DNA from: an uncultured Candidatus Saccharibacteria bacterium
GTDB lineage: Bacteria; Patescibacteriota; Minisyncoccia; Phycocordibacterales; UBA9973
Length of the DNA stretch: 64,000 nt
NCBI GenBank assembly: GCA_964500465.1
Contig: CAZCNB010000004.1
Span: forward strand, 1,160 to 65,159
Direction of reading: 5' to 3'
Shown: in pieces, positions 1 to 64,000 of the stretch
Position numbering within the stretch: position 1 is the stretch's first letter
How the letters are laid out: each line of letters opens with the position of its first letter
Made by a program: the position numbers and the translations under genes
Notes under the pieces: model-generated
What the model was told of the DNA's origin: nothing
Database searches by the model: none
What the model saw: only the letters and a program-made list of their open reading frames with translations

Positions 1-2
1 TT

Positions 3-1388
3 ATTGGTAAAGCCCTTGAAGCTTGGACACCAAATAGTAGTGCACAAACTGTTATGGTTTATGTGGAACAAGGATTTTATGACGGACAAGGTATTGCTGA
101 ATTTGCTGGAATATCAACAGAGAGTGGAGTATTTGCTAGACAAGTATTACATAAATTCTTAACCGATGTACAAAATACTGATTCATCCTCTGATCTTTTG
201 GTAGACAGAATTGCGGTTGGAGTAGAACTTATAACACCTAAGGTTGTTGCTGATAAAGTCGAGCTCAATACTATAACTTCTGAAGGAGATAATGATATTA
301 GTTTGATTATTGGATCAAATGGTAAATTCACAATTGGAACAAATCAAACTTCACAAAGTCCGACTATAACTTTCGATTCACTCGGAAATGCTACGTTTGC
401 AGGTACTGTAACTGCAAAGGAAATCAATATAGATAACTTAGCTGGTATACAAGAAATTACTGAGCAAATAAACAATCTTGCTGAAGGGCAACAAGCATTT
501 ACTTTGACTGCGCAAGCCATGAATACTCTCACTCAAGCCCTTACTCTTGCACAATCTGACATCTTAAAATTACAGGGCGATTTAACAATAGCAAGTAATA
601 CAATAAACGGACTAAATGTTAGTATCTCTAACCTAGATAATAGATTAAAAGTTATTGAAAATTTCCTAACAAGAGACGCTGATGGTAATGTAAATGGAGT
701 TTCAATCAATATGCTTACTGTCACAGGTGATAGCGCATTCTCTGGTAAGGCACAATTTGATGGTTTATCATTCTTCTCAAATACAACTTCATTTAATGGA
801 GCTGTTACATTTGCTGATCAAACAGAATTTGCTCTACCACCTCTATACAACAAAGATAGCGCTGGGTATGCTCTGGTTAAACAAGGTGATAGGAGAGTAA
901 AGGTTGTGTTTACTAAGGAATATATAGCTACACCTGTTGTAAATACATCTGTTACTTTTGAAGCAGAAGACAATATTGATGATGCTTCAGCAAACACTTT
1001 ATTTAGTGAAGATGTAAGATTTATAATCGTAGGTAAAGATAACACTGGTTTTACTATATTGTTAAATAAACCAGCACCACGTGATATAAGGTTCTCTTGG
1101 AATGCTCTTTCTGTGAAAGACCCAACTGTATTTGAGAGTGTATTTGAAGGTTTAACAATTGAACCAACTCCAACACCACCTCCTACACCAAATGATAATT
1201 CTACTACGCCTATATCTTGTACATTGCCCCAAGTGTTAGATACCAACACTAATACATGTGTTGATCCTACAACTTCATCTGGGGACGGTTCTGGTAATAC
1301 AGATGGTGGATCACCAGATCAAAATACAAACCCAGATCCAACACCACAACCAGATCCAACACCACAACCAGATCCAACACAAGCCTAA
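3..1388 (+). CDS. 5'-truncated tail-fibre-like secreted protein. It has a coiled-coil segment, a C-terminal H-type-lectin-like domain and a Pro/Thr-rich PTPQPD x3 tail.
   Basis: The reading frame is open from position 3, so the gene probably begins upstream of the window. A heptad-like coiled-coil segment reads ITEQINNLAEGQQAFTLTAQAMNTLTQALTLAQSDILKLQ. The C-terminal region VKVVFTKEYIATPVVNTSVTF...GFTILLNKPAPRDIRFSWNALSV matches the H-type lectin pattern as I remember it (F..P.VV..S...GFTI....W.A). It ends in a PTPQPDPTPQPDPTPQPD repeat. Confidence 0.6.
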   Translation: MGKALEAWTPNSSAQTVMVYVEQGFYDGQGIAEFAGISTESGVFARQVLHKFLTDVQNTDSSSDLLVDRIAVGVELITPKVVADKVELNTITSEGDNDISLIIGSNGKFTIGTNQTSQSPTITFDSLGNATFAGTVTAKEINIDNLAGIQEITEQINNLAEGQQAFTLTAQAMNTLTQALTLAQSDILKLQGDLTIASNTINGLNVSISNLDNRLKVIENFLTRDADGNVNGVSINMLTVTGDSAFSGKAQFDGLSFFSNTTSFNGAVTFADQTEFALPPLYNKDSAGYALVKQGDRRVKVVFTKEYIATPVVNTSVTFEAEDNIDDASANTLFSEDVRFIIVGKDNTGFTILLNKPAPRDIRFSWNALSVKDPTVFESVFEGLTIEPTPTPPPTPNDNSTTPISCTLPQVLDTNTNTCVDPTTSSGDGSGNTDGGSPDQNTNPDPTPQPDPTPQPDPTQA

Positions 1389-1403
1389 TAATTATTTTTC
1401 GTT

Positions 1404-2354
1404 ATGAGTAGTATAGAAAAAAATTTAAATAAAAAAATCAGAAACCAGAAATCAATCATTTGGATACTTTCTATATTTTTAATTTTTGCTGGTTTTTTTT
1501 CTGTTAAATATTTTTTTAATGATCCATATAATGATTCAGAGTTTCCTATGCTTGATCCACTTCGTAAGTTTATTCCAGCGGAAAATTATATTACAAATAT
1601 AGAACCACTTCGACAATATCTTAGAGAATTGGGAGATAAATATCCAGATTCAATTACAATCTATTACGAAAATATAAATTCAGGCTCTAATATATCTATC
1701 AACAAAGATCTCAGATTATTCCCTGCGTCACTTTCAAAGTTGGTTCAAGCGATACTTATTGTAAAAAAGGTTGAGAACGGAATCTTATCGTTTGATCAAG
1801 AGTTAAAAGCAAAACCAGAAGACCTATCTTCAGGTTCAGGAACACTTTATGAGACTATAGGTAACGAATCAATAACAATTGATAATTTGTTGAAAGAGTT
1901 AATTATAAATTCTGATAATACTGCTCAAAACATTTTTAAGCACTACTTAGATTTTTCTGATTATGAAAAATTTCAGAATGCTACTGGTCTTCAAGATTTG
2001 TACAATAGTAATGGTTTTATATCTTCTAAAGAATATACTAGAATACTTCGTGTTCTATATACTTCAAACTTTTTGAAACCAGAGAATTCACAGAAGATTT
2101 TAGAGTATATGTCCAATTCTATTTTCAAAGATTATCTTTCTCAAGGTATACCAAAAGATATTAAATTTGCACACAAATACGGAGAAAATAAGGACTATGA
2201 TATTTTTGCTGACTCAGGCATTGTTTACATTCCTGGGAAACCATATATGATATCAGTCATTATTAAAGGCAAAGATTCTAGCCCAGAGACGAGAAAATGG
2301 GTGGTTGATTTAATGAAAAAGATATCAGAAATGGCTTATAACACAAGTAAATAA
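1404..2354 (+). CDS. Membrane-anchored serine hydrolase with a beta-lactamase class A / PBP-like fold
   Basis: There is an N-terminal TM helix (IIWILSIFLIFAGFFSV). An SxxK motif (PASLSKL) and an SDN motif (INSDNTAQN) are present. The third motif is degenerate (HKYG instead of K[T/S]G). Confidence 0.65.
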   Translation: MSSIEKNLNKKIRNQKSIIWILSIFLIFAGFFSVKYFFNDPYNDSEFPMLDPLRKFIPAENYITNIEPLRQYLRELGDKYPDSITIYYENINSGSNISINKDLRLFPASLSKLVQAILIVKKVENGILSFDQELKAKPEDLSSGSGTLYETIGNESITIDNLLKELIINSDNTAQNIFKHYLDFSDYEKFQNATGLQDLYNSNGFISSKEYTRILRVLYTSNFLKPENSQKILEYMSNSIFKDYLSQGIPKDIKFAHKYGENKDYDIFADSGIVYIPGKPYMISVIIKGKDSSPETRKWVVDLMKKISEMAYNTSK

Positions 2355-2528
2355 CACCAAATTACTGTTCAAAACTTAAAATATTTCAACTTAACTTAAC
2401 CATAGGTATTTATTCACAGGCTATACTATATATATTATTCTAAATATAGGTTATAATTACGAAGTATCTCTATCAATAACTTAAATACTCTAACTGGTCA
2501 TCTATCAAACCAGTAAAAGTAAAAGTCT

Positions 2529-5500
2529 GTGAAAAAAAATTTTACAAATTCAATAAGAATTTTTGCAATATTTTTCGTTGCGGTATTTTTATTTTCTTTT
2601 AATACAAAATTTACAGAAGCAGCAACAAGAACTTGGACTGGAACTACAAGTGGTTCATGGTCTGTAGCTTCCAACTGGGGAGGGACTGCTCCTGTTACTG
2701 GAGATGATCTAGTTTTTCCAAGTGGGGCATCAAACCTTTCAAATACTAATGACTTTATCGAAAATACAATTTTCAATTCTATAACTTTTTCTGGTAGCGG
2801 ATATACTATATCTGGGAATCCAATTATTTTAGGAGCTGGTCTTGCTGGAATAACGGACAGCGTGTCTTCAGGTGGTAATACTATTGCACTTGATATACGT
2901 CTTGATGTTACTCGAGATATAGTTGTTACTAATACAACTGAGACATTAACAATAAGTGGAAGAATTTCTGGTGTTGGGGGAATCAACAAAGAGGGAACTG
3001 GAAAACTTATTTTGTCTGGTGCCAATACTTTTGGTGGAATTTTAAAAATAAATGTTGGGGTAGTGAACGCACAAAATAATACTGCACTCGGAACAATTGC
3101 TGGTGGTACTGAAGTGGTTGGCAATGCTGCACTTGAGCTTCAAGGAAATATAAATATTAGTTATGAAGCTCTAGCGCTTAGAGGTTATGGTCCTTCAAGT
3201 GGTGGTGCTCTAAGAAATATTAGCGGTAATAATAATTTTTCTGGTTTGATTACAATGGTTGCTGGTGGTGCCGAGATATCATCTGATTCAGGAACACTAA
3301 CACTACTAGGCGGTAGCTCTGGAGGTTTCCCTTTAACTATAGATGGCTCAGGAAATATTACTTTCGACAAGACTCCAATCATTGCCGGTGCAACAGTCAC
3401 AAAAAATGGTGCTGGTACACTTAAATACAACTTTCCGAATACTTATACTGGATTAACAACAATTAATGCCGGGACACTTTTGTATGGGGTAGACAATGCA
3501 ATTCTTACAGGAGGTATAACAGTTACAGGAGGAACACTTGATATTGCAACTTATTCTGATATGGTTGGAACAGTTACACTTGGCACACTTGATCTTGCAA
3601 GTGGAACAATTACTGGAACTACTGGAATGTTGAGTAGCGCAACTTGGACACTATATAACGGTACTATTAGTGCAATTATTGCAGGAGACGGTGGAACTAT
3701 AACAAAAAGTACACCCGGGACTGTTGTTCTTACAAGACCAAATCAATTTACTGGTGCTGTTACTATTAGTACTGGTATTTTAGAAGTTCAGGATAGTAAT
3801 GCCTTAGGTCTTATTGATGGTATTACTACAGTTACAGCTGGTGCAACTTTACAAATCAATGGTAGTGGTCTCTCTATTCCTGAATACATAACTTTTTCTG
3901 GAACAGGTCATTTATATACAGGTGCAATTAGAAATAAAACAGGGAATAATACACTAACTGGATTACTAACTCTAGGTACGGCTGGGTTAATTGAATCAGA
4001 TTCTGGAACTACTCTAACTATTGATGGTAAGGGTCTTTCAGCTGCAAATATTGGTTTAGTTATAGGTGGTGCTGGGAATGTGACATTTACTTCAAATGCT
4101 CCTATTTATGGTTCTGGTGCTACTTTAACAAAAAATGATACTGGCACTCTAACTCTACAAGGGTTTAATAATTTTACTGGTTCTACTAACTTAAGTAGAG
4201 GGGAAATTGTCTTGAGTGGTTCAGGTGCTATACCAAACTCTGCTATCACTATTGGTAGCGGTGGTACTCTTACTATAGATAATTCTACAACATCTGCGCT
4301 AAATAGATTAAGTGAAACAGCAGCCCTCACAATGAATGGAGGAACATTCAAATTTATAGGTAGTAGCAGTGGAGATGTAGCTGAATCAACTGGCGCTCTG
4401 ACTCTGGCTTCTGGACATAATATTATTGATATTTCTCCTGGTAGTGGGGGGTCGACTACGATGACATTTTCTAGCTTATCGCGTACAGCAGGAGCAACCG
4501 CACTTTTTAGAGGAACAAATTTTGGGTCTAAGCCGGGGAGTAACGTTTCAACTTTAATGTTCACCTCAGCTCCTACTCTTATTGGTGGAGGAGGTGCAGC
4601 CAATTCTCCCACTATTAGTATTATTAAAGGTGTATTTGGTGACACCTCTCTCTCTGGAACTGGATCTGATATGGTTACTTACAATATTGGAAATACATAT
4701 GGTATCAGATTACTTAATAGCGTAGGCTTTACTGGAGAGTATTCAGGCGATCTTAATACTCCTAATGCTAATGTCAAACTCACTCTTGATCGAGCAGCAA
4801 CAACTACAAATACTAACTCAATAATTTTAGACGGTTTCAACATTACAAATCCAGGAGGTGCAACAACTCTACCTATTGCCTCAGCATCTCTTGCGGGTAA
4901 TATACTTATTGATTCTGCCACAAATATAGATGGTGCAAATACTACTTTAGGAATTACAACATTTGAGCTAAATATTTTAGCTTCATCAAACTCTACAATT
5001 TCTGCAGTTATCGGTACAGCTGTTGCCGGGTCACTTACTTTAAGTGGTACAGGAAATGTCACACTTAGTGGTGCAAGTGCTTATACTGGGACAACTTCGA
5101 TAAATAATGCGACTCTTACTGCAGGTGCGAACAACATTCTTTCAACTGGTGGGTTGACTGTTATTGGTGGAACTTATAATATTGGTAACTTTAGTGAAAG
5201 TTTAGGTGCTGTAATTTTACAAAATGGAACAATTACAGGAGGATCAGGTGTACTTACAAGTACCGCTTCTTATAGTTTTCGTGAAGGTACAGTAAGTGCC
5301 ATCATTGCAGGTGCTGTTGCTGTGACCCGTATTGCTACTAACACTGCTGCAGATAGCGTTGTTACTATGACACGTAACAATACTTATACTGGAGCTACTA
5401 CAATAACTAGTGGTATTTTACGTCTTGGAGGTGCGGGAGATGCAACCAATACACCACTTGGTACAACTGCAGGTAGTACTACTGTTGCCAACATTGCTGC

Positions 5501-8500
5501 TCTAGACTTAAATGGATTTACACTTGGTACTGCTGAAGCTATTTCAATAGCTGGACTTGGCTATGGACTTGGTTCAACTGTCGCAAATGGAAACAGTAAC
5601 CTGGGAGCCATAATGAATAGTTCTGCATCTGCTGTTTCTTACAGTGGTGCTATTACACTCACGGCTGCGGCACGCATAAATGCTGACTCTGGAAATTTAA
5701 CAATAAGTAGTGCCTTTTCAGGTGCGTTCGGTCTCACTATAGGAGGATTTAGCAATAGTACATTATCTGGTGTTATTGGTATAGGTACTGGAACTATAAC
5801 AAAAGATGGTATTGGAGTTCTTACTCTTTCAAATAGTAATACATACACAGGATCTACTACTATAAGTGCTGGTACTCTTAAACTTGGTGCAGCGGGCGGT
5901 GCAACTAATACCCCACTTGGTACAACTGCAGGCATTACTACAGTTTCAACTGGAGCTCGATTCGATTTAAATGGATTTACTCTTGGTGCCGCTGAACCTT
6001 TGACATTAAACGGTGTAGGATATGGTCTTGGAGATTTTGCAAGCGGTGCCCTTATAAATAGTTCTGGATCTACCGTCTCATACAGTGGTCTTATTACTCT
6101 TGGTTCGAGTGGCGTGCTCATTAAAGCTGACTCTGGAACAATAAATTTAACAAACACAGGAACTATATCAGGGGCAACATTTGCACTTACTTTAGGAGGT
6201 ACTGGCATCGGAACACTCTCTAGTATTATAGGAACAACAACTGGTACTGTTACAAAAATTGATACGGGTACTTGGACTCTATCTGCTGCAGCAAGTACAT
6301 ATACTGGTGCCACAACAATAAATAGAGGGACACTAAAACTTGGCGTTGCAGGGGGTGCTACAAACACACCTCTTGGTACAACTGGAGGAGGTACTTCTAT
6401 TTTATCTGGTGGTGTACTAGATTTGGCTGGATTTACCCTAGGTACTGCTGAAGCATTAACTATAAACGGAAGGGGAATTAATGATGGTGGAGCGTTGATT
6501 AACTCCGGAGGTGCTGCTACTTTTGCTGGAGCTATTACTCAAGCAACTGATTCTCGTATCACAAATTCTGGATCTGGACTCCTTACTCTAAGTGGAGCTA
6601 TTAGTGGTGTGTTTGCACTATATATAGGTGGTACTAATAACATTACAACTGCTGTCTTAGGTATGGGTACGGGAACACTTACAAAACAAGGATCAGGCAC
6701 AGTAACTGCAACTGGAACACACACTTATACTGGTGAAACAAGAATAGATGAGGGAACATTTGCATATGGAGCAACAACTACACTTGCTGCAACCAATCTT
6801 TTAATGAAAGGAGGAACATTTAATAGTGGCGCTAATGCCGATACTATTGGTACTGTTACCCTTGTTGGTGGAACGATTACAAACTCCGCTGCTCTTACTG
6901 GTACTGCATATACTTTTGAGAGTGGAACTATTAGTGGAATTCTTGCTGGTGCAGTTGCAGTGACAAAAAATACAAATAACACTGTAAACCTTACGGGAGT
7001 AAATACTATAAGTAGCACTATCACTATAAACGCTGGAACTCTTAGTTTAAGTGGGGCGGGTACTGCTACAGCGGTTACTGGCGTAACGGTAAACCTAGGA
7101 GGAACATTAACTCTTGATAACTCAACAACAAATAGTGGTGATCGATTAAGTGGTACAACAAACAACATTGTAATTACCATGAACGGTGGTAACCTCAACT
7201 TTATTGGTAATAGTGCAGCTGCAGCTTCTGAAACTTTAGGTAAACTTGCTCTTGCTTCAGGTCATAATGTTGTAACTGTAACTCCTGGTGCAGGAGGTTC
7301 TACAACTCTTACTTTTGGTAACAACCCTGGCTTTAACAGAACAGCCGGTGCAACAGTGCTTTTCCGTGGTACTAGTTTTGGAGCTACTCCTGCTGCAAAC
7401 GTCTCAACACTAATCTTTAGTACTGCACCAACACTTACTGGTGCAGCAGGTGCAGCTAATTCAACGACTATAAGTGTTATCAAAGGTGCTTTTGGAGATA
7501 GCTCGCTATCTGGTACAGGGTCTGATATGGTTACTTACAACGTAGGAAATACAAATGGTCTTAGACTTTTGAACGGTGCCGGTTTTGCTGGAGAGTATGC
7601 GACTGCGTTAACCACAAATACTAATGTAAAACTATCTGCAAATACTGTAGCAAGTACTGCAAGTATAAATTCACTTATTTTAAACGGCTTCGGTATAACA
7701 AATCCAGGAAGTGCTGCAACTCTTACTATAGGGTCTGCGTCACTTGCCGCAAATATATTAATGAATTCTTCAACTGATATTGCTGGAGCAAACACAACAG
7801 TTGCTTTTTCTACAGTTGAGCTTTCTGTTCTTGCAAATAACACATCGACAATATCTGCAGTACTTAATACTGCAGCATCTGGCCCTATGACTTTGAGTGG
7901 TTCAGGTAATGTTACTCTAAGCGCAGCTAATGCATACACTGGAACTACAACTATAAATAACGCTACTCTTACTTATGGCGTAAGTAACGCTATTTCAACT
8001 GGAGGTTTAACTATAGTTGGAGGCTTAGTAAACTTAAATGGTAACTCTGATACTGTTGGTACTATATCTATAAATGCAGGTAGAATTACTACTGGTGCAG
8101 GAACTCTTACAGGGAATGGAACTTTTTCAACTGTTGCAAATAATAATGTCGCTTCAACAATAACTGGAAACTTAGGACTTGGTGCTAATGCAACTTTTAC
8201 TATCAATGATGGGTTAATGGATAATGACGCTTTTATATCTGCTGTAATAAGTGGTGCATTTACTTTTGCAAAAGCTGGAGCTGGTGTTCTTGAATTATCT
8301 GGTAGTAATACATATACTGGTACAACAACAATCAGTGCAGGAATACTTCGATTAGGCGCAGCGGGAGATGCAACTAATACACCTCTTGGTACTACGGCTG
8401 GAAGCACAACTGTATCTGGTGCAAGTTCTGCTCTCGATCTTAATGGATTTACTCTAGGTACTTCTGAAGCTTTGACATTAAGTGGTGCGCTTGCAACTGG

Positions 8501-11500
8501 AGCACTTCAAAATACTTCAAGTACTGCTGTTGCATACAGCGGTTTAATAACCCTTGGTGCTGCAAGTACAATAATTTCAAACTATGGAGATGTAAATATA
8601 AGTAACACTGGAACTATTACTGGAGCAACATTTGGTCTTACTATCGGTGGTGCAGGCAACGGTACACTTTCAAGTATTTTAGGTACAACTTCTGGAACTT
8701 TAACTAAAAATGGTTTAGGTGTTTGGACTTTATCTGGATCAAGTACTTATACAGGCTTGACTACTATAAGTGCTGGTACTCTTAAACTTGGTGCAGCCGG
8801 TGGTGCAACTAATACTCCTCTTGGTACTACTGGTGGCGCTACATCTATAACAAGTGGTGCGATATTGGATCTTAATGGATTTACTCTAGGTACTTCTGAA
8901 GCTGTAACAATAAACGGTACTGGTATTGCAAACTACGGTGCTTTTATTAATAGTACAAACAATACAATCTCATATACAGGAGCTATTACTATGGGAGCAG
9001 CTTCACGTATCGTTAATTACGGGACAGGTGTTATGACTATATCTGGGAACATTTCAGGTAACTTTGCTCTTACAGTTGTAGCCGTTGGTAATTTCACACA
9101 AGCTACAAATAGTATTTGGTCAGGTACTGGTTCTCTTGTTAAAGAAGGTTCTGGAACTCTTATACTATCTGGGCAAAACACTATGACAGGAGCAATGACT
9201 GTAAGTACTGGTACTCTACAGTTAGGTGCTAATGGAGGAGTTACAAATACACCATTAGGTACTATTGCAGGGGGAGTAACGGTGTCTGCTGGGGCGGTAC
9301 TTGACCTTTCTACATTTACTGCCGGTGGCGCGTCTACTTGGGAACCATTAACTCTTAACGGTAGCGGACTATTAAATGGAGGTGCACTTATTAGTAATTC
9401 TACAACAGGTAGTAGTTTTGCAACTGTTGCTCAAACTAATGCTCGTGTTGTAAATAATGGTTCAGGCGCTTTAGTTATTACTGGTGCTGTAACTGGAGGT
9501 TCTACATTTTGGGTTGGGGGATCAGGTAACACTACAATTTCAGGAGCACTAAATACTGCAGGTTTACTTCTAACTAAATATGGTGCAGGAACTCTAACAT
9601 TAAGTAGTGCTACAAATATTAACACTTCACTTGTTCGTATCAATGCTGGAACTCTTGCTTATGGTGTTGCTGATGCACTTTCTACTCCACCAGTTACTGT
9701 TGCAGGCGGAACTCTCAACTTAAATGGATTTAATGAAACAAATCTCGGAGCCCTTACTCTTATTGATGGATCTGTTGTTAATACTGGGGCTGCAGCAACC
9801 CTAACTTCTACTGCTACTTATACACTAGAAAAAGGGACAGTGAGTGCTGTGCTTGGAGGAACCGTCGTTGCAGTAATAGCAAAAAATACAGCAGGTAAAG
9901 TTATCTTATCTGGTGACAATACATTTAGTGGTACCTCAGCTACTATAGCAGTGAATGCTGGTTATCTTAACCTACAACATAGTAATGCACTTGGTGCAGC
10001 TGCGAGTGCTAATACTACAACAATATCTGGTGGGGCAACGCTTGAACTTGAAAATAGCGTAACGATACCTAGTGTAAAAGCAATTACAGCAAATGGAACT
10101 GGTATGAGTAGAAGTGGCGCGATAAGAAGTGTGAGCGGTACTAATTCAATCGGTGCAAATGTTACCCTAGGTACTACTAATGTAAGAATAAATTCTGATT
10201 CGGGGACACTAACTATACCTACTATATCTGGAAATACTTTCAATCTTATTTTTGGTGGAGCAGGCAATACAACTGTAAGTGGTGCTATTAGTACTACAAC
10301 AGGTAGTCTAACTAAAGATGGAGCTGGAAGTCTTACTTTATCAGGGGTAAATACTTACACAGGAAGCACAACTGCAATAGCGGGTACTATCGTAGCCAAT
10401 AGTACTTCTTCTATAGGTGATGGAAGTAATGCAAACAATACTTTCATATTCAGAGGCGGGACACTTCAAGCTACTGGCACTATAACTTCAGCTTCAACTC
10501 GTGCATTTAGTCTTGCTACAAATGCTATCATTGATACAAACGGAAATAGCATAAGTATTGCTGGTACCGTTGGTTCAACAGGGGGTCTTACAGTAAATGG
10601 TGCAGGTACTCTCACTCTCACTGGGACAACTACTATCGGTGGTAATCTCACTATTGCGTCTGGTACATTTGTTGCACCAACTACCATGACTGTAAACGGA
10701 GATTTTAGTAATAGTGGTACATTTACACACAATAACGGTAGTTTGACTCTAACTCCAACCAACTCAACACTTACAACAAATATTTTAGGTAGTTCCAATA
10801 CAACATTTTATAATTTAATCAATACAACTCCAGGTTCAACAGTCAAACTTAAAGCTGGTAATACATATACGTTTGCAAACGTCCTAAATCTAACCGGAGT
10901 TGATGGTAATCCTATTTCAATAAATTCTGATACCCCTGATTCACAATGGCTAATGACACTATCAGGTTCAAGTTCAATTTCTTACTTGAAAGTTAAAGAT
11001 TCTGGATGTAGCGGAGGTAATAGTGTTGGAGCAAGTAGTAATATATACAATTACGGCAATAACGGTCCTTGCTGGTCTTTTGTTACTCCTACTCACGGAG
11101 GAGGAGGTGGTGGTTATATAGAAGGATCAGGTGCACTTGGTACTGTAGTTCTTACTGGAAATGTAGTTACTGGAGTTATTATTACCAATGGCGGAGGTGG
11201 ATATTCTACTCCACCAACGGTTAAATTCTGTGGCGGCGGTGGATCCGGAGCTCTAGGGACAGCAGTTTTAAGTAGTGGATCTGTTTCAAGTGTTACTATC
11301 GATAACGGTGGCTCCGGCTACAGTTCTTCAGTTACAGTTGTATTTGGCAGCAATTGTCCTACAACTGGCGGGGGCGGCGGAGGAACTGGAGGTAGTAGTA
11401 GTGCACGCGCAACTGCAGTAGTGTCTTCAAATGTTGTTCAGAGTGTAACTATAGATTTTGGTGGTAGTGGTTACACATCTACTCCAACAGTTAAATTCTG

Positions 11501-11780
11501 TGGCGGCGGTGGATCCGGAGCTCTAGGTACAGCAGTTTTGACAGGGGATTCTGTTTCAAGTGTTACTGTTGATAACGGAGGTTCTAATTACACGAGTGTA
11601 CCTAGTGTAGTATTCAATAGTAATTGTCCTACAACTGGTGGAGGTGGAGGTGGAGGTGGAGATATAGGTTTCTTGTACGATAAAAAGAGAATGTTTGCAC
11701 TGCTTGATCAGTCTGGACTTATAAATATTAAAAGTTACTTCTCTAAAATTTTCACAAGTAAGTTTAATTACTTTAAATAA
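2529..11780 (+). CDS. Giant (3083 aa) secreted surface protein made of autotransporter-associated beta-strand (PATR-type) repeats. It is a probable adhesin.
   Basis: It has a GTG start and a signal peptide (IFAIFFVAVFLFSFNTKFTEA). Dozens of ~32-aa repeats of the type G.GTLTLSG.NTYTG.TTI..GTL.LG appear. There are six ~150-aa modules of the form LKLGAAGGATNTPLGTTAG...LDLNGFTLG. The protein is Gly/Thr/Ser-rich. No C-terminal beta-barrel is recognisable. Confidence 0.85.
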   Translation: MKKNFTNSIRIFAIFFVAVFLFSFNTKFTEAATRTWTGTTSGSWSVASNWGGTAPVTGDDLVFPSGASNLSNTNDFIENTIFNSITFSGSGYTISGNPIILGAGLAGITDSVSSGGNTIALDIRLDVTRDIVVTNTTETLTISGRISGVGGINKEGTGKLILSGANTFGGILKINVGVVNAQNNTALGTIAGGTEVVGNAALELQGNINISYEALALRGYGPSSGGALRNISGNNNFSGLITMVAGGAEISSDSGTLTLLGGSSGGFPLTIDGSGNITFDKTPIIAGATVTKNGAGTLKYNFPNTYTGLTTINAGTLLYGVDNAILTGGITVTGGTLDIATYSDMVGTVTLGTLDLASGTITGTTGMLSSATWTLYNGTISAIIAGDGGTITKSTPGTVVLTRPNQFTGAVTISTGILEVQDSNALGLIDGITTVTAGATLQINGSGLSIPEYITFSGTGHLYTGAIRNKTGNNTLTGLLTLGTAGLIESDSGTTLTIDGKGLSAANIGLVIGGAGNVTFTSNAPIYGSGATLTKNDTGTLTLQGFNNFTGSTNLSRGEIVLSGSGAIPNSAITIGSGGTLTIDNSTTSALNRLSETAALTMNGGTFKFIGSSSGDVAESTGALTLASGHNIIDISPGSGGSTTMTFSSLSRTAGATALFRGTNFGSKPGSNVSTLMFTSAPTLIGGGGAANSPTISIIKGVFGDTSLSGTGSDMVTYNIGNTYGIRLLNSVGFTGEYSGDLNTPNANVKLTLDRAATTTNTNSIILDGFNITNPGGATTLPIASASLAGNILIDSATNIDGANTTLGITTFELNILASSNSTISAVIGTAVAGSLTLSGTGNVTLSGASAYTGTTSINNATLTAGANNILSTGGLTVIGGTYNIGNFSESLGAVILQNGTITGGSGVLTSTASYSFREGTVSAIIAGAVAVTRIATNTAADSVVTMTRNNTYTGATTITSGILRLGGAGDATNTPLGTTAGSTTVANIAALDLNGFTLGTAEAISIAGLGYGLGSTVANGNSNLGAIMNSSASAVSYSGAITLTAAARINADSGNLTISSAFSGAFGLTIGGFSNSTLSGVIGIGTGTITKDGIGVLTLSNSNTYTGSTTISAGTLKLGAAGGATNTPLGTTAGITTVSTGARFDLNGFTLGAAEPLTLNGVGYGLGDFASGALINSSGSTVSYSGLITLGSSGVLIKADSGTINLTNTGTISGATFALTLGGTGIGTLSSIIGTTTGTVTKIDTGTWTLSAAASTYTGATTINRGTLKLGVAGGATNTPLGTTGGGTSILSGGVLDLAGFTLGTAEALTINGRGINDGGALINSGGAATFAGAITQATDSRITNSGSGLLTLSGAISGVFALYIGGTNNITTAVLGMGTGTLTKQGSGTVTATGTHTYTGETRIDEGTFAYGATTTLAATNLLMKGGTFNSGANADTIGTVTLVGGTITNSAALTGTAYTFESGTISGILAGAVAVTKNTNNTVNLTGVNTISSTITINAGTLSLSGAGTATAVTGVTVNLGGTLTLDNSTTNSGDRLSGTTNNIVITMNGGNLNFIGNSAAAASETLGKLALASGHNVVTVTPGAGGSTTLTFGNNPGFNRTAGATVLFRGTSFGATPAANVSTLIFSTAPTLTGAAGAANSTTISVIKGAFGDSSLSGTGSDMVTYNVGNTNGLRLLNGAGFAGEYATALTTNTNVKLSANTVASTASINSLILNGFGITNPGSAATLTIGSASLAANILMNSSTDIAGANTTVAFSTVELSVLANNTSTISAVLNTAASGPMTLSGSGNVTLSAANAYTGTTTINNATLTYGVSNAISTGGLTIVGGLVNLNGNSDTVGTISINAGRITTGAGTLTGNGTFSTVANNNVASTITGNLGLGANATFTINDGLMDNDAFISAVISGAFTFAKAGAGVLELSGSNTYTGTTTISAGILRLGAAGDATNTPLGTTAGSTTVSGASSALDLNGFTLGTSEALTLSGALATGALQNTSSTAVAYSGLITLGAASTIISNYGDVNISNTGTITGATFGLTIGGAGNGTLSSILGTTSGTLTKNGLGVWTLSGSSTYTGLTTISAGTLKLGAAGGATNTPLGTTGGATSITSGAILDLNGFTLGTSEAVTINGTGIANYGAFINSTNNTISYTGAITMGAASRIVNYGTGVMTISGNISGNFALTVVAVGNFTQATNSIWSGTGSLVKEGSGTLILSGQNTMTGAMTVSTGTLQLGANGGVTNTPLGTIAGGVTVSAGAVLDLSTFTAGGASTWEPLTLNGSGLLNGGALISNSTTGSSFATVAQTNARVVNNGSGALVITGAVTGGSTFWVGGSGNTTISGALNTAGLLLTKYGAGTLTLSSATNINTSLVRINAGTLAYGVADALSTPPVTVAGGTLNLNGFNETNLGALTLIDGSVVNTGAAATLTSTATYTLEKGTVSAVLGGTVVAVIAKNTAGKVILSGDNTFSGTSATIAVNAGYLNLQHSNALGAAASANTTTISGGATLELENSVTIPSVKAITANGTGMSRSGAIRSVSGTNSIGANVTLGTTNVRINSDSGTLTIPTISGNTFNLIFGGAGNTTVSGAISTTTGSLTKDGAGSLTLSGVNTYTGSTTAIAGTIVANSTSSIGDGSNANNTFIFRGGTLQATGTITSASTRAFSLATNAIIDTNGNSISIAGTVGSTGGLTVNGAGTLTLTGTTTIGGNLTIASGTFVAPTTMTVNGDFSNSGTFTHNNGSLTLTPTNSTLTTNILGSSNTTFYNLINTTPGSTVKLKAGNTYTFANVLNLTGVDGNPISINSDTPDSQWLMTLSGSSSISYLKVKDSGCSGGNSVGASSNIYNYGNNGPCWSFVTPTHGGGGGGYIEGSGALGTVVLTGNVVTGVIITNGGGGYSTPPTVKFCGGGGSGALGTAVLSSGSVSSVTIDNGGSGYSSSVTVVFGSNCPTTGGGGGGTGGSSSARATAVVSSNVVQSVTIDFGGSGYTSTPTVKFCGGGGSGALGTAVLTGDSVSSVTVDNGGSNYTSVPSVVFNSNCPTTGGGGGGGGDIGFLYDKKRMFALLDQSGLINIKSYFSKIFTSKFNYFK
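4441..10100 (+). repeat. Large internal duplication inside the giant gene (~2.8-kb unit). The two anchor segments are at 4441-4800 and 7263-7620, and the PATR modules between and after them recur.
   Basis: Translated segment GSGGSTTMTFSSLSRTAGATALFRGTNFGSKPGSNVSTLMFTSAPTLIGGGGAANSPTISIIKGVFGDTSLSGTGSDMVTYNIGNTYGIRLLN recurs as GAGGSTTLTFGNNPGFNRTAGATVLFRGTSFGATPAANVSTLIFSTAPTLTGAAGAANSTTISVIKGAFGDSSLSGTGSDMVTYNVGNTNGLRLLN about 940 aa downstream. Confidence 0.7.
11090..11670 (+). repeat. Four tandem ~45-aa Gly-rich repeats at the C-terminus of the giant protein. Exact nucleotide repeats underlie them.
   Basis: There are alternating units ...GALGTxVLxxxxVSSVTIDNGGSGYxSxPTVKFCGGGGSG and ...VVFxSNCPTTGGGGGG. 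The string gttaaattctgtggcggcggtggatccggagctctagg occurs twice (~11218 and ~11494). The string aattgtcctacaactggygg also occurs twice. Confidence 0.7.
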
Positions 11781-11820
11781 CCAAACGATTAATTTATTCT
11801 TGCCCCCGCTATTTCTATCG

Positions 11821-11849
11821 TTGCTCAAATTTTCCATTTAACTTATAAT
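11821..11849 (+). promoter_or_regulatory. Candidate sigma70-type promoter, TTGCTC-17-TATAAT. The ATG at 11857 lies 8 nt downstream of the -10, so the transcript would be leaderless.
   Basis: TTGCTC is at 11821-11826, a 17-nt spacer follows, and TATAAT is at 11844-11849. No Shine-Dalgarno motif sits between the -10 and the start codon. Confidence 0.4.
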
Positions 11850-11856
11850 ATCAAGT

Positions 11857-12366
11857 ATGTCTACTAACTTCAGGATTGATGAATCAAGCACATCTGATCA
11901 ATATGAATCCCAAGACCGTGTTTTTACAACAAGGATTGTAAAAAAAAGACCATTTATGACCAAACGAAAGTTTACAAATACCATCATGCTGATAGCTTTA
12001 TTAATAGCACTTTCTTTTAGTGGATATTTGTATTATAAGCTCAACAATCTACAAAAAAATACTAAAGAAAATGTCGATAAAGAATCAAAAGATTTACTTA
12101 GTAAGGTTGCACGGTTATATTTAATACCAACTGGTGAAGAACCAACTATAGCTACAGTTTCAGATCCAGTTAAATTAAAAGATCAATCTTTTTTTTCTAG
12201 TTCTCAAAAAGGTGACAAAGTTCTTATTTTTTCTGAAGCAGGAAAAGCTGTGCTATATAGACCAAGTATAGATAAGATTATAGAAGTTGCTCCAATAAAT
12301 AATTCTAAGAAAGATGCTAAAGTACCTGAAAAAACAACAGAACCAACTAAAGATAAGACATTTTAG
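11857..12366 (+). CDS. Small membrane-anchored hypothetical protein. The N-terminus is cytoplasmic, there is one TM helix, and the tail is extracytoplasmic.
   Basis: It is an ORF of 169 aa with a TM helix IMLIALLIALSFSGYLYY. No family could be assigned. It sits at the 5' edge of the surface-protein island. Confidence 0.5.
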   Translation: MSTNFRIDESSTSDQYESQDRVFTTRIVKKRPFMTKRKFTNTIMLIALLIALSFSGYLYYKLNNLQKNTKENVDKESKDLLSKVARLYLIPTGEEPTIATVSDPVKLKDQSFFSSSQKGDKVLIFSEAGKAVLYRPSIDKIIEVAPINNSKKDAKVPEKTTEPTKDKTF

Positions 12367-13393
12367 TCTAATTGCATCATTTGTTTTCTTCCTGTCTCTT
12401 CTTTATCCATTCTCACAAATTTTTGCAGCACTATCTTGTAATGTTACTACTCAGGCAGCTTGTACTGGCGGAAGTGTAATACTCTTGCGCATGTCTGGTT
12501 CTACAAACGCTCACGCTGAACTTCCAAGTCAATCAAATACAAACTATGACAACTATGTTATATGTTGTTCAAGTTCTTCATCTATTGGAAATTCATGCAG
12601 TGCGTTTAATAAACAAGTGTTTTTAAAACTATCCGGTGTAACCAATGGCACTGTTCAAGAAACAAGTGTTAATACTTATGGAACTGATGCATGTCTTTCT
12701 GATGCAGTAGGGAACGATACTATTACTGTAGGATATCAGAATTCAAATTGTACTGGATACGACACTACTCTTGCTTCAATTTCTTCTTCAGATAATGCTC
12801 ATATAGGAGACGGCAGCGCTTATACTAGAAAAGTTTGTGCAACTGTCATACCTCAAACTATTTCTTTTGATATAGATACTGCATCTGACTTTAGTAATGG
12901 AGAGTCAAGTGCTCCATATTCTGTTGATTTGGGGACAATAACTACATCTACTGTTAAACATTCAGACAGTTCAACAGTGCGCATGATTGTATTAGAAGGA
13001 GATACAAATGCAGCCGGTGGCATGGTAGTAACAGTTCGAAATGCAAATGGTACAAACGGTCTAGTGTCTACATCAACTCCAGCAGATAACATAAACAGTG
13101 CAACAGCAACAATGGCAAACGGTACAGAAAACTATGGACTATGTGTTGCAACAGCTGGACTTACTGGATTTTCTAGGTCAACTGGCTATAGTTCTGATTC
13201 GTGTTCGCTTGCTTCAGGCACTAATGGTGTCCAAGCTCTAAGTACAACTCCAACAAGTATTATCAATTCTGCTGGAGCTCCAATTACCGGGGGTCATGCT
13301 GAGGTTGTTGTAAATGGAGCAGTTAGTGCAACAACTGCGTCTCACAACGACTACGCGGACACTCTAACATTCATTGCTACAGGGACATTTTAA
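12314..13393 (+). CDS. Secreted surface protein, paralog A. It has a signal peptide, a Cys-rich N-terminal region and a shared C-terminal ~190-aa domain that looks WxL-like with Met in place of Trp.
   Basis: The signal peptide is KIRHFSLIASFVFFLSLLYPFSQIFAA. The C-terminal domain runs from ISFDIDT... through RMIVLEGDTNAAGGMVVTVRNANG... to the terminal motif YADTLTFIATGTF*. This domain is shared with the downstream gene. Its first 17 codons overlap the preceding ORF. Confidence 0.7.
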   Translation: MLKYLKKQQNQLKIRHFSLIASFVFFLSLLYPFSQIFAALSCNVTTQAACTGGSVILLRMSGSTNAHAELPSQSNTNYDNYVICCSSSSSIGNSCSAFNKQVFLKLSGVTNGTVQETSVNTYGTDACLSDAVGNDTITVGYQNSNCTGYDTTLASISSSDNAHIGDGSAYTRKVCATVIPQTISFDIDTASDFSNGESSAPYSVDLGTITTSTVKHSDSSTVRMIVLEGDTNAAGGMVVTVRNANGTNGLVSTSTPADNINSATATMANGTENYGLCVATAGLTGFSRSTGYSSDSCSLASGTNGVQALSTTPTSIINSAGAPITGGHAEVVVNGAVSATTASHNDYADTLTFIATGTF

Positions 13394-13502
13394 GTAAAGT
13401 TATCCACATATATAGACGTTTTTTTGGTTATTTGGATATTTTTATGATAAAATATACGTATAAAAAGTGGCATTATTATTATTAATTTACAAGAAGTTTG
13501 TT

Positions 13503-14702
13503 ATGAATATTATTAAAATTATAAAATCTGTTTCTTCTAAGTTTGCTACCAGTTTTCTTATCGTAGCTTTGGTTGTTGTAAGTACATTTGGACCACAGTT
13601 GGCAACAGCTGCGTCCTTTACAACATCAAAGGACACTACTACGCGTCTAAAGTTATCTACTACTGCGGACCATATAATTAACTTCACATTACCAACTGGA
13701 GTTACTTTTGATGTATCTGGTAACACTGACGTCCTACGCGTTGATTTTCCTTCTTCCTTTACTCAGGGTGGTACTTGGCAAACAGCTGATTTTACATTTA
13801 ACGACGGTACAGCAAGAACAGTGAATGCTGTTTCAGCAGGAGCTGGTACTATAGATGTTACTTGTACAGATGCTGCCAACAACGTTGGTGTTGCTATCGA
13901 TACGACTAACTTAGTATTTACAGTTAAACCTTGTGGAGCATCATTCACAGCTTCAGGTTCTGCAGCTACTGTGACATTCACAATATTTGGTACAACAACT
14001 ACAGGTACTGGAACCTTAACTAATCCTTCATCTGTTGCTGCAACTAATATAGACTTTGGTATGTGTGACGAAACAGCTTCATGTACTTCTTCATACACAA
14101 ACTCACATTCAAGTCAGATTGCATATGCGATAGCTGATGATGATCAAGTTAACGTCTCTGCGATTGTAGGTTCATCAATAAACTTCGATATAGATACTTC
14201 TGTTGCAGATGCTGAAACAAACACACCTTATACTGTTGCTCTCGGTACTGTTACAACCGCTGATACACGCATTTCAGGAAGTACTGACAGTGTGAACATG
14301 ATAATACTAGAAGGTGACACTACTGGTGCCGGTGGCATGGTAGTAACAGTTCGAAATGCAAACGGTACAAACGGTTTAGTATCTACATCAACTCCTGCAG
14401 ATAACATAAACAGTGCAACAGCAACAATGGCAAACGGTACAGAAAACTATGGACTATGTGTTGCAACAGCTGGACTTACTGGATTTTCAAGAGCTGGATC
14501 ATATAACTCAGGTACATGTGCGCTAAACACTCTCAGTGATGTGAAGGCTCTAAGTACAACAGATGCTAATATAATCAGCACCACAGGACCATTTACTGGA
14601 GGCCATGCTGAAGTTGTAGTAAGTGCTGCTATAAGTACTTCAACTGTTGCTCACAATGACTACGCCGACACACTTACCTTTATTGCTACAGGTACATTCT
14701 AA
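13503..14702 (+). CDS. Secreted surface protein, paralog B, carrying the same C-terminal domain
   Basis: The probable start is MNIIKIIKSVSSKFATSFLIVALVVVSTFGPQLATAA, which is a signal peptide. The C-terminal 190 aa are paralogous to 12314..13393 and include a near-identical 161-nt stretch. It ends in the identical motif HNDYADTLTFIATGTF*. Confidence 0.7.
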   Translation: MNIIKIIKSVSSKFATSFLIVALVVVSTFGPQLATAASFTTSKDTTTRLKLSTTADHIINFTLPTGVTFDVSGNTDVLRVDFPSSFTQGGTWQTADFTFNDGTARTVNAVSAGAGTIDVTCTDAANNVGVAIDTTNLVFTVKPCGASFTASGSAATVTFTIFGTTTTGTGTLTNPSSVAATNIDFGMCDETASCTSSYTNSHSSQIAYAIADDDQVNVSAIVGSSINFDIDTSVADAETNTPYTVALGTVTTADTRISGSTDSVNMIILEGDTTGAGGMVVTVRNANGTNGLVSTSTPADNINSATATMANGTENYGLCVATAGLTGFSRAGSYNSGTCALNTLSDVKALSTTDANIISTTGPFTGGHAEVVVSAAISTSTVAHNDYADTLTFIATGTF

Positions 14703-14721
14703 AAATTAACTCTTTAATTAA

Positions 14722-15753
14722 ATGCCCACTTTCTCTAACAAAAGAGTCGCAAATACTCTACTAATACTGGTTGCTATAGTGTGCTTTTCTTATGCACAAA
14801 ATGTTTCAGCACTAAGCATTTCTCCAGTAAGAGTTGAGGTAAGTGGTAATCCTGGTGAGACTATAGAAAAAGAGACAACCCTAATAAATGATAGTGATGC
14901 TTCAGAAGTAATATACTATTCTTCATATGCCAACTTTGAAGCATCTGGAGATACGGGTAATCCTTCTTTTGTAGAAGGTAATCATGACATAGCAACATGG
15001 ATGTTTGTTCCTGCTTCAATTAGCCTAAAACCTAAAGAGTCTAAAAAGATAAACTTAAAAATTGAAATTCCAAAAGATGCTGAACCAGGAGGTCACTTCG
15101 GTGCAGTGTTTTGGGGTACTAGTCCAAACAATCCAGGCTCAGGTGTTTCTATCGGTGCAAAAACTGGAGTCCTAGTCCTTCTTTCTGTAAATGGAGATGT
15201 AAAAGAGGGTGGAGGACTAGTTGATTTTGTTTTGAAAGATAAAAAAGTATTTTATAACACACTACCAGTATCTCTTGTATATAGATTTAGAAATGATGGA
15301 GGTGATCGTATAAAACCAGTAGGTAAAATTACTATGCATGATTTATTCTATATACCTGAGGATAAAATAAATGCGAATCCTACAAGTGGTAATATCCTCC
15401 CTAATAGTACTCGACGTTTTGAGGTTGATTGGGTTAAAAATCCAAGAGCTAAAGATTACGTAGAACCTAATGGACCTATAGGGAAATTTTTTGATAAGGC
15501 ACTTTACCAATGGAAAAACTATGCTTTTGGACCATATTTTGCAAAATTGGATCTTCTTTATGGTACAAATGCAACCCGTGTTTCTAAAACAGTTTTCTTC
15601 TTTGTATTTCCTTGGCAATTATTAATATGCCTAGCGGTCATCTTGTTTATTGTATTTTGGGGAGGAAGGAAACTACTTAGACGTTACAATAGATACATAA
15701 TACAAAAGGCTCGTCTTGGTATTAAAACACCAAACGATGCCGGTCATGAGTAA
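14722..15753 (+). CDS. Cell-surface protein with an N-terminal Ig-like beta domain and a C-terminal TM anchor. It resembles DUF916/DUF3324 (CscA-like) proteins of WxL clusters.
   Basis: It has a signal peptide. The segment SISPVRVEVSGNPGETIEKETTLINDSD...KESKKINLKIEIPKDAEPGGHFGAVFWG fits the DUF916-like pattern as I remember it. A C-terminal TM helix (FFFVFPWQLLICLAVILFIVFW) is followed by the basic tail GGRKLLRRYNRY. Confidence 0.55.
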   Translation: MPTFSNKRVANTLLILVAIVCFSYAQNVSALSISPVRVEVSGNPGETIEKETTLINDSDASEVIYYSSYANFEASGDTGNPSFVEGNHDIATWMFVPASISLKPKESKKINLKIEIPKDAEPGGHFGAVFWGTSPNNPGSGVSIGAKTGVLVLLSVNGDVKEGGGLVDFVLKDKKVFYNTLPVSLVYRFRNDGGDRIKPVGKITMHDLFYIPEDKINANPTSGNILPNSTRRFEVDWVKNPRAKDYVEPNGPIGKFFDKALYQWKNYAFGPYFAKLDLLYGTNATRVSKTVFFFVFPWQLLICLAVILFIVFWGGRKLLRRYNRYIIQKARLGIKTPNDAGHE

Positions 15754-16633
15754 TATAAAATCAATATTATCTTTTGCCCTTATTTTTTTAGTGGCTTCAG
15801 CTATACCTATTTATGTTTTTGCTATAGATTACTCTCTGCCTCCTGAAAATGTATCAGTTTCTGCTGTTGTTACTGGACCAATTATTGGTCCTATAGATGA
15901 TGGTGGTGGAGGTGGTGGAATGTTATATGGTCTTATATTTTCAGGTTGGGCTTATCCAGGAGCCACAGTGCATATAATGAAAGACGGTATTCCTAAGACA
16001 ACTACTTTAGCAAATAGTGAAGGTTATTTTAGTGTTACTCTTAGCGAATTATATAAATCAAATGTTTTATATACTTTATACGCTATAGATAAAGATAATA
16101 GACGATCTATATTACTAAACTATCCAATTGTAGTGAAAATAGGTTATTTTACTCAAATCTCTGGTATCCGTTTCCCACCAACCATATCTACTGATAAAAA
16201 TGAAGTAAAAGCAGGAGATTCAATAATTGTACGAGGTTATGCTTTACCAAATAAACTTCTTGATGTTGTAATACAGGGTATTAGCGGAAAAACTTTTTAT
16301 GTAACTAGTAATCCAGATGGAACTTATGAGTTACCCATATCACTTTTTGGATTTAGAAAAAATAATTACAACTTACACGTAAATTATAATTTGGATAAAA
16401 AAATAAGTAAGGTTATTCAATTTACAATAGGTGACGCTAATATTTTAAGTGTAGATTTGGTTAATAACTTACCAGGCGATTGTAATGCTGACCAAATTAT
16501 AAATATAGTAGATTTTTCTGTTGCAGCTTTTTGGTATGGTAAACCAAATCCACCACGTTGTATAGATACTAATAACGACAATACTATCAATCTTATCGAT
16601 TTTTCTATATTGGCATTTTACTGGACTGGATAA
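15746..16633 (+). CDS. Secreted protein with two CarboxypepD_reg/Cna-B-like beta-sandwich domains and a C-terminal dockerin-like double EF-hand module
   Basis: The start at 15746 overlaps the upstream stop. A signal peptide and a poly-Gly linker (DDGGGGGGM) are present. PGATVHIMKDGIPKTTTLANSEGYFSV and AGDSIIVRGYALPNK...SNPDGTYELPI are Cna-B-like. The C-terminus DCNADQIINIVDFSVAAFWYG...DTNNDNTINLIDFSILAFYWTG has two D-x-N-x-D-x3-N-x2-D loops, each followed by a hydrophobic helix, which is the dockerin signature. Confidence 0.65.
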   Translation: MSNIKSILSFALIFLVASAIPIYVFAIDYSLPPENVSVSAVVTGPIIGPIDDGGGGGGMLYGLIFSGWAYPGATVHIMKDGIPKTTTLANSEGYFSVTLSELYKSNVLYTLYAIDKDNRRSILLNYPIVVKIGYFTQISGIRFPPTISTDKNEVKAGDSIIVRGYALPNKLLDVVIQGISGKTFYVTSNPDGTYELPISLFGFRKNNYNLHVNYNLDKKISKVIQFTIGDANILSVDLVNNLPGDCNADQIINIVDFSVAAFWYGKPNPPRCIDTNNDNTINLIDFSILAFYWTG

Positions 16634-16640
16634 CTAGAAT

Positions 16641-17507
16641 ATGAAAAAAATTTTATTTATAATAGTAATATTTTTTGTTCACACACTTACTACACACGCA
16701 GCAAGTGTTTCTATTGTTGCACCTACAACAGTTGAAACCACAAATCAGTTTAATGTTTCTGTGTATCTAAATACCGAAGGGGTATCAATAAATTCTATCG
16801 ATATTACATTATCTTACCCAGATGACATTATGATCTTTCAGGGATATAAAGAAGATGGTGGAGTCAAGAAAATTTGGATTCAAACTCCAAAAGAACAGAA
16901 TGGCACTATTCGTTTTTCTGGTATTATTCCTGGTGGTGTAAATGGTATTTATGATCCAGATAAGATCGGATTACAACCTGTGCCACTTACTACTTTACTT
17001 TTTTCTCCAAGAGCGAATGGTTCTGGTGATCTATCAATACTTAATTCCAAGATTTTACAAAATGATGGAATTGGAAGTGAATTACTTCACACAATTTCTA
17101 ATCAAAAAATCCTAGTCAGTATCTCGAACGAATCTCTAGAAGAAAACAAACAATCTATTTTAGACAAAGAATTACCTGAACCATTTAAGATTGAATTCAT
17201 ACCATCAGGTTTATTTTCAGAAACACCCTCCATGATATCTTTTTTTGCAGTGGATAATTTATCTGGAGTAGCAAAATATCAAGTAAAAGATGGGAGTAGT
17301 ATATGGAAGGATGCTACAAGTCCACTAGTTACTCCAAAAGGGATAGTTAAAAGAACTATAACCGTACGAGCTATAGATTTCTCAGGGAATGTGCGTGAAT
17401 CTAGTATAGATATACCAGGCATACTTTCTGCGATACAATTGGTGGCAGTTTTTATACTTTTCACTGTTTGCTACTTCATGTTTTTTGTGGTAAAAAGAAG
17501 AAGATGA
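16641..17507 (+). CDS. Membrane-anchored cohesin-like protein 1
   Basis: It has a signal peptide. ASVSIVAPTTVETTNQFNVSVYLNTEGVSINSIDITLSYPDDIMIF...GTIRFSGIIPGG fits the beta-strand pattern of a cohesin domain. A C-terminal TM helix LVAVFILFTVCYFMFFVV is followed by KRRR. Confidence 0.6.
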   Translation: MKKILFIIVIFFVHTLTTHAASVSIVAPTTVETTNQFNVSVYLNTEGVSINSIDITLSYPDDIMIFQGYKEDGGVKKIWIQTPKEQNGTIRFSGIIPGGVNGIYDPDKIGLQPVPLTTLLFSPRANGSGDLSILNSKILQNDGIGSELLHTISNQKILVSISNESLEENKQSILDKELPEPFKIEFIPSGLFSETPSMISFFAVDNLSGVAKYQVKDGSSIWKDATSPLVTPKGIVKRTITVRAIDFSGNVRESSIDIPGILSAIQLVAVFILFTVCYFMFFVVKRRR

Positions 17508-18613
17508 AATACTACGTAAAGACTATAATATATAGTATTTTAACTTTAGTAGTATTTCTTACTACGCCTGTATATGCTGGAAACTCTTCACTTTTCTTAG
17601 GAAAATCTCAATCAACAGTTGGTGAGGGAAGCAACATAACTATTGATGTAAAAGTAAAATCACCAGATGAACCTATTAACGCAGTATCCGGATCACTTTC
17701 TTTTCCTAGTGATTTATTGCAAATTGTTTCTATTTCAAGAGATGATAGTATTTTGAATATCTGGACCCATGATCCAAATATCAGCAGAAATAAGATTTCT
17801 TTTGAAGGAGTGATACTAAATCCTGGTTATATTGGTCAAGGTGGAAGCATTTTCCATATTACCTTTCAGGCAAAGAAAATAGGAACAGCTACCATATATT
17901 TTAATGAAGGTTCAATACTTGCAAACGATGGACTTGGAACAAATATCATAAATGGGTTGAGTTCTACTAGTTTCAATATTATTGCATCTGGTGCACTTGA
18001 TCTAGTAAGGCCAATTGCAACAAATAATAATGGTAGATTAATGGCTCTGCCAGTTATAACTGAATATTCCGAGTCAGTGTATTCTAAGGATAGTGTTTAC
18101 CTAAGAGGAAAGGGGGAACCAAATGCTGTTACAAAACTTTCTTTTGAAAAAGTATCTAATAAGTCCTTCGGTGAACAGTTTTTAGATTTTATTCAGTCTA
18201 AAAAGAAACGCTTAACTGATGTATTAGTAAAAAATAATGATAAAGGTTTGTTTGAATATATTACTCCTAATAATTTGATCGCAGGAGTTTACAATGCCAC
18301 ACCTTTCTTAGTTGATGACAATACAAATACTACAAAACCAGGTCTTGGTGTTAGACTATTTGTGAATGATAGTAAGATAATAAAAGCACTTATTGTTTTT
18401 ATAAATATACTAATACTGTTAATACCAATAGTTGGACTAATAATGCTAATATATTTTATCCCTTGGTATTCATCTCGAAGAATGCGTATACTCAAGCGTA
18501 AAATGGGCCTCGAAGAAGAGAAAATTCAACTTACTGAGCATGAGTTAGAGCGCCAAGATAAGATGCTTTCCCAAGCACCCATACCGCCCATATCTACTGA
18601 AAAAAGGGAATAA
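17504..18613 (+). CDS. Membrane-anchored cohesin-like protein 2 with a cytoplasmic coiled-coil tail
   Basis: The probable start at 17504 overlaps the upstream TGA by 4 nt. It has a signal peptide. The cohesin-like segment is GSNITIDVKVKSPDEPINAVSGSLSFPSDLLQIVSISRDD...SIFHITFQAKKIGTATIYF. A TM helix (ILILLIPIVGLIMLIYFIPWY) is followed by a charged helical tail RRMRILKRKMGLEEEKIQLTEHELERQDKML. Confidence 0.6.
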   Translation: MKYYVKTIIYSILTLVVFLTTPVYAGNSSLFLGKSQSTVGEGSNITIDVKVKSPDEPINAVSGSLSFPSDLLQIVSISRDDSILNIWTHDPNISRNKISFEGVILNPGYIGQGGSIFHITFQAKKIGTATIYFNEGSILANDGLGTNIINGLSSTSFNIIASGALDLVRPIATNNNGRLMALPVITEYSESVYSKDSVYLRGKGEPNAVTKLSFEKVSNKSFGEQFLDFIQSKKKRLTDVLVKNNDKGLFEYITPNNLIAGVYNATPFLVDDNTNTTKPGLGVRLFVNDSKIIKALIVFINILILLIPIVGLIMLIYFIPWYSSRRMRILKRKMGLEEEKIQLTEHELERQDKMLSQAPIPPISTEKRE

Positions 18614-18632
18614 ATGTGGTATTATATACCTT

Positions 18633-19724
18633 ATGAGAAGATTTAATATCTCGGTAATTCTCGTTATTTTTGTATTAATATCTGGCTTCCCAAATATAAT
18701 TAATGCAGATAGTGATATTTTAACACCCCAAGAAAACTTGTGGCTTAAGTCTCGCAACAATACTATTATTGTTTATCCAGAAAAGAATTTTCCTCCATAT
18801 TCTTATCAAAATGCTTCTAGAACACCCCAAGGTTTATCGATAGATTATATAGAGCTTGTTGCTAAAAAAGTAGGAGCAAAAGTCGAGTATTTACAAGCTC
18901 GCCCACTTTATCAGATATTAGATGATATAAAACAAGATGGTAAAGGTGATGTAGTCACCTCATTATCTGAAAATAAAGAAAGAGATGATTTTTTATATTT
19001 TTCTGATACCTATATTACTAGTCCTGCAGTTATAGTAGTGCGTAAAGATTTAGATAAGAGAAGTGATATGACACTATCTGACTTAACTGGCAAGAAAGTG
19101 GCTATTGGTGATCAATATGCAGTTGAAGACTTTGTTCGGGTTAATAATCCTAGGGTTGTTATAGATTCAGTAACTGACGATGAGTTGGGCCTACAAAAGT
19201 TAGTTTTAGGAGAGGTTGATGCAGCAATTATTGACGTTACTTCTTTATCTTATTATCTTTCAAAGCAAGTACTAAATAGTGTTAGAATTGTAGGTAGTAC
19301 AGGGTTTGAATATAAGCTTTCTTTTGCTGTACCTAAAGATAAAGAAATACTCCAATCAATAATAGATAAAGGTTTACAGCAAATAAGTACAAATGATAGG
19401 AAAATTATTACCGATAAATGGGTAGTGATACCTAATAAATCAAGCTCCACTAATCCTTTTATTTCTTATCTCAAACAGAATATTAGCACAATAGTACTTT
19501 ATGTCTTACTTTGTGCAATAATATTAATGTTACTTATTAGAAGAACAAATGGAACAAGATATTTTTCTTTTAGAAATCGCACCAAGATGGATAAAGTTAA
19601 TGAGTTAAAACAGGAGATTATTGAACTAGAAGATACTAGTAAAGGTCTCATGGAAGAATTAAATGAAGTTAAAATTCTTGAAGAAAATATAAAAGAAAAA
19701 GTTAAAAGTATTGAAACTCAATAA
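18633..19724 (+). CDS. Orphan solute-binding (SBP_bac_3 / sensor-type VFT) ectodomain protein with a C-terminal TM helix and a short cytoplasmic coiled coil
   Basis: It has a signal peptide. LTPQENLWLKSRNNTIIVYPEKNFPPYSY...GLSIDYIELVAKKVGAKVEYLQ matches the N-terminal signature of SBP_bac_3 domains found on sensor kinases and ABC-transporter binding proteins. A TM helix (IVLYVLLCAIILMLLI) and the coiled coil ELKQEIIELEDTSKGLMEELNEVKILEENIKEK follow. No kinase or other output domain is present. Confidence 0.65.
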   Translation: MRRFNISVILVIFVLISGFPNIINADSDILTPQENLWLKSRNNTIIVYPEKNFPPYSYQNASRTPQGLSIDYIELVAKKVGAKVEYLQARPLYQILDDIKQDGKGDVVTSLSENKERDDFLYFSDTYITSPAVIVVRKDLDKRSDMTLSDLTGKKVAIGDQYAVEDFVRVNNPRVVIDSVTDDELGLQKLVLGEVDAAIIDVTSLSYYLSKQVLNSVRIVGSTGFEYKLSFAVPKDKEILQSIIDKGLQQISTNDRKIITDKWVVIPNKSSSTNPFISYLKQNISTIVLYVLLCAIILMLLIRRTNGTRYFSFRNRTKMDKVNELKQEIIELEDTSKGLMEELNEVKILEENIKEKVKSIETQ

Positions 19725-19767
19725 ATTTATAATCGCGTTTTAAAAACAAATTTTATACTCATAATAT

Positions 19768-20856
19768 ATGAAATCATTATTAATCTATATATTCCTGATC
19801 GCTGTACTAATAACCCCAACATCTAGCACTAAAGCACAATCAAACTTACTTAATAGTGAGGAAAATATATGGATTTCTTCAAGGAATAATACTATCTCAG
19901 TGGTTCCAGAAAGAAACAATCCGCCCTTTTCTTTTAATGATTCATCCTATATATCCCAAGGTATATTTATAGATTATATAAAGCTTGTTTCTGAAAAATT
20001 AAATATTAAAGTAGATTTTTTAACTTCTCGTACTAGATCTGATATTATTGCAGGAATATATGAAGATAAAGCTGATTTTGTTTCTACTCTTGAGATTGAT
20101 AAAATTGAAAACACCAATCTAGCTTCCACAAGTCCTTATTCTACTTTCCCAGTTGTTATTGCGGTTCGTAAAGATTATGACGCAAGAGAGGGGATGACAC
20201 TAGATGATTTTAATAATAGGAGTGTTGCTGTAATGCAAGATTCTCCTATAAATTCTTATATAAAGAAAAATTACCCAAGGATAGTTATACAAGAAGTAGT
20301 CGATAACGAGCTTGCTTTACAAAAAGTAGCTCTAAACGAAGTTGATGCTACGGTCATAAATTCCGCATCTCTAACTTATCTACTTTCTAAACAATCTATG
20401 CGTAGCATAAAAGTTGTAGGAAGTATTCCTCTTGATTCAAAAATGTCATTTGTTGTTCCGAAAGACAAATTAGTTTTAAGTTCTATTTTGACTAAAGGAT
20501 TAAAACAAGTTAGCGCCAAAGAGCACCAGCAGATAATTGATAAATGGATTTCATTACCCAACGAGAAAGACAATAAGAATACTCTGATTACTTACATTAA
20601 CGATAATTTTGTTATTATACTTATTACACTATTGTTTTTAGTAATATTAGTATCAATGTTTTTATTCTTTAGAAAAAGAAATCATTATTTTAACTATAAT
20701 CACGAACATAAAAATAGTAAATTAATTGAATTAGAAAAAGAAATATCCGAACTTGAATCTACTAGTGCCAGTTTGATAGATGAACTTAAGGAGGTAAAAA
20801 ACTTAGAACAAGATATTAAAAATAAAATTAGACAAGGAGAATCTATCCATCATTAA
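19768..20856 (+). CDS. Tandem paralog of the orphan SBP_bac_3-type ectodomain membrane protein
   Basis: The architecture is the same. It contains NIWISSRNNTISVVPERNNPPFSF...GIFIDYIKLVSEKLNIKVDFL, a TM helix IILITLLFLVILVSMFLFF and a C-terminal coiled coil SKLIELEKEISELESTSASLIDELKEVKNLEQDIKNK. It is about 35-40% identical to the upstream copy. Confidence 0.65.
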   Translation: MKSLLIYIFLIAVLITPTSSTKAQSNLLNSEENIWISSRNNTISVVPERNNPPFSFNDSSYISQGIFIDYIKLVSEKLNIKVDFLTSRTRSDIIAGIYEDKADFVSTLEIDKIENTNLASTSPYSTFPVVIAVRKDYDAREGMTLDDFNNRSVAVMQDSPINSYIKKNYPRIVIQEVVDNELALQKVALNEVDATVINSASLTYLLSKQSMRSIKVVGSIPLDSKMSFVVPKDKLVLSSILTKGLKQVSAKEHQQIIDKWISLPNEKDNKNTLITYINDNFVIILITLLFLVILVSMFLFFRKRNHYFNYNHEHKNSKLIELEKEISELESTSASLIDELKEVKNLEQDIKNKIRQGESIHH

Positions 20857-20881
20857 TTTAAAAATTAATTATCATATTTTT

Positions 20882-21388
20882 ATGAGTAATCAAAAAGGTT
20901 TCACATTAATTGAACTACTTGTCGCGGTAGCTATAATCGCAATATTAGCCAGTGTAATAATGACTATGTCTTCTAATGCAAGGAATAATGCCAAAGATGC
21001 AGCTATCAGAAGGCAGTTTGCAGAATTTACTAAACTGCTTTTGCAAGAATATGTTGATAATGGTACTTATGCAAATCTTCAACTTCCAGCAACTTATTTT
21101 TATACTAAAGAAGATTGCGAATCAGGATTTACTTCAAGTGTATATGTTTCTGAAGCCCGAGCTATATGTAAAGAGATAGTTAAAAATTTAAATAACGGAG
21201 CATTTTATGTAGGAGCTAATAATCCTAGTTCTCAAAAGTATTCTATTTCAACAAACTTGAACACACCAGTTTACTTATCTGGAAATCCCACAGGGCATGA
21301 TTATTGTGTTGGAAGTAGTGGGACTTACGATGGCACCTCTGTAGGTAATGGAAGTCAGACCCAAAAAGGTTGTTATAATAACCCTTAA
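20882..21388 (+). CDS. Type IV pilin / pseudopilin (prepilin N-terminal cleavage-methylation domain)
   Basis: The N-terminus MSNQKGFTLIELLVAVAIIAILASVIM is a canonical class III signal peptide, with the motif G|FTLIEL and a hydrophobic alpha1 helix. Confidence 0.9.
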   Translation: MSNQKGFTLIELLVAVAIIAILASVIMTMSSNARNNAKDAAIRRQFAEFTKLLLQEYVDNGTYANLQLPATYFYTKEDCESGFTSSVYVSEARAICKEIVKNLNNGAFYVGANNPSSQKYSISTNLNTPVYLSGNPTGHDYCVGSSGTYDGTSVGNGSQTQKGCYNNP

Positions 21389-21426
21389 AATATACTAAAA
21401 ATATAGTAGCTAATTTTAGCCTAAAA

Positions 21427-21435
21427 TGCTATAAT
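21427..21435 (+). promoter_or_regulatory. Extended -10 element (TGcTATAAT) upstream of gyrB. It implies a near-leaderless gyrB start at 21448.
   Basis: tgctataat lies at 21427-21435. The MAKKEEK start codon is at 21448. The upstream in-frame ATG at 21439 would fall inside the promoter. Confidence 0.35.
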
Positions 21436-21447
21436 TACTTGGTATTT

Positions 21448-23550
21448 ATGGCTAAAAAGGAGGAAAAAAATGCTAAATATGGTGCTGATCAGATCTCAGT
21501 TTTAGAGGGTCTTGAGCCTGTACGTCGACGTCCTGGTATGTATATTGGTTCAACTGGTATAGATGGACTTCATCACTTGATATGGGAAATTTTTGATAAC
21601 TCACGCGATGAAGCTATGGGTGGATTTGCTGATCATATTGAAGTTACTCTACTTCCAAATAATTCTGTACGAGTTGCTGATAATGGACGTGGTATTCCAG
21701 TTGATATTCATCCAAAGACAAAAGTATCTGCGCTTGAAACTGTAATGACTACACTTCACGCTGGAGGAAAATTCGGAGGTGATGATAGTGGCTATAAAGT
21801 TTCCGGAGGCCTTCACGGTGTGGGAGCTTCTGTTGTAAATGCACTATCTATCTATACTCAAGCCATAGTTCACCGTGATGGTGGAAAATACGTTCAAGAA
21901 TATTCACAAGGAAAAAGGAAAGCTGCTGTTAAAAAAATCTCTACTTCTAAAGACCACGGAACTATTATTACATTTAGACCAGATGAAGAGATATTTAAAC
22001 AAGTTAAATTTGATTGGAATACAATAATAAACCATTTGCGCCAGCAAGCTTACTTAGTAAAAGGTTTGAGAATAGATATAATCGATGCTCGTGATGAATC
22101 TTTCGCACAATCAATATTAACTAAAGGCAAAGATTCTTTAAACGATGACAAGGTTTTTTGGTTCAGAGAACTTTCTCTTGAAGTTCCTAGTACAACATTT
22201 TATTTTGAAGGTGGATTGGTTTCACTCGTAAAATTTTACAATAAACTTGAGAAAACAATAAACCCAAGTGTATTTTATGTAGAGAAAGAAGTTGATGGGG
22301 TAGGAGTAGAAGTTGCCCTACAATATGTTGACGATGTTAATTCTCACATAGTTCCATTTGCTAACAATATTTACAACCCAGAAGGAGGTACGCATGTTAC
22401 AGGTTTTAAAACTGCTCTTACGAGAGTATTGAATACATATAGTAAAAAAAATAATCTAATAAAAGAGTCTGATGGTGCTTTTACTGGAGATGATGTGTTA
22501 GAAGGTCTAATGGCAGTAGTTTCAGTAAAACTTCGTGAAATACAATTTGAAGGTCAAACTAAAGCAAAATTAGGATCAACTGAAGCACAAGGTGCAGTAG
22601 CCTCTGTTTTTGGAGATGCATTTACTGGATTTTTAGAAGAGAATCCAGATGAAGCAAAATCAATAATAAACAAATCTATTCTTGCATTGCGTGCTCGTAA
22701 AGCTGCAAAGGCTGCAAAAGATTCAGTTCTTCGAAAAGGTGCACTTGAAGGCATGACCCTTCCTGGTAAACTTGCAGACTGTCAGAGTAAGAGTGCCGAA
22801 GAATCTGAAATATTTATTGTAGAGGGAGATTCTGCGGGAGGTACTGCTAAGATGGGACGTGATAGAAAAACGCAAGCAATATTGCCACTTCGAGGTAAAA
22901 TTTTAAATGTTGAACGTGCAAGACTTGATCGCATGCTTGGTAGTGAACAGATTAAAAACTTAGTTATTGCCATGGGTACTTCAATTGGTGATACTTTTGA
23001 TCTTGAAAAGATTAGATATCATAAGCTTATTATTGCAACTGATGCTGACGTTGACGGTGCTCATATTAGGACATTAATACTTACACTTATGTATAGATAC
23101 TTCCGACCAGTGCTCGATGCAGGATATGTATATATTGCTCAACCACCACTATTTAAAATAAAAAAGGGTAAAGAAATATCTTATGCTTATTCAGATGAAG
23201 AGCGAGATAAATTACTAGGTAAAGATGCTCCTTCACTAGAAGAGTTGCTTCAAGATTCTGCAAATGAAGGAGAAAATGAAGTTGAACTTGAGGTAGAAGA
23301 GGAAGATGAAAAAACAAAAGCTAAAAAATCTACCAAAATCCATGTCCAACGTTATAAAGGTCTTGGGGAAATGAATGCCGAAGAATTATGGGAAACTACT
23401 ATGGATCCAGCAAGACGTATACTTAAACAAGTCACCATAAATGACGCTGAAGAAGCAAATAAAATTTTTGACATGTTAATGGGATCAGAAGTTCCTCCTC
23501 GTAAAGCATTTATTCAATCTCACGCAAAAATGGCTAATCTCGACATCTAG
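21448..23550 (+). CDS. gyrB: DNA gyrase subunit B
   Basis: Signature motifs are present: LHAGGKFGG, GLHGVGASVVNALS, LPGKLADC, EGDSAGG and the TOPRIM and C-terminal motifs. Confidence 0.95.
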   Translation: MAKKEEKNAKYGADQISVLEGLEPVRRRPGMYIGSTGIDGLHHLIWEIFDNSRDEAMGGFADHIEVTLLPNNSVRVADNGRGIPVDIHPKTKVSALETVMTTLHAGGKFGGDDSGYKVSGGLHGVGASVVNALSIYTQAIVHRDGGKYVQEYSQGKRKAAVKKISTSKDHGTIITFRPDEEIFKQVKFDWNTIINHLRQQAYLVKGLRIDIIDARDESFAQSILTKGKDSLNDDKVFWFRELSLEVPSTTFYFEGGLVSLVKFYNKLEKTINPSVFYVEKEVDGVGVEVALQYVDDVNSHIVPFANNIYNPEGGTHVTGFKTALTRVLNTYSKKNNLIKESDGAFTGDDVLEGLMAVVSVKLREIQFEGQTKAKLGSTEAQGAVASVFGDAFTGFLEENPDEAKSIINKSILALRARKAAKAAKDSVLRKGALEGMTLPGKLADCQSKSAEESEIFIVEGDSAGGTAKMGRDRKTQAILPLRGKILNVERARLDRMLGSEQIKNLVIAMGTSIGDTFDLEKIRYHKLIIATDADVDGAHIRTLILTLMYRYFRPVLDAGYVYIAQPPLFKIKKGKEISYAYSDEERDKLLGKDAPSLEELLQDSANEGENEVELEVEEEDEKTKAKKSTKIHVQRYKGLGEMNAEELWETTMDPARRILKQVTINDAEEANKIFDMLMGSEVPPRKAFIQSHAKMANLDI

Positions 23551-23559
23551 TATATTTAT

Positions 23560-24558
23560 ATGTCGCATACGTCTGGAAATAAATCAGTCACTTTTGCATT
23601 AATAGGTAATGTGTTTGTAACAATAACCAAAGGAATAGTTGCGGTTTTTTCTGGTTCTACAAGTATGTTTGCTGAAAGTGTACATAGTTTTGCTGACACA
23701 CTAAATCAATCCCTTCTTCTTATAGGACTAAATCGTTCAAAAAAGCCTGCAGATGATATAAGAGGGTATGGATATGGAATTGAAAGATTTTTTTGGTCAC
23801 TTATATCTGCTTGCGGGATTTTATTTGTTGGAGCCGGTGTAACCATATATCACTCAATACATTCTTTGATTAACAATGGAGGATCTTCAAATTTCCATTT
23901 ATATAACATAGTTGTTTTATTAATAGCACTTGTTATAGAGAGTATTACTTTATACATAGCTATCAAAGAGTTAAAAGGTAATAAAAAATTTTCTAGAAAA
24001 ATGTTAGATGAAGCAGATCCAGTAGTTTTGGCAGTAGTTTATGAAGATGGGGTTGCTGTCATAGGTGTAATTGTTGCTCTCATTGCTCAGTTTTTGACAG
24101 TTATTACAAACAATAATCTTTACGATAGTGTTGGTGGAATAGTAGTAGGTATAATTTTAGGTGTTTTGGCAGTAATTTTAATTAGAAAAAATCATCACTA
24201 TTTAATAGGTAAGTCTATAAAAGAAGAAGTAAAAGAAGAAATCATCGAACTTCTTTTGAAAGATCCTTGTATTGAGAAAATATTAGAGTTTAAATCCGTT
24301 GCTGTAAACATTGGAAAATACAGAATATATGTATCTGTTGAATGGAATGGTACTCCACTATACCATGAGATATATGATGCAGGGGAGTTAAAAGAAGAAT
24401 TCGAATCTGTGAAAGATGATTTCCAAGAGTTTACGAAACTAATGCTAAAAACAACAGATAGAGTTCCTAGAGTGCTAGGAACTCATATAGATGATATAGA
24501 GAAAAAGATCACAAGCCAGTTCCCAGAAGTTTTGTATGTAGATATTGAGATAAACTAG
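23560..24558 (+). CDS. Cation diffusion facilitator (CDF) family transporter
   Basis: The N-terminal signature is ALIGNVFVTITKGIVAVFSGSTSMFAESVHSFADTLNQ. There are multiple TM helices and a C-terminal cytoplasmic domain. Confidence 0.8.
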   Translation: MSHTSGNKSVTFALIGNVFVTITKGIVAVFSGSTSMFAESVHSFADTLNQSLLLIGLNRSKKPADDIRGYGYGIERFFWSLISACGILFVGAGVTIYHSIHSLINNGGSSNFHLYNIVVLLIALVIESITLYIAIKELKGNKKFSRKMLDEADPVVLAVVYEDGVAVIGVIVALIAQFLTVITNNNLYDSVGGIVVGIILGVLAVILIRKNHHYLIGKSIKEEVKEEIIELLLKDPCIEKILEFKSVAVNIGKYRIYVSVEWNGTPLYHEIYDAGELKEEFESVKDDFQEFTKLMLKTTDRVPRVLGTHIDDIEKKITSQFPEVLYVDIEIN

Positions 24559-24586
24559 AAACCGTTATTAAGAGCGGTTTCTAGTT
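24553..24586. terminator. Bidirectional rho-independent terminator between the convergent CDF gene and thrS
   Basis: There is a perfect 12-bp stem, aactagaaaccg ... cggtttctagtt, with a 10-nt loop. It is flanked by T-runs on both strands. Confidence 0.7.
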
Positions 24587-26313
24587 TCTTCTTTTATGTG
24601 AGCCATAAAATCAGGTAGTGACATTTGAACTTTTGATCCATCACGTTTTTCTATTGTTAGAAGTCCTGACTCTTTTTCTTTATCTCCAACTACTACTACA
24701 TAAGGAGTATTTACTTTCTTTGCAGCGTGAATTTTTTTACCAAGACTATCATTATAGTCTATATGTTCAACCCTGATATCATTTCCAGAAAGAGATTTTG
24801 TAATTTTATCTGTCTCTTCTAAATGATTTTCTTTTACAGGAATAACAGCAACTTGTATTGGAGAAAGCCAAGTAGGGAATATTCCTGCGGTGTGCTCAAT
24901 CATAATTGATAAGAATCTTTCTATAGAACCCATTATAGCAGCGTGTATCATTACAATTCTTTCTTTTTCTCCCTTTTCATTTGTGCAAGTAAGATCAAAT
25001 CTCTCTGGCATATTCATATCAAGCTGTATTGTTGCGACTTGCCATTCACGACCGATTGCGTCGTTTGCCATAAAATCAAGTTTTGGTCCATAAAATGCAG
25101 CTTCGCCTATTCCTTCAAAAGTCTCTACTCCACGTTCATCTGCAATCTCAGTTAGCATATTTTCTGCAAATGCCCATCTTTCTTTATCACCTAGATACTT
25201 TTCTGGATGTTCTGGGTCATGTTTAGAGACACGTACACGTAATTTGAACCCAAATGTTTTGTAAAAAGTTTCAACAATGTCCCAAATTTTTAAGAATTCA
25301 TCACGCGCTTGTGACATTCTACAAAATACGTGAGCGTCATCTTGAGCAAACGCTCTAACACGAGACAATCCTGAAAGTTCTCCGGATTGTTCGTCTCTAT
25401 AGCAAGTTGTAGTATTTGCGTATCTTTGAGGAAGCTCTCGGTAACTCCACATTTTTCGAGCATAAATCTGAGTATGGTGAGGACAATTCATTGGCTTCAT
25501 TGCAAATTCATGTCCTTCACGAGTAGTTATACGGAATAAATCATCTTTGTATTTATCCCAGTGGCCACTTTTCTCATAAAGATCCTTCTTTGTTATATGT
25601 GGTATCTCCACTCTATCGTATCCTTTTTCTTGACGAAGTTGCCAAACATAAGAGTCTAATAGGTTCCTTAAAAGTGTACCTTTAGGTGTCCAAAGAGGAA
25701 GACCTGGTCCTACTAAATCTGAGAAAGTAAATAGATCAAGTTCAACCCCAAGTTTTTTATGATCTCGTTTCCTCGCTTCTTCTTGTTGTTTTTCATAAGC
25801 TTCAAGTTCTTCCTTTGAATTAAAAGCAAGTCCGTATATACGAGTAAGCATTTTGTTTTTCTCGTCTCCCCGCCAATATGCACCAGCAACACGATCAAGT
25901 TTAAATGAATCTGGATTTATTTCCTTATTTGGATTCTCTGCATGCCCTCCACGACAAAGATCTGTAAAACCACCACAAGTGTATAGGGTTATTTGTTCCC
26001 CTCGATCAGCAATCTCATTTATTAATTCTTTTTTATATATATTTCCTTTGAAATAATCTAAAGCCTCCTCCTTATTTATTTCTTTATGAGTAAATTCCAC
26101 CCATTTGTTCAAATTCTTTAACATTGATGATTGAACCTTATTTAGATCTTCATCTGTGAATTTATCTCCTCCAAAATCAATATCATAGTAAAATCCGTTG
26201 TCTATGGCAGGACCAAGAGTTGGCAGGGCGTTAGGATAGTGTTCCAAAACGGCTTGAGCAAGCAAGTGGGCGAGCGTATGCCTGATGTGTGGTAATTTTT
26301 CAGTATTTTCCAT
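24568..26313 (-). CDS. thrS: Threonyl-tRNA synthetase. It has an editing domain but no N-terminal TGS domain.
   Basis: It starts at MENTEKLPHIRHTLAHLLAQA. The longer ORF reaching 26559 overlaps rpmF and was trimmed. Editing-site motifs HxxxH (HTLAH) and CRGGH are present, together with the class II catalytic core and the anticodon-binding domain. Confidence 0.9.
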   Translation of the reverse strand: MENTEKLPHIRHTLAHLLAQAVLEHYPNALPTLGPAIDNGFYYDIDFGGDKFTDEDLNKVQSSMLKNLNKWVEFTHKEINKEEALDYFKGNIYKKELINEIADRGEQITLYTCGGFTDLCRGGHAENPNKEINPDSFKLDRVAGAYWRGDEKNKMLTRIYGLAFNSKEELEAYEKQQEEARKRDHKKLGVELDLFTFSDLVGPGLPLWTPKGTLLRNLLDSYVWQLRQEKGYDRVEIPHITKKDLYEKSGHWDKYKDDLFRITTREGHEFAMKPMNCPHHTQIYARKMWSYRELPQRYANTTTCYRDEQSGELSGLSRVRAFAQDDAHVFCRMSQARDEFLKIWDIVETFYKTFGFKLRVRVSKHDPEHPEKYLGDKERWAFAENMLTEIADERGVETFEGIGEAAFYGPKLDFMANDAIGREWQVATIQLDMNMPERFDLTCTNEKGEKERIVMIHAAIMGSIERFLSIMIEHTAGIFPTWLSPIQVAVIPVKENHLEETDKITKSLSGNDIRVEHIDYNDSLGKKIHAAKKVNTPYVVVVGDKEKESGLLTIEKRDGSKVQMSLPDFMAHIKEETRNRS

Positions 26314-26367
26314 ATTTAGCAATAATAGCATATTTGCATATTTCCGGAAAATAGCTATACTGTCTAT

Positions 26368-26586
26368 ATGGTAATACGAATGAGACATACTCGTGCCCAT
26401 ACTGGTAACCGCCGAAGCCATCATGCGCTTAAGGCAAAGACTTTTGCTGTTTGTGCGCATTGTAAAGCACCAAAAGAGACCCATGTAGTCTGCAAAAATT
26501 GTGGATTTTATAGGGGTCGTAAGGTTATAGATGTGGTTAAGAAGGTAGAAAAGAAACAAGCAAAGAAGAAAGCTCGCGCTAAATAA
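26368..26586 (+). CDS. rpmF: 50S ribosomal protein L32 (bL32)
   Basis: The sequence RMRHTRAHTGNRRSHHALK...C..C...C..CGFYRGRKV shows the Zn-ribbon form of L32. Confidence 0.85.
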   Translation: MVIRMRHTRAHTGNRRSHHALKAKTFAVCAHCKAPKETHVVCKNCGFYRGRKVIDVVKKVEKKQAKKKARAK

Positions 26587-26661
26587 TTTTAGGCGTTAGT
26601 TGCTAAGCTCTAGTATTTAATACTAGACCCTTGCAACTAAAGCGTAGATCTTTATTAAACA

Positions 26662-27573
26662 ATGGCAAACAGGCACCTTTCACGTTCAATCGTTCTACAA
26701 ACACTCTTTGAGTGGGATTTTGGTGCACAAAAAGATGTAACTCCAGAGGAAATGTTAAGTCACAATATAGAAGAATTCGGTCCAGGACTTGATGATTCTT
26801 CTTTTATGAGCGAAGTTTTCCTAGGTGTTGTAAAGAAGAAAAATATTATTGATGAGATAATCGAAAAGGCTGCTCCAGATTGGCCAATAGAAAAAATCTC
26901 CGTTGTCGATAGAAATATCCTTAGATTGGGATTGTATGAATTACTTTTTGGTGATCGGACTCAAGTTCCACCAAAAGTGGCTATAAATGAATCTATTGAG
27001 CTTGCTAAGAGTTTTGGTGGAGAGAATTCTAGTAAATTTATAAATGGAGTTCTAGGTGGTGTTTATAAAGAACTTGGAGAACCAGGTAAAGACGATGTTG
27101 GTAAACCAAAAATTAAAATAAAAAATCAAGAAACAGATCCTAGTAAATTCCCAATAGAAAAAAAAGCTGGCGCAGTAATATTTTCAAAAAATAATGGACA
27201 GATATACTTTGCTTTTGTTCATGATGTGTTTGGATATTGGACATTATCTAAAGGCGGAGTGGAAGATAATGAAGATGTTGAAGCAGGAGCAATCAGAGAG
27301 ATAAAAGAAGAGTTGGGAATTGATATTAAGATAAAAGAAATGCTTGGTCAAAACGAATATGTTGCTACTCATCCTGAAAAAGGAAAGATTAGAAAACAAG
27401 TAACTTTTTTCTTAGCTGAAGCAGATTATGGAGATATTGAATTAAAAAATACATCAGGTGGACTTGATAACGCTAAATGGTTTCCGATTGAAGAGATTAC
27501 AAGTCTTAAAATGTATGACAATATGATCCCGCTTCTTACAAAGGCAATTGAAATACTAACTAAGGCAGAATAA
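26662..27573 (+). CDS. nusB: NusB antitermination factor fused to a C-terminal Nudix hydrolase domain
   Basis: The N-terminal ~140 aa (MANRHLSRSIVLQTLFEWDF...RLGLYELLF) is NusB. The C-terminal part contains a perfect Nudix box, GGVEDNEDVEAGAIREIKEELGI (G-x5-E-x7-REUxEExGU). Confidence 0.85.
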   Translation: MANRHLSRSIVLQTLFEWDFGAQKDVTPEEMLSHNIEEFGPGLDDSSFMSEVFLGVVKKKNIIDEIIEKAAPDWPIEKISVVDRNILRLGLYELLFGDRTQVPPKVAINESIELAKSFGGENSSKFINGVLGGVYKELGEPGKDDVGKPKIKIKNQETDPSKFPIEKKAGAVIFSKNNGQIYFAFVHDVFGYWTLSKGGVEDNEDVEAGAIREIKEELGIDIKIKEMLGQNEYVATHPEKGKIRKQVTFFLAEADYGDIELKNTSGGLDNAKWFPIEEITSLKMYDNMIPLLTKAIEILTKAE

Positions 27574-27577
27574 CATT

Positions 27578-28273
27578 ATGGTTGATTTATCAAAATTTGA
27601 AGAGAAGACCAAGATAATTTTTAAAGACAAAAAGCTTCTAGAACAAGCGTTTATTCACCGTTCATATATAAATGAAAATACAGGACTTAAACTTTCACAC
27701 AATGAACGTTTGGAATTTTTAGGAGATGCTGTACTTGAACTTATTGTAACTGATCACTTGTACAACAAGTATCCTGATCGTGATGAAGGTGAACTTACGG
27801 CTTATAGGTCAGCGTTGGTAAATGCAGTTATTATAGGAGAGGTTGCACAAGATCTTGGTATGAATGATTACTTACTTCTTTCTAAAGGTGAAGCAAAAGA
27901 TGTTGGAAGAGCTCGAAGTTATATACTTGCAAATACTTATGAAGCATATGTTGGAGCAGTTTATATTGATCAGGGTTATGAAAAAGCACTTGAATTTATT
28001 TCGAAAACACTATTTGGGAAAATAGATATAATAGTTTCTAAAAAACTTTGGCGAGATGCAAAAAGCTTAGTCCAAGAAAAGGCCCAGGAATATCTAAGTA
28101 TTACTCCATCATATCGTGTAATAAGTGAGTCAGGACCAGATCATGACAAACATTTTACAGTTGGAATATATTTAGGAGAAGAAAATATTGCTCAAGGTAA
28201 GGGTAAATCAAAACAAGAAGCTGAGCAGGCTGCAGCGCGTGCTGCATTAGAAGCTAAGGAATGGCTTGATTAG
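27578..28273 (+). CDS. rnc: Ribonuclease III
   Basis: The RNase III signature ERLEFLGDAVLELIV is present, with a C-terminal dsRBD. Confidence 0.95.
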   Translation: MVDLSKFEEKTKIIFKDKKLLEQAFIHRSYINENTGLKLSHNERLEFLGDAVLELIVTDHLYNKYPDRDEGELTAYRSALVNAVIIGEVAQDLGMNDYLLLSKGEAKDVGRARSYILANTYEAYVGAVYIDQGYEKALEFISKTLFGKIDIIVSKKLWRDAKSLVQEKAQEYLSITPSYRVISESGPDHDKHFTVGIYLGEENIAQGKGKSKQEAEQAAARAALEAKEWLD

Positions 28274-28277
28274 TTAT

Positions 28278-30521
28278 ATGACACTTAAATCTATAGAGCT
28301 TATAGGTTTTAAATCATTTGGACGTAAAAGCGCTGTGTCGTTTACTACACCCATAACCGCTGTGGTTGGTCCCAACGGGTCTGGTAAATCTAATATAGTA
28401 GAATCTATAAGATTTGTACTGGGTGAGCAATCTATGAAGTCTCTTCGTGGTAAAGGAGGAGCTGATTTGATATTTAAAGGTTCTAAGGGTTTATCTTCGG
28501 GGAACCATGCCAAAGTTACAATAATTTTCGATAATAGTAAAAAGATATTTTCTTTTTCTAATAGTGGATTAGGTGTTCCATTAGATTACGATGAAGTATC
28601 TATTTCTCGAGAGGTATTTACTGACGGGGTAAATAAATATAGCATTAATGATACTGAGGTTAGACTCAAAGATATAATAGACTTACTTGCTTCAGTTAAT
28701 ATTGGAAGCTCAGGACACCATATAATTTCTCAAGGTGAAGCTGATAGAGTGCTTAATGCATCAAATAAAGATCGTCGAGCAATGATAGAAGATGCTCTAG
28801 GTCTTAAAGTTTATCAATACAGAATTCGCGAATCGGAAAGAAAACTTGAAAAAACAATTATAAATATGAAAGAAGTTCAAGCTTCAAGACGTGAACTTGC
28901 ACCTCATTTAGCATTCTTAAAAAAACAAGTTCAAGTTATAGAAAAAGCTCGTGAGATGCGTGAAGACTTAAAACACCTCTACAAAAACTATTTTTCTGTT
29001 GAAAATTCTTATATAAAATTAGAGTCAAAGAGATTGAAAGATTTAAGACACTTTCTTGAAAAAGAAATTCAATCTATTGAATTAAGTATCTCAAATCTTA
29101 AAAAAGATAAAAATGAAAATAGTGTCGAAAATGAACATTCAAAACAGATAAGAGAAGAAGAATCTAAGTTAGTTAATTTGCGTAGTAGTAAAGATGAATT
29201 AACTAGAAAACTTGGGAGAATAGAAGGTGTTATTGAAGGAATTGAAAGGGAGATAAAGAGAGTAGAAGAAAAGGAAGAGCGGGTAGTTGATATAAAAGAA
29301 TGGCAATCAATAGTTGATCATATTAGTGATCGCATTGATCAAGCATTACAATTAGAAGATTTATCTCAAATAACAGATATTCTGAAAGATCTAAAAAGTA
29401 AGATAAAAAGTATAAATAGTATAGGTAAAGAGAATAAAATTGACGAGAAAATAGAAAAAGAATACCTAGAAATGAAAACAATTAAAGATTCTATTCTTTC
29501 GGATCTGGAAAAAATAACAAACCAGGAAAAATCTGTACTATCTGTTATTTCTGATTTACGTGAAAAAGAGAAAGAAATTGAGCTTTCACTTCGTGAAAAC
29601 GAAAGAGTATTTTATGAATTACTTGGTCACAAAAATGAAATTAATTCACAAATTCATTCTTTGACTTTTGAAGAGGAGAAACTTGCTATGGTTCAAAGTG
29701 CTTTCCACATGGAATTTGATGAAGCAAAAGTTCTCATTGGTCATGAAGTTTCTGATTATCTAAATATTGAAGTTGAGATTGAAGTAGGTCGTTCCACCCA
29801 AGAAGAACTTAGAAGAAAAATAGAGCGTATAAAGATAAAACTAGAAGATATTGGTTCAGGTAGTGGTGTTGACGTAATGAAAGAATATCAAGAAACTGAA
29901 GAGAGAGATCAATTCTTGGCTAGAGAAATTGTAGATTTAACTAAAGGAGTAGAGGACTGCAGGTTGCTTATCGCTGAATTAAAAGAAACTTTAGATACTG
30001 AATTTAAACATGGAGTTGAGAAAATAAATAAACAATTCCAAGATTTCTTTGCTTTAATGTTTGGCGGAGGATCAGCCTTTCTTTCTGTGGTTATGGAACA
30101 TAAAAAATCAAAAGTTCGTGATGAGGAAGAGGAAGAAAATGATGATGAAGAAGAATTAGGTTTTGAAAGAGGGATAGAAATAAATGTAACTCTACCTCAC
30201 AAAAAAGTTAAAGATTTGCACATGCTATCTGGTGGGGAAAGATCACTTACATCTATTGCACTCCTTTTCGCTATTTCTCAAGTTAACCCACCTCCATTTT
30301 TGGTTTTAGATGAAACAGATGCAGCTCTTGATGAAGCAAACTCTAGAAAATACGGAAATATGTTAGAGAATCTTTCTAAATACTCTCAACTAGTAGTTGT
30401 TACACATAACCGTGAGACAATGTCCAGAGCTCAAGTCTTGTTTGGAGTAACAATGGACTCATCAGGTGCTTCTAAACTTCTTTCAATCCACCTAGAAGAT
30501 GCAAGTGCATATGCAAAATAA
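28278..30521 (+). CDS. smc: SMC-family chromosome segregation ATPase, short form (~748 aa) with no recognisable hinge
   Basis: The N-terminal Walker A is FTTPITAVVGPNGSGKSNIVESIRFVLG. A long coiled coil follows. The C-terminal signature is LSGGERSLTSIALLFAIS...FLVLDETDAALDE. The protein is about 400 aa shorter than typical bacterial SMC. Confidence 0.8.
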   Translation: MTLKSIELIGFKSFGRKSAVSFTTPITAVVGPNGSGKSNIVESIRFVLGEQSMKSLRGKGGADLIFKGSKGLSSGNHAKVTIIFDNSKKIFSFSNSGLGVPLDYDEVSISREVFTDGVNKYSINDTEVRLKDIIDLLASVNIGSSGHHIISQGEADRVLNASNKDRRAMIEDALGLKVYQYRIRESERKLEKTIINMKEVQASRRELAPHLAFLKKQVQVIEKAREMREDLKHLYKNYFSVENSYIKLESKRLKDLRHFLEKEIQSIELSISNLKKDKNENSVENEHSKQIREEESKLVNLRSSKDELTRKLGRIEGVIEGIEREIKRVEEKEERVVDIKEWQSIVDHISDRIDQALQLEDLSQITDILKDLKSKIKSINSIGKENKIDEKIEKEYLEMKTIKDSILSDLEKITNQEKSVLSVISDLREKEKEIELSLRENERVFYELLGHKNEINSQIHSLTFEEEKLAMVQSAFHMEFDEAKVLIGHEVSDYLNIEVEIEVGRSTQEELRRKIERIKIKLEDIGSGSGVDVMKEYQETEERDQFLAREIVDLTKGVEDCRLLIAELKETLDTEFKHGVEKINKQFQDFFALMFGGGSAFLSVVMEHKKSKVRDEEEEENDDEEELGFERGIEINVTLPHKKVKDLHMLSGGERSLTSIALLFAISQVNPPPFLVLDETDAALDEANSRKYGNMLENLSKYSQLVVVTHNRETMSRAQVLFGVTMDSSGASKLLSIHLEDASAYAK

Positions 30522-30523
30522 AA

Positions 30524-31396
30524 TTACTCAGTAGTCTGGGTAATTTTATTTTGGAGAGATTCCTCCTCTAATTTTTCTTTCAAGAACTCGTTTATTGTTT
30601 GTTTTTTATTGATTATTTCTTTTGCATTATCTATACCAACATATCTATAATGCCAATCTTCGTTCATATATCCTGTTATATCTTCCTTGTTTTCCGGGTA
30701 ACTCTTAACAAAACCATAATCTTTTGCATTTTCTTCTAACCACTTGTCTTCTACACTATCTTTAAACTTTGTGGTTGCAGACACGTTTTTTATTGAAGCC
30801 CCAGTTAAATCTATTGCAACTCCTAATTGGTGTTCTGAATGCCCAGGTTTAGCTATTAGTCTGCGAGCATTTTTATTACCTAATTTTATACTATTTTCTA
30901 GAATTAGTTTTTGCATTGAATAGCTTCTAAATCCAGATGTAACCTTTATTTCATAACCATCCTCCTTTGCTTTATTTATCATTTTTAATAATGCTTCAGC
31001 TGCGTCTTTTTTTAGGCATATGTTACTTGTAGTTATGTTTTTATCAAGCAGTATTAAATCTGATGGTACGTAGGTTTTGTCTGGAATACTTATTTTTTGT
31101 CCAACATTTAGGTATGTATAATCTTCGTATTCTTTTTTTGGAGTAGGGCAGTCTGTAATTTTCTTTTTTATTGCTATATTTTTGTTCTCTGTCGTTTCTG
31201 GTACTTTTTGTTCTAAATGAGATTTCTGAGCAATGGATTCTTTATCTGCAGTAGCTACTGATGCTTGTTGGTTTTCTATATTTATATTATTCAAGCTAAG
31301 TAATACAGGTTTTATGTAATATGTGAATATGGAAAACCCTCCAACAAATCCTATTAGTGCCAATATTATAAATAATATTATAGATTTAAATTTCAT
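30524..31396 (-). CDS. D-alanyl-D-alanine carboxypeptidase, VanY / peptidase M15B family, membrane-anchored
   Basis: It has an N-terminal TM helix. The Zn-binding motifs are SGFRSY, HSEHQLGVAIDL and EDWHYRYVG. Confidence 0.85.
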   Translation of the reverse strand: MKFKSIILFIILALIGFVGGFSIFTYYIKPVLLSLNNINIENQQASVATADKESIAQKSHLEQKVPETTENKNIAIKKKITDCPTPKKEYEDYTYLNVGQKISIPDKTYVPSDLILLDKNITTSNICLKKDAAEALLKMINKAKEDGYEIKVTSGFRSYSMQKLILENSIKLGNKNARRLIAKPGHSEHQLGVAIDLTGASIKNVSATTKFKDSVEDKWLEENAKDYGFVKSYPENKEDITGYMNEDWHYRYVGIDNAKEIINKKQTINEFLKEKLEEESLQNKITQTTE

Positions 31397-31398
31397 GT

Positions 31399-32109
31399 TT
31401 AATGTATTATATCAACAGGATTTGCAAAAGAATAACCCATTTCTTCTATAGTGCTAAGCAAATGGTCAAGGAATTTTACAGTCCATTGATGTCCATGCAA
31501 CAAAATTATTTCTCCATCATGTAATTTATCAGTTATATTTTTTATGAATATTTTCTCTTGCCTCGAATTTTTTTCCCAATCTAGTGCAGAACCAGACCAA
31601 TTCATAAACACCATACCTTCCTTATTTACTAAATTTTTAGCATAAGTATTTATAACTCCATAAGGTGGTCGAAAAAATTTAGGTTTCTCTCCTGTTATTT
31701 CATATATTAACCTATTATTATCAAGAATTTCTTTTTTTATCTTATCATCTTTTATATGTTTTAAATTTAAGTGACTCCATGTGTGGTTTCCTATAGTAAA
31801 ACCCTTATCATGTATCATTTTTATATTGTCTTTAAAATTTTTATTATGTACTCCATTTATAAAGAAAATAGCCTTAGCTTTATGTTTATCAAGAGTATCA
31901 ATCAAATCCTTGTCTGTCTTACCAGGTCCGTCATCTATAGTAATTAGTACAACCTTTTTATTTAGACTTTTGTCGTTAGGAATTAAATCAAAATTTTTAT
32001 CTATATAATATCCAGTCTTTTTATTATTTTCTGCATAAACAAAACCAGTAAACGAATTAGAAAATATAACTAATAGTAATATTATTTTTGTAGCATTAAG
32101 ATATTTCAT
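31399..32109 (-). CDS. Polysaccharide deacetylase (NodB homology domain)
   Basis: The sequence shows ITIDDGP...GNHTWSHLNL and HGHQW motifs. A signal peptide is present. Confidence 0.85.
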   Translation of the reverse strand: MKYLNATKIILLLVIFSNSFTGFVYAENNKKTGYYIDKNFDLIPNDKSLNKKVVLITIDDGPGKTDKDLIDTLDKHKAKAIFFINGVHNKNFKDNIKMIHDKGFTIGNHTWSHLNLKHIKDDKIKKEILDNNRLIYEITGEKPKFFRPPYGVINTYAKNLVNKEGMVFMNWSGSALDWEKNSRQEKIFIKNITDKLHDGEIILLHGHQWTVKFLDHLLSTIEEMGYSFANPVDIIH

Positions 32110-34072
32110 AGTCTATTGTTTTTTTATTCCTATCAACTCCTCTTACTTTGAATTTTAGTTTATCACCCAAGGTGTATTTTCTATGAGTTTTCCTACCCCT
32201 AATACTCATGTATTTATTATCAAATTCATAATAGTCGTCCTTCAAATCTCTCATACGAACCATACCTTCACATTTAGTATTTTCTTCCTCAATGTAAAGC
32301 CCCCATTCTGTAACACCAGTTATAATACCGGTGAATGATTCTCCTATTCTGGTAGACATATATTCTACCTGCTTGTACTTTATAGAAGCACGTTCTGCTT
32401 CCGCTGCTTCCTTTTCACGGTGAGATGCTTCAGTACTCATCTCTTCATATTCAAACCAACGTTCTTTAGGTATAGTTTCATTTTTTAAGAAAGAGTTTAA
32501 GAGACGATGGACTATTATATCTGGATAACGACGAATAGGGGAAGTGAAGTGAGTATAAAATTTAAACCCAAGACCATAATGACCGATATTTTTTGTCGAA
32601 TAAATAGCTTTTGCCATTGTCCGTATTATTATACTGTGAACCGTATCACGAAGGGGATTGTGTTCAAGCTTTCCAATAAGTGCATTTATCTCTTCTGATG
32701 GTATTATTCCGTCTTTTAGTTTTACGTTATATCCTAATCTCTTTAAGAAAGTCACTAGGTCCTTCATCTTTTCTTTATTTGGTTTGTCATGAATTCTATA
32801 TAAAAATACTCCACCCTTATTTTTATTTTTTAAAGACATATATTCAGCTACTCGTCGATTTGCCAATAACATAAATTCTTCAATCATTTTATGTGTATCA
32901 CCACGCACTTTTGTATATACAGATAGCGGTACTCCATTTTTATCTAGTTTAAATTTTACTTCTTCTTGTTCTAACGATATAGCACCTTCTTTAAATCTTT
33001 TTTTAAGTAATTTTTTACCTATATTGTTTAATATTGATAATTCTTGAAAAAACTGACCGTGACCATCATCTAATACTCTTTGAGCATTTTCATAGGTAAA
33101 ACGCTTATCTGAATGTATTACTGTTCTACCAAACCATTCACTATGAATTTTTCCATGGATGTCTATTTCGAAAATAGCTGAAAATGTAAGCCTGTCAACA
33201 TTAGGGTTGAGACTACAAAGTTCATTAGAAAGTTCTTCTGGAAGCATTGGAATAGTCCTATCAACTAAATATACAGACGTCCCTCGTCTACGCGCTTCTT
33301 TATCTAAAGCAGAATTATTTCTAACATAATATGAAACATCAGCTATATGTATTCCAATTTCAAAGTTTCCATTTTTCAATTTTTTAAAAGATAAAGCATC
33401 ATCAAAATCTTTTGCATCTTCTGGGTCAATAGTAAAAGTAGTGGTTGTTCTCATATCTTTTCTACCCTTTAGATCTTTCTCTGTTATGCCATCATTTGCG
33501 ATTTTTTTTGCTTCCAAATCCACGCTTTTCGGAAATATTGCATCAAATCCTTTCTCTAGTGCAATTGCTTCCATTTCAGCATTGTGTTCCATTGGTTCAC
33601 CTAAAACTTTGCTCACTTCACCAATAGGTGCTCTCTTAGCATCTTTCCAGTCTGTAATAACTACGAAAACTTTCTGGCCTAATTTTGCTCCATTTAATTT
33701 GTTTTCTGGAATTACAATATCAGCATACATTTTCAGATCACTTGGTATTAAAAAATAGGTATCGTGTTCACGCTCAAGTATTCCTGAAAAACCAATTTTA
33801 GATCTTCTTATGACTTTGACTACTTCTCCTGTTTGATCACCATCTCTTTTTTTAGGATGTAGTATTACTTGTACAGTGTCGCCTTGGCATGCTGTTCTTA
33901 GAAAATTGTGGTCTATTTCTATTGTGTCATTAGTATGAGGTATTCTAACTGTACCTACACCTTTATGTGATATATGCATTATCCCTTCAATAGGCCCGTT
34001 TACGTGACCATTTCTTACTACTTTTTTCTTTGTAGATTTTGAGAATTTCTTCCATTTTCGGTCCTTTTTCAT
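32096..34072 (-). CDS. rnr: Ribonuclease R (RNB family 3'-5' exoribonuclease with a C-terminal S1 domain)
   Basis: The RNB catalytic motif is DAKDFDDALS...VYLVDRTIPMLP. N-terminal cold-shock-like domains and a C-terminal S1 domain are present. Confidence 0.9.
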   Translation of the reverse strand: MKKDRKWKKFSKSTKKKVVRNGHVNGPIEGIMHISHKGVGTVRIPHTNDTIEIDHNFLRTACQGDTVQVILHPKKRDGDQTGEVVKVIRRSKIGFSGILEREHDTYFLIPSDLKMYADIVIPENKLNGAKLGQKVFVVITDWKDAKRAPIGEVSKVLGEPMEHNAEMEAIALEKGFDAIFPKSVDLEAKKIANDGITEKDLKGRKDMRTTTTFTIDPEDAKDFDDALSFKKLKNGNFEIGIHIADVSYYVRNNSALDKEARRRGTSVYLVDRTIPMLPEELSNELCSLNPNVDRLTFSAIFEIDIHGKIHSEWFGRTVIHSDKRFTYENAQRVLDDGHGQFFQELSILNNIGKKLLKKRFKEGAISLEQEEVKFKLDKNGVPLSVYTKVRGDTHKMIEEFMLLANRRVAEYMSLKNKNKGGVFLYRIHDKPNKEKMKDLVTFLKRLGYNVKLKDGIIPSEEINALIGKLEHNPLRDTVHSIIIRTMAKAIYSTKNIGHYGLGFKFYTHFTSPIRRYPDIIVHRLLNSFLKNETIPKERWFEYEEMSTEASHREKEAAEAERASIKYKQVEYMSTRIGESFTGIITGVTEWGLYIEEENTKCEGMVRMRDLKDDYYEFDNKYMSIRGRKTHRKYTLGDKLKFKVRGVDRNKKTIDYEIS

Positions 34073-34135
34073 ATAGATAGTATATCATAGAGATTCGGGC
34101 TTGATTCATATAATCCTTTATGGTAGGATACGCTC

Positions 34136-34441
34136 ATGCTAAAAATAAGATTACAAAGAGTTGGACGTAAGAATGATGCATCTTTTCGCGTTGTTTTGAC
34201 TGATTCTAAGAACTCAGCTAAGAGTGGAAAATTTAAAGAAATTCTCGGATCATATAACCTTAAGACAGGGGAAGTATTGTTTAAAAATGACCGCATCTCT
34301 TATTGGATGAAAAATGGTGCCCAGACTTCAGATACTGTTTATAATTTCCTCGTTCAAAAGAAAATAATTGAAGGAAAGAAGAAAAACGTACTATCTAAAA
34401 AAGCTCCAACAAAAGCTCGTAAAGAACTAAAGAAAGCCTAA
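34136..34441 (+). CDS. rpsP: 30S ribosomal protein S16
   Basis: MLKIRLQRVGRKNDASFRVVLTDSKNS... shows conserved bS16. Confidence 0.9.
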   Translation: MLKIRLQRVGRKNDASFRVVLTDSKNSAKSGKFKEILGSYNLKTGEVLFKNDRISYWMKNGAQTSDTVYNFLVQKKIIEGKKKNVLSKKAPTKARKELKKA

Positions 34442-34446
34442 TAAAA

Positions 34447-34470
34447 TCACCCAAAACTGGGTGATTTTAT
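34447..34470 (+). terminator. Rho-independent terminator after rpsP
   Basis: The stem is tcaccca - aaac - tgggtga, followed by ttttattt. Confidence 0.55.
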
Positions 34471-34572
34471 TTAATATTGCAAGTAAAAACTATGCTATGT
34501 TATAATTGTTCCTAAGCAGGTTGTAGTCGATACACTGCAAGATTTTAAGAATAATACGATAAGACTATTTAT

Positions 34573-34905
34573 ATGGCAGATGATAAAGCGTTTCTTGAAT
34601 ATATTGTAAAAGCATTGGTTGATCACCCACAAGATGTTGTGATTGATAGAACAGTCGATGAAATGGGAGTTCTAATTACAATGACAGTTAATAGTGCAGA
34701 TATGGGTAAAATCATAGGTCGTCAGGGTAATACTGCAAAGGCAATACGAACACTACTCCGAGTGATTGGAATGAAGAATAACGCTCGCGTAAACCTAAAA
34801 ATTAACGAACCAGAAGGTAGTACTCACCAAGCACCTGTGCAACAATCAGCAAGTGAAGCTTCAAAGTCCGTTGATTCAGCGTTGGAAGATTTGAAGGGAA
34901 TTTAA
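34573..34905 (+). CDS. KH-domain RNA-binding protein (YlqC/UPF0109 family)
   Basis: The GXXG KH motif reads IGRQGNTAKAIRTLL. Its conserved position is downstream of rpsP. Confidence 0.8.
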   Translation: MADDKAFLEYIVKALVDHPQDVVIDRTVDEMGVLITMTVNSADMGKIIGRQGNTAKAIRTLLRVIGMKNNARVNLKINEPEGSTHQAPVQQSASEASKSVDSALEDLKGI

Positions 34906-34920
34906 TTAAAAATAAAAAGA

Positions 34921-34950
34921 CCCGCCGGTTACCCCGGCGGTTTTTTTTTG
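34921..34950. terminator. Strong bidirectional rho-independent terminator
   Basis: GC stem ccgccgg-ttacc-ccggcgg is followed by T9. An A-run precedes it on the opposite strand. It sits between the KH gene and the convergent ORF 34959..35288. Confidence 0.85.
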
Positions 34951-34958
34951 ATGTATTC

Positions 34959-35288
34959 TCATCCGTAGTTTATTGCCCACTCCATCCACTGATCAAAGTT
35001 AACAACTACAGATGTCATATTTATTTTTTTCTCTTTGACTATTTTGCAAAAGAATTTAATCCATCCCTGCTGCACTTCCATCTGGTCTTGGTATGGGAGT
35101 ATCCTTACTTTTTCGTAAACTCCTTTTAAATAATTACCTATGTAGTTTATTAAAGTCTGCGTGTCCCTTTTTAACAACTCGTTTGCAAAGATAGAATTTT
35201 CATAGATATTTTGGTTTCCGTATATAAATTGCTTATGGAGTTCCTCTATCAGAGAAACAACATCCATTTTTTTTAGATTTTTTACCAT
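34959..35288 (-). CDS. Hypothetical protein (109 aa) of no recognisable family. It is inserted where rimM normally sits.
   Basis: It is an ORF with a clean intergenic context and a terminator at its 3' end. No motifs were recognised. Confidence 0.45.
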   Translation of the reverse strand: MVKNLKKMDVVSLIEELHKQFIYGNQNIYENSIFANELLKRDTQTLINYIGNYLKGVYEKVRILPYQDQMEVQQGWIKFFCKIVKEKKINMTSVVVNFDQWMEWAINYG

Positions 35289-35363
35289 ATCCTAGAGTAT
35301 TTTCATAACTATACATCTACACCAAAAACTGTCAATCTGTCGATTTTATGTTATATTTACCCT

Positions 35364-36053
35364 ATGAATTTCCACCTAATTACTTTATTCCCAGAAATGT
35401 TTGACTCATATTTAAAAGAGTCTATTTTAGGACGAGCAATAAAGCAAAAAAAGATAAAAATATCGTTTATAAATCCACGCATGTATGTCGGTGGTAAATA
35501 CAAAAAAGTTTGGCCAGATGGAAATGTATCAAGACAAATTGACGAACGACCATATGGAGGAGGGCCTGGCATGGTTATGATGGCAGAACCTATAATAAAA
35601 GCTGTTGAGTCAGTTACTAAAAAATTGTCTAAGAAAAAAAACTCAAAAATTCTAATAGTAAACTTCATTCCTTCTGCATCAAAATTTACAACCAAAAACG
35701 CGAAAAATATTTCTAAAAAATATACAGATGTCATAATGATATGTGGCAGATATGAGGGGATAGATGCTAGGGTAGATAAAATACTAAAGACAAAAAAATT
35801 TTCTATAGGAGATTATGTTCTAACAGGAGGAGAAATTCCTGCTATGGTTTTGATTGATTCTATCTCTCGTCAGATAAAGGGAGTTCTTGGTAATTTTGAT
35901 TCTCGTGAAGAGGAGAGGGTTTCTAGTAGTGAAGTTTATACAAGACCGGAAATACTAAAATATAAAGGTAAGATATATAAGGTACCCAAAGTCCTACTTT
36001 CAGGAAATCATCAAAGCATAGAAACTTGGAAGTCTAGAAAGTTTGACAAATAG
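35364..36053 (+). CDS. trmD: tRNA (guanine37-N1)-methyltransferase
   Basis: MNFHLITLFPEMFDSYLKESILGRA... is the TrmD SPOUT N-terminus. Confidence 0.9.
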   Translation: MNFHLITLFPEMFDSYLKESILGRAIKQKKIKISFINPRMYVGGKYKKVWPDGNVSRQIDERPYGGGPGMVMMAEPIIKAVESVTKKLSKKKNSKILIVNFIPSASKFTTKNAKNISKKYTDVIMICGRYEGIDARVDKILKTKKFSIGDYVLTGGEIPAMVLIDSISRQIKGVLGNFDSREEERVSSSEVYTRPEILKYKGKIYKVPKVLLSGNHQSIETWKSRKFDK

Positions 36054-36231
36054 CTATAAAAAGTATAGTATACCATCCAGATTGAATTAGATTGAGTTAT
36101 GGCAGAATCAATCATATTTATAAGCCTTTAGGCACTAATTGTGTTAAAACAAAATAACTGCCAAAATCAATAACTTACAACAATAAGGTTTGGTCACCTT
36201 AGTGTTTTTCTTTTGTTAAAAATTTCAATAT

Positions 36232-39200
36232 ATGAAGAAAAAAGCTGTACGAGAGAAGAAGTATTTCGCGCGTTATAAAAAACCGCTGGTCGAGTTTCCT
36301 AATTTGATTGAGAATCAATTAGTATCATTCAACTGGTTGGTTGAGACTGGGCTCAAGGAGGTCTTTAAAGAGTTTTCTCCAATAAATGATTATTCAGAGA
36401 AAAAGTTCCAATTAGAATTTTCATCTTTCTCTTTAGGCGAACCAAAATTTGATGAAGAATATACAAAAATTAACAAGCTTACTTATGAAGGAGGATTAAA
36501 AGCTCGAGTTAAACTTTTAAACAAGAGTATTGGTACCTCAAAGGAACAAGAAATATTTATGGCTGATGTTCCTCTTATGACAAAACATGGTACTTTTATT
36601 ATAAACGGTGTTGAACGTGTGATCGTTCCTCAGCTTACTCGATCATTCGGAGTTTTCTTTACTGAACAAGAGTTAAAAGGCAAACATTATTTTGGAGCAA
36701 AAATAATACCTGCTCGTGGAGTTTGGATTGAAATAGAATCTGACCCAGATGGAGCAATATACGTACGTATAGATAAAAAGCGCAAATTCTCAGTTGCGTC
36801 TCTTCTTCGTGTACTCGGACTTGCAACAGACGAGGCTATGACCAAAGCCTTTGGTAAAGATGAAGAATTAATAAAAACTCTTAAAATCTGTCTAGAAAAA
36901 GACCCATCTAAAAATCTATCTGATTCTTATATAGAGATATATAAGCGTCTACGTGATGGTGACCTAGCAACCCCAGATAATGCTCGTGAATTTATAAACA
37001 TACTTCTTTCTGCTGAGAGATATGATCTTTCTCCAGTTGGACGATTTAGATTCAATAAGCGTTTCGATAAAAATATGGATGACAAAGAAATGGAACGCAG
37101 AACTATTTCTTCAGATGATGTTGTTACAATATTCAAGCATATAGTTGAACTAAATAACACACCTCATGCAAAAGCAGACGATATCGACCACTTAGGTCAG
37201 CGTCGTGTTCGTTATGTTGGTGAAATGCTGCAACAAAAATTCCGTATGGGTATGGCTCAAATAAAGAGAAATATCCAAGATAGGATGTCTACAATTGATG
37301 TTAGTACATCAATGCCGATTGCAATAATTAACCAACGCCCGCTTCAAGCTCGTATTAAAGAATTCTTCACTGCAAACCAGCTTTCACAGTTCATGAACCA
37401 AGAAAATGTTATGGCCGAAGTTGAACACTTACGCACACTATCTGCACTTGGTCCTGGAGGCCTTACTCGTGAGCGTGCTGGTCTTGAAGTTCGTGACGTA
37501 CATACATCTCACTATGGACGTGTTTGTCCTATTCACACTCCTGAAGGTCCAAACATCGGTCTTATATTGCACCTCTCAACTTACGCAAAAATAAATGAAT
37601 TCGGAATTATTGAAACTCCATACGTAAAAGTTAAGAATGGAAAAATAACTGGTGAAGTTGTTTATTTAAACGCTCTTGAAGAAGAAAAATACAATATTGC
37701 TCACGCAGGTATAGACTACGATGAAAAAGGAAACATACTGGAAAAGCGTGTAGAGGCTCGTGTTAAAACTAAACCTGGGATGATTGCACGTGAAGAAGTT
37801 GATTATATTGATGTGGCTACTAACCAAGCTTTCTCTGTAGCAACAAGCATGATTCCATTCCTAGAACACGATGATGCACACAGAACGCTCATGGGAAGTA
37901 ACATGCAGAAACAAGCCCTTCCTTGTGTTGTTCCTGAAGCTCCACTTGTAGCTACTGGTATGGAAGAGCTTGCAAGTCGTGACTCTGGACGTCTTATAAT
38001 ATCTGAAGTTTCTGGAACCGTATCTTATGTAGATGCGAAGAAAATAATAGTTAAAGATGAAAAAGGAAAAGAACATACATACCCACTTATAACTTTCTCA
38101 CGTACAAATAACTTCTCAGTATTTCACCAAAGACCAAGTGTATCTATAGGAGATCATGTAAAGAAGAACCAGGTTCTTGCTGATACTAGTACTACTGATA
38201 GAGGGCAAATTGCTCTTGGCCAAAATGCTCTAGTTGCTTTCATGTCATGGGGAGGTGCAAACTACGAAGACGCGATAATTTTATCTGAGCGCCTAGTTAA
38301 AGAAAGTAAATTTACCAGTATCTATGTTACTGAATTTATTTGTAATGTTCGCGATACTAAACTTGGTCCTGAAATAACAACTCGTGATATTCCAAATGTT
38401 GGAGAAAATAAATTAAAAGATTTGGACGAAGACGGAATAATTGTTGTTGGTGCTGAAGTTCGCGAAAACGATATTTTGGTTGGTAAGATTACACCGAAAG
38501 GCGAAACAGAACTTACTCCAGAGGAGCGTCTACTCCGATCAATTTTTACAGAAAAGGCTCGCGATGTTAAAGATACATCACTTCGACTTGAACATGGAAA
38601 ACGTGGACGTGTCGTTGGTGTAAAAATATTCTCACGTGATCAAGGTCACAATCTGGAATCGGGAATCATAAAGAGAATTGTTGTTGAAATTGCTCAAATA
38701 AGAAACATATCTGTCGGAGATAAATTGGCTGGACGACACGGAAACAAAGGAGTTATTTCAGTAATTCTTCCTGAAGAAGAAATGCCATTCATGGCTGATG
38801 GTACACCAATAGATATAATTCTTACACCACTCGGAGTTCCTTCTCGTATGAACCTCGGACAGATTTTGGAAATGCATTTAGGATATGCTGCAAATTCTCT
38901 AGGATATCAAGCTATAGTTCCATCATTTTCTTCAGCTACAGTTCCAGAAATTAAAGAAGAACTTACAAAAGCAGGTCTTCCTGAAACAGGTAAGGTCACA
39001 TTATATGACGGACGAACAGGAGATGCATTTGATCAAGACATTGCTATTGGTTACATGTATATGTTGAAACTTCACCACATGGTTGAAGATAAGCTCCACA
39101 TGCGCTCTATTGGACCATACTCACTTATTACTCAACAACCTCTCGGAGGAAAAGCTCAAGGCGGAGGACAAAGATTCGGAGAAATGGAGGTGTGGGCGCT

Positions 39201-39402
39201 TGAAGGTCACGGTGCTGCTCATGCACTTCGAGAAATGCTTACAATAAAGTCTGATGACATCATGGGTCGTTCACAGACATTCGACGCTATTATAAAAGGT
39301 CAGCCTATCGGTGATCCAAACGTACCAGCTTCATTTAATGTGTTGCTAAATTACTTAAGAGGACTATCGCTTGATGTTGATTTAAAAAAGTCACAAGAAT
39401 AA
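36232..39402 (+). CDS. rpoB: DNA-directed RNA polymerase subunit beta (compact, 1056 aa)
   Basis: It is conserved along its length. Motifs include GEMEVWALEGHGAA, NMQKQA and the rifampicin-region residues. Confidence 0.97.
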   Translation: MKKKAVREKKYFARYKKPLVEFPNLIENQLVSFNWLVETGLKEVFKEFSPINDYSEKKFQLEFSSFSLGEPKFDEEYTKINKLTYEGGLKARVKLLNKSIGTSKEQEIFMADVPLMTKHGTFIINGVERVIVPQLTRSFGVFFTEQELKGKHYFGAKIIPARGVWIEIESDPDGAIYVRIDKKRKFSVASLLRVLGLATDEAMTKAFGKDEELIKTLKICLEKDPSKNLSDSYIEIYKRLRDGDLATPDNAREFINILLSAERYDLSPVGRFRFNKRFDKNMDDKEMERRTISSDDVVTIFKHIVELNNTPHAKADDIDHLGQRRVRYVGEMLQQKFRMGMAQIKRNIQDRMSTIDVSTSMPIAIINQRPLQARIKEFFTANQLSQFMNQENVMAEVEHLRTLSALGPGGLTRERAGLEVRDVHTSHYGRVCPIHTPEGPNIGLILHLSTYAKINEFGIIETPYVKVKNGKITGEVVYLNALEEEKYNIAHAGIDYDEKGNILEKRVEARVKTKPGMIAREEVDYIDVATNQAFSVATSMIPFLEHDDAHRTLMGSNMQKQALPCVVPEAPLVATGMEELASRDSGRLIISEVSGTVSYVDAKKIIVKDEKGKEHTYPLITFSRTNNFSVFHQRPSVSIGDHVKKNQVLADTSTTDRGQIALGQNALVAFMSWGGANYEDAIILSERLVKESKFTSIYVTEFICNVRDTKLGPEITTRDIPNVGENKLKDLDEDGIIVVGAEVRENDILVGKITPKGETELTPEERLLRSIFTEKARDVKDTSLRLEHGKRGRVVGVKIFSRDQGHNLESGIIKRIVVEIAQIRNISVGDKLAGRHGNKGVISVILPEEEMPFMADGTPIDIILTPLGVPSRMNLGQILEMHLGYAANSLGYQAIVPSFSSATVPEIKEELTKAGLPETGKVTLYDGRTGDAFDQDIAIGYMYMLKLHHMVEDKLHMRSIGPYSLITQQPLGGKAQGGGQRFGEMEVWALEGHGAAHALREMLTIKSDDIMGRSQTFDAIIKGQPIGDPNVPASFNVLLNYLRGLSLDVDLKKSQE

Positions 39403-39428
39403 TAATTATCAAATAAATATCAAATATT

Positions 39429-42400
39429 ATGAAAACAATTGATACAACAGATTTTGATTCAATCACACTCAAGTTAGCCAGTCCCGAAAGAATACTTGAA
39501 TGGTCATATGGAGAAGTAACTAAACCAGAAACTATAAACTACCGTACAGGTAGGTCAGAGCGAAGCGGACTCTTTGATGAGCGTATTTTCGGACCAGAAA
39601 AAGATTACGAATGTTACTGTGGTAAGTACAGACGTATTCGTTATAAAGATATAGTTTGTGAAAAATGTGGAGTTGAAGTAACACGCTCTATAGTTCGTCG
39701 TGATCGTATGGGTCATATTGAACTAGCTAGTCCAGTTGCTCATATATGGTTCTTGCGAGGTGTACCATCTCGAATGTCTATACTTCTTAATATTCCAGTT
39801 AATGATTTAGAAAAAGTAATTTACTTTGCTGGATATATTATTACTAAAGTTCACGAAGAAGAAAAAGATTCAATTATCAAAAATCTTGAAAGTGAATTCA
39901 AAACCAAAGTAAAAAGTGCTGCTTCTGAAGAGGAAAAAGAAAAACTCAAAGAGCTTCTAACTAATACAAAACGAGAAATAAATGATATAGTTCCAGGCAA
40001 AGTTTTAAATGAGATTGCGTATCATCACTTTGGACTAAAGTACGGTTCATGTTTTGAAGCAAGTATTGGAGCTGAAGCCATATTTAGTATCTTCAAAAAT
40101 CTTGATCTAGAAAAGATAAAATCTGAGACTCAAGCTCTTATTCCAAAAGCTTCAACTATAGATAAAGAAAAATTAGAAAAGCGCATGTCTTTGATTCGTT
40201 CAATGATGCACTCTGGTATACGCCCAGAATGGATGTTCTTAACAATGATTCCAGTTATTCCTCCTGCACTACGCCCGATGGTTGCACTTGATGGTGGAAG
40301 ACACGCTACATCTGATTTAAATGACTTGTATCGTCGTGTTATAAATAGAAACAATCGTCTAAAAAAACTAAAAGAAATTGGTGCACCAGATGTTATTCTT
40401 CGTAACGAAAAACGTATCTTACAAGAAGCAGTTGATGCCCTTATCGATAATTCAATTGCAAAACAAAATGATTCTCAGGCTGTTTCTGCTTCACAAAAAA
40501 GAGCACTTAAATCTCTTTCTGATAACTTAAAGTCGAAACAAGGACTATTTCGTCAAAATCTTTTAGGTAAACGAGTTGATTATTCTGGACGTTCAGTTAT
40601 TGTCGTTGGTCCAAATCTTAAACTAAATCAATGTGGTCTTCCTAAACACATGGCTCTTGAATTATTCCGACCTTTCGTGATTTCAAAAATTCTTGAAACT
40701 GAACTCGCTTTCAATATTCGTGGCGCTAATCGTCTAATTGAAGAGGGTATTCCCGAAGTTTGGGCAATCCTTGAAGAAGTTATTAAAGGTAAGTATGTTC
40801 TTTTAAACCGTGCTCCAACACTTCACCGTTTAGGTATTCAAGCTTTTAATCCAATACTTATCGAAGGTAATGCTATTCAAGTTCACCCACTTGTCTGTAC
40901 TGGATTTAACGCTGACTTCGATGGAGACCAAATGGCTGTGTATGTACCTCTATCTGATATGGCTCAAAGTGAAGCTCGTGAATACATGGCTGCAAACAAA
41001 AATCTTCTTAAGCCACAAGATGGTGCTCCAATCGTAATGCCAAAAATGGACATGGTTCTTGGATGTTATTGGATGACAAAATCAGTTGATGGTGAAAAAG
41101 GGGAAGGCATGGCATTCTCAAGTCCAAATCAAGCAATCACTGCTTTTGACCTCGGTGCAATTACATTTCGTGCAAAAATTAAAGTTCTAGGTAGCGATAA
41201 AGCTCGCTATCAAAAATTCGAAGGTAAACCTTTTGAAACAACAGTTGGCAGGTTATTCTTTAATAGTATCTTCCCAGATGATTTCCCATTCATGAATGAA
41301 GAAATAACTATTAAAAGAATGTCACTACTTGTTGACGAACTTATAATGCACTATGGTATAGATGCAACTCCAAAAGTATTGGATAAAATAAAGGGCTTTG
41401 GTTATCAATACGCTACTTATTCAGGAGTAACTTGGGGGATAGACAATGTCAGTGTTCCTGCTGGAAAAGCAACAATTGTTGCAGGTGCACGAAAAGAAGA
41501 AGAAAAAGTTCGGGAACAATTCAATGATGGTCTTCTCTCAGATGATGAACAGTATCAGAAAGTCATAGAAATTTGGGAACATGCTAAAAAAGAAATTGAA
41601 AAGATAATACCAGATACATTAGATAAAAAAGGATCAACATACGACCTTATAACTTCTGGTGCTCGTGGAAACATGGGTTCTCTTGTACAGATGTGCGGTA
41701 TGAAAGGTTTGATTGTTAATACATCTGGAGAAACTTTGGATTTCCCAATCATTCCTTCTTATATTGAAGGCCTTTCTCCACTTGAATACTTTATTACTAC
41801 TCACGGTTCACGTAAAGGTGCTGCCGACACTGCTCTTAACACTGCAAAGGCTGGTTATCTAACACGTCGTCTAGTTGATGTTGCTCAAGATGTTGTTGTT
41901 ACAGAAGAGGATTGTGGAACCAAACAAGGTAAGTACATATACGCAGTTGATGGTGCCTTTGCAAAATACATAAACGGACGAGTTTTACTTTCTGATATAA
42001 AAGATAAAGAAGGAAAAGTATTATTCAAAAAAGGTTCTCTTATAATGAAAGAAGATGCAAGAATGCTCGAAAAAGTTGGTATAACTGAGGCGTATGCTCG
42101 TACTCCACTTTCATGTGAGACAACTCATGGAATCTGCCGCATGTGTTATGGTCTTGATTTAGGACGTAATTGTATGATTGAAGTAGGTCAAGCTGTAGGT
42201 ATTATTGCAGCTCAAGCAATCGGTGAACCAGGTACTCAGCTTACACTTAGAACATTCCATGCCGGAGGTGTGGCAACTGTTGATATTACTACTGGTCTTC
42301 CTCGTGTTGAAGAAATTTTTGAGAGACGTATTCCAAAGAATCCAGCTGTAGTATCTCATACAGATGGAGAGGTTATTGAAATCAAAGACAATGGTAAAGA

Positions 42401-43034
42401 AAAAATAATCAAAGTTCTTTCTGATACCAAAGGTGACGCAAAATCAAATGAAGTTGAATATGTTGTTGCATTTAGACGCCAACCATTAGTAAAAGTTGGT
42501 AGCCAAGTTAAGAAAGGTGATCTACTTACTGATGGGTCTGCAGATATTAATGAAATAGTAAAGTACGGAGGTAAAGAAGTTGCTGAAGAATATATAGTAG
42601 ATGAAATTAATAAAGTTTACGACTTGCAAAGTGCTTCAATTTCAAGAAAACATATTGAAATAATAATTCGCCAAATGTTCTCAAGAAAGAAAATCAAAGA
42701 TGCTGGTGATACAACATTTTCTCCTGGTGAAATAGTTGAAGCTATTGAACTTATAGAAGAAAATAACCGTGTTGAAAAAGAAGGAGGTAAAAAAGCTGAA
42801 TCAACCACAATAGTTCTTGGTATTACTGAAGTATCTCTTACAACAAAGAGTTGGCTGTCTGCTGCTTCGTTCCAAAATACTAATCGCGTGCTTATAAACA
42901 ATGCTGTTCGTGGAGGAGTTGATAATCTACGTGGCTTAAAGGAAAACGTTATTATTGGTAATCTAATACCTGCTGGTACTGGATTTGGTGCTAAAAGTAC
43001 AAGATCAAAAGGGGATACAGCTGAATCATTATAA
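39429..43034 (+). CDS. rpoC: DNA-directed RNA polymerase subunit beta'
   Basis: Beta' motifs are present: the Zn finger CxxC...CxxC near the N-terminus, the catalytic NADFDGDQM, the trigger loop and the bridge helix. Confidence 0.97.
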
Positions 43035-43056
43035 ATTAATGGGAGGGGGAATAAAT

Positions 43057-44790
43057 ATGAACTCACCTGTTGAAAAAATTAAAGAAAGGTTATCAATTGT
43101 TGATGTGATATCTTCATATCTAACAGTAATTCCTTCTGGTAAAAATTATAAAGCTCGTTGCCCTTTTCACAACGAAAAAACCCCATCATTTTTTATTTCT
43201 CCCGACCGGGGCAATTATTATTGTTTCGGTTGTGGAGCCAAAGGGGATATATTTTCATTTGTTGAACACTTTGAAGGAACAGATTTCTTAGGTTCTTTGA
43301 AGTTATTGGCTGAACGTGCCGGAGTTGCATTGGATAAAAATAGTTACAAAAAGACTGATGATAAAAGAGAAATTTACTATGAAATAATGGAGGAAGCTAC
43401 AAGTTTTTTTGAATCTAATTTTGCAAAAACCCCAGAAGCTAGAAGCTACTTACTTGAAAGAGGCTTAAACGATTCATCTATAGAGTTATTTAGGGTTGGA
43501 TATGCTCCATCATCATGGCGATCAGTTTCGGATCATCTAATATCAAAAGGATACAATAAAGAAGACATTGAAACAGTAGGTTTAACTAAAAAAAGTGAAA
43601 GTGGTTTCTATGATAGGTTCAGAAGTCGCATAATTTTTCCAATAAATGATTCTAGTGGTAGGGTAATAGCTTTTTCAGGACGTATATTTAATTTGACCCC
43701 TGACTCTAATAAAAAATCCGAGATCGAGGAAGCTAAATATTTAAACAGCCCAGACACTCCATTATTTAACAAATCAAATGTTTTATTTGGTATTGATAAA
43801 GCAAAAATAGATATAAGAAAAAGAGGGTACACTATTATTGTTGAAGGACAAATGGATCTAATTCTTTCTCACCAAGCTCTTTTTACAAATACTGTTGCTG
43901 TTTCTGGTACAGCTCTATCTGATGATTTTAAGGATAATCAGTCTAAAATAAACAATCTAGGATTAATAAGAAGACTTTCTCCGAATGTTATATTTGCATT
44001 TGATGGTGATGAAGCCGGTATAAGGGCAGCTAGTCGTAGTGCTGCCATAGCACTCTCTCTTGATATGCAGGTTAAAGTTGCGGTGTTACCTGAGAAAAAA
44101 GACCCCGCGGATATAATTTCTGAAAACTCAGAAAAATGGAAAGAGATTATTAAAAATTCAGTAAATATTGTTAGTTTCCATGTAGATAGAATTTGTAAAA
44201 ATACCAATGATATTCGTATTAGAGGTAAAAAAGTTCGGGAAGTAATCTTTCCTTTTATTGCAATGGTTCGTAGCTCTATAGAACGCTCAGCTTATATATC
44301 GGAGATTCATAATAAAACCAATATTCCAGAAAAATCAATAATAGAAGATTTTGAAGCTTACGAAAAAGCTAATCCTGGTGCTAAAAATGAAAAAATAGAA
44401 TCTAATCAAAACACTAATAGGATTTCCAGAAGAGATAGCCTTGAGAGGAAATTTTTCGGAATACTTTTCTGGTTAGAGCTAAAAGATAATAAAGACTTTT
44501 TAGAACATATTGAGGATTTTAAAAAGAAGATAGAAGAAGATGTATTTCAAAATATAAAGGCTGTTCACGAACCTTTTAGGGAAAATCTAGCTTTTGAAGC
44601 TGAAATGTGGTATGGTACAGAGACTAACACGCTTGCGCGTGATATAAAAGAAATAACTCTTAATCTTGAAGAAGAAATTTTAAATGAAGAAAAGGTTAAA
44701 TTACAACCTCTAAATTCTGAAGAAAAACTTAAAAAATTTAATAATATATCAAAACGTATAGAAGAAATTAAACAAAGTCGTTCATCATAA
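43057..44790 (+). CDS. dnaG: DNA primase
   Basis: A strong SD (gggaggggga) sits 7 nt upstream of the ATG at 43057. The Zn ribbon is CPFHNEKTPSF...CFGCGAKGD. TOPRIM EGQMD is present. It lies in the MMS-operon position upstream of rpoD. Confidence 0.92.
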   Translation: MNSPVEKIKERLSIVDVISSYLTVIPSGKNYKARCPFHNEKTPSFFISPDRGNYYCFGCGAKGDIFSFVEHFEGTDFLGSLKLLAERAGVALDKNSYKKTDDKREIYYEIMEEATSFFESNFAKTPEARSYLLERGLNDSSIELFRVGYAPSSWRSVSDHLISKGYNKEDIETVGLTKKSESGFYDRFRSRIIFPINDSSGRVIAFSGRIFNLTPDSNKKSEIEEAKYLNSPDTPLFNKSNVLFGIDKAKIDIRKRGYTIIVEGQMDLILSHQALFTNTVAVSGTALSDDFKDNQSKINNLGLIRRLSPNVIFAFDGDEAGIRAASRSAAIALSLDMQVKVAVLPEKKDPADIISENSEKWKEIIKNSVNIVSFHVDRICKNTNDIRIRGKKVREVIFPFIAMVRSSIERSAYISEIHNKTNIPEKSIIEDFEAYEKANPGAKNEKIESNQNTNRISRRDSLERKFFGILFWLELKDNKDFLEHIEDFKKKIEEDVFQNIKAVHEPFRENLAFEAEMWYGTETNTLARDIKEITLNLEEEILNEEKVKLQPLNSEEKLKKFNNISKRIEEIKQSRSS

Positions 44791-44802
44791 TAAAAACAAT
44801 TT

Positions 44803-46116
44803 ATGCCAAAAAAGAAAAAAACAAAAACAGTTTCTAAGAATAAGAAAGTTTCTAAGAAAATTATAAAAAAAAGTACTAAAAAGCTTAAGAAAAAAGTAAC
44901 AAAAAAAATAATTAAACAATCTTCAAAATCTAAACAAAAAACCAAGAAGAAAGTTTTAAAGCCTAATAGTACTAAAAAACAAAAACCTAAAGTAAAAGTT
45001 TCAAAACCTGGGAAGTCAAATAAAGCGACTATAAGTGAAAAAAAAGCTCTAGACTTAGAGCAAAAATCTCAATTAATGATTGAGAAAGGTAAAAAACGTG
45101 GTTTCGTGACTTATGATGAAATAATTAAAGTTTTTCCAGATATTGAGAACAATATTTTATTTTTAGACGAGCTTTATGAAAAACTATCAGTAGCTGGTAT
45201 TGATGTTCTTGAAGGTGGTAATTTGCTTGATGTAGATGGAGATACTGAAAAACAAGCTTTGAAATATAGTAAAGATGCTCAAGCATATGATTCTATACAA
45301 ATATATTTAAAAGAAATAGGACAGTATCCACTTATAAGTGCTTTTGATGAAAAAGACTTAGCAAGAAGAATAGAAAAGGGTGATATGGAAGCTAAGAATT
45401 TGCTTGCTCGTGCAAACTTACGCCTTGTTGTTTCTATTGCTAAAAAGTATGTTGGTCGCAGTTCTGATCTCACTCTTCTCGATCTTATTCAAGAGGGTAA
45501 TTTGGGCTTGTTTAAAGCAGTTGAGAAATTCGATTGGACCAAAGGATACAAGTTCTCAACCTACGCAACTTGGTGGATTCGCCAGTCTATAACTCGAGCT
45601 CTCGCAGATCAATCTCGAACTATACGTATTCCTGTTCACATGGTTGAAACAATTTCAAAATACAAACAAGTTGTTAGAAGGCTTTCACAGGACTTAGGGC
45701 GTGAACCTTTGGTTGAAGAAATAGCAACAGAAATGGGACTAGAAGTTGAAAAGATTCACGTAATTGAACAGATAAATCAAGAAACTGTATCATTGGAACA
45801 ACCAATTGGAGATGATGACGAAAAATCTACACGTGGTGAGTTTATTCCAGATGATAAAATTCTTCGCCCAGATCAAGATGCCTCTCGTCGCATTTTATCT
45901 GATCAAATTAAAGAAGTCCTAGATACACTTACTCCAAAGGAAAGAAAAATATTAGAACTTCGTTACGGTCTTATGGATGGAATTCAACACACTCTTGAAG
46001 AAGTAGGGGCTGAATTTAATGTTACTCGTGAACGTATTCGCCAGATTGAGGCTAAAGTTCATGAAAAACTTCGTAATAACGAAAAAATTGCAAGATTGAA
46101 AAATTATTTCGATTAA
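44803..46116 (+). CDS. rpoD: RNA polymerase sigma-70 factor (primary sigma) with a ~75-aa lysine-rich N-terminal tail
   Basis: Regions 1.2 through 4 are conserved ([55 protein letters not shown]). The N-terminus is [23 protein letters not shown]... Confidence 0.93.
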
Positions 46117-46150
46117 CTAAAAACCCCTCATTCGAGGGGTTTTTAGTTAA
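46113..46150. terminator. Bidirectional terminator between rpoD and the convergent cyclase gene
   Basis: It is a 17-bp palindrome, ttaactaaaaacccctc-attc-gaggggtttttagttaa. Confidence 0.8.
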
Positions 46151-46821
46151 TCTATAAGAGCAATAAGTCGAATTGGTGCTTCGGTTGCGCCATCTATTTT
46201 TATTGGAAGTACTGCAATTTTTCCACCCGTTTTAGGTATTTCTCTCAAATTAGTTATATTCTCTACAAGGTATTTATTTGTTCCTAAGATTGCTCTGTGA
46301 ACGGGGAAGCCATTCTTTCCTGTGTCAGCTGAAAGTGTGTCTATGCCTAGTCCTACTATATTTCTTTTTAAAAGAAGTTCTGCAGTAGAAATGTGTATAC
46401 TAGGAAACTTGTAATCATTCCTATATTTTTCTGGCGTTTTCCAAAATTTATCCCAACCCGTATAAAATATAACAAAATCTTTTTCTTTAATCTTCCCATA
46501 TTCTTTTTCAAATTTTTCTATAACTTCAGGCATCACAATATAATTTTCGTTAGCTTCGTTGCTTACATCTATTACAATACAATCTATTATTAGTTCATCC
46601 ATAGTTAGAGACTCTATGGTACGCTTTCCTTCAAAACAATGTGCGGGTGCATCCATATGAGTTCCTATCCCAACGTTCATATTTACTTTTTGTGTACGGA
46701 AAAGATCTGGCTCTTTGCAATCCTTATAATCAGTGTCTATTTCAATATTAAAACCACAACTACCATCCCAAGTAGGGATGGTAGTTGTAAGTGTGTGAGT
46801 TAAATCAATTATTCTTTTCAT
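46147..46821 (-). CDS. Putative cyclase-family protein (kynurenine formamidase-like)
   Basis: GTHMDAPAHCFEG and the pattern across its length are typical of the cyclase family (PF04199-like). Confidence 0.7.
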   Translation of the reverse strand: MKRIIDLTHTLTTTIPTWDGSCGFNIEIDTDYKDCKEPDLFRTQKVNMNVGIGTHMDAPAHCFEGKRTIESLTMDELIIDCIVIDVSNEANENYIVMPEVIEKFEKEYGKIKEKDFVIFYTGWDKFWKTPEKYRNDYKFPSIHISTAELLLKRNIVGLGIDTLSADTGKNGFPVHRAILGTNKYLVENITNLREIPKTGGKIAVLPIKIDGATEAPIRLIALID

Positions 46822-46824
46822 TTG

Positions 46825-47559
46825 TTAAAGTTGGTCAGATACAGAATCATTTGATGTTTTTAGAAGACCAAATAAAAGATCGCTATACTTCCAAAATGCA
46901 TCATCTCCCTTTATTTCAGCTACACAATTCGCAGCAATAAGCTTTTCAAAAGAGTGTTGGTGAAGAGGGTAGTGTCTGTATACCCAAGATACATTACCAT
47001 TACTTTCTTTTACTATTTTTTCTAATACTGGATGAAATTGCTTACAAAATGGACATTCAAAGTCTGAATATTCTATTATCTTTACTTTTGCATCAACAGC
47101 TCCTTTTATGTGATCAGTAGGTTCTGATATTTCTACATTTCCAATGTAAGGTCTTTCAACTTTTCCATTCATTGCATCATCAACAATTTTCTTTACCACA
47201 TCATATGATTCTGCTCCTCTTATATCTGTTTTTACACCATTTGCTCCAATAACAACACTAAACGGTGTGCCGCGATCTTGGTTACTATAATTACTCATTG
47301 CCTTATTTACGCTTGTAGTTATATCGTTTCTTACTTTATTTATATCTACACCTTCAATACAAGCTTCCAATTTTGACTTTTGTACACCAACTTGCTCAGA
47401 TAATGTCTTTGATTTGGTTACACCACCTGATTTTGTAACCAAAATACCTATCATTATTAGTAATCCGGCAACTATGATAGCTGTGGGAGTATTTATTTGT
47501 TGTTTAGGGTTAGATAAATCTTTATTTTCATCTAAATTTTCTTGTTTATTTGTTTCCAT
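46825..47559 (-). CDS. Membrane-anchored DsbA-family thiol:disulfide oxidoreductase
   Basis: It has an N-terminal TM helix. The CxxC active site is FECPFCKQF. A thioredoxin fold is indicated. Confidence 0.75.
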   Translation of the reverse strand: METNKQENLDENKDLSNPKQQINTPTAIIVAGLLIMIGILVTKSGGVTKSKTLSEQVGVQKSKLEACIEGVDINKVRNDITTSVNKAMSNYSNQDRGTPFSVVIGANGVKTDIRGAESYDVVKKIVDDAMNGKVERPYIGNVEISEPTDHIKGAVDAKVKIIEYSDFECPFCKQFHPVLEKIVKESNGNVSWVYRHYPLHQHSFEKLIAANCVAEIKGDDAFWKYSDLLFGLLKTSNDSVSDQL

Positions 47560-47591
47560 AATATGGGAATTATATCACAAGCCAGAGCCAC

Positions 47592-48890
47592 TTGCATATC
47601 TTCATAGGCTTTATTTTAATGTATTTATATGGTAGAATTAGGTTTAGAATGCCAATAAGTGACATAATATTGTATTGTGCTGTATTTGTATCTGTTTACG
47701 TACAGGTCTTTTTTTTGATGTCATTTTTTGAGAAAAAAAGTTTACTCGGTGCTTATAAACCACTTAAAGGCGATGAGGAGAATTTGCCATCTATAACGTT
47801 TCTTGTTCCTTGTTGGAATGAAGAATCTACTATTGATAATACAGTTAAGTCTCTAAAAGATCTATCTTATCCAAAAGATAAATTTTTTATCTATTTGATA
47901 GACGATGGTTCGAAAGATAATACTTGGAACGTTATGAAAAGGTATGAAAATGATCCTATGGTTAAAATATTTAAAAAAGAAAACGGCGGTAAGCATACAG
48001 CTCTTAATTTTGCATTACCGAGTGTTACTACTGATTTGGTTGCATCATTTGATGCTGATACAACTATAAATCAAGATGCTTTATATAAGATTATTCCTTA
48101 CTTTATAAAAAACCAAGATTTATCTGCTGTTGGAGGTAGTGTACTAATAAAATCTCCAAAAACAATAGCACAAAGAGCTCAAAGTATTGAATATCAAATG
48201 TTTTCATTTACTAAAAAGGTCTTAGGACTACTAGGAGGAGTTCTAGTTGTTCCTGGAGCTTTTTCTGTATTTAAACCTAAATCTTTGATGGAAGTTGGTG
48301 GATGGCATATGGGGCATAATCTAGAAGATCTTGAGCTTACTTATAGATTGCAAGTAAAGGGCTACAAAGTAGAACATTGTCATAGTGCTATTGCTTTCAC
48401 TACTGGACCTAAAACAATAAAGAAGTTGTTTAAACAAAGACTTCGATGGGGTTATGGATTTTTAAACAATACTTTCGACTATCGATTTGCTTTTTTAAAT
48501 AAAAAGTTCGGCAACTTCGGTATATTTACTTTACCTATGAGTTTAATGTCTTATGTTATCATAATGTCGGTTTTTGCTGTTAGTTGGTATCATATTATAT
48601 TGTTTCTTTATGACAAGTTTTTAGTATTAAGTTTAGTAGGTTTCGAAGGATTTAATTTTTCAACCTATAGTTGGTTTTATACTAATACTAAAGCCATAGT
48701 ATTTTTAACACTCATAACCTTCATATTCTTTATTGCCAATATTCTTCTTGGAAGAATGATATCTAATGTAAAAAGAAAGGGTATAGTAAACGTTGTTTAT
48801 TTCTTTGTTTTATACAGTCTAATTGTTCCATTCTGGGTTATTAAATCAGTATGGAATGCTATAAACCAAGCACGTCCAGCTTGGCGCTAA
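47592..48890 (+). CDS. Processive family-2 glycosyltransferase (integral membrane synthase type)
   Basis: Motifs present: the DDGS..D motif, the DAD motif, GG...V.G and Q(R)LRWGYG (QxxRW). Multiple TM helices flank them. Confidence 0.8.
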   Translation: MHIFIGFILMYLYGRIRFRMPISDIILYCAVFVSVYVQVFFLMSFFEKKSLLGAYKPLKGDEENLPSITFLVPCWNEESTIDNTVKSLKDLSYPKDKFFIYLIDDGSKDNTWNVMKRYENDPMVKIFKKENGGKHTALNFALPSVTTDLVASFDADTTINQDALYKIIPYFIKNQDLSAVGGSVLIKSPKTIAQRAQSIEYQMFSFTKKVLGLLGGVLVVPGAFSVFKPKSLMEVGGWHMGHNLEDLELTYRLQVKGYKVEHCHSAIAFTTGPKTIKKLFKQRLRWGYGFLNNTFDYRFAFLNKKFGNFGIFTLPMSLMSYVIIMSVFAVSWYHIILFLYDKFLVLSLVGFEGFNFSTYSWFYTNTKAIVFLTLITFIFFIANILLGRMISNVKRKGIVNVVYFFVLYSLIVPFWVIKSVWNAINQARPAWR

Positions 48891-48895
48891 AATAT

Positions 48896-49633
48896 ATGAA
48901 ATTCTGGAAAAGATATGTATTTACTTTAATAATCACAATTGCGCTATTTATGATAGCCTTTTATCTCAGTAGTAAGCTTGCTCAAAAAAAGATAGATGAG
49001 GTAAGAGTTATACAAGATAAGATATCTACTGATATATTATCTACTGAGACTCGTTTTATGTTGCTAGGATCTTCTTCCTGTAAGCACTTTGAAGCTAATG
49101 AAAGCTTCGAGTTTGATTTAAATAATGAACTCTCCGATATGGCTCGCAGAGTTAAATTCATGGAAAATCAGCTTGGCTCAGATGACGCCCAGGTTACTAT
49201 GATAAAAAATCAGTACGTGTTATTACAAATAAAAGATTATATTTTAAGAAAAGAATTGGCTTCAAGATGTGGTACTAAAACTGCCATGCTACTTTATTTC
49301 CATGATACTGACTGCAAAGATTGTAAGGAACAATCTATTGTTTTAGATGAAATACATGATCGTTACCCAGATTTGAGAATATACTGGTTTGATAATAGTA
49401 GTGATACGCCTGCATTAAAAGCACTCCAGTCAATGTTTAGTGTTAAATCTTTCCCTATGATAGTTATAAACGAAAAGGAGTATCCAGGATTTCAGTCCCT
49501 TGAAAGTATGACTTCAATATTTGATAAGATTTTTAAGAAGAAGCTTGATGCGAATAAAAAAGATTCTTCTATTAAAGACACTACAAATAGTACTACTGAT
49601 TTAAATTCTAAAGAAAAATCCCTAACGCAATAA
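48896..49633 (+). CDS. Membrane-anchored thioredoxin-like protein
   Basis: It has an N-terminal TM helix. The C-terminal half carries a CKDC (CxxC) motif and a cis-Pro-like SFPMIV. A hairpin (cctaac-gcaataaa-gttagg) follows the stop. Confidence 0.5.
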   Translation: MKFWKRYVFTLIITIALFMIAFYLSSKLAQKKIDEVRVIQDKISTDILSTETRFMLLGSSSCKHFEANESFEFDLNNELSDMARRVKFMENQLGSDDAQVTMIKNQYVLLQIKDYILRKELASRCGTKTAMLLYFHDTDCKDCKEQSIVLDEIHDRYPDLRIYWFDNSSDTPALKALQSMFSVKSFPMIVINEKEYPGFQSLESMTSIFDKIFKKKLDANKKDSSIKDTTNSTTDLNSKEKSLTQ

Positions 49634-49657
49634 AGTTAGGAATTTTTCTTTCTATTG

Positions 49658-49730
49658 AGCCGCTTCTCAGACTCGAACTGAGGACCTTCGCTTTACAAAA
49701 GCGTTGCTCTACCAACTGAGCTAAAGCGGC
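49658..49730 (-). tRNA. tRNA-Thr (anticodon UGU)
   Basis: The reverse complement folds as a cloverleaf. The acceptor stem is GCCGCTT/AAGCGGC. The D-arm is GCTC-AGTTGGTA-GAGC. The anticodon loop is TTTGTAA with U33 and A37. The T-arm is CTCAG-TTCGAGT-CTGAG. CCA is not encoded. Confidence 0.8.
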
Positions 49731-49735
49731 GTATT

Positions 49736-50137
49736 TTATTCGTGTTCTCTTTTGACCTTCTCCTTTATCCTCTTGATCTTGGCTTTTGATTCCAAGATAG
49801 CTTTTTCTAAGAATGAAGGTTTGGAAGGTTCAAGTAATACCGATTCTTTCTTTTCAAAATAACTATGTATCTTTGGCCATTTTTCAGATACCCATTTTTT
49901 TGTTTTCGTTATGAAAATATACCAGTATTTTACACATGTAAGGATAAGTCCTTGTATAACATGCTTGGTCAAATATAGCATACTTTTTTCAACATGTCTA
50001 AAAGATATGTTGGGTAAAACTCCATCCTTGTTGTTTGGCATGCTTACCCTTGCTGTTCTTATTTCCCAAGCTCTAAAGGTAAGCATTCCAAATGCAAGGA
50101 TAATTGATATGAAGAATATAATAATTATGATAGACAT
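49736..50137 (-). CDS. Small hypothetical membrane protein
   Basis: It was trimmed to the start at 50137 (MSIIIIIFFISIILAFGMLTF) to avoid a 65-nt overlap with tsf. It has one TM helix and a lysine-rich C-terminus. Confidence 0.4.
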   Translation of the reverse strand: MSIIIIIFFISIILAFGMLTFRAWEIRTARVSMPNNKDGVLPNISFRHVEKSMLYLTKHVIQGLILTCVKYWYIFITKTKKWVSEKWPKIHSYFEKKESVLLEPSKPSFLEKAILESKAKIKRIKEKVKREHE

Positions 50138-50138
50138 T

Positions 50139-50921
50139 TTATCCAATAGATACTCGTATAAAGCGTACCAAACTTGCCCCATTGTCTGCAAGTAATTTAC
50201 CAACAGTCAAATCAGGATTTTTTATGAAAGATTGATCCATGAGAGTTTGTTCTTTGAAGTATGTAGATATCTTTCCTTCAAGCATCTTTTTCTTTATTTC
50301 TTCTGGCTTATCAGATTCTGCTACTTCTTTTTCAAAAACTTCAACTACTTTTTGTCTATCTTCCTCTGTAACATCATCTGCTTTGGTAAATGCTGGTTTC
50401 ATAGCTGCTATGTGCATAGCTATATCTTTTGCAAGTAGAGGTGTGCCACCTGAAAGTGATACTACTGTTGCACTTTTACCTGCATGTATATAGTTTCCAA
50501 GGACAGCCCCTTCAATTTCTTCAACTTGCCCAAGTTCTATTTTTTCTCCGACTTTTTGTATAACCTCATTTATCATGTCTCCAGATTTAGTTTTCATAGC
50601 TTCAGTTCCTTCATTTATTGCTATGTCAGCTAGATTATTTGCTAGCTTTGTGAAGTCTTCGTTTTTGGCTACAAAATCTGTTTCAGAATGAAGAGTTAGA
50701 ACAAGAACTTTACCATTTCCTTCGCGTACTACTACAACCCCGTCATGGGTTTCGCGGTCAGCTTTTTTCATTGCTATCGTACTTGATTTCTTCTTTAAGA
50801 TTATCAATGCTTTTTCCATGTCACCGTCTGCTTCTTCTAGAGCAGCTCGGCATTGCATAACAGATACGCCAGTACCTTCTCTTAATTCTTTTACTAATTC
50901 CGCAGTTATTTTTGTAGACAT
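50139..50921 (-). CDS. tsf: Elongation factor Ts
   Basis: The N-terminal UBA-like signature is ITAELVKELREGTGVSVMQCRAALEEADGDMEKA. Confidence 0.92.
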   Translation of the reverse strand: MSTKITAELVKELREGTGVSVMQCRAALEEADGDMEKALIILKKKSSTIAMKKADRETHDGVVVVREGNGKVLVLTLHSETDFVAKNEDFTKLANNLADIAINEGTEAMKTKSGDMINEVIQKVGEKIELGQVEEIEGAVLGNYIHAGKSATVVSLSGGTPLLAKDIAMHIAAMKPAFTKADDVTEEDRQKVVEVFEKEVAESDKPEEIKKKMLEGKISTYFKEQTLMDQSFIKNPDLTVGKLLADNGASLVRFIRVSIG

Positions 50922-50969
50922 AATTAAATTTTTTACTTAGGAAATAGCCTAAGTCTAGTTATATGATAA

Positions 50970-51674
50970 TTATTTTTTTTGAGTTTCTCCTTTTCCTCCA
51001 CTTATGTAAGCATTTTTTACTTCGCCCAATATAAAACTAATACTAGATACTGAAGCATCATTCGCAACAATAGGGAAGTTAACCTTTTTCAGATTACAAT
51101 CTGTATTTAATACCCCAATTATAGGCAAGTCCATTTTACGAGCTTCTGTACAAGCAATGTGCTCTTTTTTAGGATCTATTACGAATACTGCATCTGGAGT
51201 TTTATTTACACCAGTTAAACCTTGGAAGTTTTTAGTCATATCTTCCATCTCTCTATCAATTAAAAGTCTTTCTTTTTTTGTATATTTATCAAAACCACCT
51301 TTTTCTTTTTCAGCACGTAGATCTAGTAATTTTGCTATCCTTTTCTTTATTTCAGGGAAATTAGTAAGAGAACCACCAACCCATCTTTCGCTCACATAAG
51401 GCATTCCTAATGATAGTGCTAGTTCTGTAATTTGTTGACGAGCTTCAGGTTTTGTTCCGACAAACAGGATTGTTTTTCCACTAGCAGCCATTTTTTTAAC
51501 TTCTTCCAATGCATTTTCAAGAAGTTCGTATGACTTTTCAATATTTATAATATCAACGCCATTTTTTGTTGCAAAAATGTATGCACTTGTTGATGGGTGA
51601 CGACGACTCTTTGAATAGCCGTAGTGGGCACCTGCTTGAAACATTTTTTCCACTAATGTATTTTGTGTACTCAT
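50970..51674 (-). CDS. rpsB: 30S ribosomal protein S2
   Basis: MFQAGAHYGYSKSRRHP... shows conserved uS2. It lies upstream of tsf in the canonical operon. Confidence 0.95.
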   Translation of the reverse strand: MSTQNTLVEKMFQAGAHYGYSKSRRHPSTSAYIFATKNGVDIINIEKSYELLENALEEVKKMAASGKTILFVGTKPEARQQITELALSLGMPYVSERWVGGSLTNFPEIKKRIAKLLDLRAEKEKGGFDKYTKKERLLIDREMEDMTKNFQGLTGVNKTPDAVFVIDPKKEHIACTEARKMDLPIIGVLNTDCNLKKVNFPIVANDASVSSISFILGEVKNAYISGGKGETQKK

Positions 51675-51861
51675 ATTTGTATCCCTAAAATTTAGGGTTA
51701 ATTAATTTATAAACGTCCGTTTTTAAGCATCTCAGCTTGTTTACAAGGTGGCTTCATATAAAAAAGCTCCTCACGGAACGTTGGTTCATAATATCAGAAA
51801 AACCATTATTTAGCAACCCCTCTTTTTGACCACAACGCTATTTTAAGGTAGTATTGTCTGT

Positions 51862-53118
51862 ATGAAGCAAACACAACTATTTACAAAAACCAAGAAAGAA
51901 TCTCCAAGTGATGAAGTATCTTTAAATGCTGAACTTTTAATAAAGGCAGGCTTTATAAACAAGGAAATGGCTGGTGTTTATGACTATCTACCACTAGGTT
52001 TGCGTGTACTTAAAAAAATAGAGCAAATTATACGGGAAGAAATGGATAGAATAGGAGGTATTGAAATGAGAACTTCTGTTATACAAAACAAAGAAGTCTG
52101 GGAAAAATCTAATCGTTGGAGTGATGATGCGGTAGACAACTGGTTTAAGACTACCCTTAAAAGTGGTGGTGAAGTAGGATTATCTTTTACTAATGAAGAA
52201 GCTTACTCGAATTTACTAAAGCAGTATATAAATTCATACAAAGATTTACCTATCTATCCATACGATTTTAAAAATATTTTTAGAAACGAAATCCGTGCTA
52301 AAAGTGGAATAATGCGGGGTAGGGAATTTTATTGGAAAGCACTATATTCTTTTTCAAAGGACGAAACTGAGCACAATGAGTTTTATGAAAAAGCAAAAGA
52401 AGCTTATAAAAATATTTTCAAGAGAGTTGGTATTAGCCATTTGACTTATATGACTTTTGCCTCAGGAGGTACTTTCTCTAAATTTTCTCATGAATTTCAA
52501 ACTATTACAGGTGCAGGAGAAGATACAATATACATTGATGAGAATAAAGGTATTTCTATCAATAAAGAAGTTTATACAGATGAAGTATTAGAGTCATTAG
52601 GTGTTTCAAAAGATCAATTTGTTGAACACAAAGCAGTTGAAGTTGGTAACATTTTTTCTTTAGGTACTAAGTTTTCATCCCCGTTTGATTTATCTTATAC
52701 AGATGAAAAAGGGGAGCGTAAATTAGCAGTAATGGGTTCTTATGGTATAGGTCTTGGTCGCTTAATGGGGACAGTTGTTGAAGTACTTTCTGATGGTAAA
52801 GGCATAGTTTGGCCTGCTTCTATAGCTCCTTTTAATACTCATTTATTAGTATTAGGTAACGAGGAAAGTATTATAAAAGAAGCAAATGATATATATAAGT
52901 ATTTATTAGACAACAATATCGAAGTTTTGTTTGATGATCGTATTGATATAAGTGCTGGAGAAAAATTTGCTGATTCAGATTTGATTGGTATACCTTACCG
53001 TATTGTAGTTTCCAAACGTAGTATATCTGAAGGAGGTGTTGAGGTAAAAAAGAGAACAGAAGAGAATGGAAAAATTGTTTCTAAAGAACAACTCTTAAAT
53101 GAATTAAAAAATGTTTAA
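51862..53118 (+). CDS. proS: Prolyl-tRNA synthetase (compact form without the INS editing domain)
   Basis: Class II motifs are present and the N-terminus LLIKAGFINKEMAGVYDYLPLGLRVLKKIEQIIREEM is ProRS-type. Confidence 0.85.
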   Translation: MKQTQLFTKTKKESPSDEVSLNAELLIKAGFINKEMAGVYDYLPLGLRVLKKIEQIIREEMDRIGGIEMRTSVIQNKEVWEKSNRWSDDAVDNWFKTTLKSGGEVGLSFTNEEAYSNLLKQYINSYKDLPIYPYDFKNIFRNEIRAKSGIMRGREFYWKALYSFSKDETEHNEFYEKAKEAYKNIFKRVGISHLTYMTFASGGTFSKFSHEFQTITGAGEDTIYIDENKGISINKEVYTDEVLESLGVSKDQFVEHKAVEVGNIFSLGTKFSSPFDLSYTDEKGERKLAVMGSYGIGLGRLMGTVVEVLSDGKGIVWPASIAPFNTHLLVLGNEESIIKEANDIYKYLLDNNIEVLFDDRIDISAGEKFADSDLIGIPYRIVVSKRSISEGGVEVKKRTEENGKIVSKEQLLNELKNV

Positions 53119-54157
53119 AAATTTATACAAAATGTTTTCTAATGATATTGGGATTGATCTGGGTACTGCAAATACCCTAGTATATTTGAAAGGTCACGGT
53201 ATTGTTATAAATGAACCTTCTGTTGTTGTTGTTAACCAAAAAACTGGTCAGATTGTTGCGGTAGGTGCGGAAGCAAAACAGATGCTAGGTAGAACTCCAG
53301 GACACATAAAAGCTGTCAGGCCTGTAGTTGATGGCGTGATTTCTGACTTTGAAGTTACTGAAGAGATGCTTTCTTATTTGATAAGTAAAGCTGAGAAAAT
53401 GTCTAAAAAGTTTATCAGACCCCGTGTTTTAGTAGGAGTTCCAACTGGAATTACTAACGTAGAAATTAGGGCTGTTGAAGATGCTGCTCGTTCTGCGGGA
53501 GCTCGAGAAGTTTATATTGTAGAAGAACCTATGGCTGCTGCTGTAGGTATTCGCCTCCCTGTAAAAGACGCTGTTGGATCTGTTATCGTTGATATAGGAG
53601 GAGGAACTACTGATATTGCTGTAATATCTCTCTCTGGTGTAGTTAGATCAAAAAATTTGAAAATAGCAGGAGATCTGTTGAATTCCAATATTGTTAACTA
53701 TATGAAGGATGAATTCAAGCTTTTAATAGGAGAGAAAACTGCAGAAAATGTAAAAATTGCAATTGGTACAGCAATTGAAACTGAATCTATGGAAGCAGAA
53801 GTTAGAGGCAGGGATTTAGTTACTGGTTTGCCAAGACAAGTTATTATCACAGATGCTGATGTCCGTGAGGCTATAATGCCTTCTATTTTGAGCCTGGTAG
53901 ATGGAATAAAAGAAGTATTAGAAACAACTCCACCTGAATTACTATCTGATATTATGCACCGGGGGTTAGTTCTATCGGGGGGAGGTGCACTACTTAAAGG
54001 ACTAGATATTCTTTTAAAGAATGCTCTTAAAATACCAATTTATATTGCTGAAGATCCATTAACTGCTGTTGCAAGAGGAACAGGTATAATTCTAGATGAT
54101 TTTGAGAATTTCCAAGAAGTTTTAGTAAACACAGATGATACATCCACTCCGCGATAA
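53111..54157 (+). CDS. mreB: Rod shape-determining protein MreB
   Basis: MFSNDIGIDLGTANTLVY... shows the actin-fold phosphate 1 and 2 motifs. Confidence 0.95.
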   Translation: MFKNLYKMFSNDIGIDLGTANTLVYLKGHGIVINEPSVVVVNQKTGQIVAVGAEAKQMLGRTPGHIKAVRPVVDGVISDFEVTEEMLSYLISKAEKMSKKFIRPRVLVGVPTGITNVEIRAVEDAARSAGAREVYIVEEPMAAAVGIRLPVKDAVGSVIVDIGGGTTDIAVISLSGVVRSKNLKIAGDLLNSNIVNYMKDEFKLLIGEKTAENVKIAIGTAIETESMEAEVRGRDLVTGLPRQVIITDADVREAIMPSILSLVDGIKEVLETTPPELLSDIMHRGLVLSGGGALLKGLDILLKNALKIPIYIAEDPLTAVARGTGIILDDFENFQEVLVNTDDTSTPR

Positions 54158-54932
54158 AAAAAGAATTCACAAGAAAAAAATAATAATTCGCAATATAATT
54201 ATTGTTGGTTTTTTGTTTGTAATATTTATATCAGGTATTACGGGTTTTATTGGAAAAATTTTTATATTTTTAGGCAATCCTTTATGGAGAGCTGAAAATA
54301 CTGTTGTTAGTGGTATTAATAACATGACTTATTTGGCTAGAACAAAGTCTTCAGTATTTAAAGAAAATGAATCTCTTAAAAAAGAAAATACTGATCTTAA
54401 GCTATCAATGACTGATTATGAATCGCTAAAAAAGGAGAACGATTCGCTAAAAGAATTATTGGGTAGATTACCTCAAAAACAAGATTTTATACTTGCTAAT
54501 ATTTTATCTAAACCAAATCGTTCCCCTTATGATACTTTAGTTATTGATGTAGGTAGAGAATCAGGTGTTGTAGAAGGAGAAAAGGTTTTTGCTAACGGTA
54601 GTATTCCTATAGGGGAGGTGGATAAAGTTTATGCCACAGATTCACTTGTTGTTCTGTACTCTAGTCCTGGACAAACTACTGAAGCGATGATAGATGGTTC
54701 AAATGCAAGCGTGGAACTCATTGGTCGTGGAGGTAGTAACTTTGAAATGACTGTTCCGAATGAATTAGCAACTGACAATGGGATGATGGTAATCCTGCCT
54801 AGTTCTAATTCTGAGATACTAGCAGTAATTGATGGAATTATTTCTCGTCCAACCGATCCTATAAAAAAGGTAATTCTACATTCCCCTGTAAATATTCAAA
54901 GCTTAAAATGGGTACAGCTCAAAAGGAATTAA
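54135..54932 (+). CDS. mreC: Rod shape-determining protein MreC
   Basis: It has an N-terminal TM helix, a coiled coil, and a C-terminal beta domain (LVIDVGRESGVVEGEKVFANGSIPIGEV). It is immediately downstream of mreB. Confidence 0.85.
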   Translation: MIHPLRDKKRIHKKKIIIRNIIIVGFLFVIFISGITGFIGKIFIFLGNPLWRAENTVVSGINNMTYLARTKSSVFKENESLKKENTDLKLSMTDYESLKKENDSLKELLGRLPQKQDFILANILSKPNRSPYDTLVIDVGRESGVVEGEKVFANGSIPIGEVDKVYATDSLVVLYSSPGQTTEAMIDGSNASVELIGRGGSNFEMTVPNELATDNGMMVILPSSNSEILAVIDGIISRPTDPIKKVILHSPVNIQSLKWVQLKRN

Positions 54933-54938
54933 AATTCT

Positions 54939-56144
54939 ATGGGTCATTTTGATTTTAAAATCAATAAAAGAATAGAAGGTTCACTTGGTCGTGCAGGTGT
55001 TTTAGATACTCCACATGGACAAATTAAAACCCCTGCTTTTGTAACAGTAGGGACAAAGGGAAGTGTAAAATCATTAACCCCAGAACAAGTGCTAGATAGT
55101 AAATCACAAGTAATTCTTGCCAATACTTATCATCTTTATTTACAACCAGGTGACGAAATTGTTCGTGATGCAGGAGGTTTACATAGATTCATGAATTGGC
55201 ATGGCCCAATTATGACTGATTCTGGTGGTTTCCAAGTTTTCTCTCTTGGAGTTGCTTACGGTAAGGAGATATCCAAGGTTACAACAATAACAGATCCTAA
55301 TTTTTTAATTCCAGAGAGGTCAATCGATAGCGTTGTTCCACTTGCAAAGATTAGTAATGATGGTGTTTCTTTTAAGTCTCATTTAGATGGATCACTTCAC
55401 TATATTACTCCTGAAAAATCAATCGAAATTCAGCATAATCTTGGAGCAGATATTATTTTTGCTTTTGATGAATGTACTTCTCCAAACGAAAATGAAAAGT
55501 ATCAAGATGAAGCTTTATCTCGAACTCATGCTTGGGCAAAAAGAAGTTTAGAGTACCATAAATCAAAAAATACAAACCAAGCCCTTTTTGGTATTGTTCA
55601 AGGAGGTAGGTCAGAAAAACTCAGGAAACAATCTGCGGAAGTTATAGGATCTATGGATTTTGACGGCTTCGGTATTGGTGGAAGTTTTGCTAAGGAAGAT
55701 ATGTCTACAGCAGTGAAATGGGTGAATGAAATCTTGCCTGAAAATAAACCACGTCACTTACTTGGAATAGGTGAGCCAGAAGATTTATTTATGGGCGTAG
55801 AAAATGGTGTGGACCTGTTTGATTGTGTTGGACCCACAAGAATTGCTCGCAATGGGACTGTTTTTACACAAAATGGAAAAATAAATTTGTTTAACGCAAA
55901 ATTTGTTAATCAATTTGAACCAATAGAACAACATTGCAAATGCTATGCTTGCTCTAATTATACTCTTGCTTACCTATCCCATCTTTTTCGCGCAAAAGAA
56001 ATGGAAGCGGCAACACTCGCTTCAATTCACAATATTTATTTTATAACTAATCTTGTAGAACAAATGCGCGAAGCAATTTTGAAAGATACATTTTTTCAAT
56101 TTAAAAAAGATTTTTTGAATAAATACATCAACGATCAATTGTAA
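54939..56144 (+). CDS. tgt: Queuine tRNA-ribosyltransferase
   Basis: Motifs present: LANTYHL, MTDSGGFQV and the Zn site CKCYAC...H. Confidence 0.92.
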   Translation: MGHFDFKINKRIEGSLGRAGVLDTPHGQIKTPAFVTVGTKGSVKSLTPEQVLDSKSQVILANTYHLYLQPGDEIVRDAGGLHRFMNWHGPIMTDSGGFQVFSLGVAYGKEISKVTTITDPNFLIPERSIDSVVPLAKISNDGVSFKSHLDGSLHYITPEKSIEIQHNLGADIIFAFDECTSPNENEKYQDEALSRTHAWAKRSLEYHKSKNTNQALFGIVQGGRSEKLRKQSAEVIGSMDFDGFGIGGSFAKEDMSTAVKWVNEILPENKPRHLLGIGEPEDLFMGVENGVDLFDCVGPTRIARNGTVFTQNGKINLFNAKFVNQFEPIEQHCKCYACSNYTLAYLSHLFRAKEMEAATLASIHNIYFITNLVEQMREAILKDTFFQFKKDFLNKYINDQL

Positions 56145-56721
56145 CAACAAGTGTATCAAATCTCGTCCTAACTTCTTGCATATTAGTTACATTAAATTTT
56201 TTTAGTATTATAGCCCAATCTTGCTTGTATAAAAGTCTTCGATATATCAAATCATTAAAAAAATTATTATTGTAATCGCTTTTCAAAGGCACGGCAAATA
56301 TAATCTTAGGCATTAGTTTTATCTGTTCTTCCAATATTCTTTCTATCTCTTCATTTTCGAAATGTTCTAATACACCAAGGTGTATCCCAATATCATAAAA
56401 ATCCTTTTCTATATATTTTGTAAGGTTAAAAAAATCTCCCTCAATTGTATTTAGATGTACACCCAAGTTATTAGCAGTTTCTAGACTTGCTTCAAGTAGT
56501 TTTTTGTTTATTTCAAACGCAGTACTATCAACCCCTCTTTGTGCGAGTAAAAGTGAATCACGAGCAAGACCGCTACCTATCTCTATAATTCGCTTTGGTT
56601 TGTAAGAAATTATTATATCTATAAATGGCTTGGTTTCTAAGTAAAACCTATCAAAATCTTCTCTGTTAAATGAAATTTTACCCAGTTTGTTTTTATAATG
56701 CTTTATCCAATCTATTTCCAT
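56128..56721 (-). CDS. Class I SAM-dependent methyltransferase
   Basis: Motif I is IIEIGSGLARDSLLLAQRG. Confidence 0.7.
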   Translation of the reverse strand: MEIDWIKHYKNKLGKISFNREDFDRFYLETKPFIDIIISYKPKRIIEIGSGLARDSLLLAQRGVDSTAFEINKKLLEASLETANNLGVHLNTIEGDFFNLTKYIEKDFYDIGIHLGVLEHFENEEIERILEEQIKLMPKIIFAVPLKSDYNNNFFNDLIYRRLLYKQDWAIILKKFNVTNMQEVRTRFDTLVVTIDR

Positions 56722-56795
56722 TTAACAATTGTAGCAAAAATTTTACTTAGCTACACTTTTTTTATTTTCAAAAATAAGTTAATCTTGAAGTATTA

Positions 56796-58907
56796 ATGAG
56801 TGGAAAAGTATTTAAAATAAAAAGCGAATATAAACCAGACGGGGATCAACCTAAGGCTATTTCGGAATTGATGAAAGGGTTAGAGAAGGGAATGCAAAAG
56901 CAAACTCTTTTAGGTGCTACAGGAACTGGTAAAACTTTTACAATGGCAAATGTAATAGAGAAATGGGGTAAACCAACCCTTGTTATTGCCCACAATAAAA
57001 CTCTCGCTGCACAGCTTGCTCAAGAGTTCCGTGAATTTTTCCCGGATGCAGCAGTGCACTACTTCGTATCATATTACGACTATTATCAACCTGAGGCATA
57101 CATGCCAATAACAGATACTTATATTGAAAAAGATGCTCAGATAAACAAAGAGATTGATAGATTGCGCCACGCATCAACCCAAGCACTTCTTACTCGCAGA
57201 GATGTTATTATTGTTGCTTCTGTTTCTTGTATATATGGTTTAGGTTCTCCAGAAGAATATGAGAAAGTTAATCTAAAGCTTGCAGTTGGCATGAAGATGG
57301 ATAGAACAAACCTCATGAAAAAGCTCATTGAAGTTCACTTTGAACGTACGAATGCTGATATAAATTCTGGTCAGTTCAGGTCTATCGGTGCAAAAGTTGA
57401 AGTGATGCCAGTTTCAGAAACATTTGTTTATCAAATTGAGTTTACGGATGGAAAAATTGCTAGAATTGCAAAAGTTGATCCTGTGTCATCACATATATTA
57501 AAAGAAGAAAATAATATTTTTCTATTTCCAACAAAACATTTCATCACTGAGAAAGAGCAGATTGAGAAGGCAATTAAGAACATCAAAACTGAACTCGAGA
57601 TACAGTTAAAGAAATTCGAAAAAGAAGGAAAGCTCCTTGAAGCGGAGCGCATAAAGAGACGTACAAATTATGACCTAGCAATGATAAGAGAAGTTGGGTA
57701 TTGTAATGGTATTGAGAACTATTCAAGGCATTTATCTGGTAAGAAAGAAGGTGAGGCCCCAGAAACACTACTTTCATATTTCCCTAGAAACGAAGATGGG
57801 GAGATTGATTTTTTAACCATTATAGATGAATCACACGTAACCCTCCCGCAGTTAAATGGAATGTATGCAGGTGATGCTTCACGCAAGAATACTCTTGTTG
57901 AATTCGGTTTTCGTTTGCCTTCAGCAAAAGATAATCGACCACTAAAGTATCCAGAATTTGAGGAAAGAATTGGACAAGTGGTATACGTATCTGCAACTCC
58001 TGGTAATTTAGAACGTGAATCAAGTGCCCAGATAGTTGAGCAAATAATTCGCCCAACCGGGCTTATAGACCCCGAAGTTATTGTTCGGCCAGTTAGCGCA
58101 GGTAAAGACTATCCTGGCCAAATACAAGACTTTATTGCTGAAGCTGAAAAAACTATTAAAAAAGGTTTCAGAGTTCTTGCAACAACTCTCACAAAACGCA
58201 TGGCTGAAGATTTGTCTATTTACTTGAAAGAGCAGGGAATAAAATCGGAATATCTTCACAGTGAAATAAAAACAATTGAACGTATTCAAATTCTTACAGC
58301 TTTTCGAAAAGGCGATATGGATATACTTGTTGGGGTAAATTTGCTTCGAGAGGGTTTAGATTTGCCAGAAGTGGCATTGATTGGAATTCTTGATGCAGAC
58401 AAAGAAGGTTTCCTTCGTTCTGAAACTTCATTGATTCAAACTATTGGTCGTGCTGCCAGAAATGTAGAGGGTAGAGTAATTCTCTATGCTGACATAATTA
58501 CAGGTTCACTCGAGCGTGCAATAGGAGAAACAAATCGTCGTAGATCTATCCAAATTGATTACAATAAAAAGCATGGCATTACTCCTAAGACTATTTTAAA
58601 AAAAATTAAAGATATTACTGAAGAATTGGAAGATAAACATAAAAAAGCTGTAAATGCAGAACTCGATCTAGATATAGAGCTATTTAAGAAAACATTTATA
58701 AAAGACAAAAATAAAAAAGGAAAAACTGAGAAAGATTCAGTAAAGAATTTACTTATTTCAGATGAAGAGCGCAATAAAACAGTCTATGAAAAAATAATTA
58801 AAATAAAAGAGAAAGAAATGAATTCTGCTGTCAAAGAACTAGATTTTGAAACAGCTGCAATACTCCGTGATGAGATTTTAGTACTAAAAGAAAAGATAAA
58901 AAAATAA
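56796..58907 (+). CDS. uvrB: Excinuclease ABC subunit B
   Basis: Helicase motifs are present ([10 protein letters not shown] and the DExH-like motif). The C-terminal UVR domain is [12 protein letters not shown]. Confidence 0.95.
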
Positions 58908-58931
58908 CCGACTTGTATTAATTATAGTCAG

Positions 58932-59414
58932 TTATTTAGCCAATGCTTTCGTCGTTAACATGCTGCCATAGTCGTGTAGACGTATCTTCCCATTCCATAA
59001 GGAGTAATTTATAGAAGTAAACATATCAGAGTCGCCTATGTTTTTTTTATAGTTTTTTCTCAATATTTTCTTCCATCTTTTGTCGCATGTATTAAATTTA
59101 TATCCTCGGGGTTGTATAGCAATTATTCCAAAGATTAAAAAATAAATAGGTATTATACTTTCACTATTTGGGTTTTTCCTTGAGTATTTGTATTCAATAT
59201 AATTAGCTATGAATCCCCCCAAAAAATATCGTGATAGTATATGCCAAAGATTATTTTCATGTTTCTTAATTTTATTTTTTATACTTTTATTAATACAACA
59301 CTTAATAAACCTTACAAAAAATAAAATCACTGGAATCCTAGGTATTTTTATAACCCAGTTTTTTAAAATAACTACGTACCTAGTAGTACCAAACATAACT
59401 TTCATTGTTGACAA
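58932..59414 (-). CDS. Doubtful hypothetical ORF (160 aa, very basic, low complexity) in the 630-nt uvrB-uvrA spacer
   Basis: This is an ORF only, in an AT-rich region. No motifs were recognised. Confidence 0.25.
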   Translation of the reverse strand: MSTMKVMFGTTRYVVILKNWVIKIPRIPVILFFVRFIKCCINKSIKNKIKKHENNLWHILSRYFLGGFIANYIEYKYSRKNPNSESIIPIYFLIFGIIAIQPRGYKFNTCDKRWKKILRKNYKKNIGDSDMFTSINYSLWNGKIRLHDYGSMLTTKALAK

Positions 59415-59537
59415 GTTTTAATTAAATTAAAATTACTACTAAACTCATATTTTGTCAAACTGAATTTTATGCTATTATTTAGTCAGTTAAATATTGATAC
59501 ACCCCCATATACTTATTTGGCGGGTGTCGTACACGTT

Positions 59538-62126
59538 ATGAAAAAAGATACACACGATAAAATTATTATAAAGGGTGCTCGAACACATAATCTAAAGAAT
59601 ATTTCTCTTGAAATGCCACGCAACAAGATGGTTGTTATTACAGGTATGTCAGGATCAGGAAAGAGTTCACTTGCGTTTGATACTATTTTTGCCGAAGGTC
59701 AGCGTAGATATGTAGAGAGTTTATCTGCCTATGCTCGCCAATTTTTAAATCAAATGCCGAAACCTGATGTGGATGAGATCTCAGGTCTTTCTCCAGCTAT
59801 TTCTATTGATCAAAAATCTCGATCAAATAATCCACGTTCAACAGTTGCAACTATTACTGAAATTTATGATTACCTCCGTGTTCTTTATGCGCGTATCGGT
59901 AGACCTCATTGTCCGGAATGTGGAGATGAAATAAAAAAATTATCAAACGAAGAAATAATGAACTTCGTCTTGAAGAAAATTAAAAATCATAAAAAACCTA
60001 CAGGTAAAGATGCAAAAAAAGTTTTAGGTGTAGAATGGGATGAGACTCCTATAACAATATTTTCTCCAGTAATTCGTGGTAGGAAAGGTGAATACTACCA
60101 ACTCCTATATGATTTATTAAACAAGGGTTTTTCTAAGGTTCGTATGGATGGCGAGATGAGAAATCTTCGTGAACGTATAGATATATCAAAGACAAAAAAG
60201 CATGATATAGATGTTCTTGTTGATTCTTTCCAAATTCATGAATTCAAGGATACTCCAGATGATTCTCGTATGCGACTTTCTGAAGCAATTGAGAGAGCGC
60301 TTCTAGAATCTGAAGGTTTAGTGACTATATCTATTGCAGAAGAAGAGTTTTTGATGTCATCTAAATTTGCATGTCCTCGAGATGGATTTTCTTTTCCTGA
60401 AGTTGAGCCTCGTCTTTTTTCTTTTAATTCTCCATATGGAGCATGTCCAACATGTAATGGTTTAGGTACAAAGTATTTTGGAGCAAGTGAACCATGTGAT
60501 GATTGTGGAGGTGCAAGATTACGCAGGGAAGCACTCAATGTTTTCTTAGGTAAGAAGATAAATATTGTAAATATTACTAAATTATCAATTCAGGAAGTCA
60601 CAGATTTTTTTATAGAACTTGAACTCAATGATCAAGAGCAAGAAATTTCCAAGGTAGTTATAAAAGAGATAGAAGCTCGTTTACAATTTTTGTTAAATGT
60701 TGGTCTTGAATATTTATCTCTTGATAGAAAAGCAAATACTCTATCTGGTGGAGAAGCTCAGCGTATAAGACTTGCGTCACAACTAGGTTCTCGCCTAGTT
60801 GGAGCTCTCTATGTATTAGATGAGCCTACAATAGGACTACATCAAAGAGATAATGAACGTCTAATAAAAACCCTTGAAGACCTTCGAGATTTGGGGAATA
60901 CAATCTTGGTTGTTGAACATGATGAAGATACAATTTTTGCTTCGGATTTTATTATTGATATTGGCCCCAAAGCTGGTGTTCACGGAGGGCAAGTTATAGT
61001 CGCTGACTATTTAACGCCACTTCTTGATGCTAAAACAAATTCTTCAAAATCAAGAACTCTTTCTTATCTTAGAAATGAAGCACGAATTGAAATCCCAGAA
61101 AAAAGACGCACAAGTGATAAAGGTACACTTAAGATAATTGGTGGAAAAGTTTTCAATATAAATAATATGAACGCAGAAGTTCCTCTGGGCAAGATGGTTA
61201 CAATAACAGGTGTCTCGGGCTCTGGTAAAAGTTCTTTCATGTATGAGATTTTATATAAAAATCTTCAAGCTCGTTATGAAAGAAAATATCGAAGCGCTCA
61301 AGTTTTTAATTGTGCGTCATTTACCGGAACCGAATATCTTTCACGCGCAATTCTTATAGATCAATCTCCGATCGGTCGTACTCCACGTTCAAATATTGCA
61401 ACTTATACAGGAGCTTTTACTCACATCCGTGATTTATTTGCCACGAGTGAGGAAGCTCGACTTCGTGGGTGGAAACCAAACCGCTTCTCTTTTAATGTTA
61501 AAGGAGGTAGGTGTGAAGCTTGTGAAGGTAATGGTGAGATAGCGGTTGAAATGCACTTTCTTCCAACAGTATACGTTACCTGTGACGTATGTAGAGGCAA
61601 AAGATTTGACAAAGAAACTCTAACTGTTAAATATAAAAAGAAAAATATTCACGAAGTTTTAGAAATGTCTATTGAAGAAGCGATTGTTTTCTTTGAAGAT
61701 ATTCCAAATGTTTATGATAGATTAAAAACTCTTATGGATGTAGGACTTGGATACGTAAAATTAGGTCAGTCTGCAACAACTCTATCAGGAGGAGAAGCAC
61801 AACGCGTAAAAATTTCTTCTGAGCTTTATCGTCCACATCTAGAAAAAACTATATATCTTCTTGATGAGCCAACAGTTGGACTTCATTACGACGATGTTGC
61901 AAAACTTCTCGAAGTTTTAAATAAGCTTGTCGATAAAGGTAATACGGTAGTTCTTATAGAACATAATATGGATATAATAAAATGTTCAGATTATCTTATA
62001 GATATTGGTCCTGAAGGGGGAGTAGGTGGCGGTAAAATTGTTGCTCGTGGTACTCCTGAGGAAGTTGCAAATACACCAGGAAGCCATACTGGAAAATACC
62101 TAAAGAAGGTTTTAAAGAAAAAGTAA
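59538..62126 (+). CDS. uvrA: Excinuclease ABC subunit A (compact, ~862 aa)
   Basis: It starts at [22 protein letters not shown]. There are two ABC ATPase modules ([12 protein letters not shown] and GVSGSGKSS), Zn-finger Cys pairs and LSGGEAQR signatures. Confidence 0.93.
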
Positions 62127-62129
62127 TAT

Positions 62130-63308
62130 ATGAAATTATCTTATTTAAAAAAAATAAATATACCTGAAAAACCAGGGGTTTATTTTTTCTATAAAGGGAA
62201 TAGTTTGTTATATATTGGCAAAGCTACTTCACTTCGTTCTCGGGTAAAGAGTTATTTTGGTAAAGATCTTATTGTAACTCGAGGTCCACTTATTTTAGAT
62301 ATGACTGTTCAAGCGGATAAGCTCAAGTGGCAAGAAACAGATAGTGTACTTGAAGCATTAATACTTGAGGCTGAGCTTATCAAGAAACACCAACCTAAAT
62401 ATAATACAAAAGAAAAAGACAATAAGAGTTTCAATTATGTATGTATAACTAAAGATAAAATATCCAAAGTACTAGTTCTTCGAGGAAGAAAATTAAAGAA
62501 ATCTGATTACAAAAAAGTATTTGGTCCTTTCCCAAATGGATTACAACTCCGTGAAGGTATGAGGATTATTCGCAAGATTTTTCCTTATTTTGATAATAAT
62601 TCAGATAAAAAACAAAACTATCAGTTTTATAAGCAGCTGGCTTTAATACCAGAGGGGGATTATCAGAATAATATTAAGAATTTAATTTTATTCTTCCAAG
62701 GTAAAAAGAAAAAGATTATTTTGAATCTCAAGAAAGATATGATGCTCTTTGCTAAGAATAAAGAATTTGAAAGAGCCGGTGAAATAAAGAAAAAGATATT
62801 TGCCCTAGAACATATAAATGATGTTGCTCTTATAAAAGAAGACAATATGCCAAGGAGTATAAGTACGAGAATTGAAGCTTATGATATTGCTCATATGGGG
62901 GGTAAAAATATGGTGGGAGTTATGACTGTGGTTCAAGACGCTGAGGTAGCAAAAAATGAATATAAGAAATTTATAATAAAAAGCCAGACTGGTTCAAATG
63001 ATACAGGAGCTCTTGAAGAAGTATTGTCTAGAAGATTTCGTCATACTGAGTGGGGCCTTCCAAATATTGTAGTAGTTGATGGTAGTACTGCACAGATAAA
63101 TGTTGCTAAAAGAATATTGGATAGATATCAACTGGATATCCCGATAATCGCAGTTGTTAAAGATGATAGACACAAAGCAAAAGCTTTAATGGGTAATGAT
63201 GAGATAATAAAAAAATATAAAAAATCGATACTACTTTCAAATAATGAAGCCCATCGTTTTGCTATAGCTTTTCATAAAAATAAGAGATCTAAAAATTTTA
63301 TAAAATAG
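62130..63308 (+). CDS. uvrC: Excinuclease ABC subunit C, short form (392 aa) lacking the C-terminal (HhH)2 domain
   Basis: The GIY-YIG N-terminus is PGVYFFY...LLYIGKA. The UvrB-interacting region is KNKEFERAGEIKKKIFALEH. The RNase-H-like endonuclease domain is VVVDGSTAQINVAKRIL...EAHRFAIAFHK. The protein ends directly after that domain. Confidence 0.85.
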   Translation: MKLSYLKKINIPEKPGVYFFYKGNSLLYIGKATSLRSRVKSYFGKDLIVTRGPLILDMTVQADKLKWQETDSVLEALILEAELIKKHQPKYNTKEKDNKSFNYVCITKDKISKVLVLRGRKLKKSDYKKVFGPFPNGLQLREGMRIIRKIFPYFDNNSDKKQNYQFYKQLALIPEGDYQNNIKNLILFFQGKKKKIILNLKKDMMLFAKNKEFERAGEIKKKIFALEHINDVALIKEDNMPRSISTRIEAYDIAHMGGKNMVGVMTVVQDAEVAKNEYKKFIIKSQTGSNDTGALEEVLSRRFRHTEWGLPNIVVVDGSTAQINVAKRILDRYQLDIPIIAVVKDDRHKAKALMGNDEIIKKYKKSILLSNNEAHRFAIAFHKNKRSKNFIK

Positions 63309-63322
63309 TATATAATATAAAT

Positions 63323-64000
63323 ATGATTCGCGTTGGAGTTATAAGAGGTGGTCCAAGTTCTGAATACGAAGTGTCACTCAATACCGGTGGCAATGTACTT
63401 TCTCATTTAAGAGGAGATAAATTAAGTGAGAAGTATAAACCAATAGATATATTGATAGATAAAAATGGTGCTTGGCATGTAGGAGGTAAACCCACTACAC
63501 TTGAGCATATTTCAAATCATGTAGATGTTATTTTTAACGCTCTCCATGGTGATTATGGCGAAGATGGTAAGGTTCAACAAATGCTTGATCAGTGGAAGAT
63601 ACCTTATACAGGTTCTGGAGCCTTTTCTTCTGCTCTTGGATACAATAAAGCCCTTGCAAAAGAAAGATTTAAAGCACTAGGTATAAAAACCCCTCAGTCA
63701 GTTATTATAACTATGGATAGTATTGATAAAACAAAGGATGATCGAACCATTGCAAAAGAACAAGCACAATTTGTGTGGAGTAAGATATCTCCCCCTTGGG
63801 TAGTAAAACCAATCTCTTCAGGTTCTTCTGTTGGTGTAAAAATTTGTAAGATTTTTCCAGAGCTAGAACAAGCAATTCATAGTTGTATAAACGACGGGGT
63901 TGATATATTAGTTGAAGAGATGATTGAAGGTAAAGAAGCAACAGTGCCGATTATTGAGAAATTTAGAAATCAGCCTATTTACGCATTACCACCAATCGAA
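63323..64000 (+). CDS. ddl: D-alanine--D-alanine ligase (3'-truncated by the window end)
   Basis: MIRVGVIRGGPSSEYEVSL...HGDYGEDGKVQ..LD...IPYTGSG is the ATP-grasp Ddl N-domain. The frame is open to the end of the window. Confidence 0.85.
   Translation, partial: MIRVGVIRGGPSSEYEVSLNTGGNVLSHLRGDKLSEKYKPIDILIDKNGAWHVGGKPTTLEHISNHVDVIFNALHGDYGEDGKVQQMLDQWKIPYTGSGAFSSALGYNKALAKERFKALGIKTPQSVIITMDSIDKTKDDRTIAKEQAQFVWSKISPPWVVKPISSGSSVGVKICKIFPELEQAIHSCINDGVDILVEEMIEGKEATVPIIEKFRNQPIYALPPIE

Follow-up and report, generated by a model that had tools for sequence, protein, structure and literature searches.

A conserved, barrel-less giant PATR-repeat protein with a modular C-terminal tail in a Minisyncoccia-class Patescibacterium

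For most Patescibacteria a life attached to other cells is assumed and, to our knowledge, the way in which they mount and hold large surface proteins is largely unexplained. In the 64-kb stretch of DNA analysed here (the window), 14.5 % of the length is taken up by one gene for a very long repeat protein, which we refer to as the giant. The original prediction for this gene proposed a candidate adhesin of a small-genome bacterium, built of autotransporter-type repeats and retained on the cell by unclear means. The closest named relatives of the giant come from a 'Minisyncoccia bacterium' and a 'Candidatus Pacebacteria/Paceibacterota bacterium'; by these relatives the host is a Minisyncoccia/Paceibacteria-class Patescibacterium, in line with the proposed small genome. 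The giant and its parts are as follows.

2529..11780, + strand: giant gene, 3083 aa, 9252 nt, GTG start
2529..2621, + strand: Sec-type signal peptide, aa 1-31, read from the sequence, with cleavage predicted between TEA and A
2622..10682, + strand: PATR-type beta-strand repeat region, aa 32-2718 (Pfam, TIGR02601 and our own HMM)
4203..5036, + strand: first PATR-free block of about 280 aa, aa ~559-836, a gap in the PATR map
7062..7886, + strand: second PATR-free block of about 280 aa, aa ~1512-1786, a gap in the PATR map
10683..11084, + strand: cap domain, aa 2719-2852, delimited by conservation, pLDDT ~80 (...FYNL...SQW...KVKDSGC...NNGPCWSF)
11085..11636, + strand: poly-Gly hinges and four GGSGY repeats of about 45 aa, in two pairs with two Cys per pair
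11637..11660, + strand: Gly8 run directly before the tail (read from the sequence, TRF)
11661..11777, + strand: conserved 39-aa C-terminal tail DIGFLYDKKRMFALLDQSGLINIKSYFSKIFTSKFNYFK (alignments, tail HMM)

Integrity and conservation of the giant gene

An open reading frame (ORF) this long and internally repetitive could stem from misassembly or be a pseudogene in decay. The same 9252 nt are found with 0 mismatches on a MEGAHIT-style contig (ERZ27283032) and on a SPAdes contig (ERZ17987696, coverage 13.9), the two loci with giant-gene DNA identical to the window (L001 and L002). The sequence is thus present unchanged in three assemblies, the window and two other independent ones. Two orthologues, of 3036 aa (L064, 67 % identity) and more than 3264 aa (L075, 63 % identity), are collinear with the giant, almost without indels over about 2700 aa and without internal stops. 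In this comparison the conservation along the fibre is even from end to end, with no obviously variable binding tip. The internal DNA repeats of at least 150 nt are merely 61-75 % identical to one another, the sole tandem run found by TRF is a 25-nt GGTGGA run, and the GC3 of the gene (0.164) matches the AT-rich genome.

The recovery of identical DNA by two different assemblers from different samples, the divergence already reached by the internal repeats and the unbroken orthologues of about 3000 aa all argue against an artefact or pseudogene, a reading that we consider effectively refuted and scarcely credible. A repeat-collapse chimera or a frameshifted native gene, either of which would have undone the original prediction, fits neither the identical DNA in other assemblies nor the uninterrupted collinear orthologues. 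The 9.25-kb ORF is a real conserved gene and, as had been claimed, a single frame of 3083 aa covering about 14 % of the window.

Repeat architecture and the C-terminal cassette

The predicted signal peptide is recognised by inspection, with an n-region (KKNFTNSIR), an h-region (IFAIFFVAVFLFSF) and the TEA cleavage site. This segment is the only stretch with a Kyte-Doolittle value above 1.8 in the entire protein, and a hydrophobic N-terminal leader is kept in both orthologues. No Cys precedes aa 2827, so the giant has no lipobox and is not a lipoprotein. It has the N-terminal start W..G....W....NW...P...D..F.

Membership of the giant in the PATR family is far beyond chance. The Pfam profile PF12951 scores 158.2 bits (cut-off 27, E=4.3e-47) over 14 stretches, and TIGR02601, the family search that the original prediction had suggested, scores 184.5 bits (cut-off 19.85) over 15 stretches. 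With our own HMM we count 17-18 PATR cores of about 32 aa, spaced 100-150 aa apart. These cores account for roughly a fifth of the protein's residues; two PATR-free blocks, 61 % identical to each other, lie within the region and the final ~365 aa are not PATR, so that the description of the protein as almost entirely PATR has to be given up. The second PATR-free block belongs to a large internal duplication (aa ~454-1350 versus ~1392-2167).

The modules are predicted to be beta-structured. Modelled with AF2, aa 1075-1525 form an all-beta structure (pTM 0.82). The Foldseek ranking is headed by autotransporter passengers without significance, and no fold search gave a significant match. At the sequence level, the PATR module profile matches the IcsA passenger 5KE1, a solved beta-helix (E=3.7e-4), as the sole significant sequence match in the PDB. 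The match to ShdA is weak, and whole-protein phmmer of the giant against the PDB gave no match. No catalytic domain was found in the giant with Pfam or NCBIfam.

The giant thus resembles PATR/TIGR02601 proteins such as the IcsA and ShdA passengers in its repeat core, which scores far above the curated cut-offs, in the N-terminal start given above and in its Sec signal, and NCBI already gives this family name to its closest relatives in Minisyncoccia/Paceibacterota. It differs from typical PATR passengers in being three or more times longer, in having no barrel and in ending in a cap, poly-Gly, GGSGY repeats and a tail. With type Va autotransporters it shares the N-terminal Sec signal but not the 12-stranded barrel (PF03797 / TIGR01414). 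The original prediction that a beta-barrel translocator is missing is confirmed by the last 384 aa, which have zero Pfam and zero NCBIfam matches at E<=1, and by the AF2 model for the final 397 aa, in which there is no beta-barrel.

A PATR protein without a barrel is common and not unusual in itself, since 29 of the 119 nearest relatives, which come largely from diderm phyla, end in PEP-CTERM-type signals; an autotransporter beta-domain is listed for none of the 119. The nearest relatives outside Patescibacteria are PEP-CTERM PATR proteins of Planctomycetota, Verrucomicrobiota and other diderm phyla, which are 35-50 % identical to the N-terminal 450 aa of the giant, likewise barrel-less, and carry an alternative C-terminal signal at the equivalent position. 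That signal consists of VPEP, a transmembrane (TM) helix and an Arg/Lys cluster and is processed by exosortase, whereas the tail of the giant lacks a PEP motif, a TM helix, a known enzyme and a PF07589 match. Omnitrophota, too, are reported to have PATR-rich giants (bioRxiv 10.64898/2026.06.07.730766).

That the barrel is missing is expected rather than paradoxical, because Patescibacteria have been proposed to be without an outer membrane (PMC12102498). The 64-kb window contains no Omp85/BamA, TolC or LPS genes and no sortase. It does encode DsbA-like genes, which is consistent with extracellular disulfides.

The C-terminus was originally described as Gly-rich repeats. Such repeats are present, together with considerably more: a cap domain, poly-Gly hinges, GGSGY repeats and a conserved tail. 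The cap domain holds one Cys pair (C2827 and C2848) and is conserved in the related proteins P0001-4, P0016, L003, L024 and L028, with no match in Pfam or NCBIfam. The GGSGY repeats form two DNA pairs (11131-11394 and 11401-11664) of 71 % identity and are modelled as small beta units (pLDDT 77-86). They resemble parts of PHROGs for virion structural, head-closure, baseplate and tail-fibre proteins of phages, with E values down to 3e-25, and the homologue search with the giant also gave many phage-type matches. Among the virion decoration repeats that they match are PHROGs 701, 460, 19630 and 708 (these and others at E=1e-7 to 3e-25); in the giant, by contrast, the GGSGY repeats come as Cys-containing pairs and lie between a predicted cellular beta-helix fibre and the tail.

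The C-terminus is the new part of the giant, and its tail belongs to no Pfam or NCBIfam family. Tails of this kind are 32-40 aa long, aromatic-rich and often net basic, and share the motif G-D-x-G-F/Y-L/I-F/Y, in which G-D-x-G is invariant in our alignments (A5 and A6). The tail has no TM helix (maximum KD19 of 0.52), and AF2 with a 7-sequence alignment models it at low confidence (pLDDT <50). A tail HMM recovered 12 unique ORFs at E<=1e-7 from 1841 ORFs in 754 kb, the next being at E=0.67. An exhaustive HMMER search of 1.84 billion representatives with a narrow 7-sequence profile returned 4 matches at E<=1e-3, of which 3 were profile inputs; either the tail is rare or it is too divergent for so narrow a profile. 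A word-index search with the tail only gave no match, and a contig scan for relatives, dominated by poly-Gly patterns, found 2 loci, of which L003 was the useful one.

The tail is modular and sits on unrelated passengers. Besides PATR giants, it is carried by a non-PATR protein of 2062 aa (L084), a protein of 404 aa (L026), a Cys-rich protein of 221 aa (P0129) and P0010/P0016. The related proteins L024 and L028/L030 stop straight after the poly-Gly run, without a tail.

Several known C-terminal signals were compared with this end. An OMP-like C-terminal aromatic beta-signal was rejected, as the terminal residues are inconsistent across 14 tails. An RTX-like reading of GGGGDIGFL was likewise rejected because its register misfits GGxGxDxUx and no Pfam match is found; RTX or type I giant adhesins differ further in that the giant has no RTX (HemolysinCabind) match and has an N-terminal Sec-type signal. 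In contrast to LPXTG/sortase substrates, its C-terminus has neither an LPXTG motif nor a TM helix.

A small membrane protein gene and the surface island

Immediately downstream of the giant lies a gene for a small single-TM protein, followed by further genes for secreted and anchored proteins.

11857..12366, + strand: small single-TM protein, 169 aa, N-in, one TM helix and a conserved ectodomain of about 105 aa
12314..14702, + strand: two paralogous secreted proteins with a shared C-terminal domain ending ...DYADTLTFIATGTF (context)
14722..15753, + strand: secreted protein with a C-terminal TM anchor (syntenic)
15716..18613, + strand: dockerin-like protein and two cohesin-like proteins with C-terminal TM anchors (context)

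The small-TM gene is found just downstream of the tail-bearing gene or genes, on the same strand, in 12 of 12 distinct loci. One of them (L084) has two tail ORFs in tandem upstream of it, and it comes next in all five loci that were found via the tail itself. The gaps between tail gene and small-TM gene are 6-102 nt in those read so far, and no terminator-like hairpin lies between the giant and the small-TM gene in the window. The original prediction did not mention this protein, which always accompanies the tail.

The small-TM protein is a candidate partner of the tail, and we infer this link from gene order. Its standing as a tail-specific partner is weakened because the small-TM family is far broader than the tail and mostly follows other genes, among them a beta-lactamase-like gene and genes for large proteins whose ends are rich in Pro/Glu/Thr. 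The linkage may accordingly reflect a recombination hot spot within a conserved surface island rather than a physical partnership. The tail-linked small-TM genes scatter across the small-TM tree, and the locus of the closest relative (L007) is wholly without a giant. A profile of the small-TM ectodomain gave chance-level matches only in the PDB.

Among roughly 80 loci, the order small-TM, dockerin-like, cohesin-like is present in most of the roughly 45 with enough downstream sequence. The dockerin/cohesin-like proteins are the conserved core of a surface island with the small-TM gene at its head. In the window, the protein at 17468-18613 matches Cohesin PF00963 at 26.3 bits (cut-off 24.1), and the Dockerin_1 match of the protein at 15716-16633 is sub-threshold. 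The two paralogous secreted proteins are syntenic in L003, L005, L007 and L008.

These neighbours had been described as WxL-like, which we could not confirm: for six members of the '...TLTFIATGTF' family, Pfam gives no WxL match at E<=1 and the PDB no relative. We rejected WxL membership; the adjacent anchored protein (14722..15753) has a sub-threshold WxLIP_PGBD match (PF06030, E=0.003, 18 bits, cut-off 27.3).

The csc/WxL and cohesin-dockerin parts known from Firmicutes serve non-covalent assembly at the cell surface, as is typical of monoderms, and the neighbourhood of the giant resembles them in its TM-anchored weak WxLIP_PGBD, TM-anchored cohesin and dockerin-like proteins. The giant itself matches neither dockerin nor the WxL domain PF13731, the two candidate neighbours and their homologues have no detectable WxL domain, and the link of this neighbourhood to the giant is one of gene order only. 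A role of the cohesin gene in retention, as originally suggested, is unsupported since the giant has no dockerin.

Proposed retention of the fibre on the cell

On balance, we consider it somewhat probable that the giant is a Sec-exported beta-helical fibre, a candidate adhesin, which is held non-covalently through its C-terminal cassette as the cell-proximal end. After Sec export and cleavage of the signal peptide, about 2700 residues would fold into a long rigid beta-helix. With the standard beta-helix rise of 0.48 nm per rung of about 20-25 residues, its length would be roughly 50-65 nm. The disulfide-containing cap domain would close the helix, and flexible poly-Gly hinges would join it to the four small GGSGY beta-modules and the 39-aa tail. 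This cassette would take the positional place of a barrel or a PEP-CTERM signal and hold the fibre on the envelope without a covalent bond, the most likely partner being the membrane-anchored small protein encoded immediately downstream. The GGSGY modules may help by attaching to glycans of the wall. In this arrangement the N-terminal fibre would extend away from the cell and serve as an adhesin in host or particle contact.

The same gene order can be explained differently. It is conceivable that the tail and small-TM genes mark a hot spot of cassette exchange, with the small-TM gene as 3' recombination anchor, and that retention, if any, occurs otherwise, for example through GGSGY repeats and wall glycans. 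We regard this as a serious if unlikely possibility: many different genes precede the small-TM gene, the slot of the nearest relative holds no giant, the loci with a tail are spread over the small-TM tree and GGSGY repeats decorate phage virion proteins as promiscuous modules. However, unrelated passengers and variable cassettes still keep the tail, which exceeds what locus orthology would give, and glycan binding by GGSGY is itself putative. A fairly improbable alternative is that the protein is released rather than retained, as a free beta-helix fibre, a matrix component or a polysaccharide-active protein whose cassette serves folding, capping or oligomerisation. The giant has no recognised anchor of any kind, its tail forms no TM helix and shows no significant amphipathicity against shuffles, and L024 and L028/L030 manage without a tail. 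Against release, a conserved tail on unrelated passengers, fixed beside a membrane protein gene, suggests a shared targeting role, and no catalytic domain was detected.

Two further readings concern the tail itself. It could be an interfacial amphipathic anchor in the outer leaflet of the cytoplasmic membrane, comparable to the helix at the C-terminus of E. coli PBP5/6. AF2 draws a single helix over INIKSYFSKIFTSKFN, and the aromatic-rich, often net basic tails would suit such a role. We find this quite doubtful because the pLDDT of the helix is <50 and the hydrophobic moment is not above that of shuffled tails (window z=-0.49; helical mean z 0.5, strand mean z -0.6, not significant), which leaves an amphipathic helix or strand anchor unsupported. 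More doubtful still is a cleaved sorting signal, cut near the junction of GG and D, with covalent attachment by a sortase-, exosortase- or rhombosortase-like enzyme. The invariant G-D-x-G straight after poly-Gly and the position equivalent to PEP-CTERM in relatives favour it; the tail is, however, very rare and without the TM helix and basic cluster common to all known CTERM and LPXTG signals, and no candidate sorting enzyme is encoded in the window or the conserved neighbourhood.

Returning to non-covalent retention through the cassette, we tentatively extend it, as a rather speculative proposal, to a new Minisyncoccia-class display tag. Such a tag would consist of poly-Gly and the G-D-x-G-F/Y-L-F/Y tail, with GGSGY repeats optional, and would dock passengers of 200 to >3000 aa onto the small-TM protein or a cohesin-like scaffold. 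Very long repeat-built secreted proteins of reduced genomes have been discussed before as adhesion or predation factors, namely FhaB-domain giants of 4939-6025 aa in Patescibacteria and PATR-rich giants in Omnitrophota (PMC11809585; bioRxiv 10.64898/2026.06.07.730766; bioRxiv 10.1101/2023.11.21.568195). They deal with other phyla or domain families, and in the reports that we read neither the cap/GGSGY/tail cassette nor the small-TM link is described.

If the tail is a display tag, it would represent a non-sortase, non-barrel mounting of giant fibres on a single-membrane ultrasmall cell, and a means of tracing the surface proteome in these uncultured organisms. Otherwise, the gene is simply a well-conserved member of a class of giant repeat proteins that is already known. 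The PATR beta-helix appears as an anchor-independent building block, found with barrels, with PEP-CTERM signals and now with this cassette. The tail and its adjoining small membrane protein, within a dockerin/cohesin-like island, offer a concrete candidate for a lineage-specific attachment module.

Integrity of the giant gene and its repeats

The ORF at 2529-11780 (+) is uninterrupted, begins with GTG and encodes a protein of 3083 aa, hereafter the giant, occupying 14.5 % of the 64 kb. The giant is composed largely of Thr (17 %), Gly (16.6 %), Ser (10.9 %), Ala (10.1 %) and Asn (8.4 %), and its six Cys all lie within the last 260 residues. The sole strongly hydrophobic stretch in a hydropathy scan is the N-terminus (KKNFTNSIR, then IFAIFFVAVFLFSF, then TEA/A), which we interpret as a Sec signal peptide that has no lipobox. 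The Pfam PATR family matches 14 stretches (158 bits) and TIGR02601, the check proposed in the original prediction, 15 stretches (184.5 bits), while an HMM built for this analysis finds 17-18 PATR cores with a period of 100-150 aa. The repeat family, signal peptide and size originally described thus stand, but "almost entirely" PATR was an overstatement because two PATR-free blocks of ~280 aa interrupt the cores. Both blocks are included in a large internal duplication (aa ~454-1350 versus ~1392-2167, 50-61 % identical). The PATR-repeat naming of the giant's relatives is already given by NCBI's pipeline.

Assemblies of other samples carry the gene without a single DNA mismatch, on one MEGAHIT-style contig (ERZ27283032) and one SPAdes contig (ERZ17987696), and the exact protein is also present at NCBI on a 68.8-kb contig. 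DNA repeats of at least 150 nt inside the gene are only 61-75 % identical and TRF reports just one 25-nt GGTGGA run; there is therefore nothing for an assembler to collapse. Independent metagenomes contain two orthologues, one complete (L064, 3036 aa, 67 % identity) and one of >3264 aa (L075, 63 % identity). Both are collinear with the giant, with indels almost absent over ~2700 residues and no internal stops. A GC3 of 0.164 is native to this AT-rich genome. Given the identical assemblies, diverged repeats and stop-free orthologues, the ORF is neither a repeat-collapse chimera nor frameshifted, and the gene is both intact and constrained.

The genes on either side are chromosomal (gyrB, thrS, nusB, rnc, smc, rpoB, rpoC, dnaG, rpoD, rpsB, tsf, mreBC, uvrABC). 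Among these genes, a 303-aa ORF (26662-27573) is an unusual fusion of a NusB domain (aa 7-136) and a NUDIX hydrolase domain (aa 189-287), RpoB (1056 aa) and RpoC (1201 aa) are compact, and the SMC_N-family protein (28266-30521) has only 751 aa, the typical bacterial SMC being about 1100-1200 aa long. The giant's closest named relatives are from a "Minisyncoccia bacterium", a "Candidatus Pacebacteria bacterium" and a "Candidatus Paceibacterota bacterium" (Minisyncoccia is a class in phylum Minisyncoccota, kingdom Bacillati), and a syntenic locus was found on a MAG of a "Patescibacteria group bacterium".

A probable beta-helical passenger without a barrel

Modelled with AF2, aa 1075-1525 are all-beta (pTM 0.82, pLDDT 74.5). 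Foldseek against PDB gave no significant match for this model (best E 0.07), the ranking being headed by autotransporter passengers (Hbp, SepA, Hap, IgA1 protease, EspC, Ag43, IcsA, pertactin) and including other beta-helices. Module prediction, as originally suggested, thus yielded the all-beta architecture but not a significant fold match. A profile of eight ~145-aa modules has a sole significant match among solved structures, the beta-helical IcsA passenger 5KE1 (E=3.7e-4), and the alignment runs through its PATR core. Taken together, a beta-helix fold of the repeat region is well supported by modelling and profile comparison but not proven.

The predicted absence of a beta-barrel is borne out: neither Pfam nor NCBIfam has a match in the last 384 aa, even at E<=1, and no barrel is seen when the last 397 aa are modelled. 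It has been proposed that Patescibacteria lack an outer membrane (PMC12102498), and no Omp85, TolC or sortase gene was found within the 64-kb window. A barrel-less PATR protein is not strange. Of the 119 relatives closest to the N-terminal 450 aa, 29 have a PEP-CTERM end (VPEP, TM and basic residues), and for none of the 119 is an autotransporter beta-domain listed; the nearest from outside Patescibacteria include proteins of Planctomycetota, Verrucomicrobiota and Nitrospirota. PATR-rich giants have also been reported in Omnitrophota (bioRxiv 10.64898/2026.06.07.730766), and very long FhaB-type proteins were noted in Patescibacteria (PMC11809585). As a passenger module, the PATR helix is thus joined to differing C-terminal anchors in different lineages. 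Where the PEP-CTERM relatives have their anchor, the giant has a C-terminal cassette.

The C-terminal cassette

The Gly-rich repeat C-terminus of the original prediction is there, as poly-Gly and GGSGY repeats, together with a conserved cap domain and a conserved 39-aa tail that it had missed. The cassette begins with these features:

aa 2719-2852: conserved cap domain after the last PATR core, with one Cys pair
11085-11636 (+), aa ~2853-3036: GGSGY repeats, ~45-aa units

The cap is followed by poly-Gly hinges, four GGSGY repeats forming two Cys-containing pairs, Gly8 and the tail, DIGFLYDKKRMFALLDQSGLINIKSYFSKIFTSKFNYFK. The repeats, modelled as small beta units (pLDDT 77-86), have no family in Pfam or NCBIfam. 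They match stretches within numerous PHROGs of phage structural proteins (virion structural, head closure Hc2, baseplate wedge, tail fibre; E down to 3e-25), and further copies lie within a tail sheath protein of phage type (P0098) and within a flagellin-like protein (P0095). GGSGY looks like a promiscuous decoration module common to phages and CPR surface proteins.

Tails are 32-40 aa long with an invariant G-D-x-G, and the tail of the giant has an AF2 pLDDT below 50. The tail HMM finds 12 unique ORFs at E<=1e-7 among 1841 ORFs on 754 kb of contigs, the next match having E=0.67. The tail is rare: run exhaustively against 1.84 billion representatives, a narrow profile matched 4 proteins. It is carried by PATR giants and by unrelated passengers:

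L084: 2062 aa, with DUF4189
L026: 404 aa
P0129: 221 aa, Cys-rich
P0010 and P0016: further tail-bearing proteins

Related large proteins with the cap domain and long poly-Gly or Gly-rich ends occupy the giant's slot at three loci (L024 1-1752, L028 3-5627, L030 2-4774) and end with no tail (...GGGQSGGGDSE, for instance), which may have been lost or be optional there.

The small-TM gene, the surface island and possible retention

Downstream of the giant lie:

11857-12366 (+): small-TM gene, 169 aa; short N-terminus in the cytoplasm, single TM helix, conserved ectodomain of ~105 aa
11857-18613: surface island, gene order conserved in Patescibacteria (L003, L007-L086)

In every tail locus the small-TM gene is directly downstream of the tail gene or genes on the same strand, including 5/5 loci found via the tail itself, with gaps of 6-102 nt in those read. 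At L084 two tail genes in tandem (1-3660, 3715-9903) precede one small-TM gene; one of the pair has GGSGY repeats and the other, the DUF4189 protein, has no PATR above cut-off. At L087 (1168-1416) the small-TM gene that follows P0003, a tail protein, codes for just 82 aa and ends inside the conserved ectodomain, which may reflect truncation, frameshift or sequencing error. No terminator-like hairpin was found on either strand over the 12.3 kb of 1300-13600 (6.0 +/- 2.7 expected from shuffles), and promoter-like sites there are at chance level.

The small-TM family is broader than the tail: at 80 further loci the gene preceding it mostly codes for some other large protein whose end is rich in Pro/Glu/Thr, or is beta-lactamase-like. 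Two genes before the giant lies the gene of another large secreted protein (54-1388, continuing upstream; >1003 aa in L001 2-3013). This protein ends in a Pro/Thr-rich low-complexity tail, has no Pfam match and has homologues upstream of the small-TM gene, often directly, in many Patescibacteria loci. The small-TM gene heads a conserved run of a dockerin-like gene and two TM-anchored cohesin-like genes, an order shared by some 45 independent metagenome loci; between the small-TM and dockerin-like genes there may also be genes for two "...TLTFIATGTF" proteins and for an anchored, WxLIP-like protein. We found no description of this island in the literature searched. The slot lacks the giant at the locus of the nearest relative (L007), and tail-linked loci are scattered in the small-TM tree; in this conserved island of surface proteins the giant is thus an accessory insert.

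Neighbours had been proposed to help retain the giant. The giant has no dockerin, and a link to the cohesin neighbour is therefore unsupported. The WxL-like label could not be confirmed: six members of the "...TLTFIATGTF" family, which is uncharacterised, have no Pfam match or PDB relative. In this family, 12314-13393 and 13467-14702 are secreted paralogues; they have in common a C-terminal domain of ~170 aa whose end, ...H.DY.DTLTF.AT.TF, is invariant. In the first cohesin-like protein (16641-17507), aa 200-253, immediately preceding the C-terminal TM helix, match the OmpL47-type beta-barrel domain model NF047446 below threshold (E=2e-6, 28 bits versus a cut-off of 40). Beyond the island, tandem SBP_bac_3 solute-binding paralogues (18633-19724, 19768-20856) each continue into a TM helix and then a cytoplasmic tail that is charged and resembles a coiled coil, and are thus membrane-anchored binding proteins rather than lipoproteins.

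That the giant is a secreted PATR beta-helix protein without a barrel is well supported. Our preferred hypothesis is that it is exported via Sec and then folds into a rigid beta-helical fibre, of ~50-65 nm by standard beta-helix geometry. The cassette would be a cell-proximal, non-covalent attachment device where relatives have a PEP-CTERM signal or a barrel, with the small-TM protein as leading candidate receptor and the GGSGY modules as possible wall-glycan binders. Alternatively the giant may be released into the medium. Direct anchoring of the tail at the membrane interface was tested and is not supported, since its helical or strand amphipathicity is no higher than that of shuffled sequences. 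The tail might instead be a cleaved sorting signal; against this, it contains no TM helix (max KD19 <=1.55) and no candidate sorting enzyme was found in the window or the conserved neighbourhood. The link between tail and small-TM gene is strict in one direction only; a functional partnership would explain it, and so would a recombination hot spot, where synteny would arise with no partnership.

We infer that retention occurs through the cassette. That its tail is a new tag for surface display in Patescibacteria, with the small-TM protein as the paired receptor, is a speculative reading, which we consider rather improbable. What is new here is a modular cassette, uncatalogued and restricted to the lineage, that takes the place of the barrel or PEP-CTERM end on a fibre that is a candidate adhesin.

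Follow-up and report, generated by a model that had tools for sequence, protein, structure and literature searches.

A row of genes for exported proteins, which from its sequence appears to be a chromosomal surface-protein operon, is conserved across Paceibacteria (Patescibacteria). On balance, we infer that its products would form an envelope scaffold that combines WxLIP-type and cohesin-dockerin elements and displays adhesins. Few uncultured bacteria are as abundant as Paceibacteria and their relatives, for which a life in attachment to other cells is presumed; to our knowledge, almost nothing is known about the Paceibacteria surface beyond type IV pili. The members of the cluster are “hypothetical” in every source checked. 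Our literature searches found no description of the cluster, and those for WxL, cohesin and dockerin in Patescibacteria or Parcubacteria gave nothing relevant, so that the claim of a first-pass annotation of this DNA, that its combination of modules is undescribed, can be maintained.

The window, by which we mean the whole 64,000-nucleotide stretch of DNA analyzed, contains the following features of the cluster and its surroundings:

3..1388, + strand: C-terminal ~460 aa of a second giant surface protein; the gene begins before the window and its frame is open to the edge
1404..2354, + strand: Beta-lactamase2/Peptidase_S11-like secreted protein (Pfam Beta-lactamase2, 131 bits)
2529..11780, + strand: giant secreted PATR-repeat beta-helix adhesin-like protein of 3083 aa (11 PATR stretches, 158 bits)
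11857-21388, + strand: gene row P1-P10, ten consecutive ORFs with overlaps or gaps of at most ~110 nt
11857..12366, + strand: P1, small protein anchored by an N-terminal TM segment (residues 42-60), with an ectodomain of ~100 aa
12314..13393, + strand: P2, secreted, with a Cys-rich head (type 2) and the shared 185-aa C-terminal domain ending in ...IATGTF
13503..14702, + strand: P3, secreted two-domain Ig-like protein with head type 1 and a C-terminal domain as in P2
14722..15753, + strand: P4, DUF916/WxLIP homolog with a signal peptide, two Ig-like domains, a C-terminal TM segment and a conserved basic tail
15716..16633, + strand: P5, secreted Ig-Ig-dockerin protein (Big_6 and Dockerin_1 weak in the window)
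16641..17507, + strand: P6, with a signal peptide, a cohesin-like domain, a second beta domain, a C-terminal TM segment and a KRKR-type stub
17468..18613, + strand: P7, with a signal peptide, a cohesin, a middle domain, a C-terminal TM segment and a conserved charged helical cytoplasmic tail
18633..19724, + strand: P8, accessory protein with an SBP_bac_3 ectodomain (72.6 bits), a TM segment and a conserved coiled-coil tail of ~55 aa
19768..20856, + strand: P9, paralog of P8 (42% identity over the full length)
20882..21388, + strand: P10, type IV prepilin (N_methyl, 41 bits)
21439-23550: gyrB, the downstream flank of P1-P10

P5 probably starts at 15737 or 15746, in an overlap with the P4 end, and P7 probably at 17504. 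An N-terminal hydrophobic segment is present in 10/10 products of the row, and five of them (P4, P6, P7, P8 and P9) carry a TM segment at the C-terminus as well; the initial description of ten same-strand genes with signal or TM segments, lying between a giant adhesin-like gene and gyrB, was accurate. The cluster is surrounded by housekeeping genes (gyrB, thrS, nusB, rnc and smc) and its flanks are syntenic in relatives. Because it is embedded in such genes, it is not an island in the sense of horizontal transfer, as it had been called, and a mobile island was rejected. The boundaries first drawn (11821-21388) have to be shifted as well. The giant gene or genes belong to the unit, which therefore begins upstream of P1, and the pilin P10 is a bystander that lies outside the conserved cluster. 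A scan for promoters and terminators detected fewer sites than in shuffled sequences and no terminator on the + strand, a result that is uninformative on operon structure.

Conservation was analyzed in 80 species-representative genomes, and the denominators given are testable loci. Many TPA assemblies are named “Candidatus Saccharibacteria”, whereas close relatives from other submitters are named Paceibacteria, Nomurabacteria, Parcubacteria or Minisyncoccia; we treated the Saccharibacteria label as generic. The order giant - P1 - P2/P3 - P4 - P5 - P6 - P7 is conserved in these species-level genomes, among which the cluster is near-universal. Order and strand are kept for P5 in 75/77 loci, for P6 in 71/73 and for P7 in 65/69; P1, which has no family match in Pfam or NCBIfam, has orthologs directly upstream of P2/P3 in 39 of 64 loci. 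At the Uhrbacteria locus L005 there is just a giant, a small protein and one protein each resembling P3 and P4. Recurrence of the gene order in 80 species-level genomes goes far beyond what chance would produce. The idea that unrelated surface-protein genes happen to lie side by side deserves almost no credence, given that order and strand are kept in 65-75 of ~70-77 testable species loci and that neighboring start and stop codons overlap. The gene-order check that had been suggested thus gave a positive answer and, together with the domains described below, this synteny upholds the notion of a conserved multi-protein surface cluster in a Patescibacteria genome.

The profile searches that had also been suggested detected Cohesin, Dockerin_1, SBP_bac_3, N_methyl and DUF916, and did not detect WxL or DUF3324. 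P7 passes the Pfam Cohesin (PF00963) cut-off of 24.1 bits with a score of 26.3, and its orthologs reach 36-61 bits. P6 is counted as a cohesin by homology to P7 only: hhalign aligned the P6 family with the P7 cohesin family (Prob 100, E 1.4e-40), the N-domains of the two proteins match with E 4e-9, and one P6 ortholog gave a weak full-length Cohesin match. The Dockerin_1 score of P5 is 17.2 in the window, below the cut-off of 22.9, and 23.1-23.9 in 3/3 orthologs. P5 contains two DxNxDxxIxxxD loops, DCNADQIINIVD at residue 255 and DTNNDNTINLID at residue 284, and both loops are present in 70/75 P5 orthologs versus 0/801 other ORFs. The proposed dockerin protein and the two proposed cohesin-like membrane proteins are therefore what they had been taken for.

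P4 likewise retained its assignment as a DUF916-like anchor. The DUF916 match is weak by Pfam and was confirmed by other means, and P4 has the signal peptide, DUF916 and C-terminal TM segment by which the WxLIP of a WxL gene cluster is recognized; no DUF3324 match was obtained in its second domain. The closest relatives of P4 in annotated records are DUF916 proteins of actinobacterial and Deinococcus plasmids (E 1e-7; HMM 1e-17 to 5e-12). Its fold is two-domain and PapD-like.

P2 and P3 had been described as two WxL-like paralogs. The paralogy is clear, as their C-terminal 183 aa are 67% identical; the WxL part of the claim could not be demonstrated by sequence. The C-terminal domain (C-domain) defines a single, connected family of 109 proteins with three exchangeable head types, of which type 2 occurs in 24/109, and a copy number of 1-4. 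Its use is modular: proteins of ~260-430 aa carry it, as do 14 ORFs of 571-2,924 aa (9/14 exceeding 2,000 aa), and it terminates a giant protein (>2,000 aa) in at least nine species loci, or up to 14 when fragments are counted. The consensus at its end is ...DYxDTLTFIATGTF-COOH.

WxL domains are defined by dual Trp-x-Leu motifs and Pfam PF13731. The C-domains of P2 and P3 contain no Trp (0 residues), Pfam WxL matches 0/51 members of the C-domain family, and neither Pfam nor NCBIfam gave a match for P2 and P3. An HMM built from 122 WxL-type domains recovered none of the CPR C-domains, and searches of profiles against sequences, from the CPR C-domain to WxL proteins and the reverse, gave nothing. 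When profiles were compared by hhalign, P values were 0.068 for the P2/P3 type, 0.0038 for the giant type (Prob 8.8%) and 0.019 for a merged profile, whereas reversed controls gave 0.16-0.25; in the alignments, which are collinear, both motif regions are paired, at P values that are marginal. Foldseek gave a weak match to the WxL chain of PDB 9i25, and nothing useful came from searching PDB sequences with profiles of P3, P4 and WxL. The WxL identity of P2 and P3 is thus not demonstrable by sequence, and what backs it is context, architecture and the resemblance of the terminal motif only.

The structural neighbors of P3 are adhesins and pilins. Another reading of the cluster is a fiber that is assembled without an usher. 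P4 would then act from the membrane, to which it is tethered, as a PapD-like chaperone or a platform for assembly, polymerizing the C-domain proteins (P2, P3 and the giant) by beta-strand complementation, and the cohesin-dockerin proteins would form the base. We consider this improbable. The model of the P3 monomer is confident and covers a complete fold, and no obvious lack of a strand was reported. The scores of similarity are generic for Ig folds, and an usher, a sortase and an LPXTG motif are all absent. If such a fiber or lattice were to exist in a single-membrane bacterium lacking an usher, WxL clusters, chaperone-usher pili and the CPR system would be one ancient family of surface assemblies built by strand complementation.

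Upstream of P1, the gene content is recurrent too. An ORF of at least 800 aa precedes the cluster in 30/39 loci, and distant loci conserve the C-terminal ~330 aa of the giant PATR protein. The product of 3..1388 matches the C-terminal 250-400 aa of proteins of 1,100-2,400 aa encoded directly upstream of P1 (L010, L017, L019, L062 and others), and the Beta-lactamase2-like gene is a recurrent neighbor (upstream of P1 in L017, L022, L064, L076 and L085). The 3083-aa giant starts with a signal-like segment. Its gene has a higher GC content, probably reflecting the Gly/Thr/Ala-rich composition of the repeats. Neither the P2/P3 C-domain nor a dockerin is present in this giant; a giant sharing the C-domain, considered for this window, was rejected for lack of similarity, and giants of that kind are confined to other species. 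In L063 the P1 ectodomain seemed to be fused to a giant C-terminus; this was discarded as two ORFs joined by a scaffold gap (a run of X).

The physical interactions and the adhesion function of the favored scaffold may be pictured as follows. All products would be exported by Sec. P4, as a membrane-anchored WxLIP homolog, would hold proteins that end in the ~185-aa C-terminal beta domain: in this genome P2 and P3 with their different heads, whereas other species have the domain on the giant beta-helical protein. Fixed by their C-terminal TM helices, the cohesins P6 and P7 would bind the calcium-type dockerin of the secreted P5, and a third pair may consist of P1 and the C-terminal modules of the giants, which are adjacent. 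Attachment to a host cell or particle would be the task of the giant PATR-repeat adhesin or adhesins and the lectin-like or Ig-like heads that the assembly displays. About half of the lineages add P8, duplicated here as P9, probably as a ligand-binding or sensing accessory. Whether a peptidoglycan-binding role carries over by analogy from WxL proteins is uncertain; the envelope chemistry of Patescibacteria is poorly known. Against this picture speaks that the window's own giant has neither a C-domain nor a dockerin by which it might be retained, and that the C-domain of P2 and P3 cannot be shown to be a WxL domain.

A further objection is that P4 and the P3 head are very highly conserved, which fits a housekeeping structural role better than a host-specific adhesin. 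Mean column identity across the whole class is 63% for P4 and 45% for P3, unusual for host-binding adhesins. The cluster might accordingly serve as a housekeeping envelope structure, such as an S-layer-like coat or a wall-spanning scaffold, in which P3-type proteins are lattice or structural subunits, P4, P6 and P7 are membrane anchors, and adhesion is not primary; its housekeeping setting and its near-universal presence among the genomes sampled point the same way. We nevertheless regard this role as unlikely, because giant PATR beta-helix proteins and variable, exchangeable heads in varying copy number are typical of adhesins, Pfam and NCBIfam detected no S-layer-type domain, and S-layer proteins are not among the structural neighbors of P3.

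The genes downstream of P7 are less constant. In 29/61 loci the gene after P7 is of the P8 type, its architecture and tail motif being the same every time; in 32/61 it is absent from this place. The second copy is confined to the closest relatives (L007-L009) and to L081/L085; P9 is a lineage-specific duplication of P8. The two proposed solute-binding proteins are thus genuine SBP_bac_3 proteins and accessory rather than fixed members of the cluster. A pilus component had also been counted as part of the complex. P10 is indeed a prepilin, but a pilin lies downstream on the same strand in only 1/58 loci, and machinery for a type IV pilus locus (PilB/C/M) is absent from the 64-kb window. The coiled-coil tails of P7 and P8/P9 had been taken to suggest a common intracellular partner. 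Each tail is conserved (that of P7 as YFIPWYSxRRMRxLKxKxGLEEEK...), but they have no similarity to each other, and the shared partner was dropped for this reason.

One could also place the SBP-like proteins at the core of an apparatus mainly for nutrient capture or sensing, with the rest as accessories. P8 and P9 are clear SBP_bac_3 proteins with conserved tails, and the ligand-site pattern ...R...FS..Y is apparently kept in P8, as judged by eye without a reference alignment. We hold such a core function to be very improbable: the SBP gene is missing beside the cluster in half of the species, P8 and P9 have no output domain, and the permease and ATPase of an SBP-dependent ABC importer were absent within 64 kb, in a scan of 54 window proteins that covered everything except a few short ORFs.

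We consider the cluster a good candidate for holding surface proteins and for host attachment in tiny uncultured Patescibacteria. DUF916/WxLIP-type surface display has so far been described in low-GC Gram-positives. The cluster would extend it to the Candidate Phyla Radiation and would indicate that the common anchor domain can do without its name-giving Trp-x-Leu motifs. As far as sequences can tell, it would also be a clean case of cohesin-dockerin pairing for envelope anchoring beyond cellulose degradation. A near-universal, unannotated gene set would thereby yield concrete candidates for the attachment or envelope scaffold of Paceibacteria.

Several known systems resemble parts of the cluster. 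In the Venus-flytrap sensor kinases BvgS and EvgS, too, a TM helix and a coiled-coil segment come after SBP_bac_3, and residues 30-295 of the P8/P9 type match positions 290-548 of the NCBIfam EvgS model; unlike these kinases, P8 and P9 lack PAS, HisKA and ATPase output domains and end ~55 cytoplasmic residues past the TM segment. Chaperone-usher pili (PapD/FimC/CsuC) share with the cluster the fold of P4 and the similarity of P3 to Ig-like pilins. This likeness is at the fold level only: the sequences are unrelated, P4 is membrane-tethered, and there is neither an usher-like protein nor an outer membrane.

Cohesin-dockerin anchoring, known from cellulosomal anchoring scaffoldins and non-cellulosomal pairs, is matched by the P7 cohesin and its homolog P6 beside P5 with its duplicated-loop calcium-type dockerin. 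In contrast to these systems, the cluster has no enzymes and no CBMs. Its cohesins are anchored by C-terminal TM helices instead of SLH or sortase, the single dockerin protein carries Ig domains and its dockerin has two conserved Cys, and the context is that of a small-genome symbiont.

A WxL gene cluster is defined by at least one WxLIP and at least two WxL proteins within four genes, the WxLIP being a protein of 337-365 aa with a signal peptide, DUF916 (PGBD), DUF3324 (HBD) and a C-terminal TM helix (PMC10599100). Like the WxL/WxLIP (Csc) clusters of Lactiplantibacillus plantarum (csc), Enterococcus faecium (WxL loci A-C) and Listeria, the cluster encodes a single protein of the SP-Ig-Ig-TM type, ~340 aa long and with homology or structural similarity to DUF916/WxLIP, and beside it at least two secreted proteins with a common C-terminal beta domain of ~160-190 aa, and Sec export is common to all products. 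As in those clusters, the C-terminal domain occurs both in a “small” form and on “large” multi-domain or beta-helical adhesins, a pattern seen across loci even though the giant of the window lacks the domain. The adjacent pair P2/P3 differs from true WxL proteins in lacking Trp-x-Leu motifs and a Pfam WxL match, with weak profile similarity, and the cluster differs further in its host phylum (Patescibacteria), in the absence of an LPXTG protein and of DUF3324, in the added cohesin-dockerin trio and often an SBP-TM protein, and in being a single core-genome copy where WxL/Csc clusters are multiple accessory copies.

The DUF916 clusters on actinobacterial and Deinococcus plasmids (for example Streptomyces pADI95-16a and Clavibacter pCCh) are accessory loci linked to glycoside hydrolases or RTX proteins and have no cohesin-dockerin genes, and the neighbors of their DUF916 proteins keep the Trp of motif 1. 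They nonetheless encode the relatives of P4, and these neighbors end in GDYxxTLTL..., compared with ...DYxDTLTF... in the CPR proteins.

Ten back-to-back ORFs, P1 to P10, occupy 11857-21388 on the + strand, as the first-pass annotation had proposed. Adjacent genes overlap at the P1/P2, P4/P5 and P6/P7 junctions, and the remaining gaps range from 7 to ~110 nt. In a hydropathy scan, each of the ten proteins, like the giant protein encoded upstream, shows a hydrophobic segment at its N-terminus, and P4, P6, P7, P8 and P9 also have a C-terminal transmembrane (TM) segment, in agreement with the signal peptides or anchors claimed for every gene.

Gene cluster and its immediate neighbours
2529-11780: 3083-aa protein with 11 PATR repeats, upstream of P1
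11857-21388 (+): P1-P10
Downstream of P10: gyrB

P5 starts 8-38 nt before P4 ends, depending on the start chosen (15716-15753); in three distant relatives (L001, L003 and L006) this overlap is 8-17 nt. Because P4/P5 and likewise P6/P7 overlap, translational coupling of these pairs is suggested.

The rest of the 64 kb has a housekeeping character (thrS, nusB-NUDIX, rnc, smc, rpoB/C, dnaG, rpoD, tsf, rpsB, mreB/C, tgt and uvrA/B) and includes one tRNA. A single 303-aa protein (26662-27573) joins a NusB domain to a NUDIX hydrolase domain; this fusion recurs, likewise with 303 aa, in L006. At 30524-32109 (- strand) a VanY-type D-Ala-D-Ala carboxypeptidase gene adjoins one for a polysaccharide deacetylase, which places further wall-modifying functions near the cluster. 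Near-identical and related proteins are named in the databases as Patescibacteria, class Paceibacteria/Minisyncoccia (Parcubacteria/OD1, Nomurabacteria). The Paceibacteria-type cluster is also present in many TPA metagenome assemblies that bear the title “uncultured Candidatus Saccharibacteria bacterium” and in isolated cases under the titles “Gammaproteobacteria” or “Bacteroidia”; such titles probably reflect mislabelled or contaminated bins.

In the best-supported reading, the cluster encodes a display scaffold anchored in the envelope, in which two module pairs can be demonstrated. One would consist of a homolog of the WxL-interacting protein (WxLIP) beside proteins with a common C-terminal domain, the other of TM-anchored cohesins beside one dockerin protein, and the scaffold would be associated with giant beta-helical adhesin-like proteins. 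We infer all contacts within the scaffold, and its adhesion role, from homology and gene context.

The domains were checked by Pfam and NCBIfam searches (cut-offs: Cohesin 24.1, Dockerin_1 22.9 and WxLIP_PGBD 27.3 bits). P7 exceeds the Cohesin cut-off with 26.3 bits, and its orthologs score 36-61 bits. The N-domains of P6 and P7 are alike (E 4e-9), and an hhalign comparison of their families shows the P6 N-domain to be a homolog of the P7 cohesin (Prob 100, E 1.4e-40, 163 columns), so that both predicted cohesin-like membrane proteins were recovered, P7 by Pfam and P6 through P7. P5 itself scored 23 bits for Big_6 and 17.2 bits for Dockerin_1, the latter under the cut-off, which three of three orthologs reached (23.1-23.9 bits). 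Of 16 local proteins, P5 alone has two canonical calcium loops of 12 residues, DCNADQIINIVD and DTNNDNTINLID. Both loops lie within the last 80 residues in 70 of 75 P5 orthologs, compared with 0 of 801 other ORFs, and the earlier identification of P5 as a dockerin protein therefore stands.

P4 has >650 relatives, all unnamed Patescibacteria proteins, with 50-85% identity; mean column identity in an alignment of 50 sequences is 63%, TM helix and basic tail included. We conclude that P4 is a DUF916/WxLIP homolog, as the annotation of a DUF916-like anchor had anticipated, because several lines of evidence agree. P4 itself scores 18 bits for WxLIP_PGBD (DUF916), and weak matches are found in 43 of the 50 family members. 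In tblastn searches of annotated plasmids, P4 matched a Streptomyces “DUF916 domain-containing protein” (E 1e-7, 85% of P4) and proteins of Clavibacter, Deinococcus and Paenibacillus; the P4 family HMM scored these proteins at 1e-17, 4.5e-12, 5.4e-12 and 6.7e-7. The Paenibacillus relative is above the Pfam PGBD cut-off and its neighbour above that for WxL. Finally, the AF2 model of P4 (pLDDT 83.7) comprises a signal peptide, two Ig-like domains and a TM helix, equal in size and layout to the published WxLIP definition (SP-DUF916-DUF3324-TMH, 337-365 aa; PMC10599100).

On three plasmids (L087, Streptomyces pADI95-16a; L089, Clavibacter pCCh; L090, Deinococcus p_2), the DUF916 genes adjoin unannotated or hypothetical proteins with Trp in motif 1 (GAGWYVLG, GKSGWSLTG) and a terminal motif without Trp (GDYxxTLTLxL). 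In L087, an unannotated 677-aa ORF (4774-6804) represents the “large” form and is followed by two RTX calcium-binding proteins.

P2 and P3 had been described as WxL-like paralogs. Their paralogy was confirmed, with 67% identity confined to the last 183 residues; their WxL identity was not, since Pfam WxL was found in 0 of 51 family members and the C-terminal domain contains no Trp. Pfam and NCBIfam searches of P1, P2 and P3 gave no matches. We built a WxL-type profile starting from the Paenibacillus protein (19 sequences) and enlarged it with 150 of 293 full-library relatives. Profile-sequence searches between it and the P2/P3-type C-domain gave no match in either direction. In profile-profile comparison, the P2/P3 type reached P 0.068, the giant-borne type P 0.0038 (Prob 8.8%) and the merged alignment P 0.019; reversed controls lay at P 0.16-0.25. 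The alignments are collinear, pairing “GAG[G/W]xxxV” with motif 1 and the extreme C-terminal “AGxYxTxLTYxxTGxF” with “AGTYTSTFTFTxxSG[ILV]”. These scores are suggestive of homology to WxL and do not constitute proof.

The P3 model is confident (pLDDT 91.5) and contains two beta-sandwich domains. In structure it resembles generic Ig-like adhesins and pilins (CfaB, TM 0.5), and one chain of the WxLIP/long-WxL complex 9i25 was matched weakly by Foldseek (E 1.8e-3). PapD-like and pilin-like fold resemblances favour one of the two main rivals to the display scaffold, a strand-complementation fibre system.

The modular use of the C-domain is proven. Among 109 proteins the C-domains form one family, carried by three unrelated types of N-terminal heads (63, 24 and 20 members), and in other species the domain also terminates 14 ORFs lying upstream, with lengths of 571-2,924 aa and nine of them >2,000 aa (hhalign Prob 99.9, E 9e-34). 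The domain is absent from the window's own giant. By eye, the Cys-rich P2 head (residues ~40-178; window 12430-12850) has three ~45-aa internal repeats (...L+MSGxTNAH...Y...C...), which would be consistent with a lectin-like, three-fold domain of the beta-trefoil type; this head gave no family match.

The gene order had been proposed for checking in related genomes. A scan of one genome per species yielded 150 P4 relatives; we took 80 loci with 10-kb flanks and compared the window proteins with all six-frame ORFs of these loci.

Conservation of the cluster (counts refer to loci having enough flanking DNA)
ORF of >=800 aa upstream: 30/39
P1 upstream: 39/64
P2/3-type gene upstream: 69/76
At least two P2/3-type genes upstream: 33/66
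P5 after P4: 75/77
P6 present: 71/73
P7 present: 65/69
SBP-type gene present: 29/61
Pilin present: 1/58
gyrB <=10 kb downstream: 18/58

The order is kept: the tabulated cluster genes share one strand and one order throughout, and independent metagenome contigs agree. High conservation favours the other main rival, a housekeeping coat or lattice. An Uhrbacteria locus (L005, GCA_016188425.1) lacks cohesin and dockerin genes; its reduced set encodes a protein of 221 aa, P3-like and P4-like proteins (the latter of 314 aa) and a giant of >3,200 aa. Because this contig holds only these genes, the WxLIP-type core of the proposed scaffold is suggested to be older than the cohesin-dockerin module, and the arrangement may represent the ancestral core.

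An ORF at 3-1388, without a start inside the window and open past its first position, encodes the C-terminus of a second giant surface protein. The final ~250-400 aa of this ORF match the C-terminus of 1,100-2,400-aa proteins immediately 5' of P1 in other species. At least two interchangeable types of giant C-terminal modules therefore exist. In the window's giant, the C-terminal ~330 aa are the most widely conserved portion. Given this conservation and the placement of the 3-1388 module directly before P1 elsewhere, the unit begins upstream of the boundary originally drawn at 11821.

After Gly runs, the giant's C-terminus (residues ~2860-3060; window 11100-11700) has a ~45-aa unit repeated four times in tandem, with the pattern “...V(T/S)xVTIxNGGSGY(S/T)SxPxVxF...GGGG”, for which no Pfam match was found. 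A secreted Beta-lactamase2/Peptidase_S11-like protein (1404-2354) recurs 5' of P1 in at least five other species (L017, L022, L064, L076 and L085), which hints at a wall-remodelling partner of the cluster. An apparent giant-P1 fusion in L063 (~7300-7450) was rejected as an artefact in which the assembly's N run joins the two ORFs; such joins are a trap for automated domain-fusion screens.

Both proposed solute-binding proteins were recognised as SBP_bac_3 (P8 72.6 bits, P9 55.3 bits); they are 42% identical end to end, and the 64-kb window contains no importer genes. P8-type proteins in the 29 loci are uniformly built from an SBP ectodomain, a TM helix and a ~55-aa tail with a conserved heptad-like motif (ELKEEIxELExxSxxLxEELxxVKxLEExIKEKI). 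P7 orthologs carry a different conserved juxtamembrane motif (YFIPWYSxRRMRxLKxKxGLEEEK...). Since these tails are unalike, the common intracellular partner put forward earlier is without support. P10 is a prepilin by N_methyl (41 bits), and its presence in a single locus removes it from the conserved cluster.

All members of the cluster family are “hypothetical” in the source databases. Searches covering 8 million papers and preprints gave no account of a WxL, DUF916, cohesin or dockerin system from Patescibacteria; one study reports highly expressed Ig-fold proteins in Minisyncoccaceae and does not describe the present cluster. The presence of the common C-domain on both small proteins and large ORFs mirrors the “small WxL” and “large WxL” forms. 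The cluster, as read here, combines WxLIP-type surface display with a cohesin-dockerin anchor.

Follow-up and report, generated by a model that had tools for sequence, protein, structure and literature searches.

What a dockerin protein and two cohesin-like proteins, encoded side by side and accompanied by no recognizable enzyme, are doing in a Paceibacteria genome is the question raised by this locus. We analyzed a window of 64 kb (the whole stretch of DNA, at its full length), in which three consecutive genes had been proposed to form a minimal membrane-tethered scaffold system. All three are present on the forward strand (A, 15746-16633; B, 16641-17507; C, 17504-18613); for A, in-frame alternative starts exist at 15716 (TTG) and 15737 (ATG).

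The product of gene A is a secreted protein in which the signal peptide is joined by a conserved N-terminal strand (ENVSVSAVV), a linker rich in Gly, two Ig-like domains, and, at the C terminus, the dockerin; it has neither a TM anchor nor a catalytic domain, and its 240 homologs are all from Patescibacteria. The tandem domains (15923-16432; residues ∼60 through 128 and ∼134 through 229) had been called Cna-B-like, which is imprecise and only loosely right: Cna_B has no match in A, and these β-sandwiches score as Big_6 (42 of 42 family members) and CarboxypepD_reg-like (18 of 42) in Pfam. The AF2 model of A has a pLDDT of ∼71 to 96 across these two domains, and Foldseek matches them to tandem-Ig adhesins, e.g., Bap (7dm0) and SiiE (2yn3).

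Judged by its sequence, the C-terminal module of A (16472-16630; residues 243 through 295) is a calcium-type double F-hand dockerin. The translation ends in PGDCNADQIINIVDFSVAAFWYGKPNPPRCIDTNNDNTINLIDFSILAFYWTG, identical to the C terminus quoted in the preliminary description; each of its two 12-residue loops (D245-D256 and D274-D285) carries the pattern D-x-N-x-D-x-x-x-N-x-x-D and is followed by a helix, DFS..AF(W/Y)(Y/W). The loop pattern is intact and is conserved across 82 orthologs, in which the Ca-ligand positions 1, 3, 5, and 12 are 94 to 100% conserved; no other module of the whole locus is as strongly conserved as the dockerin (mean pairwise distance 0.35, vs. 0.53 to 0.65 for the others). 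The epithet “textbook” nevertheless overstates the case, as the window copy of A scores 17.3 bits against Pfam Dockerin_1 (E = 0.0055), below the threshold of 22.9, the linker within the dockerin is unusually short (only 8 residues), and there is a lineage-specific Cys pair (C246/C272), which strictly co-occurs in the 82 orthologs (both in 51, neither in 31, one in none). Among the 42 family members, 34 match Dockerin_1 at E ≤ 0.01 (best, 4.4e-7); several distant orthologs exceed the threshold (24.5 to 26.0 bits), and the family profile retrieves the solved dockerin 2y3n_B (E = 1.3e-4). Canonical type I dockerins have Ser-Thr at recognition positions 10-11; those positions in A are noncanonical and hydrophobic (I/L-V/I).

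Genes B and C each encode a type-I membrane protein with a signal peptide, and the claim that both contain cohesin-like domains is upheld. The fold of the N-terminal domain of C (17579-17998; residues ∼26 through 165) is supported directly by HMM and structure prediction: it scores 26.4 bits against Pfam Cohesin, above the threshold of 24.1, the AF2 model has a pLDDT of 88 to 93 across most of the region, and the top Foldseek matches in the PDB are cohesins (2w1n, 2.4e-11; 2jh2, 3ul4, and 2xdh at target TM 0.74 to 0.76). The equivalent domain of B (16698-17126; residues ∼20 through 162) has no Pfam Cohesin match in the window copy and matches in 4 of 24 family members; its assignment to the cohesin fold is supported through strong homology to C (BLASTP 3e-9 over B residues ∼6 through 160; hhalign 99.5%, E = 5.6e-23; cross-HMM matches of 2e-15 and 5e-19). 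An IN motif, a W, F-x-G, and L-x-N-D-G-x-G-T are invariant in both proteins and, going by DSSP strand order, would lie on strands 3, 5, 6, and 8, the canonical dockerin-binding face.

The second domain of B (17163-17405; residues ∼175 through 255) is Fn3/Ig-like, with weak matches to an NCBIfam OmpL47-type barrel domain and to the Fn3 structure 1k85; that of C (18041-18373; residues ∼180 through 290) is Ig-like. C-terminal hydrophobic helices (B, 17421-17492, residues ∼261 through 284; C, 18377-18463, residues ∼292 through 320) agree with the membrane anchoring noted earlier, and the signal peptides, these helices, and the basic residues that follow them (B ends in KRRR) predict a single-pass, N-out/C-in topology for both proteins. 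The cytoplasmic helical tail that had been seen on one protein belongs to C: ∼49 conserved, charged residues (18464-18610; residues 321 through 369) follow its TM helix, residues 291 through 356 form a single continuous helix in the AF2 model, and the invariant TM/tail residues (46 sequences) include W321, Y322, S323, M327, E337, and E338.

The arrangement is widely conserved. A relative of A is present in 362 species-level genomes, among which are contigs in the ∼0.8 to 0.9 Mb range; a pair of cohesin ORFs comes after A in 69 of the 75 loci that extend far enough downstream, or ∼73 of 75 once ORF-start and fusion artifacts are corrected, and each of 85 related loci has exactly one dockerin ORF. 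The window likewise contains one dockerin and two cohesins, with no further copy of either found in its 64 kb. In keeping with the earlier remarks that catalytic domains and recognizable catalytic cargo are absent, no enzyme or CBM domain was found in A, B, or C, and neither the window nor the ±10 kb flanks of the related loci yielded an enzyme, a CBM, or a second dockerin.

The trio does not stand alone, as the word “minimal” had implied, but is the middle of a conserved surface cassette of 8 to 9 genes, all of them on the forward strand in the window. They are tightly spaced or overlapping, with no terminator-like site found on that strand from 11.5 to 21.6 kb; the ATG of C overlaps the stop codon of B (ATGA), gene I extends 8 nt into A, and because of these 4- and 8-nt overlaps the trio and the neighboring cassette genes are probably cotranscribed. 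The upstream end is formed by g1 (11857-12366; 33 of 85 fetched loci), which encodes a small protein (169 aa) TM-anchored at its N terminus. The secreted protein W1 (12314-13393) and its paralog W2 (13467-14702) share a family-specific C-terminal module of ∼185 aa (12836-13390 and 14154-14699; W2 ends in HNDYADTLTFIATGTF), a proposed display module that, in other genomes, terminates very large passengers of up to 2955 aa. Gene I (14722-15753), directly 5′ of A in 43 of 60 informative loci, encodes 343 aa comprising a signal peptide, a WxLIP_PGBD-like N-terminal region, a second region, and a C-terminal TM helix; by analogy with WxLIP proteins, it may contain two Ig-like domains. Its weak WxLIP_PGBD matches (15 of 26 members, all at E ≥ 1e-4; window copy 18.0, below the cutoff of 27.3) suggest a WxLIP/CscA-like protein. 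Most related loci also retain this W1/W2/I trio. Downstream, S1 (18633-19724) encodes an extracytoplasmic SBP_bac_3 protein with a C-terminal TM helix and a charged, helical cytoplasmic tail of ∼55 aa, and S2 (19768-20856) has the same layout; one or two such genes lie 3′ of C in 37 of 62 informative loci. Together with the WxLIP-like gene I and the large passengers of the W module, a giant PATR-repeat protein encoded upstream points to a surface context.

With domain identities, predicted membrane topology, conservation, and synteny established, we assign a probability of ∼0.62 to the reading that the trio is the core of a conserved Paceibacteria cell-envelope cassette that forms a non-enzymatic, membrane-tethered surface assembly, not a cellulosome. 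Its role is most likely adhesion, host contact, or envelope organization; a surface attachment structure is favored because hundreds of related species retain the trio within a larger cell-surface cassette. In this assembly A would be exported and, having no anchor of its own, would plug its Ca2+-type dockerin into the membrane-distal cohesin that B and/or C hold on an Ig/Fn3-like stalk; docking would tether the two Ig-like domains and the conserved N-terminal strand of A to the cell surface, and the cassette would join the trio with the WxL-cluster-like W1/W2/I trio and the TM-anchored solute-binding proteins. We infer the binding of the A dockerin to the cohesins of B and/or C, its stoichiometry, and its biological role; the binding, and hence the term scaffold, is suggested by domain identity together with near-universal gene adjacency.

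The modules might instead be homologs that do not pair, B and C being cohesin-like β-sandwiches that bind host glycan, peptidoglycan, or the W/I proteins and the dockerin of A a Ca2+-stabilized module for some other target. Binding between A and B/C is read from sequence, the dockerin recognition positions are unlike those of characterized type I dockerins, the window copies of A and B have weak Pfam scores, and a mirror-tree analysis is not discriminating (dockerin-cohesin coevolution is not distinguishable beyond shared phylogeny). We nevertheless consider this unlikely: A adjoins two cohesin genes in ∼73 of 75 species, the dockerin is the module under the tightest conservation, the invariant motifs of B and C would fall on strands of the canonical binding face, and all experimentally tested non-cellulosomal pairs cited in PMC9012536 bind; for other lineages that source gives specific binding, with reference to Peer 2009 and Haimovitz 2008. 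A slightly less likely reading is that of a trans-envelope sensing or uptake complex rather than a passive adhesin, in which docking recruits or regulates membrane-spanning parts; the TM and cytoplasmic helix of C and the TM-anchored SBP_bac_3 proteins, with their coiled-coil-like tails, would be the key components. The many invariant residues in the C TM/tail and the SBP_bac_3 genes found 3′ of C fit such a complex, but the tails are short, the SBP genes are absent from ∼40% of informative loci, and no kinase, ABC permease/ATPase, or other output domain was found in the cassette.

Least probable of all is a minimal, cellulosome-like enzyme display, with B and C as anchoring scaffoldins, a cargo of dockerin-bearing hydrolases from other parts of the genome, and A as a noncatalytic client or adaptor. 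Both module types are bona fide, the search covered the 64-kb window of this genome plus ±10 kb around related loci, and some distant A orthologs carry an additional N-terminal region of ∼400 aa to which no function is assigned. That region, however, has no Pfam enzyme match in the ortholog from locus L062; the 85 loci have one dockerin ORF each and no GH or CBM nearby, the single cohesin per protein leaves no multivalent scaffoldin, and the strict adjacency of dockerin and cohesin genes is typical of a dedicated pair. Paceibacteria genomes are, moreover, very small (∼0.8 to 0.9 Mb).

Cellulosome anchoring scaffoldins are known in SLH-anchored (C. thermocellum) and sortase-anchored (R. flavefaciens) types. 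The surface assembly proposed here would resemble them in that a cell-bound cohesin takes up a dockerin-bearing secreted protein, and the A dockerin, Ca2+-type and with strong internal two-fold sequence symmetry, is like the type I dockerins with a dual binding mode; in contrast to these systems, the trio has no multi-cohesin scaffoldin, no GH/CBM cargo in the regions searched (the window and ±10 kb around related loci), and a TM helix in place of SLH or LPXTG anchoring, and it occurs in an ultra-small CPR bacterium. In its upstream half, the cassette recalls the WxL/Csc clusters of Firmicutes, which combine two WxL proteins with one WxLIP (DUF916-DUF3324-TMH; PMC10599100, PMC1534035): two secreted proteins share a C-terminal module, and the TM-anchored gene I product falls, at 343 aa, inside the 337- to 365-aa WxLIP range. 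Unlike WxL proteins, the W module gives no match to WxL in Pfam and is devoid of tryptophan, and thus lacks the defining dual W-x-L motif, and the WxLIP_PGBD matches are sub-threshold; the dockerin/cohesin literature that we found did not include these cluster papers. A dockerin-domain envelope protein, SEML1_0315, is essential in the cultivated Saccharibacterium Southlakia epibionticum, with a proposed role in host-cell interaction (PMC10633639). A is likewise a dockerin-bearing Patescibacterium protein predicted at the envelope, a likeness by domain description only; A comes from Paceibacteria, not Saccharimonadia, and that paper describes no cohesin partners for SEML1_0315.

Non-cellulosomal cohesin-dockerin pairs are already known, and some homologs of the present proteins have already been named by NCBI. 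The occurrence of these modules outside cellulolytic organisms is established (Peer et al. 2009, as relayed in PMC9012536), and their use as simple linkers of surface proteins is a concept put forward in PMC9012536. The trio shares a single cohesin with an Fn3-like module, a double F-hand dockerin, and an origin in organisms that do not degrade cellulose with the NagJ/NagH toxin complexes of Clostridium perfringens, the cohesin/dockerin of Archaeoglobus fulgidus, and ANME archaeal surface proteins; the best structural matches of C include the NagJ Coh-FN3 structures (2w1n, 2jh2) and the A. fulgidus cohesin 2xdh. It differs from these pairs in several respects: a C-terminal TM helix fixes each cohesin protein in the membrane, only Ig-like domains and no enzyme accompany the dockerin, the dockerin linker is very short, a covarying Cys pair is present in 51 of 82 orthologs, and one dockerin gene and two distinct cohesin genes form a fixed operon in hundreds of Paceibacteria species.

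The three adjacent genes considered here, all on the + strand, encode a dockerin protein (A; 15746-16633, with in-frame alternative starts at 15716 and 15737) and two cohesin proteins anchored by transmembrane (TM) helices (B, 16641-17507; C, 17504-18613). The start of A overlaps the preceding gene, I, by 8 nt, a gap of 7 nt separates A from B, and the ATG of C overlaps the stop codon of B as ATGA. All three lie in a single unbroken series of + strand genes spanning 11.8-20.9 kb of the window; no terminator-like sites were seen on that strand between 11.5 and 21.6 kb, and promoter-like matches in a promoter scan were no more frequent than in shuffles. The best-supported reading of this arrangement, for which we infer the binding, its stoichiometry and its role, is that A is captured by B and/or C through dockerin-cohesin docking. 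It starts from the identity of the modules, the predicted topology of the proteins and the conservation of the genes together with their linkage; the binding itself is predicted from genetic adjacency.

From its N terminus, A has a signal peptide and a conserved strand (ENVSVSAVV), then a linker rich in Gly, two β-sandwiches and a C-terminal module (...PGDCNADQIINIVDFSVAAFWYGKPNPPRCIDTNNDNTINLIDFSILAFYWTG), in each half of which a helix comes after an EF/F-hand loop, D-x-N-x-D-x-x-x-N-x-x-D. Dockerin type I (Pfam PF00404) is defined by two tandem F-hand repeats of ~22 residues, each a 12-residue Ca2+ loop (D-x-N/D-x-D-x-x-x-N/D-x-x-D) and then a helix. A has both, with loops at D245-D256 and D274-D285, and positions 1, 3, 5 and 12 of the loops are D/N/D/D in both repeats, with 94-100% conservation among 82 non-redundant orthologues; the double EF-hand dockerin that the preliminary description had placed at the end of A is thus borne out, with both loops intact. 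The AF2 model of A (pLDDT 79.8) shows two β-sandwiches and then helices 254-262 and 283-294. With the Pfam Dockerin_1 HMM the window copy scores 17.3 bits, under the gathering threshold of 22.9; 34 of 42 aligned family members match at E ≤ 0.01 (best 4.4e-7), and distant orthologues exceed the threshold (24.5-26.0 bits). The solved dockerin 2y3n_B is matched by window A at E 1e-3 and by the A-family profile at 1.3e-4. The β-sandwiches match Big_6 in all 42 members and CarboxypepD_reg-like in 18, and resemble the Ig domains that adhesins such as Bap and SiiE carry in tandem. Pfam and NCBIfam searches found no catalytic or carbohydrate-binding domain in A, as expected from the earlier remark that it bears no glycoside hydrolase.

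Within the locus no module is as well conserved as the A dockerin (mean pairwise distance 0.35 vs 0.53-0.65 for the others), which has several unusual traits. The linker between its repeats is only 8 residues long, and repeat positions 10-11, which are Ser-Thr in canonical type I dockerins, are hydrophobic (I/L-V/I). It also carries a pair of cysteines, C246 (16481-16483; position 2 of loop 1) and C272 (16559-16561; two residues before loop 2), which co-occur strictly: both are present in 51 of the 82 orthologues, both are absent from the other 31, and no orthologue has one alone. A co-occurrence this perfect implies that the two residues form a disulfide or contribute to a joint site. Canonical dockerins keep these two loops apart, which leaves the geometry of the pair unexplained. 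The halves of the dockerin are strongly symmetric in sequence, which would fit a dual binding mode, in which either partner could be engaged, or bridging of both B and C.

Protein C exceeds the gathering threshold of Pfam Cohesin (PF00963) over residues 40-144 (26.4 bits vs 24.1), and its model has the nine-stranded β-sandwich (jelly-roll) fold that completes the definition of the family. Since a search of the PDB with the single C sequence found nothing, and searches with the B sequence and the B- and C-family profiles gave weak or marginal cohesin matches (best E 0.035, between the B-family profile and the NagJ cohesin 2jh2), a fold search was needed. The AF2 model of C, built on 46 homologues, has a pLDDT of 88-93 across most of the first domain, and its top Foldseek matches in the PDB are cohesins (target TM 0.74-0.76, rmsd 2.7-3.5 Å): the NagJ cohesin+FN3 structure 2w1n (2.4e-11), 2jh2 (target TM 0.75), 3ul4 (target TM 0.74, rmsd 2.7 Å) and the non-cellulosomal Archaeoglobus cohesin 2xdh (target TM 0.76). 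Window B has no Pfam Cohesin match of its own, and 4 of 24 members of its family match at E ≤ 0.01. Residues ~6-160 of B nevertheless align to the C cohesin (BLASTP E 3e-9), hhalign pairs the two with 99.5% probability (E 5.6e-23, 146 columns), and HMM matches are reciprocal (2e-15 and 5e-19); on the hhalign result we rejected the idea that B is not a cohesin. Of the two cohesin-like domains proposed earlier, that of C is upheld directly by Pfam and by fold, and that of B is probable from its homology to C.

Beyond its cohesin, B has an Fn3/Ig-like domain with weak matches to OmpL47-type and chitinase-A1 Fn3 domains, then a TM helix (~261-284) and a KRRR end. In C the cohesin is followed by a second β-sandwich (~180-290) and one long helix (291-356), made up of a hydrophobic TM segment (~292-320) and a charged tail. 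A hydrophobic helix followed by basic residues in both proteins, and the tail of C, agree with the C-terminal anchors and the single cytoplasmic tail reported in the preliminary description. Both proteins also have N-terminal signal peptides, and from these and the C-terminal helices B and C are predicted to be N-out/C-in single-pass membrane proteins with the cohesin membrane-distal. Many residues of the TM and tail region of C are invariant among 46 sequences, including W321, Y322, S323, M327, E337 and E338. The tail itself (18464-18610; consensus YFIPWYSxRRMRVLKKKMGLEEEKIEL..HQLERQDK) is unusually conserved, which hints at a cytoplasmic or intramembrane partner; one homologue of C is annotated as PspC-like by JGI. 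An I-N motif, a Trp, F-x-G and L-x-N-D-G-x-G-T are invariant in both the B and C families. By strand order in the DSSP listing of the model, these residues would map to strands 3, 5, 6 and 8 and to the loop that comes next, strands that probably correspond to the dockerin-binding sheet of solved complexes.

In the proposed mechanism, A would be secreted and then captured at the membrane surface, where its C-terminal dockerin would dock in a Ca2+-dependent manner onto the cohesin of B and/or C. Docking would present the Ig-like domains and N-terminal strand of A as part of the larger surface assembly that the cassette encodes.

It is unlikely that the cohesin and dockerin modules of these proteins no longer pair with each other. 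A mirror-tree comparison of dockerin distances with those of the two cohesins, Coh1 and Coh2, is not discriminating: controlling for I, partial r is 0.44 and 0.38, and the dockerin-cohesin correlation is no higher than that of the dockerin with A's own Ig domains (0.62). Against loss of pairing we set the constancy of the gene trio. In the non-redundant set of 75 loci whose sequence extends 2.6 kb or more beyond A, a strict window places two cohesin ORFs after A in 69; of five apparent one-cohesin loci, three result from artefacts of the ORF start and a fourth from a fusion into one ORF of 670 aa, so the actual figure is about 73/75. Pairs of this kind also bind elsewhere: in the summary that PMC9012536 gives of Peer 2009 and Haimovitz 2008, cohesin-dockerin modules are established in non-cellulolytic bacteria and archaea, and tested pairs bind. 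An enzyme scaffold whose cargo is encoded elsewhere in the genome we regard as very improbable, given how far the locus departs from a cellulosome. A cellulosome has a multi-cohesin scaffoldin, whereas B and C carry one cohesin each; it recruits dockerin-bearing glycoside hydrolases (GH) and a CBM, whereas the sole dockerin of the 64-kb window is on the non-catalytic A; and it is attached via SLH or sortase (LPXTG), neither of which was detected here, whereas a hydrophobic TM helix and then basic residues close both B and C. Family-specific dockerin and cohesin HMMs run against all six-frame segments of the window recover A, B and C only (all others E > 0.2), the window contains no GH or CBM match, and each of 85 loci around A relatives has exactly one dockerin ORF. 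The earlier observation that no catalytic cargo is recognisable holds within the window and around these loci.

A complex for sensing or uptake, built around the TM proteins, is an improbable alternative as well. It is suggested by the genes downstream of C, S1 and S2 (18633-19724 and 19768-20856, + strand), each of which encodes a solute-binding protein with an SBP_bac_3 domain, a C-terminal TM helix and a charged, coiled-coil-like helical cytoplasmic tail of ~55 aa. No ABC permease or kinase was found near them, and 37 of 62 informative loci have one or two SBP copies after the cohesin genes. Capture of A by B and/or C remains the reading that we carry forward.

We detected 240 homologues of A, 31 of B and 307 of C, from Patescibacteria wherever the source names the organism. 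When each GTDB species was represented by a single genome, 362 genomes proved to contain an A relative. The best 80 of these 362 belong to the Paceibacteria lineages Nomura-, Yanofsky-, Vogel- and Zambryskibacteria and Minisyncoccia; some automatic labels among them look wrong. A wider spread, suggested by the labels 'Saccharibacteria', 'Gammaproteobacteria' and 'Bacteroidia', was rejected because all named relatives are Paceibacteria lineages and the odd labels are apparently automatic MAG labels or mis-binned short contigs. The nearest relatives of the A, B and C proteins themselves are in Patescibacteria/Paceibacteria MAGs.

Gene order is strikingly constant across the 85 loci: g1 (a small TM-anchored protein), two secreted W paralogues, I, A, B, C and one or two S genes. 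Of 60 informative loci, I is directly upstream of A in 43 and at least two W genes are present in 42. The window has a low G+C content (~0.31-0.41) and carries the core genes gyrB and thrS (from ORF translations and Pfam domains of syntenic genes), as well as rpoB, rpoC, dnaG, rpoD, SMC, RNase R and uvrA. Because the cassette keeps its synteny with gyrB, thrS and rpoBC, we rejected the idea that it is mobile, phage-borne or a defence system. In the distant Yanofskybacteria locus L062 (7243-12534), the A orthologue (669 aa) has an extra unannotated N-terminal region of ~400 aa and a fully canonical, Cys-free dockerin (GDLNKDGKVN...), and the C orthologue (672 aa) has more Ig-like spacers and a short segment in which REVLV is repeated. 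From such members, the Ig-Ig-Doc and Coh-stalk-TM logic is kept while stalk and passenger lengths vary.

The genes upstream of A (12314-15753) recall a second known system. WxL/Csc clusters of Firmicutes most commonly comprise two WxL proteins and one WxLIP of 337-365 aa (PMC10599100; PMC1534035), the latter defined by a PGBD (DUF916), an HBD (DUF3324) and a TM helix. The upstream trio mirrors this layout, with two proteins that have a common C-terminal module (W1 and W2) and a TM protein of ~340 aa (I). I (14722-15753, + strand; 343 aa) begins with a signal peptide and a WxLIP_PGBD-like N-terminal region, continues with a second region and ends in a TM helix. WxLIP_PGBD (DUF916) matches 15 of 26 I-family members below threshold (E 1e-4 to 0.01), window I scores 18.0 against a cutoff of 27.3, and there is no WxLIP_HBD match. 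The ~185-aa C-terminal modules of W1 and W2 (12836-13390 and 14154-14699) end in HNDYADTLTFIATGTF. The W module differs from the WxL domain, since Pfam WxL matches none of 28 W-family members and the W modules of the window contain no Trp; this rules out W1 and W2 as members of a WxL cluster, and we treat W1-W2-I as a possible analogue whose likeness is one of layout only.

No Pfam or NCBIfam family matches the W family. A profile of the module retrieved 313 cluster representatives among 1.84 billion proteins, and the module is at the extreme C terminus of every listed protein not visibly cut at its N terminus, over lengths of ~170 to 2955 aa; one such passenger carries an RCC1 β-propeller. 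From this position on proteins of variable length, the W module behaves as a C-terminal display or anchor module, and appears to be an undescribed surface-display/anchoring domain of Patescibacteria. Between W1 and W2, 200 nt of the module (12977-13176 vs 14292-14491) are 92% identical and ~55 consecutive residues are the same, which suggests gene conversion between the tandem copies.

Four features are new compared with known systems: single cohesins with a TM anchor, a fixed operon that combines one dockerin with two cohesins and has no enzymes, a compact dockerin whose pair of cysteines co-varies, and genetic fusion with a WxL-like display cluster. Cohesin-dockerin modules outside cellulosomes were already known, and a few homologues are already named 'dockerin type I domain-containing protein' or 'cohesin domain-containing protein' by NCBI. 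In the literature that we searched on dockerins and cohesins in Patescibacteria, CPR, Parcubacteria and Saccharibacteria, we found no description of this cassette; in Southlakia, a cultivated Patescibacterium, an envelope protein with a dockerin domain is essential (PMC10633639).

Our results extend the cohesin-dockerin toolkit to TM-anchored single cohesins and to a compact, possibly Cys-bridged dockerin variant that could prove useful as an orthogonal pair for protein assembly. CPR bacteria, Paceibacteria among them, are ultra-small, have for the most part not been cultivated and are believed to live attached to hosts; to our knowledge, the means by which they hold a host and organize their envelope are largely unknown. 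An enzyme-free, dedicated cohesin-dockerin tether, conserved in hundreds of species, adjoining core genes (gyrB, rpoBC) and genetically fused with a WxL-like display cluster, is a concrete and testable candidate for part of this apparatus.

A more far-reaching proposal, which we hold unlikely, is that g1-W-W-I-A-B-C-S encodes a previously undescribed Paceibacteria-wide surface organelle. A WxL-cluster-like system would display variable, sometimes giant passengers via the C-terminal W module and would be coupled to the cytoplasmic membrane by the dedicated tether; the nearly two-fold-symmetric dockerin of A would bridge B and C in a heterotrimer; the strand of A (E-x-VSVSA-x-V) with its Gly linker would insert by β-strand complementation into W or I; and the invariant cytoplasmic helix of C would relay or organize the complex from inside. 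Were this true, the cassette would be the host-attachment apparatus of these episymbionts. The strand (15848-15874; residues ~35-43) comes right after the signal peptide, precedes the Gly-rich linker and is kept across the A family; its AF2 confidence is low (pLDDT 43-52), and it could be donated to another protein.

Two further proteins flank the cassette. It is preceded by a secreted protein of 3083 aa (2529-11780) that contains runs of Gly, at least 11 PATR (passenger-associated transport) repeats and, at its C terminus, a hydrophobic segment, and whose position is taken elsewhere by other large surface proteins, such as an LTD-domain protein in the related locus L002. Between the cassette and gyrB is a type IV pilin-like protein (20882-21388) with an N-terminal methylation motif (Pfam N_methyl, E 1.2e-10), found at this position in just one related locus (L007).

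Follow-up and report, generated by a model that had tools for sequence, protein, structure and literature searches.

What does a venus-flytrap (VFT) domain of the sensor type do in a protein that bears no output domain? This question is raised by two adjacent + strand open reading frames, of 363 and 362 aa, in the 64,000-nucleotide stretch of DNA analysed here (the window). An earlier note had placed them at 18633-20856, which proved exact, and had read their products, here SBP-A and SBP-B, as tandem, orphan solute-binding ectodomains, each followed only by a single transmembrane (TM) helix and a short cytoplasmic coiled coil. The bacteria concerned are Patescibacteria (CPR), a huge and mostly uncultured group thought to be attached to other cells, in which the sensing and gripping of the partner are scarcely understood.

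Architecture of SBP-A and SBP-B

The two genes and their parts lie as follows.

18633..19724, + strand: SBP-A, open reading frame of 363 aa (Pfam 72.6 bits; AlphaFold2 pLDDT 88.4)
18708..19424, + strand: VFT ectodomain of SBP-A, amino-acid-type pocket intact (HisJ alignment and family frequencies)
19470..19541, + strand: TM helix of SBP-A, aa ~280-303 (helix 284-307 in the AlphaFold2 model)
19584..19718, + strand: cytoplasmic helix of SBP-A, aa 318-362 (single helix in the AlphaFold2 model; conservation; positive-inside rule)
19768..20856, + strand: SBP-B, open reading frame of 362 aa (Pfam 55.3 bits), architecture as SBP-A, pocket remodelled
20608..20670, + strand: TM helix of SBP-B, aa 281-301 (hydrophobic stretch FVIILITLLFLVILVSMFLFF, then RKRN)
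20710..20835, + strand: cytoplasmic coiled-coil tail of SBP-B, aa ~315-356 (match to the family tail HMM, E 3e-15)

SBP-A starts with a signal peptide (aa 1-25), followed by a sensor-type VFT/SBP_bac_3 domain (aa 26-264), a variable linker, the TM helix and the cytoplasmic coiled-coil tail. Both Pfam scores for SBP_bac_3 are well above the cut-off of 26.4 bits, and the N-terminal element LTPEE..WL...PE.NFPPYSY is present in the two proteins and nearly invariant across the family. The AlphaFold model of SBP-A (pLDDT 93-98 in the VFT core, residues 30-263) and Foldseek agree on a two-lobed alpha/beta fold with a hinge, which bears out the domain assignment of the earlier note. Beyond the core, the model contains a TM helix at ~275-307, flanked by linkers of low confidence (264-274 and 308-316), and a long helix at 318-362. 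The tail comprises ~55-60 aa; some 45 of these form a helix that shows a 3-4 hydrophobic repeat, and '~40-aa coiled coil', as the note had put it, was a fair wording. The tail spans about six heptads, with conserved residues L332, L339, E342, E350 and K356. Net charge is +5.25 after the TM helix versus -0.17 before it and the positive-inside rule holds in 112/112 family members, which places the tail in the cytoplasm. Searches of both proteins against Pfam and NCBIfam returned no output domain (no PAS, HisKA/HATPase, GGDEF or EAL), again in agreement with the first description. The exact SBP-A protein was recovered on 12 independent metagenome contigs and its homologues fall into at least 186 clusters of the same length (~360 aa); hence, the gene is genuine and conserved rather than a fortuitous open reading frame. 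SBP-A is, as modelled, a single-pass type I membrane protein with an extracellular VFT of the sensor lineage.

In the family alignment, 46% of the ectodomain columns are at least 80% identical, while no column of the TM helix reaches 80% conservation. A C-terminal TM helix is found in 37/37 SBP orthologues and the tail in all family members, with identities of 57-81% for the tail versus 10-59% for the TM helix. On either side of the TM helix, the linkers are variable in the family and low-confidence, i.e., predicted to be flexible, in the model; a rigid, mechanical transmission of the BvgS type is therefore unlikely and mere tethering is possible. We infer that the cytoplasmic helix most likely holds SBP-A in a parallel dimer or oligomer.

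Sensor lineage and the binding pocket

The best PDB match, by sequence and by structure, is the PBP domain of RmcA, 7ejg (102 bits; Foldseek E 1.6e-25, TM-score 0.90, rmsd 2.0 A), and BvgS and EvgS are also among the best PDB matches (TM-score 0.89-0.90 for BvgS VFT2). The nearest relatives outside the family are, in 7/7 cases, VFT-TM-(PAS)-HisKA-HATPase kinases, and three such outgroup kinases align by BLASTP at 29-34% identity with 132-154 bits. The sensor-type kinship proposed earlier thus stands: in all of the closest outside relatives, the VFT is part of a histidine kinase or of a GGDEF-EAL protein. The N-terminal LTPEE-WL helix aligns with that of RmcA, BvgS and the outgroup kinases, with the TM helix directly after the VFT. 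Models for transport equivalogs and subfamilies give, at best, 67 bits against a cut-off of 312 (FliY model) and 60 against 256 (TIGR01096), and the GrrP orphan extracellular binding-like model TIGR04262 gives 30.6 bits against a cut-off of 190. In a search of the ectodomain against 1.84 billion representatives, the ranking of which is inflated by the summed repeat scores of multi-VFT proteins and is hence not a fair test of sensor versus transport kinship, the sole match of free-SBP size in the top 150 was a 260-aa fragment resembling a truncated family member. These sequence comparisons indicate that SBP-A and SBP-B are closest to sensor VFTs, with transport binding proteins scoring lower.

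Residues F53, S110, S112, R117 and D201 of the SBP-A pocket align to Y14, S70, S72, R77 and D161 of HisJ, the last four of which form its clamp for the alpha-carboxylate and alpha-ammonium groups. The amino-acid triad Ser110/Arg117/Asp201 is kept in SBP-A. Across the family, D201 is invariant (111/111), R or K occupies position 117 in 96/111 members and S110 is kept in 75/111. An amino-acid pocket that is intact would be no less expected of a transport SBP. For SBP-A, the alignment suggests an amino acid as the class of ligand.

SBP-B is a paralogue of SBP-A (full-length identity 42%, E 1e-94; 51% in the tail and 21% in the TM helix) with a remodelled pocket (N53, F58, E112, E117, S123, N201 and S227), in which the Ser/Arg/Asp clamp is missing (E112, E117, N201). 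These B-type substitutions are kept in six contigs (the window, L009, L012, L013, L052 and L096), and the B ectodomains of the window, L009, L012 and L013 are 71-79% identical to each other. Most SBP relatives are single-copy and the tandem pair is lineage-specific; hence, the tandem arrangement, which the earlier note had put into its heading, is not a defining feature, the second copy being confined to one lineage and devoid of the family-invariant pocket residues. SBP-B appears to be a maintained, lineage-specific duplicate with a rebuilt pocket. It may bind another ligand than SBP-A or act as a non-binding partner of SBP-A. Inspection of the heptads by eye detected no e/g charge pairs specific to the A/B pairing; homo- and heterodimers show the same pattern.

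SBP-A could be an ordinary transport binding protein, tethered by its C-terminal TM helix for want of a periplasm, that hands a captured amino acid to an ABC or other importer encoded elsewhere, its tail serving only to stabilise anchoring or clustering. Membrane-tethered SBPs are normal in cells without a periplasm, and CPR bacteria, with their reduced genomes, must import amino acids. Such a role would fit the intact triad in SBP-A and most of the family, the Foldseek matches to ArgBP, the GlnPQ SBDs and AncQR (TM-scores 0.75-0.86), the annotation of family members by JGI as COG0834 binding proteins and the similar tethering, by a C-terminal TM helix, of three neighbouring proteins described below. 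ABC partners need not adjoin their SBP gene. There is no ABC permease or ATPase in the 64-kb window, where the sole ABC-type ATPase is UvrA, and the flanks (6-10 kb) of more than 100 related loci hold only 2 ABC-ATPase-like open reading frames. An adjacent permease/ATPase operon, by which the earlier note would have recognised ordinary transport proteins, is absent from the window and, in more than 70 related loci, from the neighbourhood of the gene. We consider transport an unlikely role, however, as the nearest relatives are sensor VFTs rather than transport SBPs, the sensor-type N-terminal helix is nearly invariant, all transport equivalog HMMs are far under their cut-offs, a mere anchor has no need of a conserved tail sequence, and the gene is tightly linked not to ABC genes but to genes for adhesin-like surface proteins.

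The surface-protein module

The earlier note had called the two proteins orphans. This view has to be abandoned, since the SBP gene comes last in a module of about nine genes for surface proteins, which is conserved in related loci and, together with a pilin-like gene, is arranged in the window as follows.

2529..11780, + strand: giant PATR-repeat protein of 3083 aa (Pfam PATR, 11 repeats, E 4e-47), a beta-helix, autotransporter-passenger-like surface protein
11857..12366, + strand: U1, small bitopic membrane protein, conserved start of the module (sequence; synteny in 25 loci)
12314..13393, + strand: U2, paralogue of G1 (common C-terminal domain; Cys-rich N-terminal half; synteny)
13467..14702, + strand: G1, secreted, two Ig-like beta-sandwich domains, adhesin/pilin-like (AlphaFold2 pLDDT 93.5; without Pfam family)
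14722..15753, + strand: G2, Ig-like (fn3_5 / WxLIP_PGBD-like), with conserved C-terminal TM helix and tail (FVFPWQL...FWGGKKLIKRYNRHIIQKAR)
15716..16633, + strand: G3, secreted, Big_6 Ig-like, with a dockerin-like C-terminus (Big_6 and Dockerin_1 sub-threshold, recurring in relatives; synteny)
16641..17507, + strand: G4, C-terminal TM anchor with a tail of 0-9 aa (synteny; TM in 38/38; weak OmpL47-type domain)
17468..18613, + strand: G5, cohesin-like ectodomain with near-invariant C-terminal TM helix and cytoplasmic tail (YFIPWYSxRRMRILKRKMGLEEEKI...)
20882..21388, + strand: type IV pilin-like gene, the next after SBP-B (Pfam N_methyl and TIGR02532), present only in some relatives

The order U1-U2-G1-G2-G3-G4-G5-SBP recurs in ~32 non-redundant genome loci with differing flanking genes, and the SBP gene is the last module member in every relative with upstream sequence. 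In all relatives, the SBP gene is directly preceded by G5, at distances from a 4-nt overlap, which is frequent, to 50 nt, and among loci fetched via G5 the SBP gene comes next in 34/38 of those with room for it. A homologue of the giant protein lies directly upstream of U1 in at least nine loci. No terminator-like site was found on the + strand within 11500-21600. Downstream of the SBP gene there is no conserved gene across ~35 loci, and so no conserved candidate there for the partner to which, in the earlier note, the coiled coil might signal; varied housekeeping genes follow (gyrB, ychF, thrS and others); the pilin-like gene is also present in L009, and in L061 the SBP reading frame runs into pilin-like sequence. 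A receiver-domain gene follows the SBP gene in one locus only, and no H-box kinase reading frames were found near the family loci. In a remoter variant of the module, where G5 is long, there is no SBP at all, indicating that the SBP is an accessory and not a core component. The literature was searched and yielded no relevant work on this module or on orphan VFTs of CPR bacteria. Judging from gene order and sequence, the SBP genes form the end of a conserved, co-linear, apparently Patescibacteria-specific surface module of about nine genes.

The other members of this module are less readily classified than the SBPs. G1 matches MSCRAMM, Als, pilin and integrin-leg folds in Foldseek, all of them generic Ig-like adhesin/pilin matches, and no Pfam family was found for G1 or U2. 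Weak Pfam matches of G2 to fn3_5 and WxLIP_PGBD occur in 25/33 and 22/33 orthologues, respectively, the latter below the cut-off (best E 8.5e-5); the Dockerin_1 match of G3 reaches 17.2 against a cut-off of 22.9; and G5 scores 26.3 bits for Pfam Cohesin against a cut-off of 24.1 in the window, with only 6/37 orthologues matching at E<=0.05. Against PDB sequences, the profiles of G1/U2 and G5 yielded no useful match, and that of G2 no match at all. Besides the SBPs, the module thus comprises the giant beta-helix protein, two proteins of Ig-like, adhesin-like type, one that is dockerin-like and three Ig/cohesin-like proteins with a TM anchor, although its cohesin, dockerin and WxLIP signals are weak. 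The alternative offered in the earlier note, a binding protein tethered to the surface of a cell that lacks a periplasm, is compatible with this setting, in which three other proteins are likewise tethered.

The same setting raises the possibility that the VFT is a structural or adhesive component, a lectin-like head or scaffold that sends no signal inward and that may, for example, grip a peptide stem or amino-acid moiety of the host wall as the SBP_bac_3 module of MltF does. A surface-exposed module fits the epibiotic lifestyle of CPR bacteria; the gene is encoded with giant beta-helix, Ig-like adhesin-like and cohesin/dockerin-like proteins; the ectodomain and the tail are separated by flexible linkers and hence uncoupled; and there are weak matches to an MltF-type model (NF008112, E 3e-8). 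A purely structural part is nonetheless improbable in our view, because the domain belongs to a signalling-VFT lineage and because the tail is conserved across the whole family while the TM helix is not, which implies a specific cytoplasmic function.

Several candidate relationships of the tail were rejected. In BLASTP alignments, the tail is co-linear with the post-TM helix of the outgroup kinases and with an 'SHELRTPL' sequence in L049; however, the family tail HMM has no significant match to the outgroup kinases and, outside the family, matches only a generic SMC coiled coil, so a remnant of a kinase signalling helix or DHp H-box was discarded and the likeness is kept as a positional equivalence only. 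Homology to the ~95-aa cytoplasmic tail of the long G5 of SBP-less modules was also rejected (no match, best E 0.72), as was the G5 tail of the present module as a complementary coiled coil, which the tail HMM misses and whose hydrophobic spacing, by eye, is 2-5 and not 3-4. A tail-only profile searched against 5.8 billion proteins returned two 65-aa fragments as candidates for a portable module, with a sensitivity so limited that full-length family members were missed as well. That the SBPs are functionless, pseudogene-like relics of decayed VFT histidine kinases, as the outgroups (all of them VFT kinases) and the co-linearity of the alignments through the TM helix into the tail might suggest, is effectively refuted by the constant ~360 aa in at least 186 clusters, the conserved ectodomain, the invariant pocket Asp, the conserved operon position and the failure of the tail profile to find kinase helices, all of which indicate purifying selection on a stable architecture.

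Proposed role and comparison with known systems

We propose, with about an even chance of being right, that SBP-A is a kinase-less, ligand-binding receptor subunit, of the amino-acid type, of a Patescibacteria surface apparatus. The analysis establishes the fold, topology, lineage, pocket conservation, operon membership and absence of linked ABC genes; the class of ligand, dimerisation and any role in signalling or assembly are inferred. The VFT of SBP-A, whose pocket retains the residues that clamp an amino acid by its alpha-carboxylate and alpha-ammonium groups, is tethered to the membrane by a flexible linker and a TM helix of variable sequence. SBP-A may then report, or exploit, an external amino-acid-like ligand, either free or on the wall of a partner cell. 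With no enzymatic output of its own, it could act through lateral contacts with other membrane-anchored module proteins or through oligomerisation driven by the tail.

A bolder version, which we regard as a long shot, is that the module is a machine, specific to Patescibacteria, for contact with a host or partner and that the VFT-TM-coil protein is its kinase-less receptor: an amino-acid-like cue, environmental or on the wall of a host cell, would drive an oligomeric change, SBP-A and SBP-B might, in the lineage of the window, form a heterodimer of one binding and one non-binding flytrap, similar to GABA-B, and the adhesin complex would have its assembly or activity controlled via the conserved cytoplasmic tails of SBP, G5 and G2. 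If true, bacteria would have here a new signalling architecture of the single-pass kind, without need for a kinase or cyclase domain. If the tail signals, the SBP would represent a new minimal receptor design; if not, a sensor VFT has been re-used as a subunit of a surface complex. A 'sensor domain without output' architecture is widespread and stable, and automated annotation mislabels it as an ABC-transport binding protein. What the analysis also delimits is a surface module of nine genes, conserved among relatives, two products of which have confident structural models. Its one component with a predictable small-molecule pocket is the VFT protein; hence, a ligand screen on the ~240-aa soluble ectodomain offers a direct experimental entry point.

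The module as a whole may be compared with two kinds of Firmicutes system. With WxL/Csc clusters it has in common an operon of secreted Ig-like proteins and, putatively, a DUF916/WxLIP-like protein with a C-terminal TM helix (G2, weak), but no WxL domain was detected in G1 or U2, and the G1 structure matches the WxLIP-WxL complex 9i25 at no better than E 4e-3, with a probability of 0.35. With cohesin-dockerin assemblies it may share a cohesin-like domain in G5 and a dockerin-like one in G3. In both comparisons the signals lie at the threshold or under it, and no LPXTG protein was observed. To our knowledge, no WxL/Csc or cohesin-dockerin system contains a VFT-TM protein.

Transport binding proteins such as HisJ, GlnH, ArtJ, ArgBP and the SBDs fused to GlnP have the same fold and the same Ser/Arg/Asp clamp as SBP-A. 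Unlike HisJ, GlnH, ArtJ and ArgBP, SBP-A and SBP-B fall below every transport equivalog cut-off, have no linked permease or ATPase and possess an additional sensor-type N-terminal helix as well as a conserved cytoplasmic coiled coil. The VFT heterodimers of class C GPCRs, such as GABA-B, offer an analogy only: they too combine a paralogous VFT pair, one pocket canonical and one degenerate, with cytoplasmic coiled coils, but SBP-A and SBP-B are without a 7-TM domain and homology stops at the VFT fold.

Another parallel is the GlnH-GlnX-PknG system, in which an SBP_bac_3 protein likewise has no enzymatic output of its own. GlnH is a transporter-free amino-acid sensor of Actinobacteria, showing that 'orphan' SBPs can be dedicated sensors; it is soluble or a lipoprotein and signals via the four-TM protein GlnX to a kinase of the same operon (PMC6069109, PMC9769921). 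The VFT of SBP-A and SBP-B, in contrast, bears its own TM helix and tail, and no GlnX- or PknG-like neighbour was found in six Pfam-annotated contexts, which have surface-protein genes on the upstream side and housekeeping genes on the downstream side.

The greatest likeness is to RmcA (PA0575), BvgS and EvgS, with which SBP-A and SBP-B share a signal peptide, the LTPEE-WL helix, the SBP_bac_3 VFT and a single TM helix right after the VFT, so that the layout of the first ~310 residues is almost superimposable. In BvgS the last VFT helix continues into the membrane, whereas the linkers around the TM helix of the SBPs are flexible and variable. The SBPs have one VFT, not two, and are encoded in an operon of surface proteins with no response regulator alongside. 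RmcA has the layout signal peptide, VFT, TM helix and linker, and its VFT binds L-arginine (PMC10423028). Where these sensors continue into PAS, HisKA/HATPase, GGDEF or EAL domains, SBP-A and SBP-B carry a short helical tail instead.

Topology and ancestry of the flytrap proteins

The two adjacent genes, SBP-A and SBP-B, are:

SBP-A, 18633-19724, + strand: ORF of 363 aa with a Pfam SBP_bac_3 match
SBP-B, 19768-20856, + strand: ORF of 362 aa with a Pfam SBP_bac_3 match

Their products are 42% identical over the full length. In the AlphaFold model of SBP-A (112 homologues as input; pLDDT 88.4), an N-terminal hydrophobic helix constitutes a signal peptide, ending ...INA/DS, and is followed by a two-lobed Venus-flytrap (VFT) domain at residues 30-263 (very high confidence), a low-confidence linker (264-274), a transmembrane (TM) helix at about 275-307, a disordered basic stretch (308-316) and one long helix (318-362). 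All 112 of 112 family members carry more positive charge after the TM helix (net +5.25 over 15 residues) than before it (-0.17), an asymmetry that places the ectodomain outside and the tail inside. By our own reading of the alignments, hydrophobic residues recur in a 3-4 pattern along about six heptads of the tail, and two of its core positions, S336 and E350, are polar and conserved. The exact coordinates, Pfam, the model and the charge rule bear out the earlier note's description of two ORFs, each with a VFT, a single TM helix and a cytoplasmic coiled-coil tail.

That note also proposed a sensor-type lineage, and the comparisons agree. Among solved structures, sequence similarity is highest to the RmcA periplasmic domain, from a GGDEF-EAL protein (7ejg, 102 bits), and to BvgS and EvgS; the top transport-type protein among solved relatives scores 65 bits. 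Structural ranking places 7ejg first (E 1.6e-25, target TM-score 0.90), BvgS next and then arginine- and glutamine-binding proteins. The RmcA VFT binds L-arginine with micromolar affinity, and its layout of signal peptide, VFT (21-265), TM (267-286) and linker (287-308) (PMC10423028) is a near match to SBP-A. In a one-genome-per-species scan the family numbered about 35 Patescibacteria members, and the further matches were seven outgroups (27-34% identity), all seven being VFT-TM-(PAS)-HisKA-HATPase kinases; BLASTP against three of these gave 132-154 bits. The N-terminal LTPEE..WL helix is near-invariant in the family and common to the outgroup sensors, and SBP scores far under the cut-offs of NCBIfam transport equivalogs. 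Relatives, helix and low transport scores together thus assign the ectodomain to the sensor lineage.

A conserved surface module

The genes had been regarded as orphans, which proved incorrect: in the gene contexts of six relatives and a BLAST analysis of 42 genome loci, SBP is always the final gene of one co-linear array. In the window a giant protein precedes this array:

Giant PATR-repeat beta-helix protein, 2529-11780, + strand: 3083 aa, secreted, at least 11 PATR (autotransporter-passenger-type) repeats
U1: bitopic membrane protein of ~150 aa
U2 (12314-13393) and G1 (13467-14702): secreted paralogues of ~360-410 aa
G2 (14722-15753): ~340 aa, Ig-like, C-terminal TM
G3: ~300 aa, Big_6, dockerin-like
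G4: ~290 aa, C-terminal TM
G5 (17468-18613): ~370 aa, cohesin-like, C-terminal TM and tail
SBP: ~360 aa, VFT, TM, coiled-coil tail

Array genes overlap or sit a few bases apart (G5 and SBP overlap by 4 nt at one extreme and lie 50 nt apart at the other), and no terminator-like site was found on the + strand within the array. The flanks vary among genomes (gyrB, ychF, thrS, NYN, receiver domain, pilin), so the array itself is the conserved unit. In at least nine other loci, too, the module is immediately preceded by a homologue of the giant protein, whose autotransporter-type repeats occur here in an organism expected to have no outer membrane.

As an unbiased check, 80 metagenome loci were fetched via G5, SBP not being used as bait. 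Of 38 loci that extend far enough past a short G5, 34 have an SBP-TM-tail gene next. In a distant variant of the module, G5 is long (530-610 aa), with a ~95-aa cytoplasmic helical tail, and SBP is never present. As most short-G5 modules carry SBP and the long-G5 variant never does, SBP is an accessory subunit whose tight linkage to the module holds inside one clade. In the long-G5 variant (G2/G3-G4-G5; loci L098-L130, e.g., L128 6846-8570 and L110 6941-8659), the extra length of G5 includes additional Ig-like domains. Extra G4-G5-like pairs or a lone G5-like gene, without an SBP gene, occur in L025 (19798-21076), L030 (19436-21059) and L019 (8784-10076); these additional copies in the same genomes make the cohesin-like TM proteins a small paralogous family.

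The G1 model (pLDDT 93.5) consists of two Ig-like beta-sandwich domains, whose structural matches are just generic adhesin or pilin folds (SdrG/SdrE/FnBPA, Als adhesins, GBS pilus backbone, CfaB, integrin legs). G2 orthologues have sub-threshold matches to fn3_5 (25/33) and WxL-interacting-protein (22/33), and the G3 dockerin is also below threshold. G5 in the window is above the Pfam cohesin cut-off, with a cohesin match in just 6 of 37 orthologues. A C-terminal TM helix ends G2, G4, G5 and SBP in all orthologues. The TM helices of SBP and G4 are variable, whereas near-invariant TM helices and cytoplasmic tails mark G5 (...IYFIPWYSxRRMRILKRKMGLEEEKIxLTEHxLERQDK) and G2 (FVFPWQL...VFWGGKKLIKRYNRHIIQKAR), even across orthologues just 45-55% identical overall; this conservation goes far beyond the needs of anchoring. 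The picture is of a predicted multi-protein, membrane-anchored surface complex, several subunits of which put short conserved peptides into the cytoplasm. U2 and G1 share a near-identical C-terminal domain of about 190 aa, with long identical runs, ending HNDYADTLTFIATGTF; their N-terminal halves are unrelated, that of U2 being Cys-rich, a pattern pointing to gene conversion or domain shuffling in the recent past.

Nearly all SBP homologues belong to Patescibacteria/CPR assemblies, under the labels Paceibacteria, Nomurabacteria, Parcubacteria or Minisyncoccia; some assemblies from third parties bear a Saccharibacteria label. The window is a bacterial chromosome fragment of low GC (about 31-40%) with housekeeping genes (gyrB, thrS, nusB, rnc, smc, rnr, trmD, dnaG, rpoD, tsf, rpsB, mreBC, tgt, uvrABC). 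A single 303-aa ORF (26662-27573, + strand) fuses NusB to a NUDIX hydrolase domain (aa 7-136 and 189-287, respectively), as also in two relatives (L001, L004).

Ligand pocket and the A/B pair

The pocket was mapped by aligning the family to HisJ, in whose classical structures Y14, S70, S72, R77 and D161 clamp the alpha-carboxylate and alpha-ammonium. These align with F53, S110, S112, R117 and D201 of SBP-A. D201 is present in 111/111 family members, Arg or Lys at 117 in 96/111 and S110 in 75/111; Y58, F123 and Y227 are invariant or almost so. With these clamp residues conserved, an amino-acid-like ligand is the best guess for SBP-A and the family.

SBP-B departs at the pocket positions (N53, F58, E112, E117, S123, N201, S227). 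The pattern N53, F58, E112, N201 is kept in all six contigs with a B copy (the window, L009, L012, L013, L052, L096), with position 117 unconstrained. Among the window, L009, L012 and L013, B ectodomains share 71-79% identity, versus just 41-48% with any A-type or single-copy protein. This conservation and mutual similarity argue that SBP-B is probably a maintained, neofunctionalised paralogue and no decaying copy. Most genomes have a single SBP copy. A separate lineage has an independent tandem SBP-TM-tail duplication (L073 7147-9400; L081/L082 6985-9235), which, unlike the window pair, retains the canonical pocket (D201, R/K117, Y227) in both copies.

Transport, signalling and known sensors

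No ABC permease is encoded in the window, where UvrA is the one ABC-type ATPase. A Walker-A/signature motif scan, validated on UvrA, yielded two candidate ABC-ATPase ORFs, one from the Patescibacteria genome loci and the other from metagenome loci totalling 546 kb. Given few linked ABC genes, the sensor lineage and the operon context, a dedicated transporter for SBP is unlikely, as judged from linked genes in the window and in the scanned loci; one encoded elsewhere in the genome may exist.

Conservation among close orthologues is higher in the tail (57-81% identity) than in the TM helix (10-59%), and the tail is present in all family members retrieved independently, so a sequence-specific role is indicated. 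No homology of the tail to kinase signalling helices, G5 tails or any other protein family was detectable. The linkers on both sides of the TM helix are variable and flexible, which argues against rigid helix-to-helix transmission, and no conserved partner gene was found near SBP loci. Together these points favour a receptor or ligand-binding subunit that would work via oligomerisation or lateral contacts inside the module; its signalling role is putative.

In just one genome (GCA_028868715.1), the gene immediately 3' of SBP encodes a stand-alone response-regulator receiver (127 aa; L005 8625-9008); in L006 its position is taken by a 127-aa gene without a Pfam match. Some lineages have a type IV pilin-like gene after the SBP gene or pair (window 20882-21388; L009 12217-12720). 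In L061 (2233-4290) the SBP ORF continues without a stop into pilin-like 'KEGFTIIEILVVV', through fusion or sequencing error.

The searchable literature yielded no account of this module or of any VFT-TM-coiled-coil protein. SBP offers a tractable ligand-binding handle, of practical value, on an uncharacterised, conserved CPR surface apparatus. The GlnH-GlnX-PknG system, though different in architecture, is a precedent for SBP_bac_3 proteins that serve purely as sensors, with no transporter (PMC6069109, PMC9769921). The SBP family probably descends from sensor domains of the BvgS/RmcA type and would work like them, although it falls outside the two-component and c-di-GMP sensor families because their defining output is absent.
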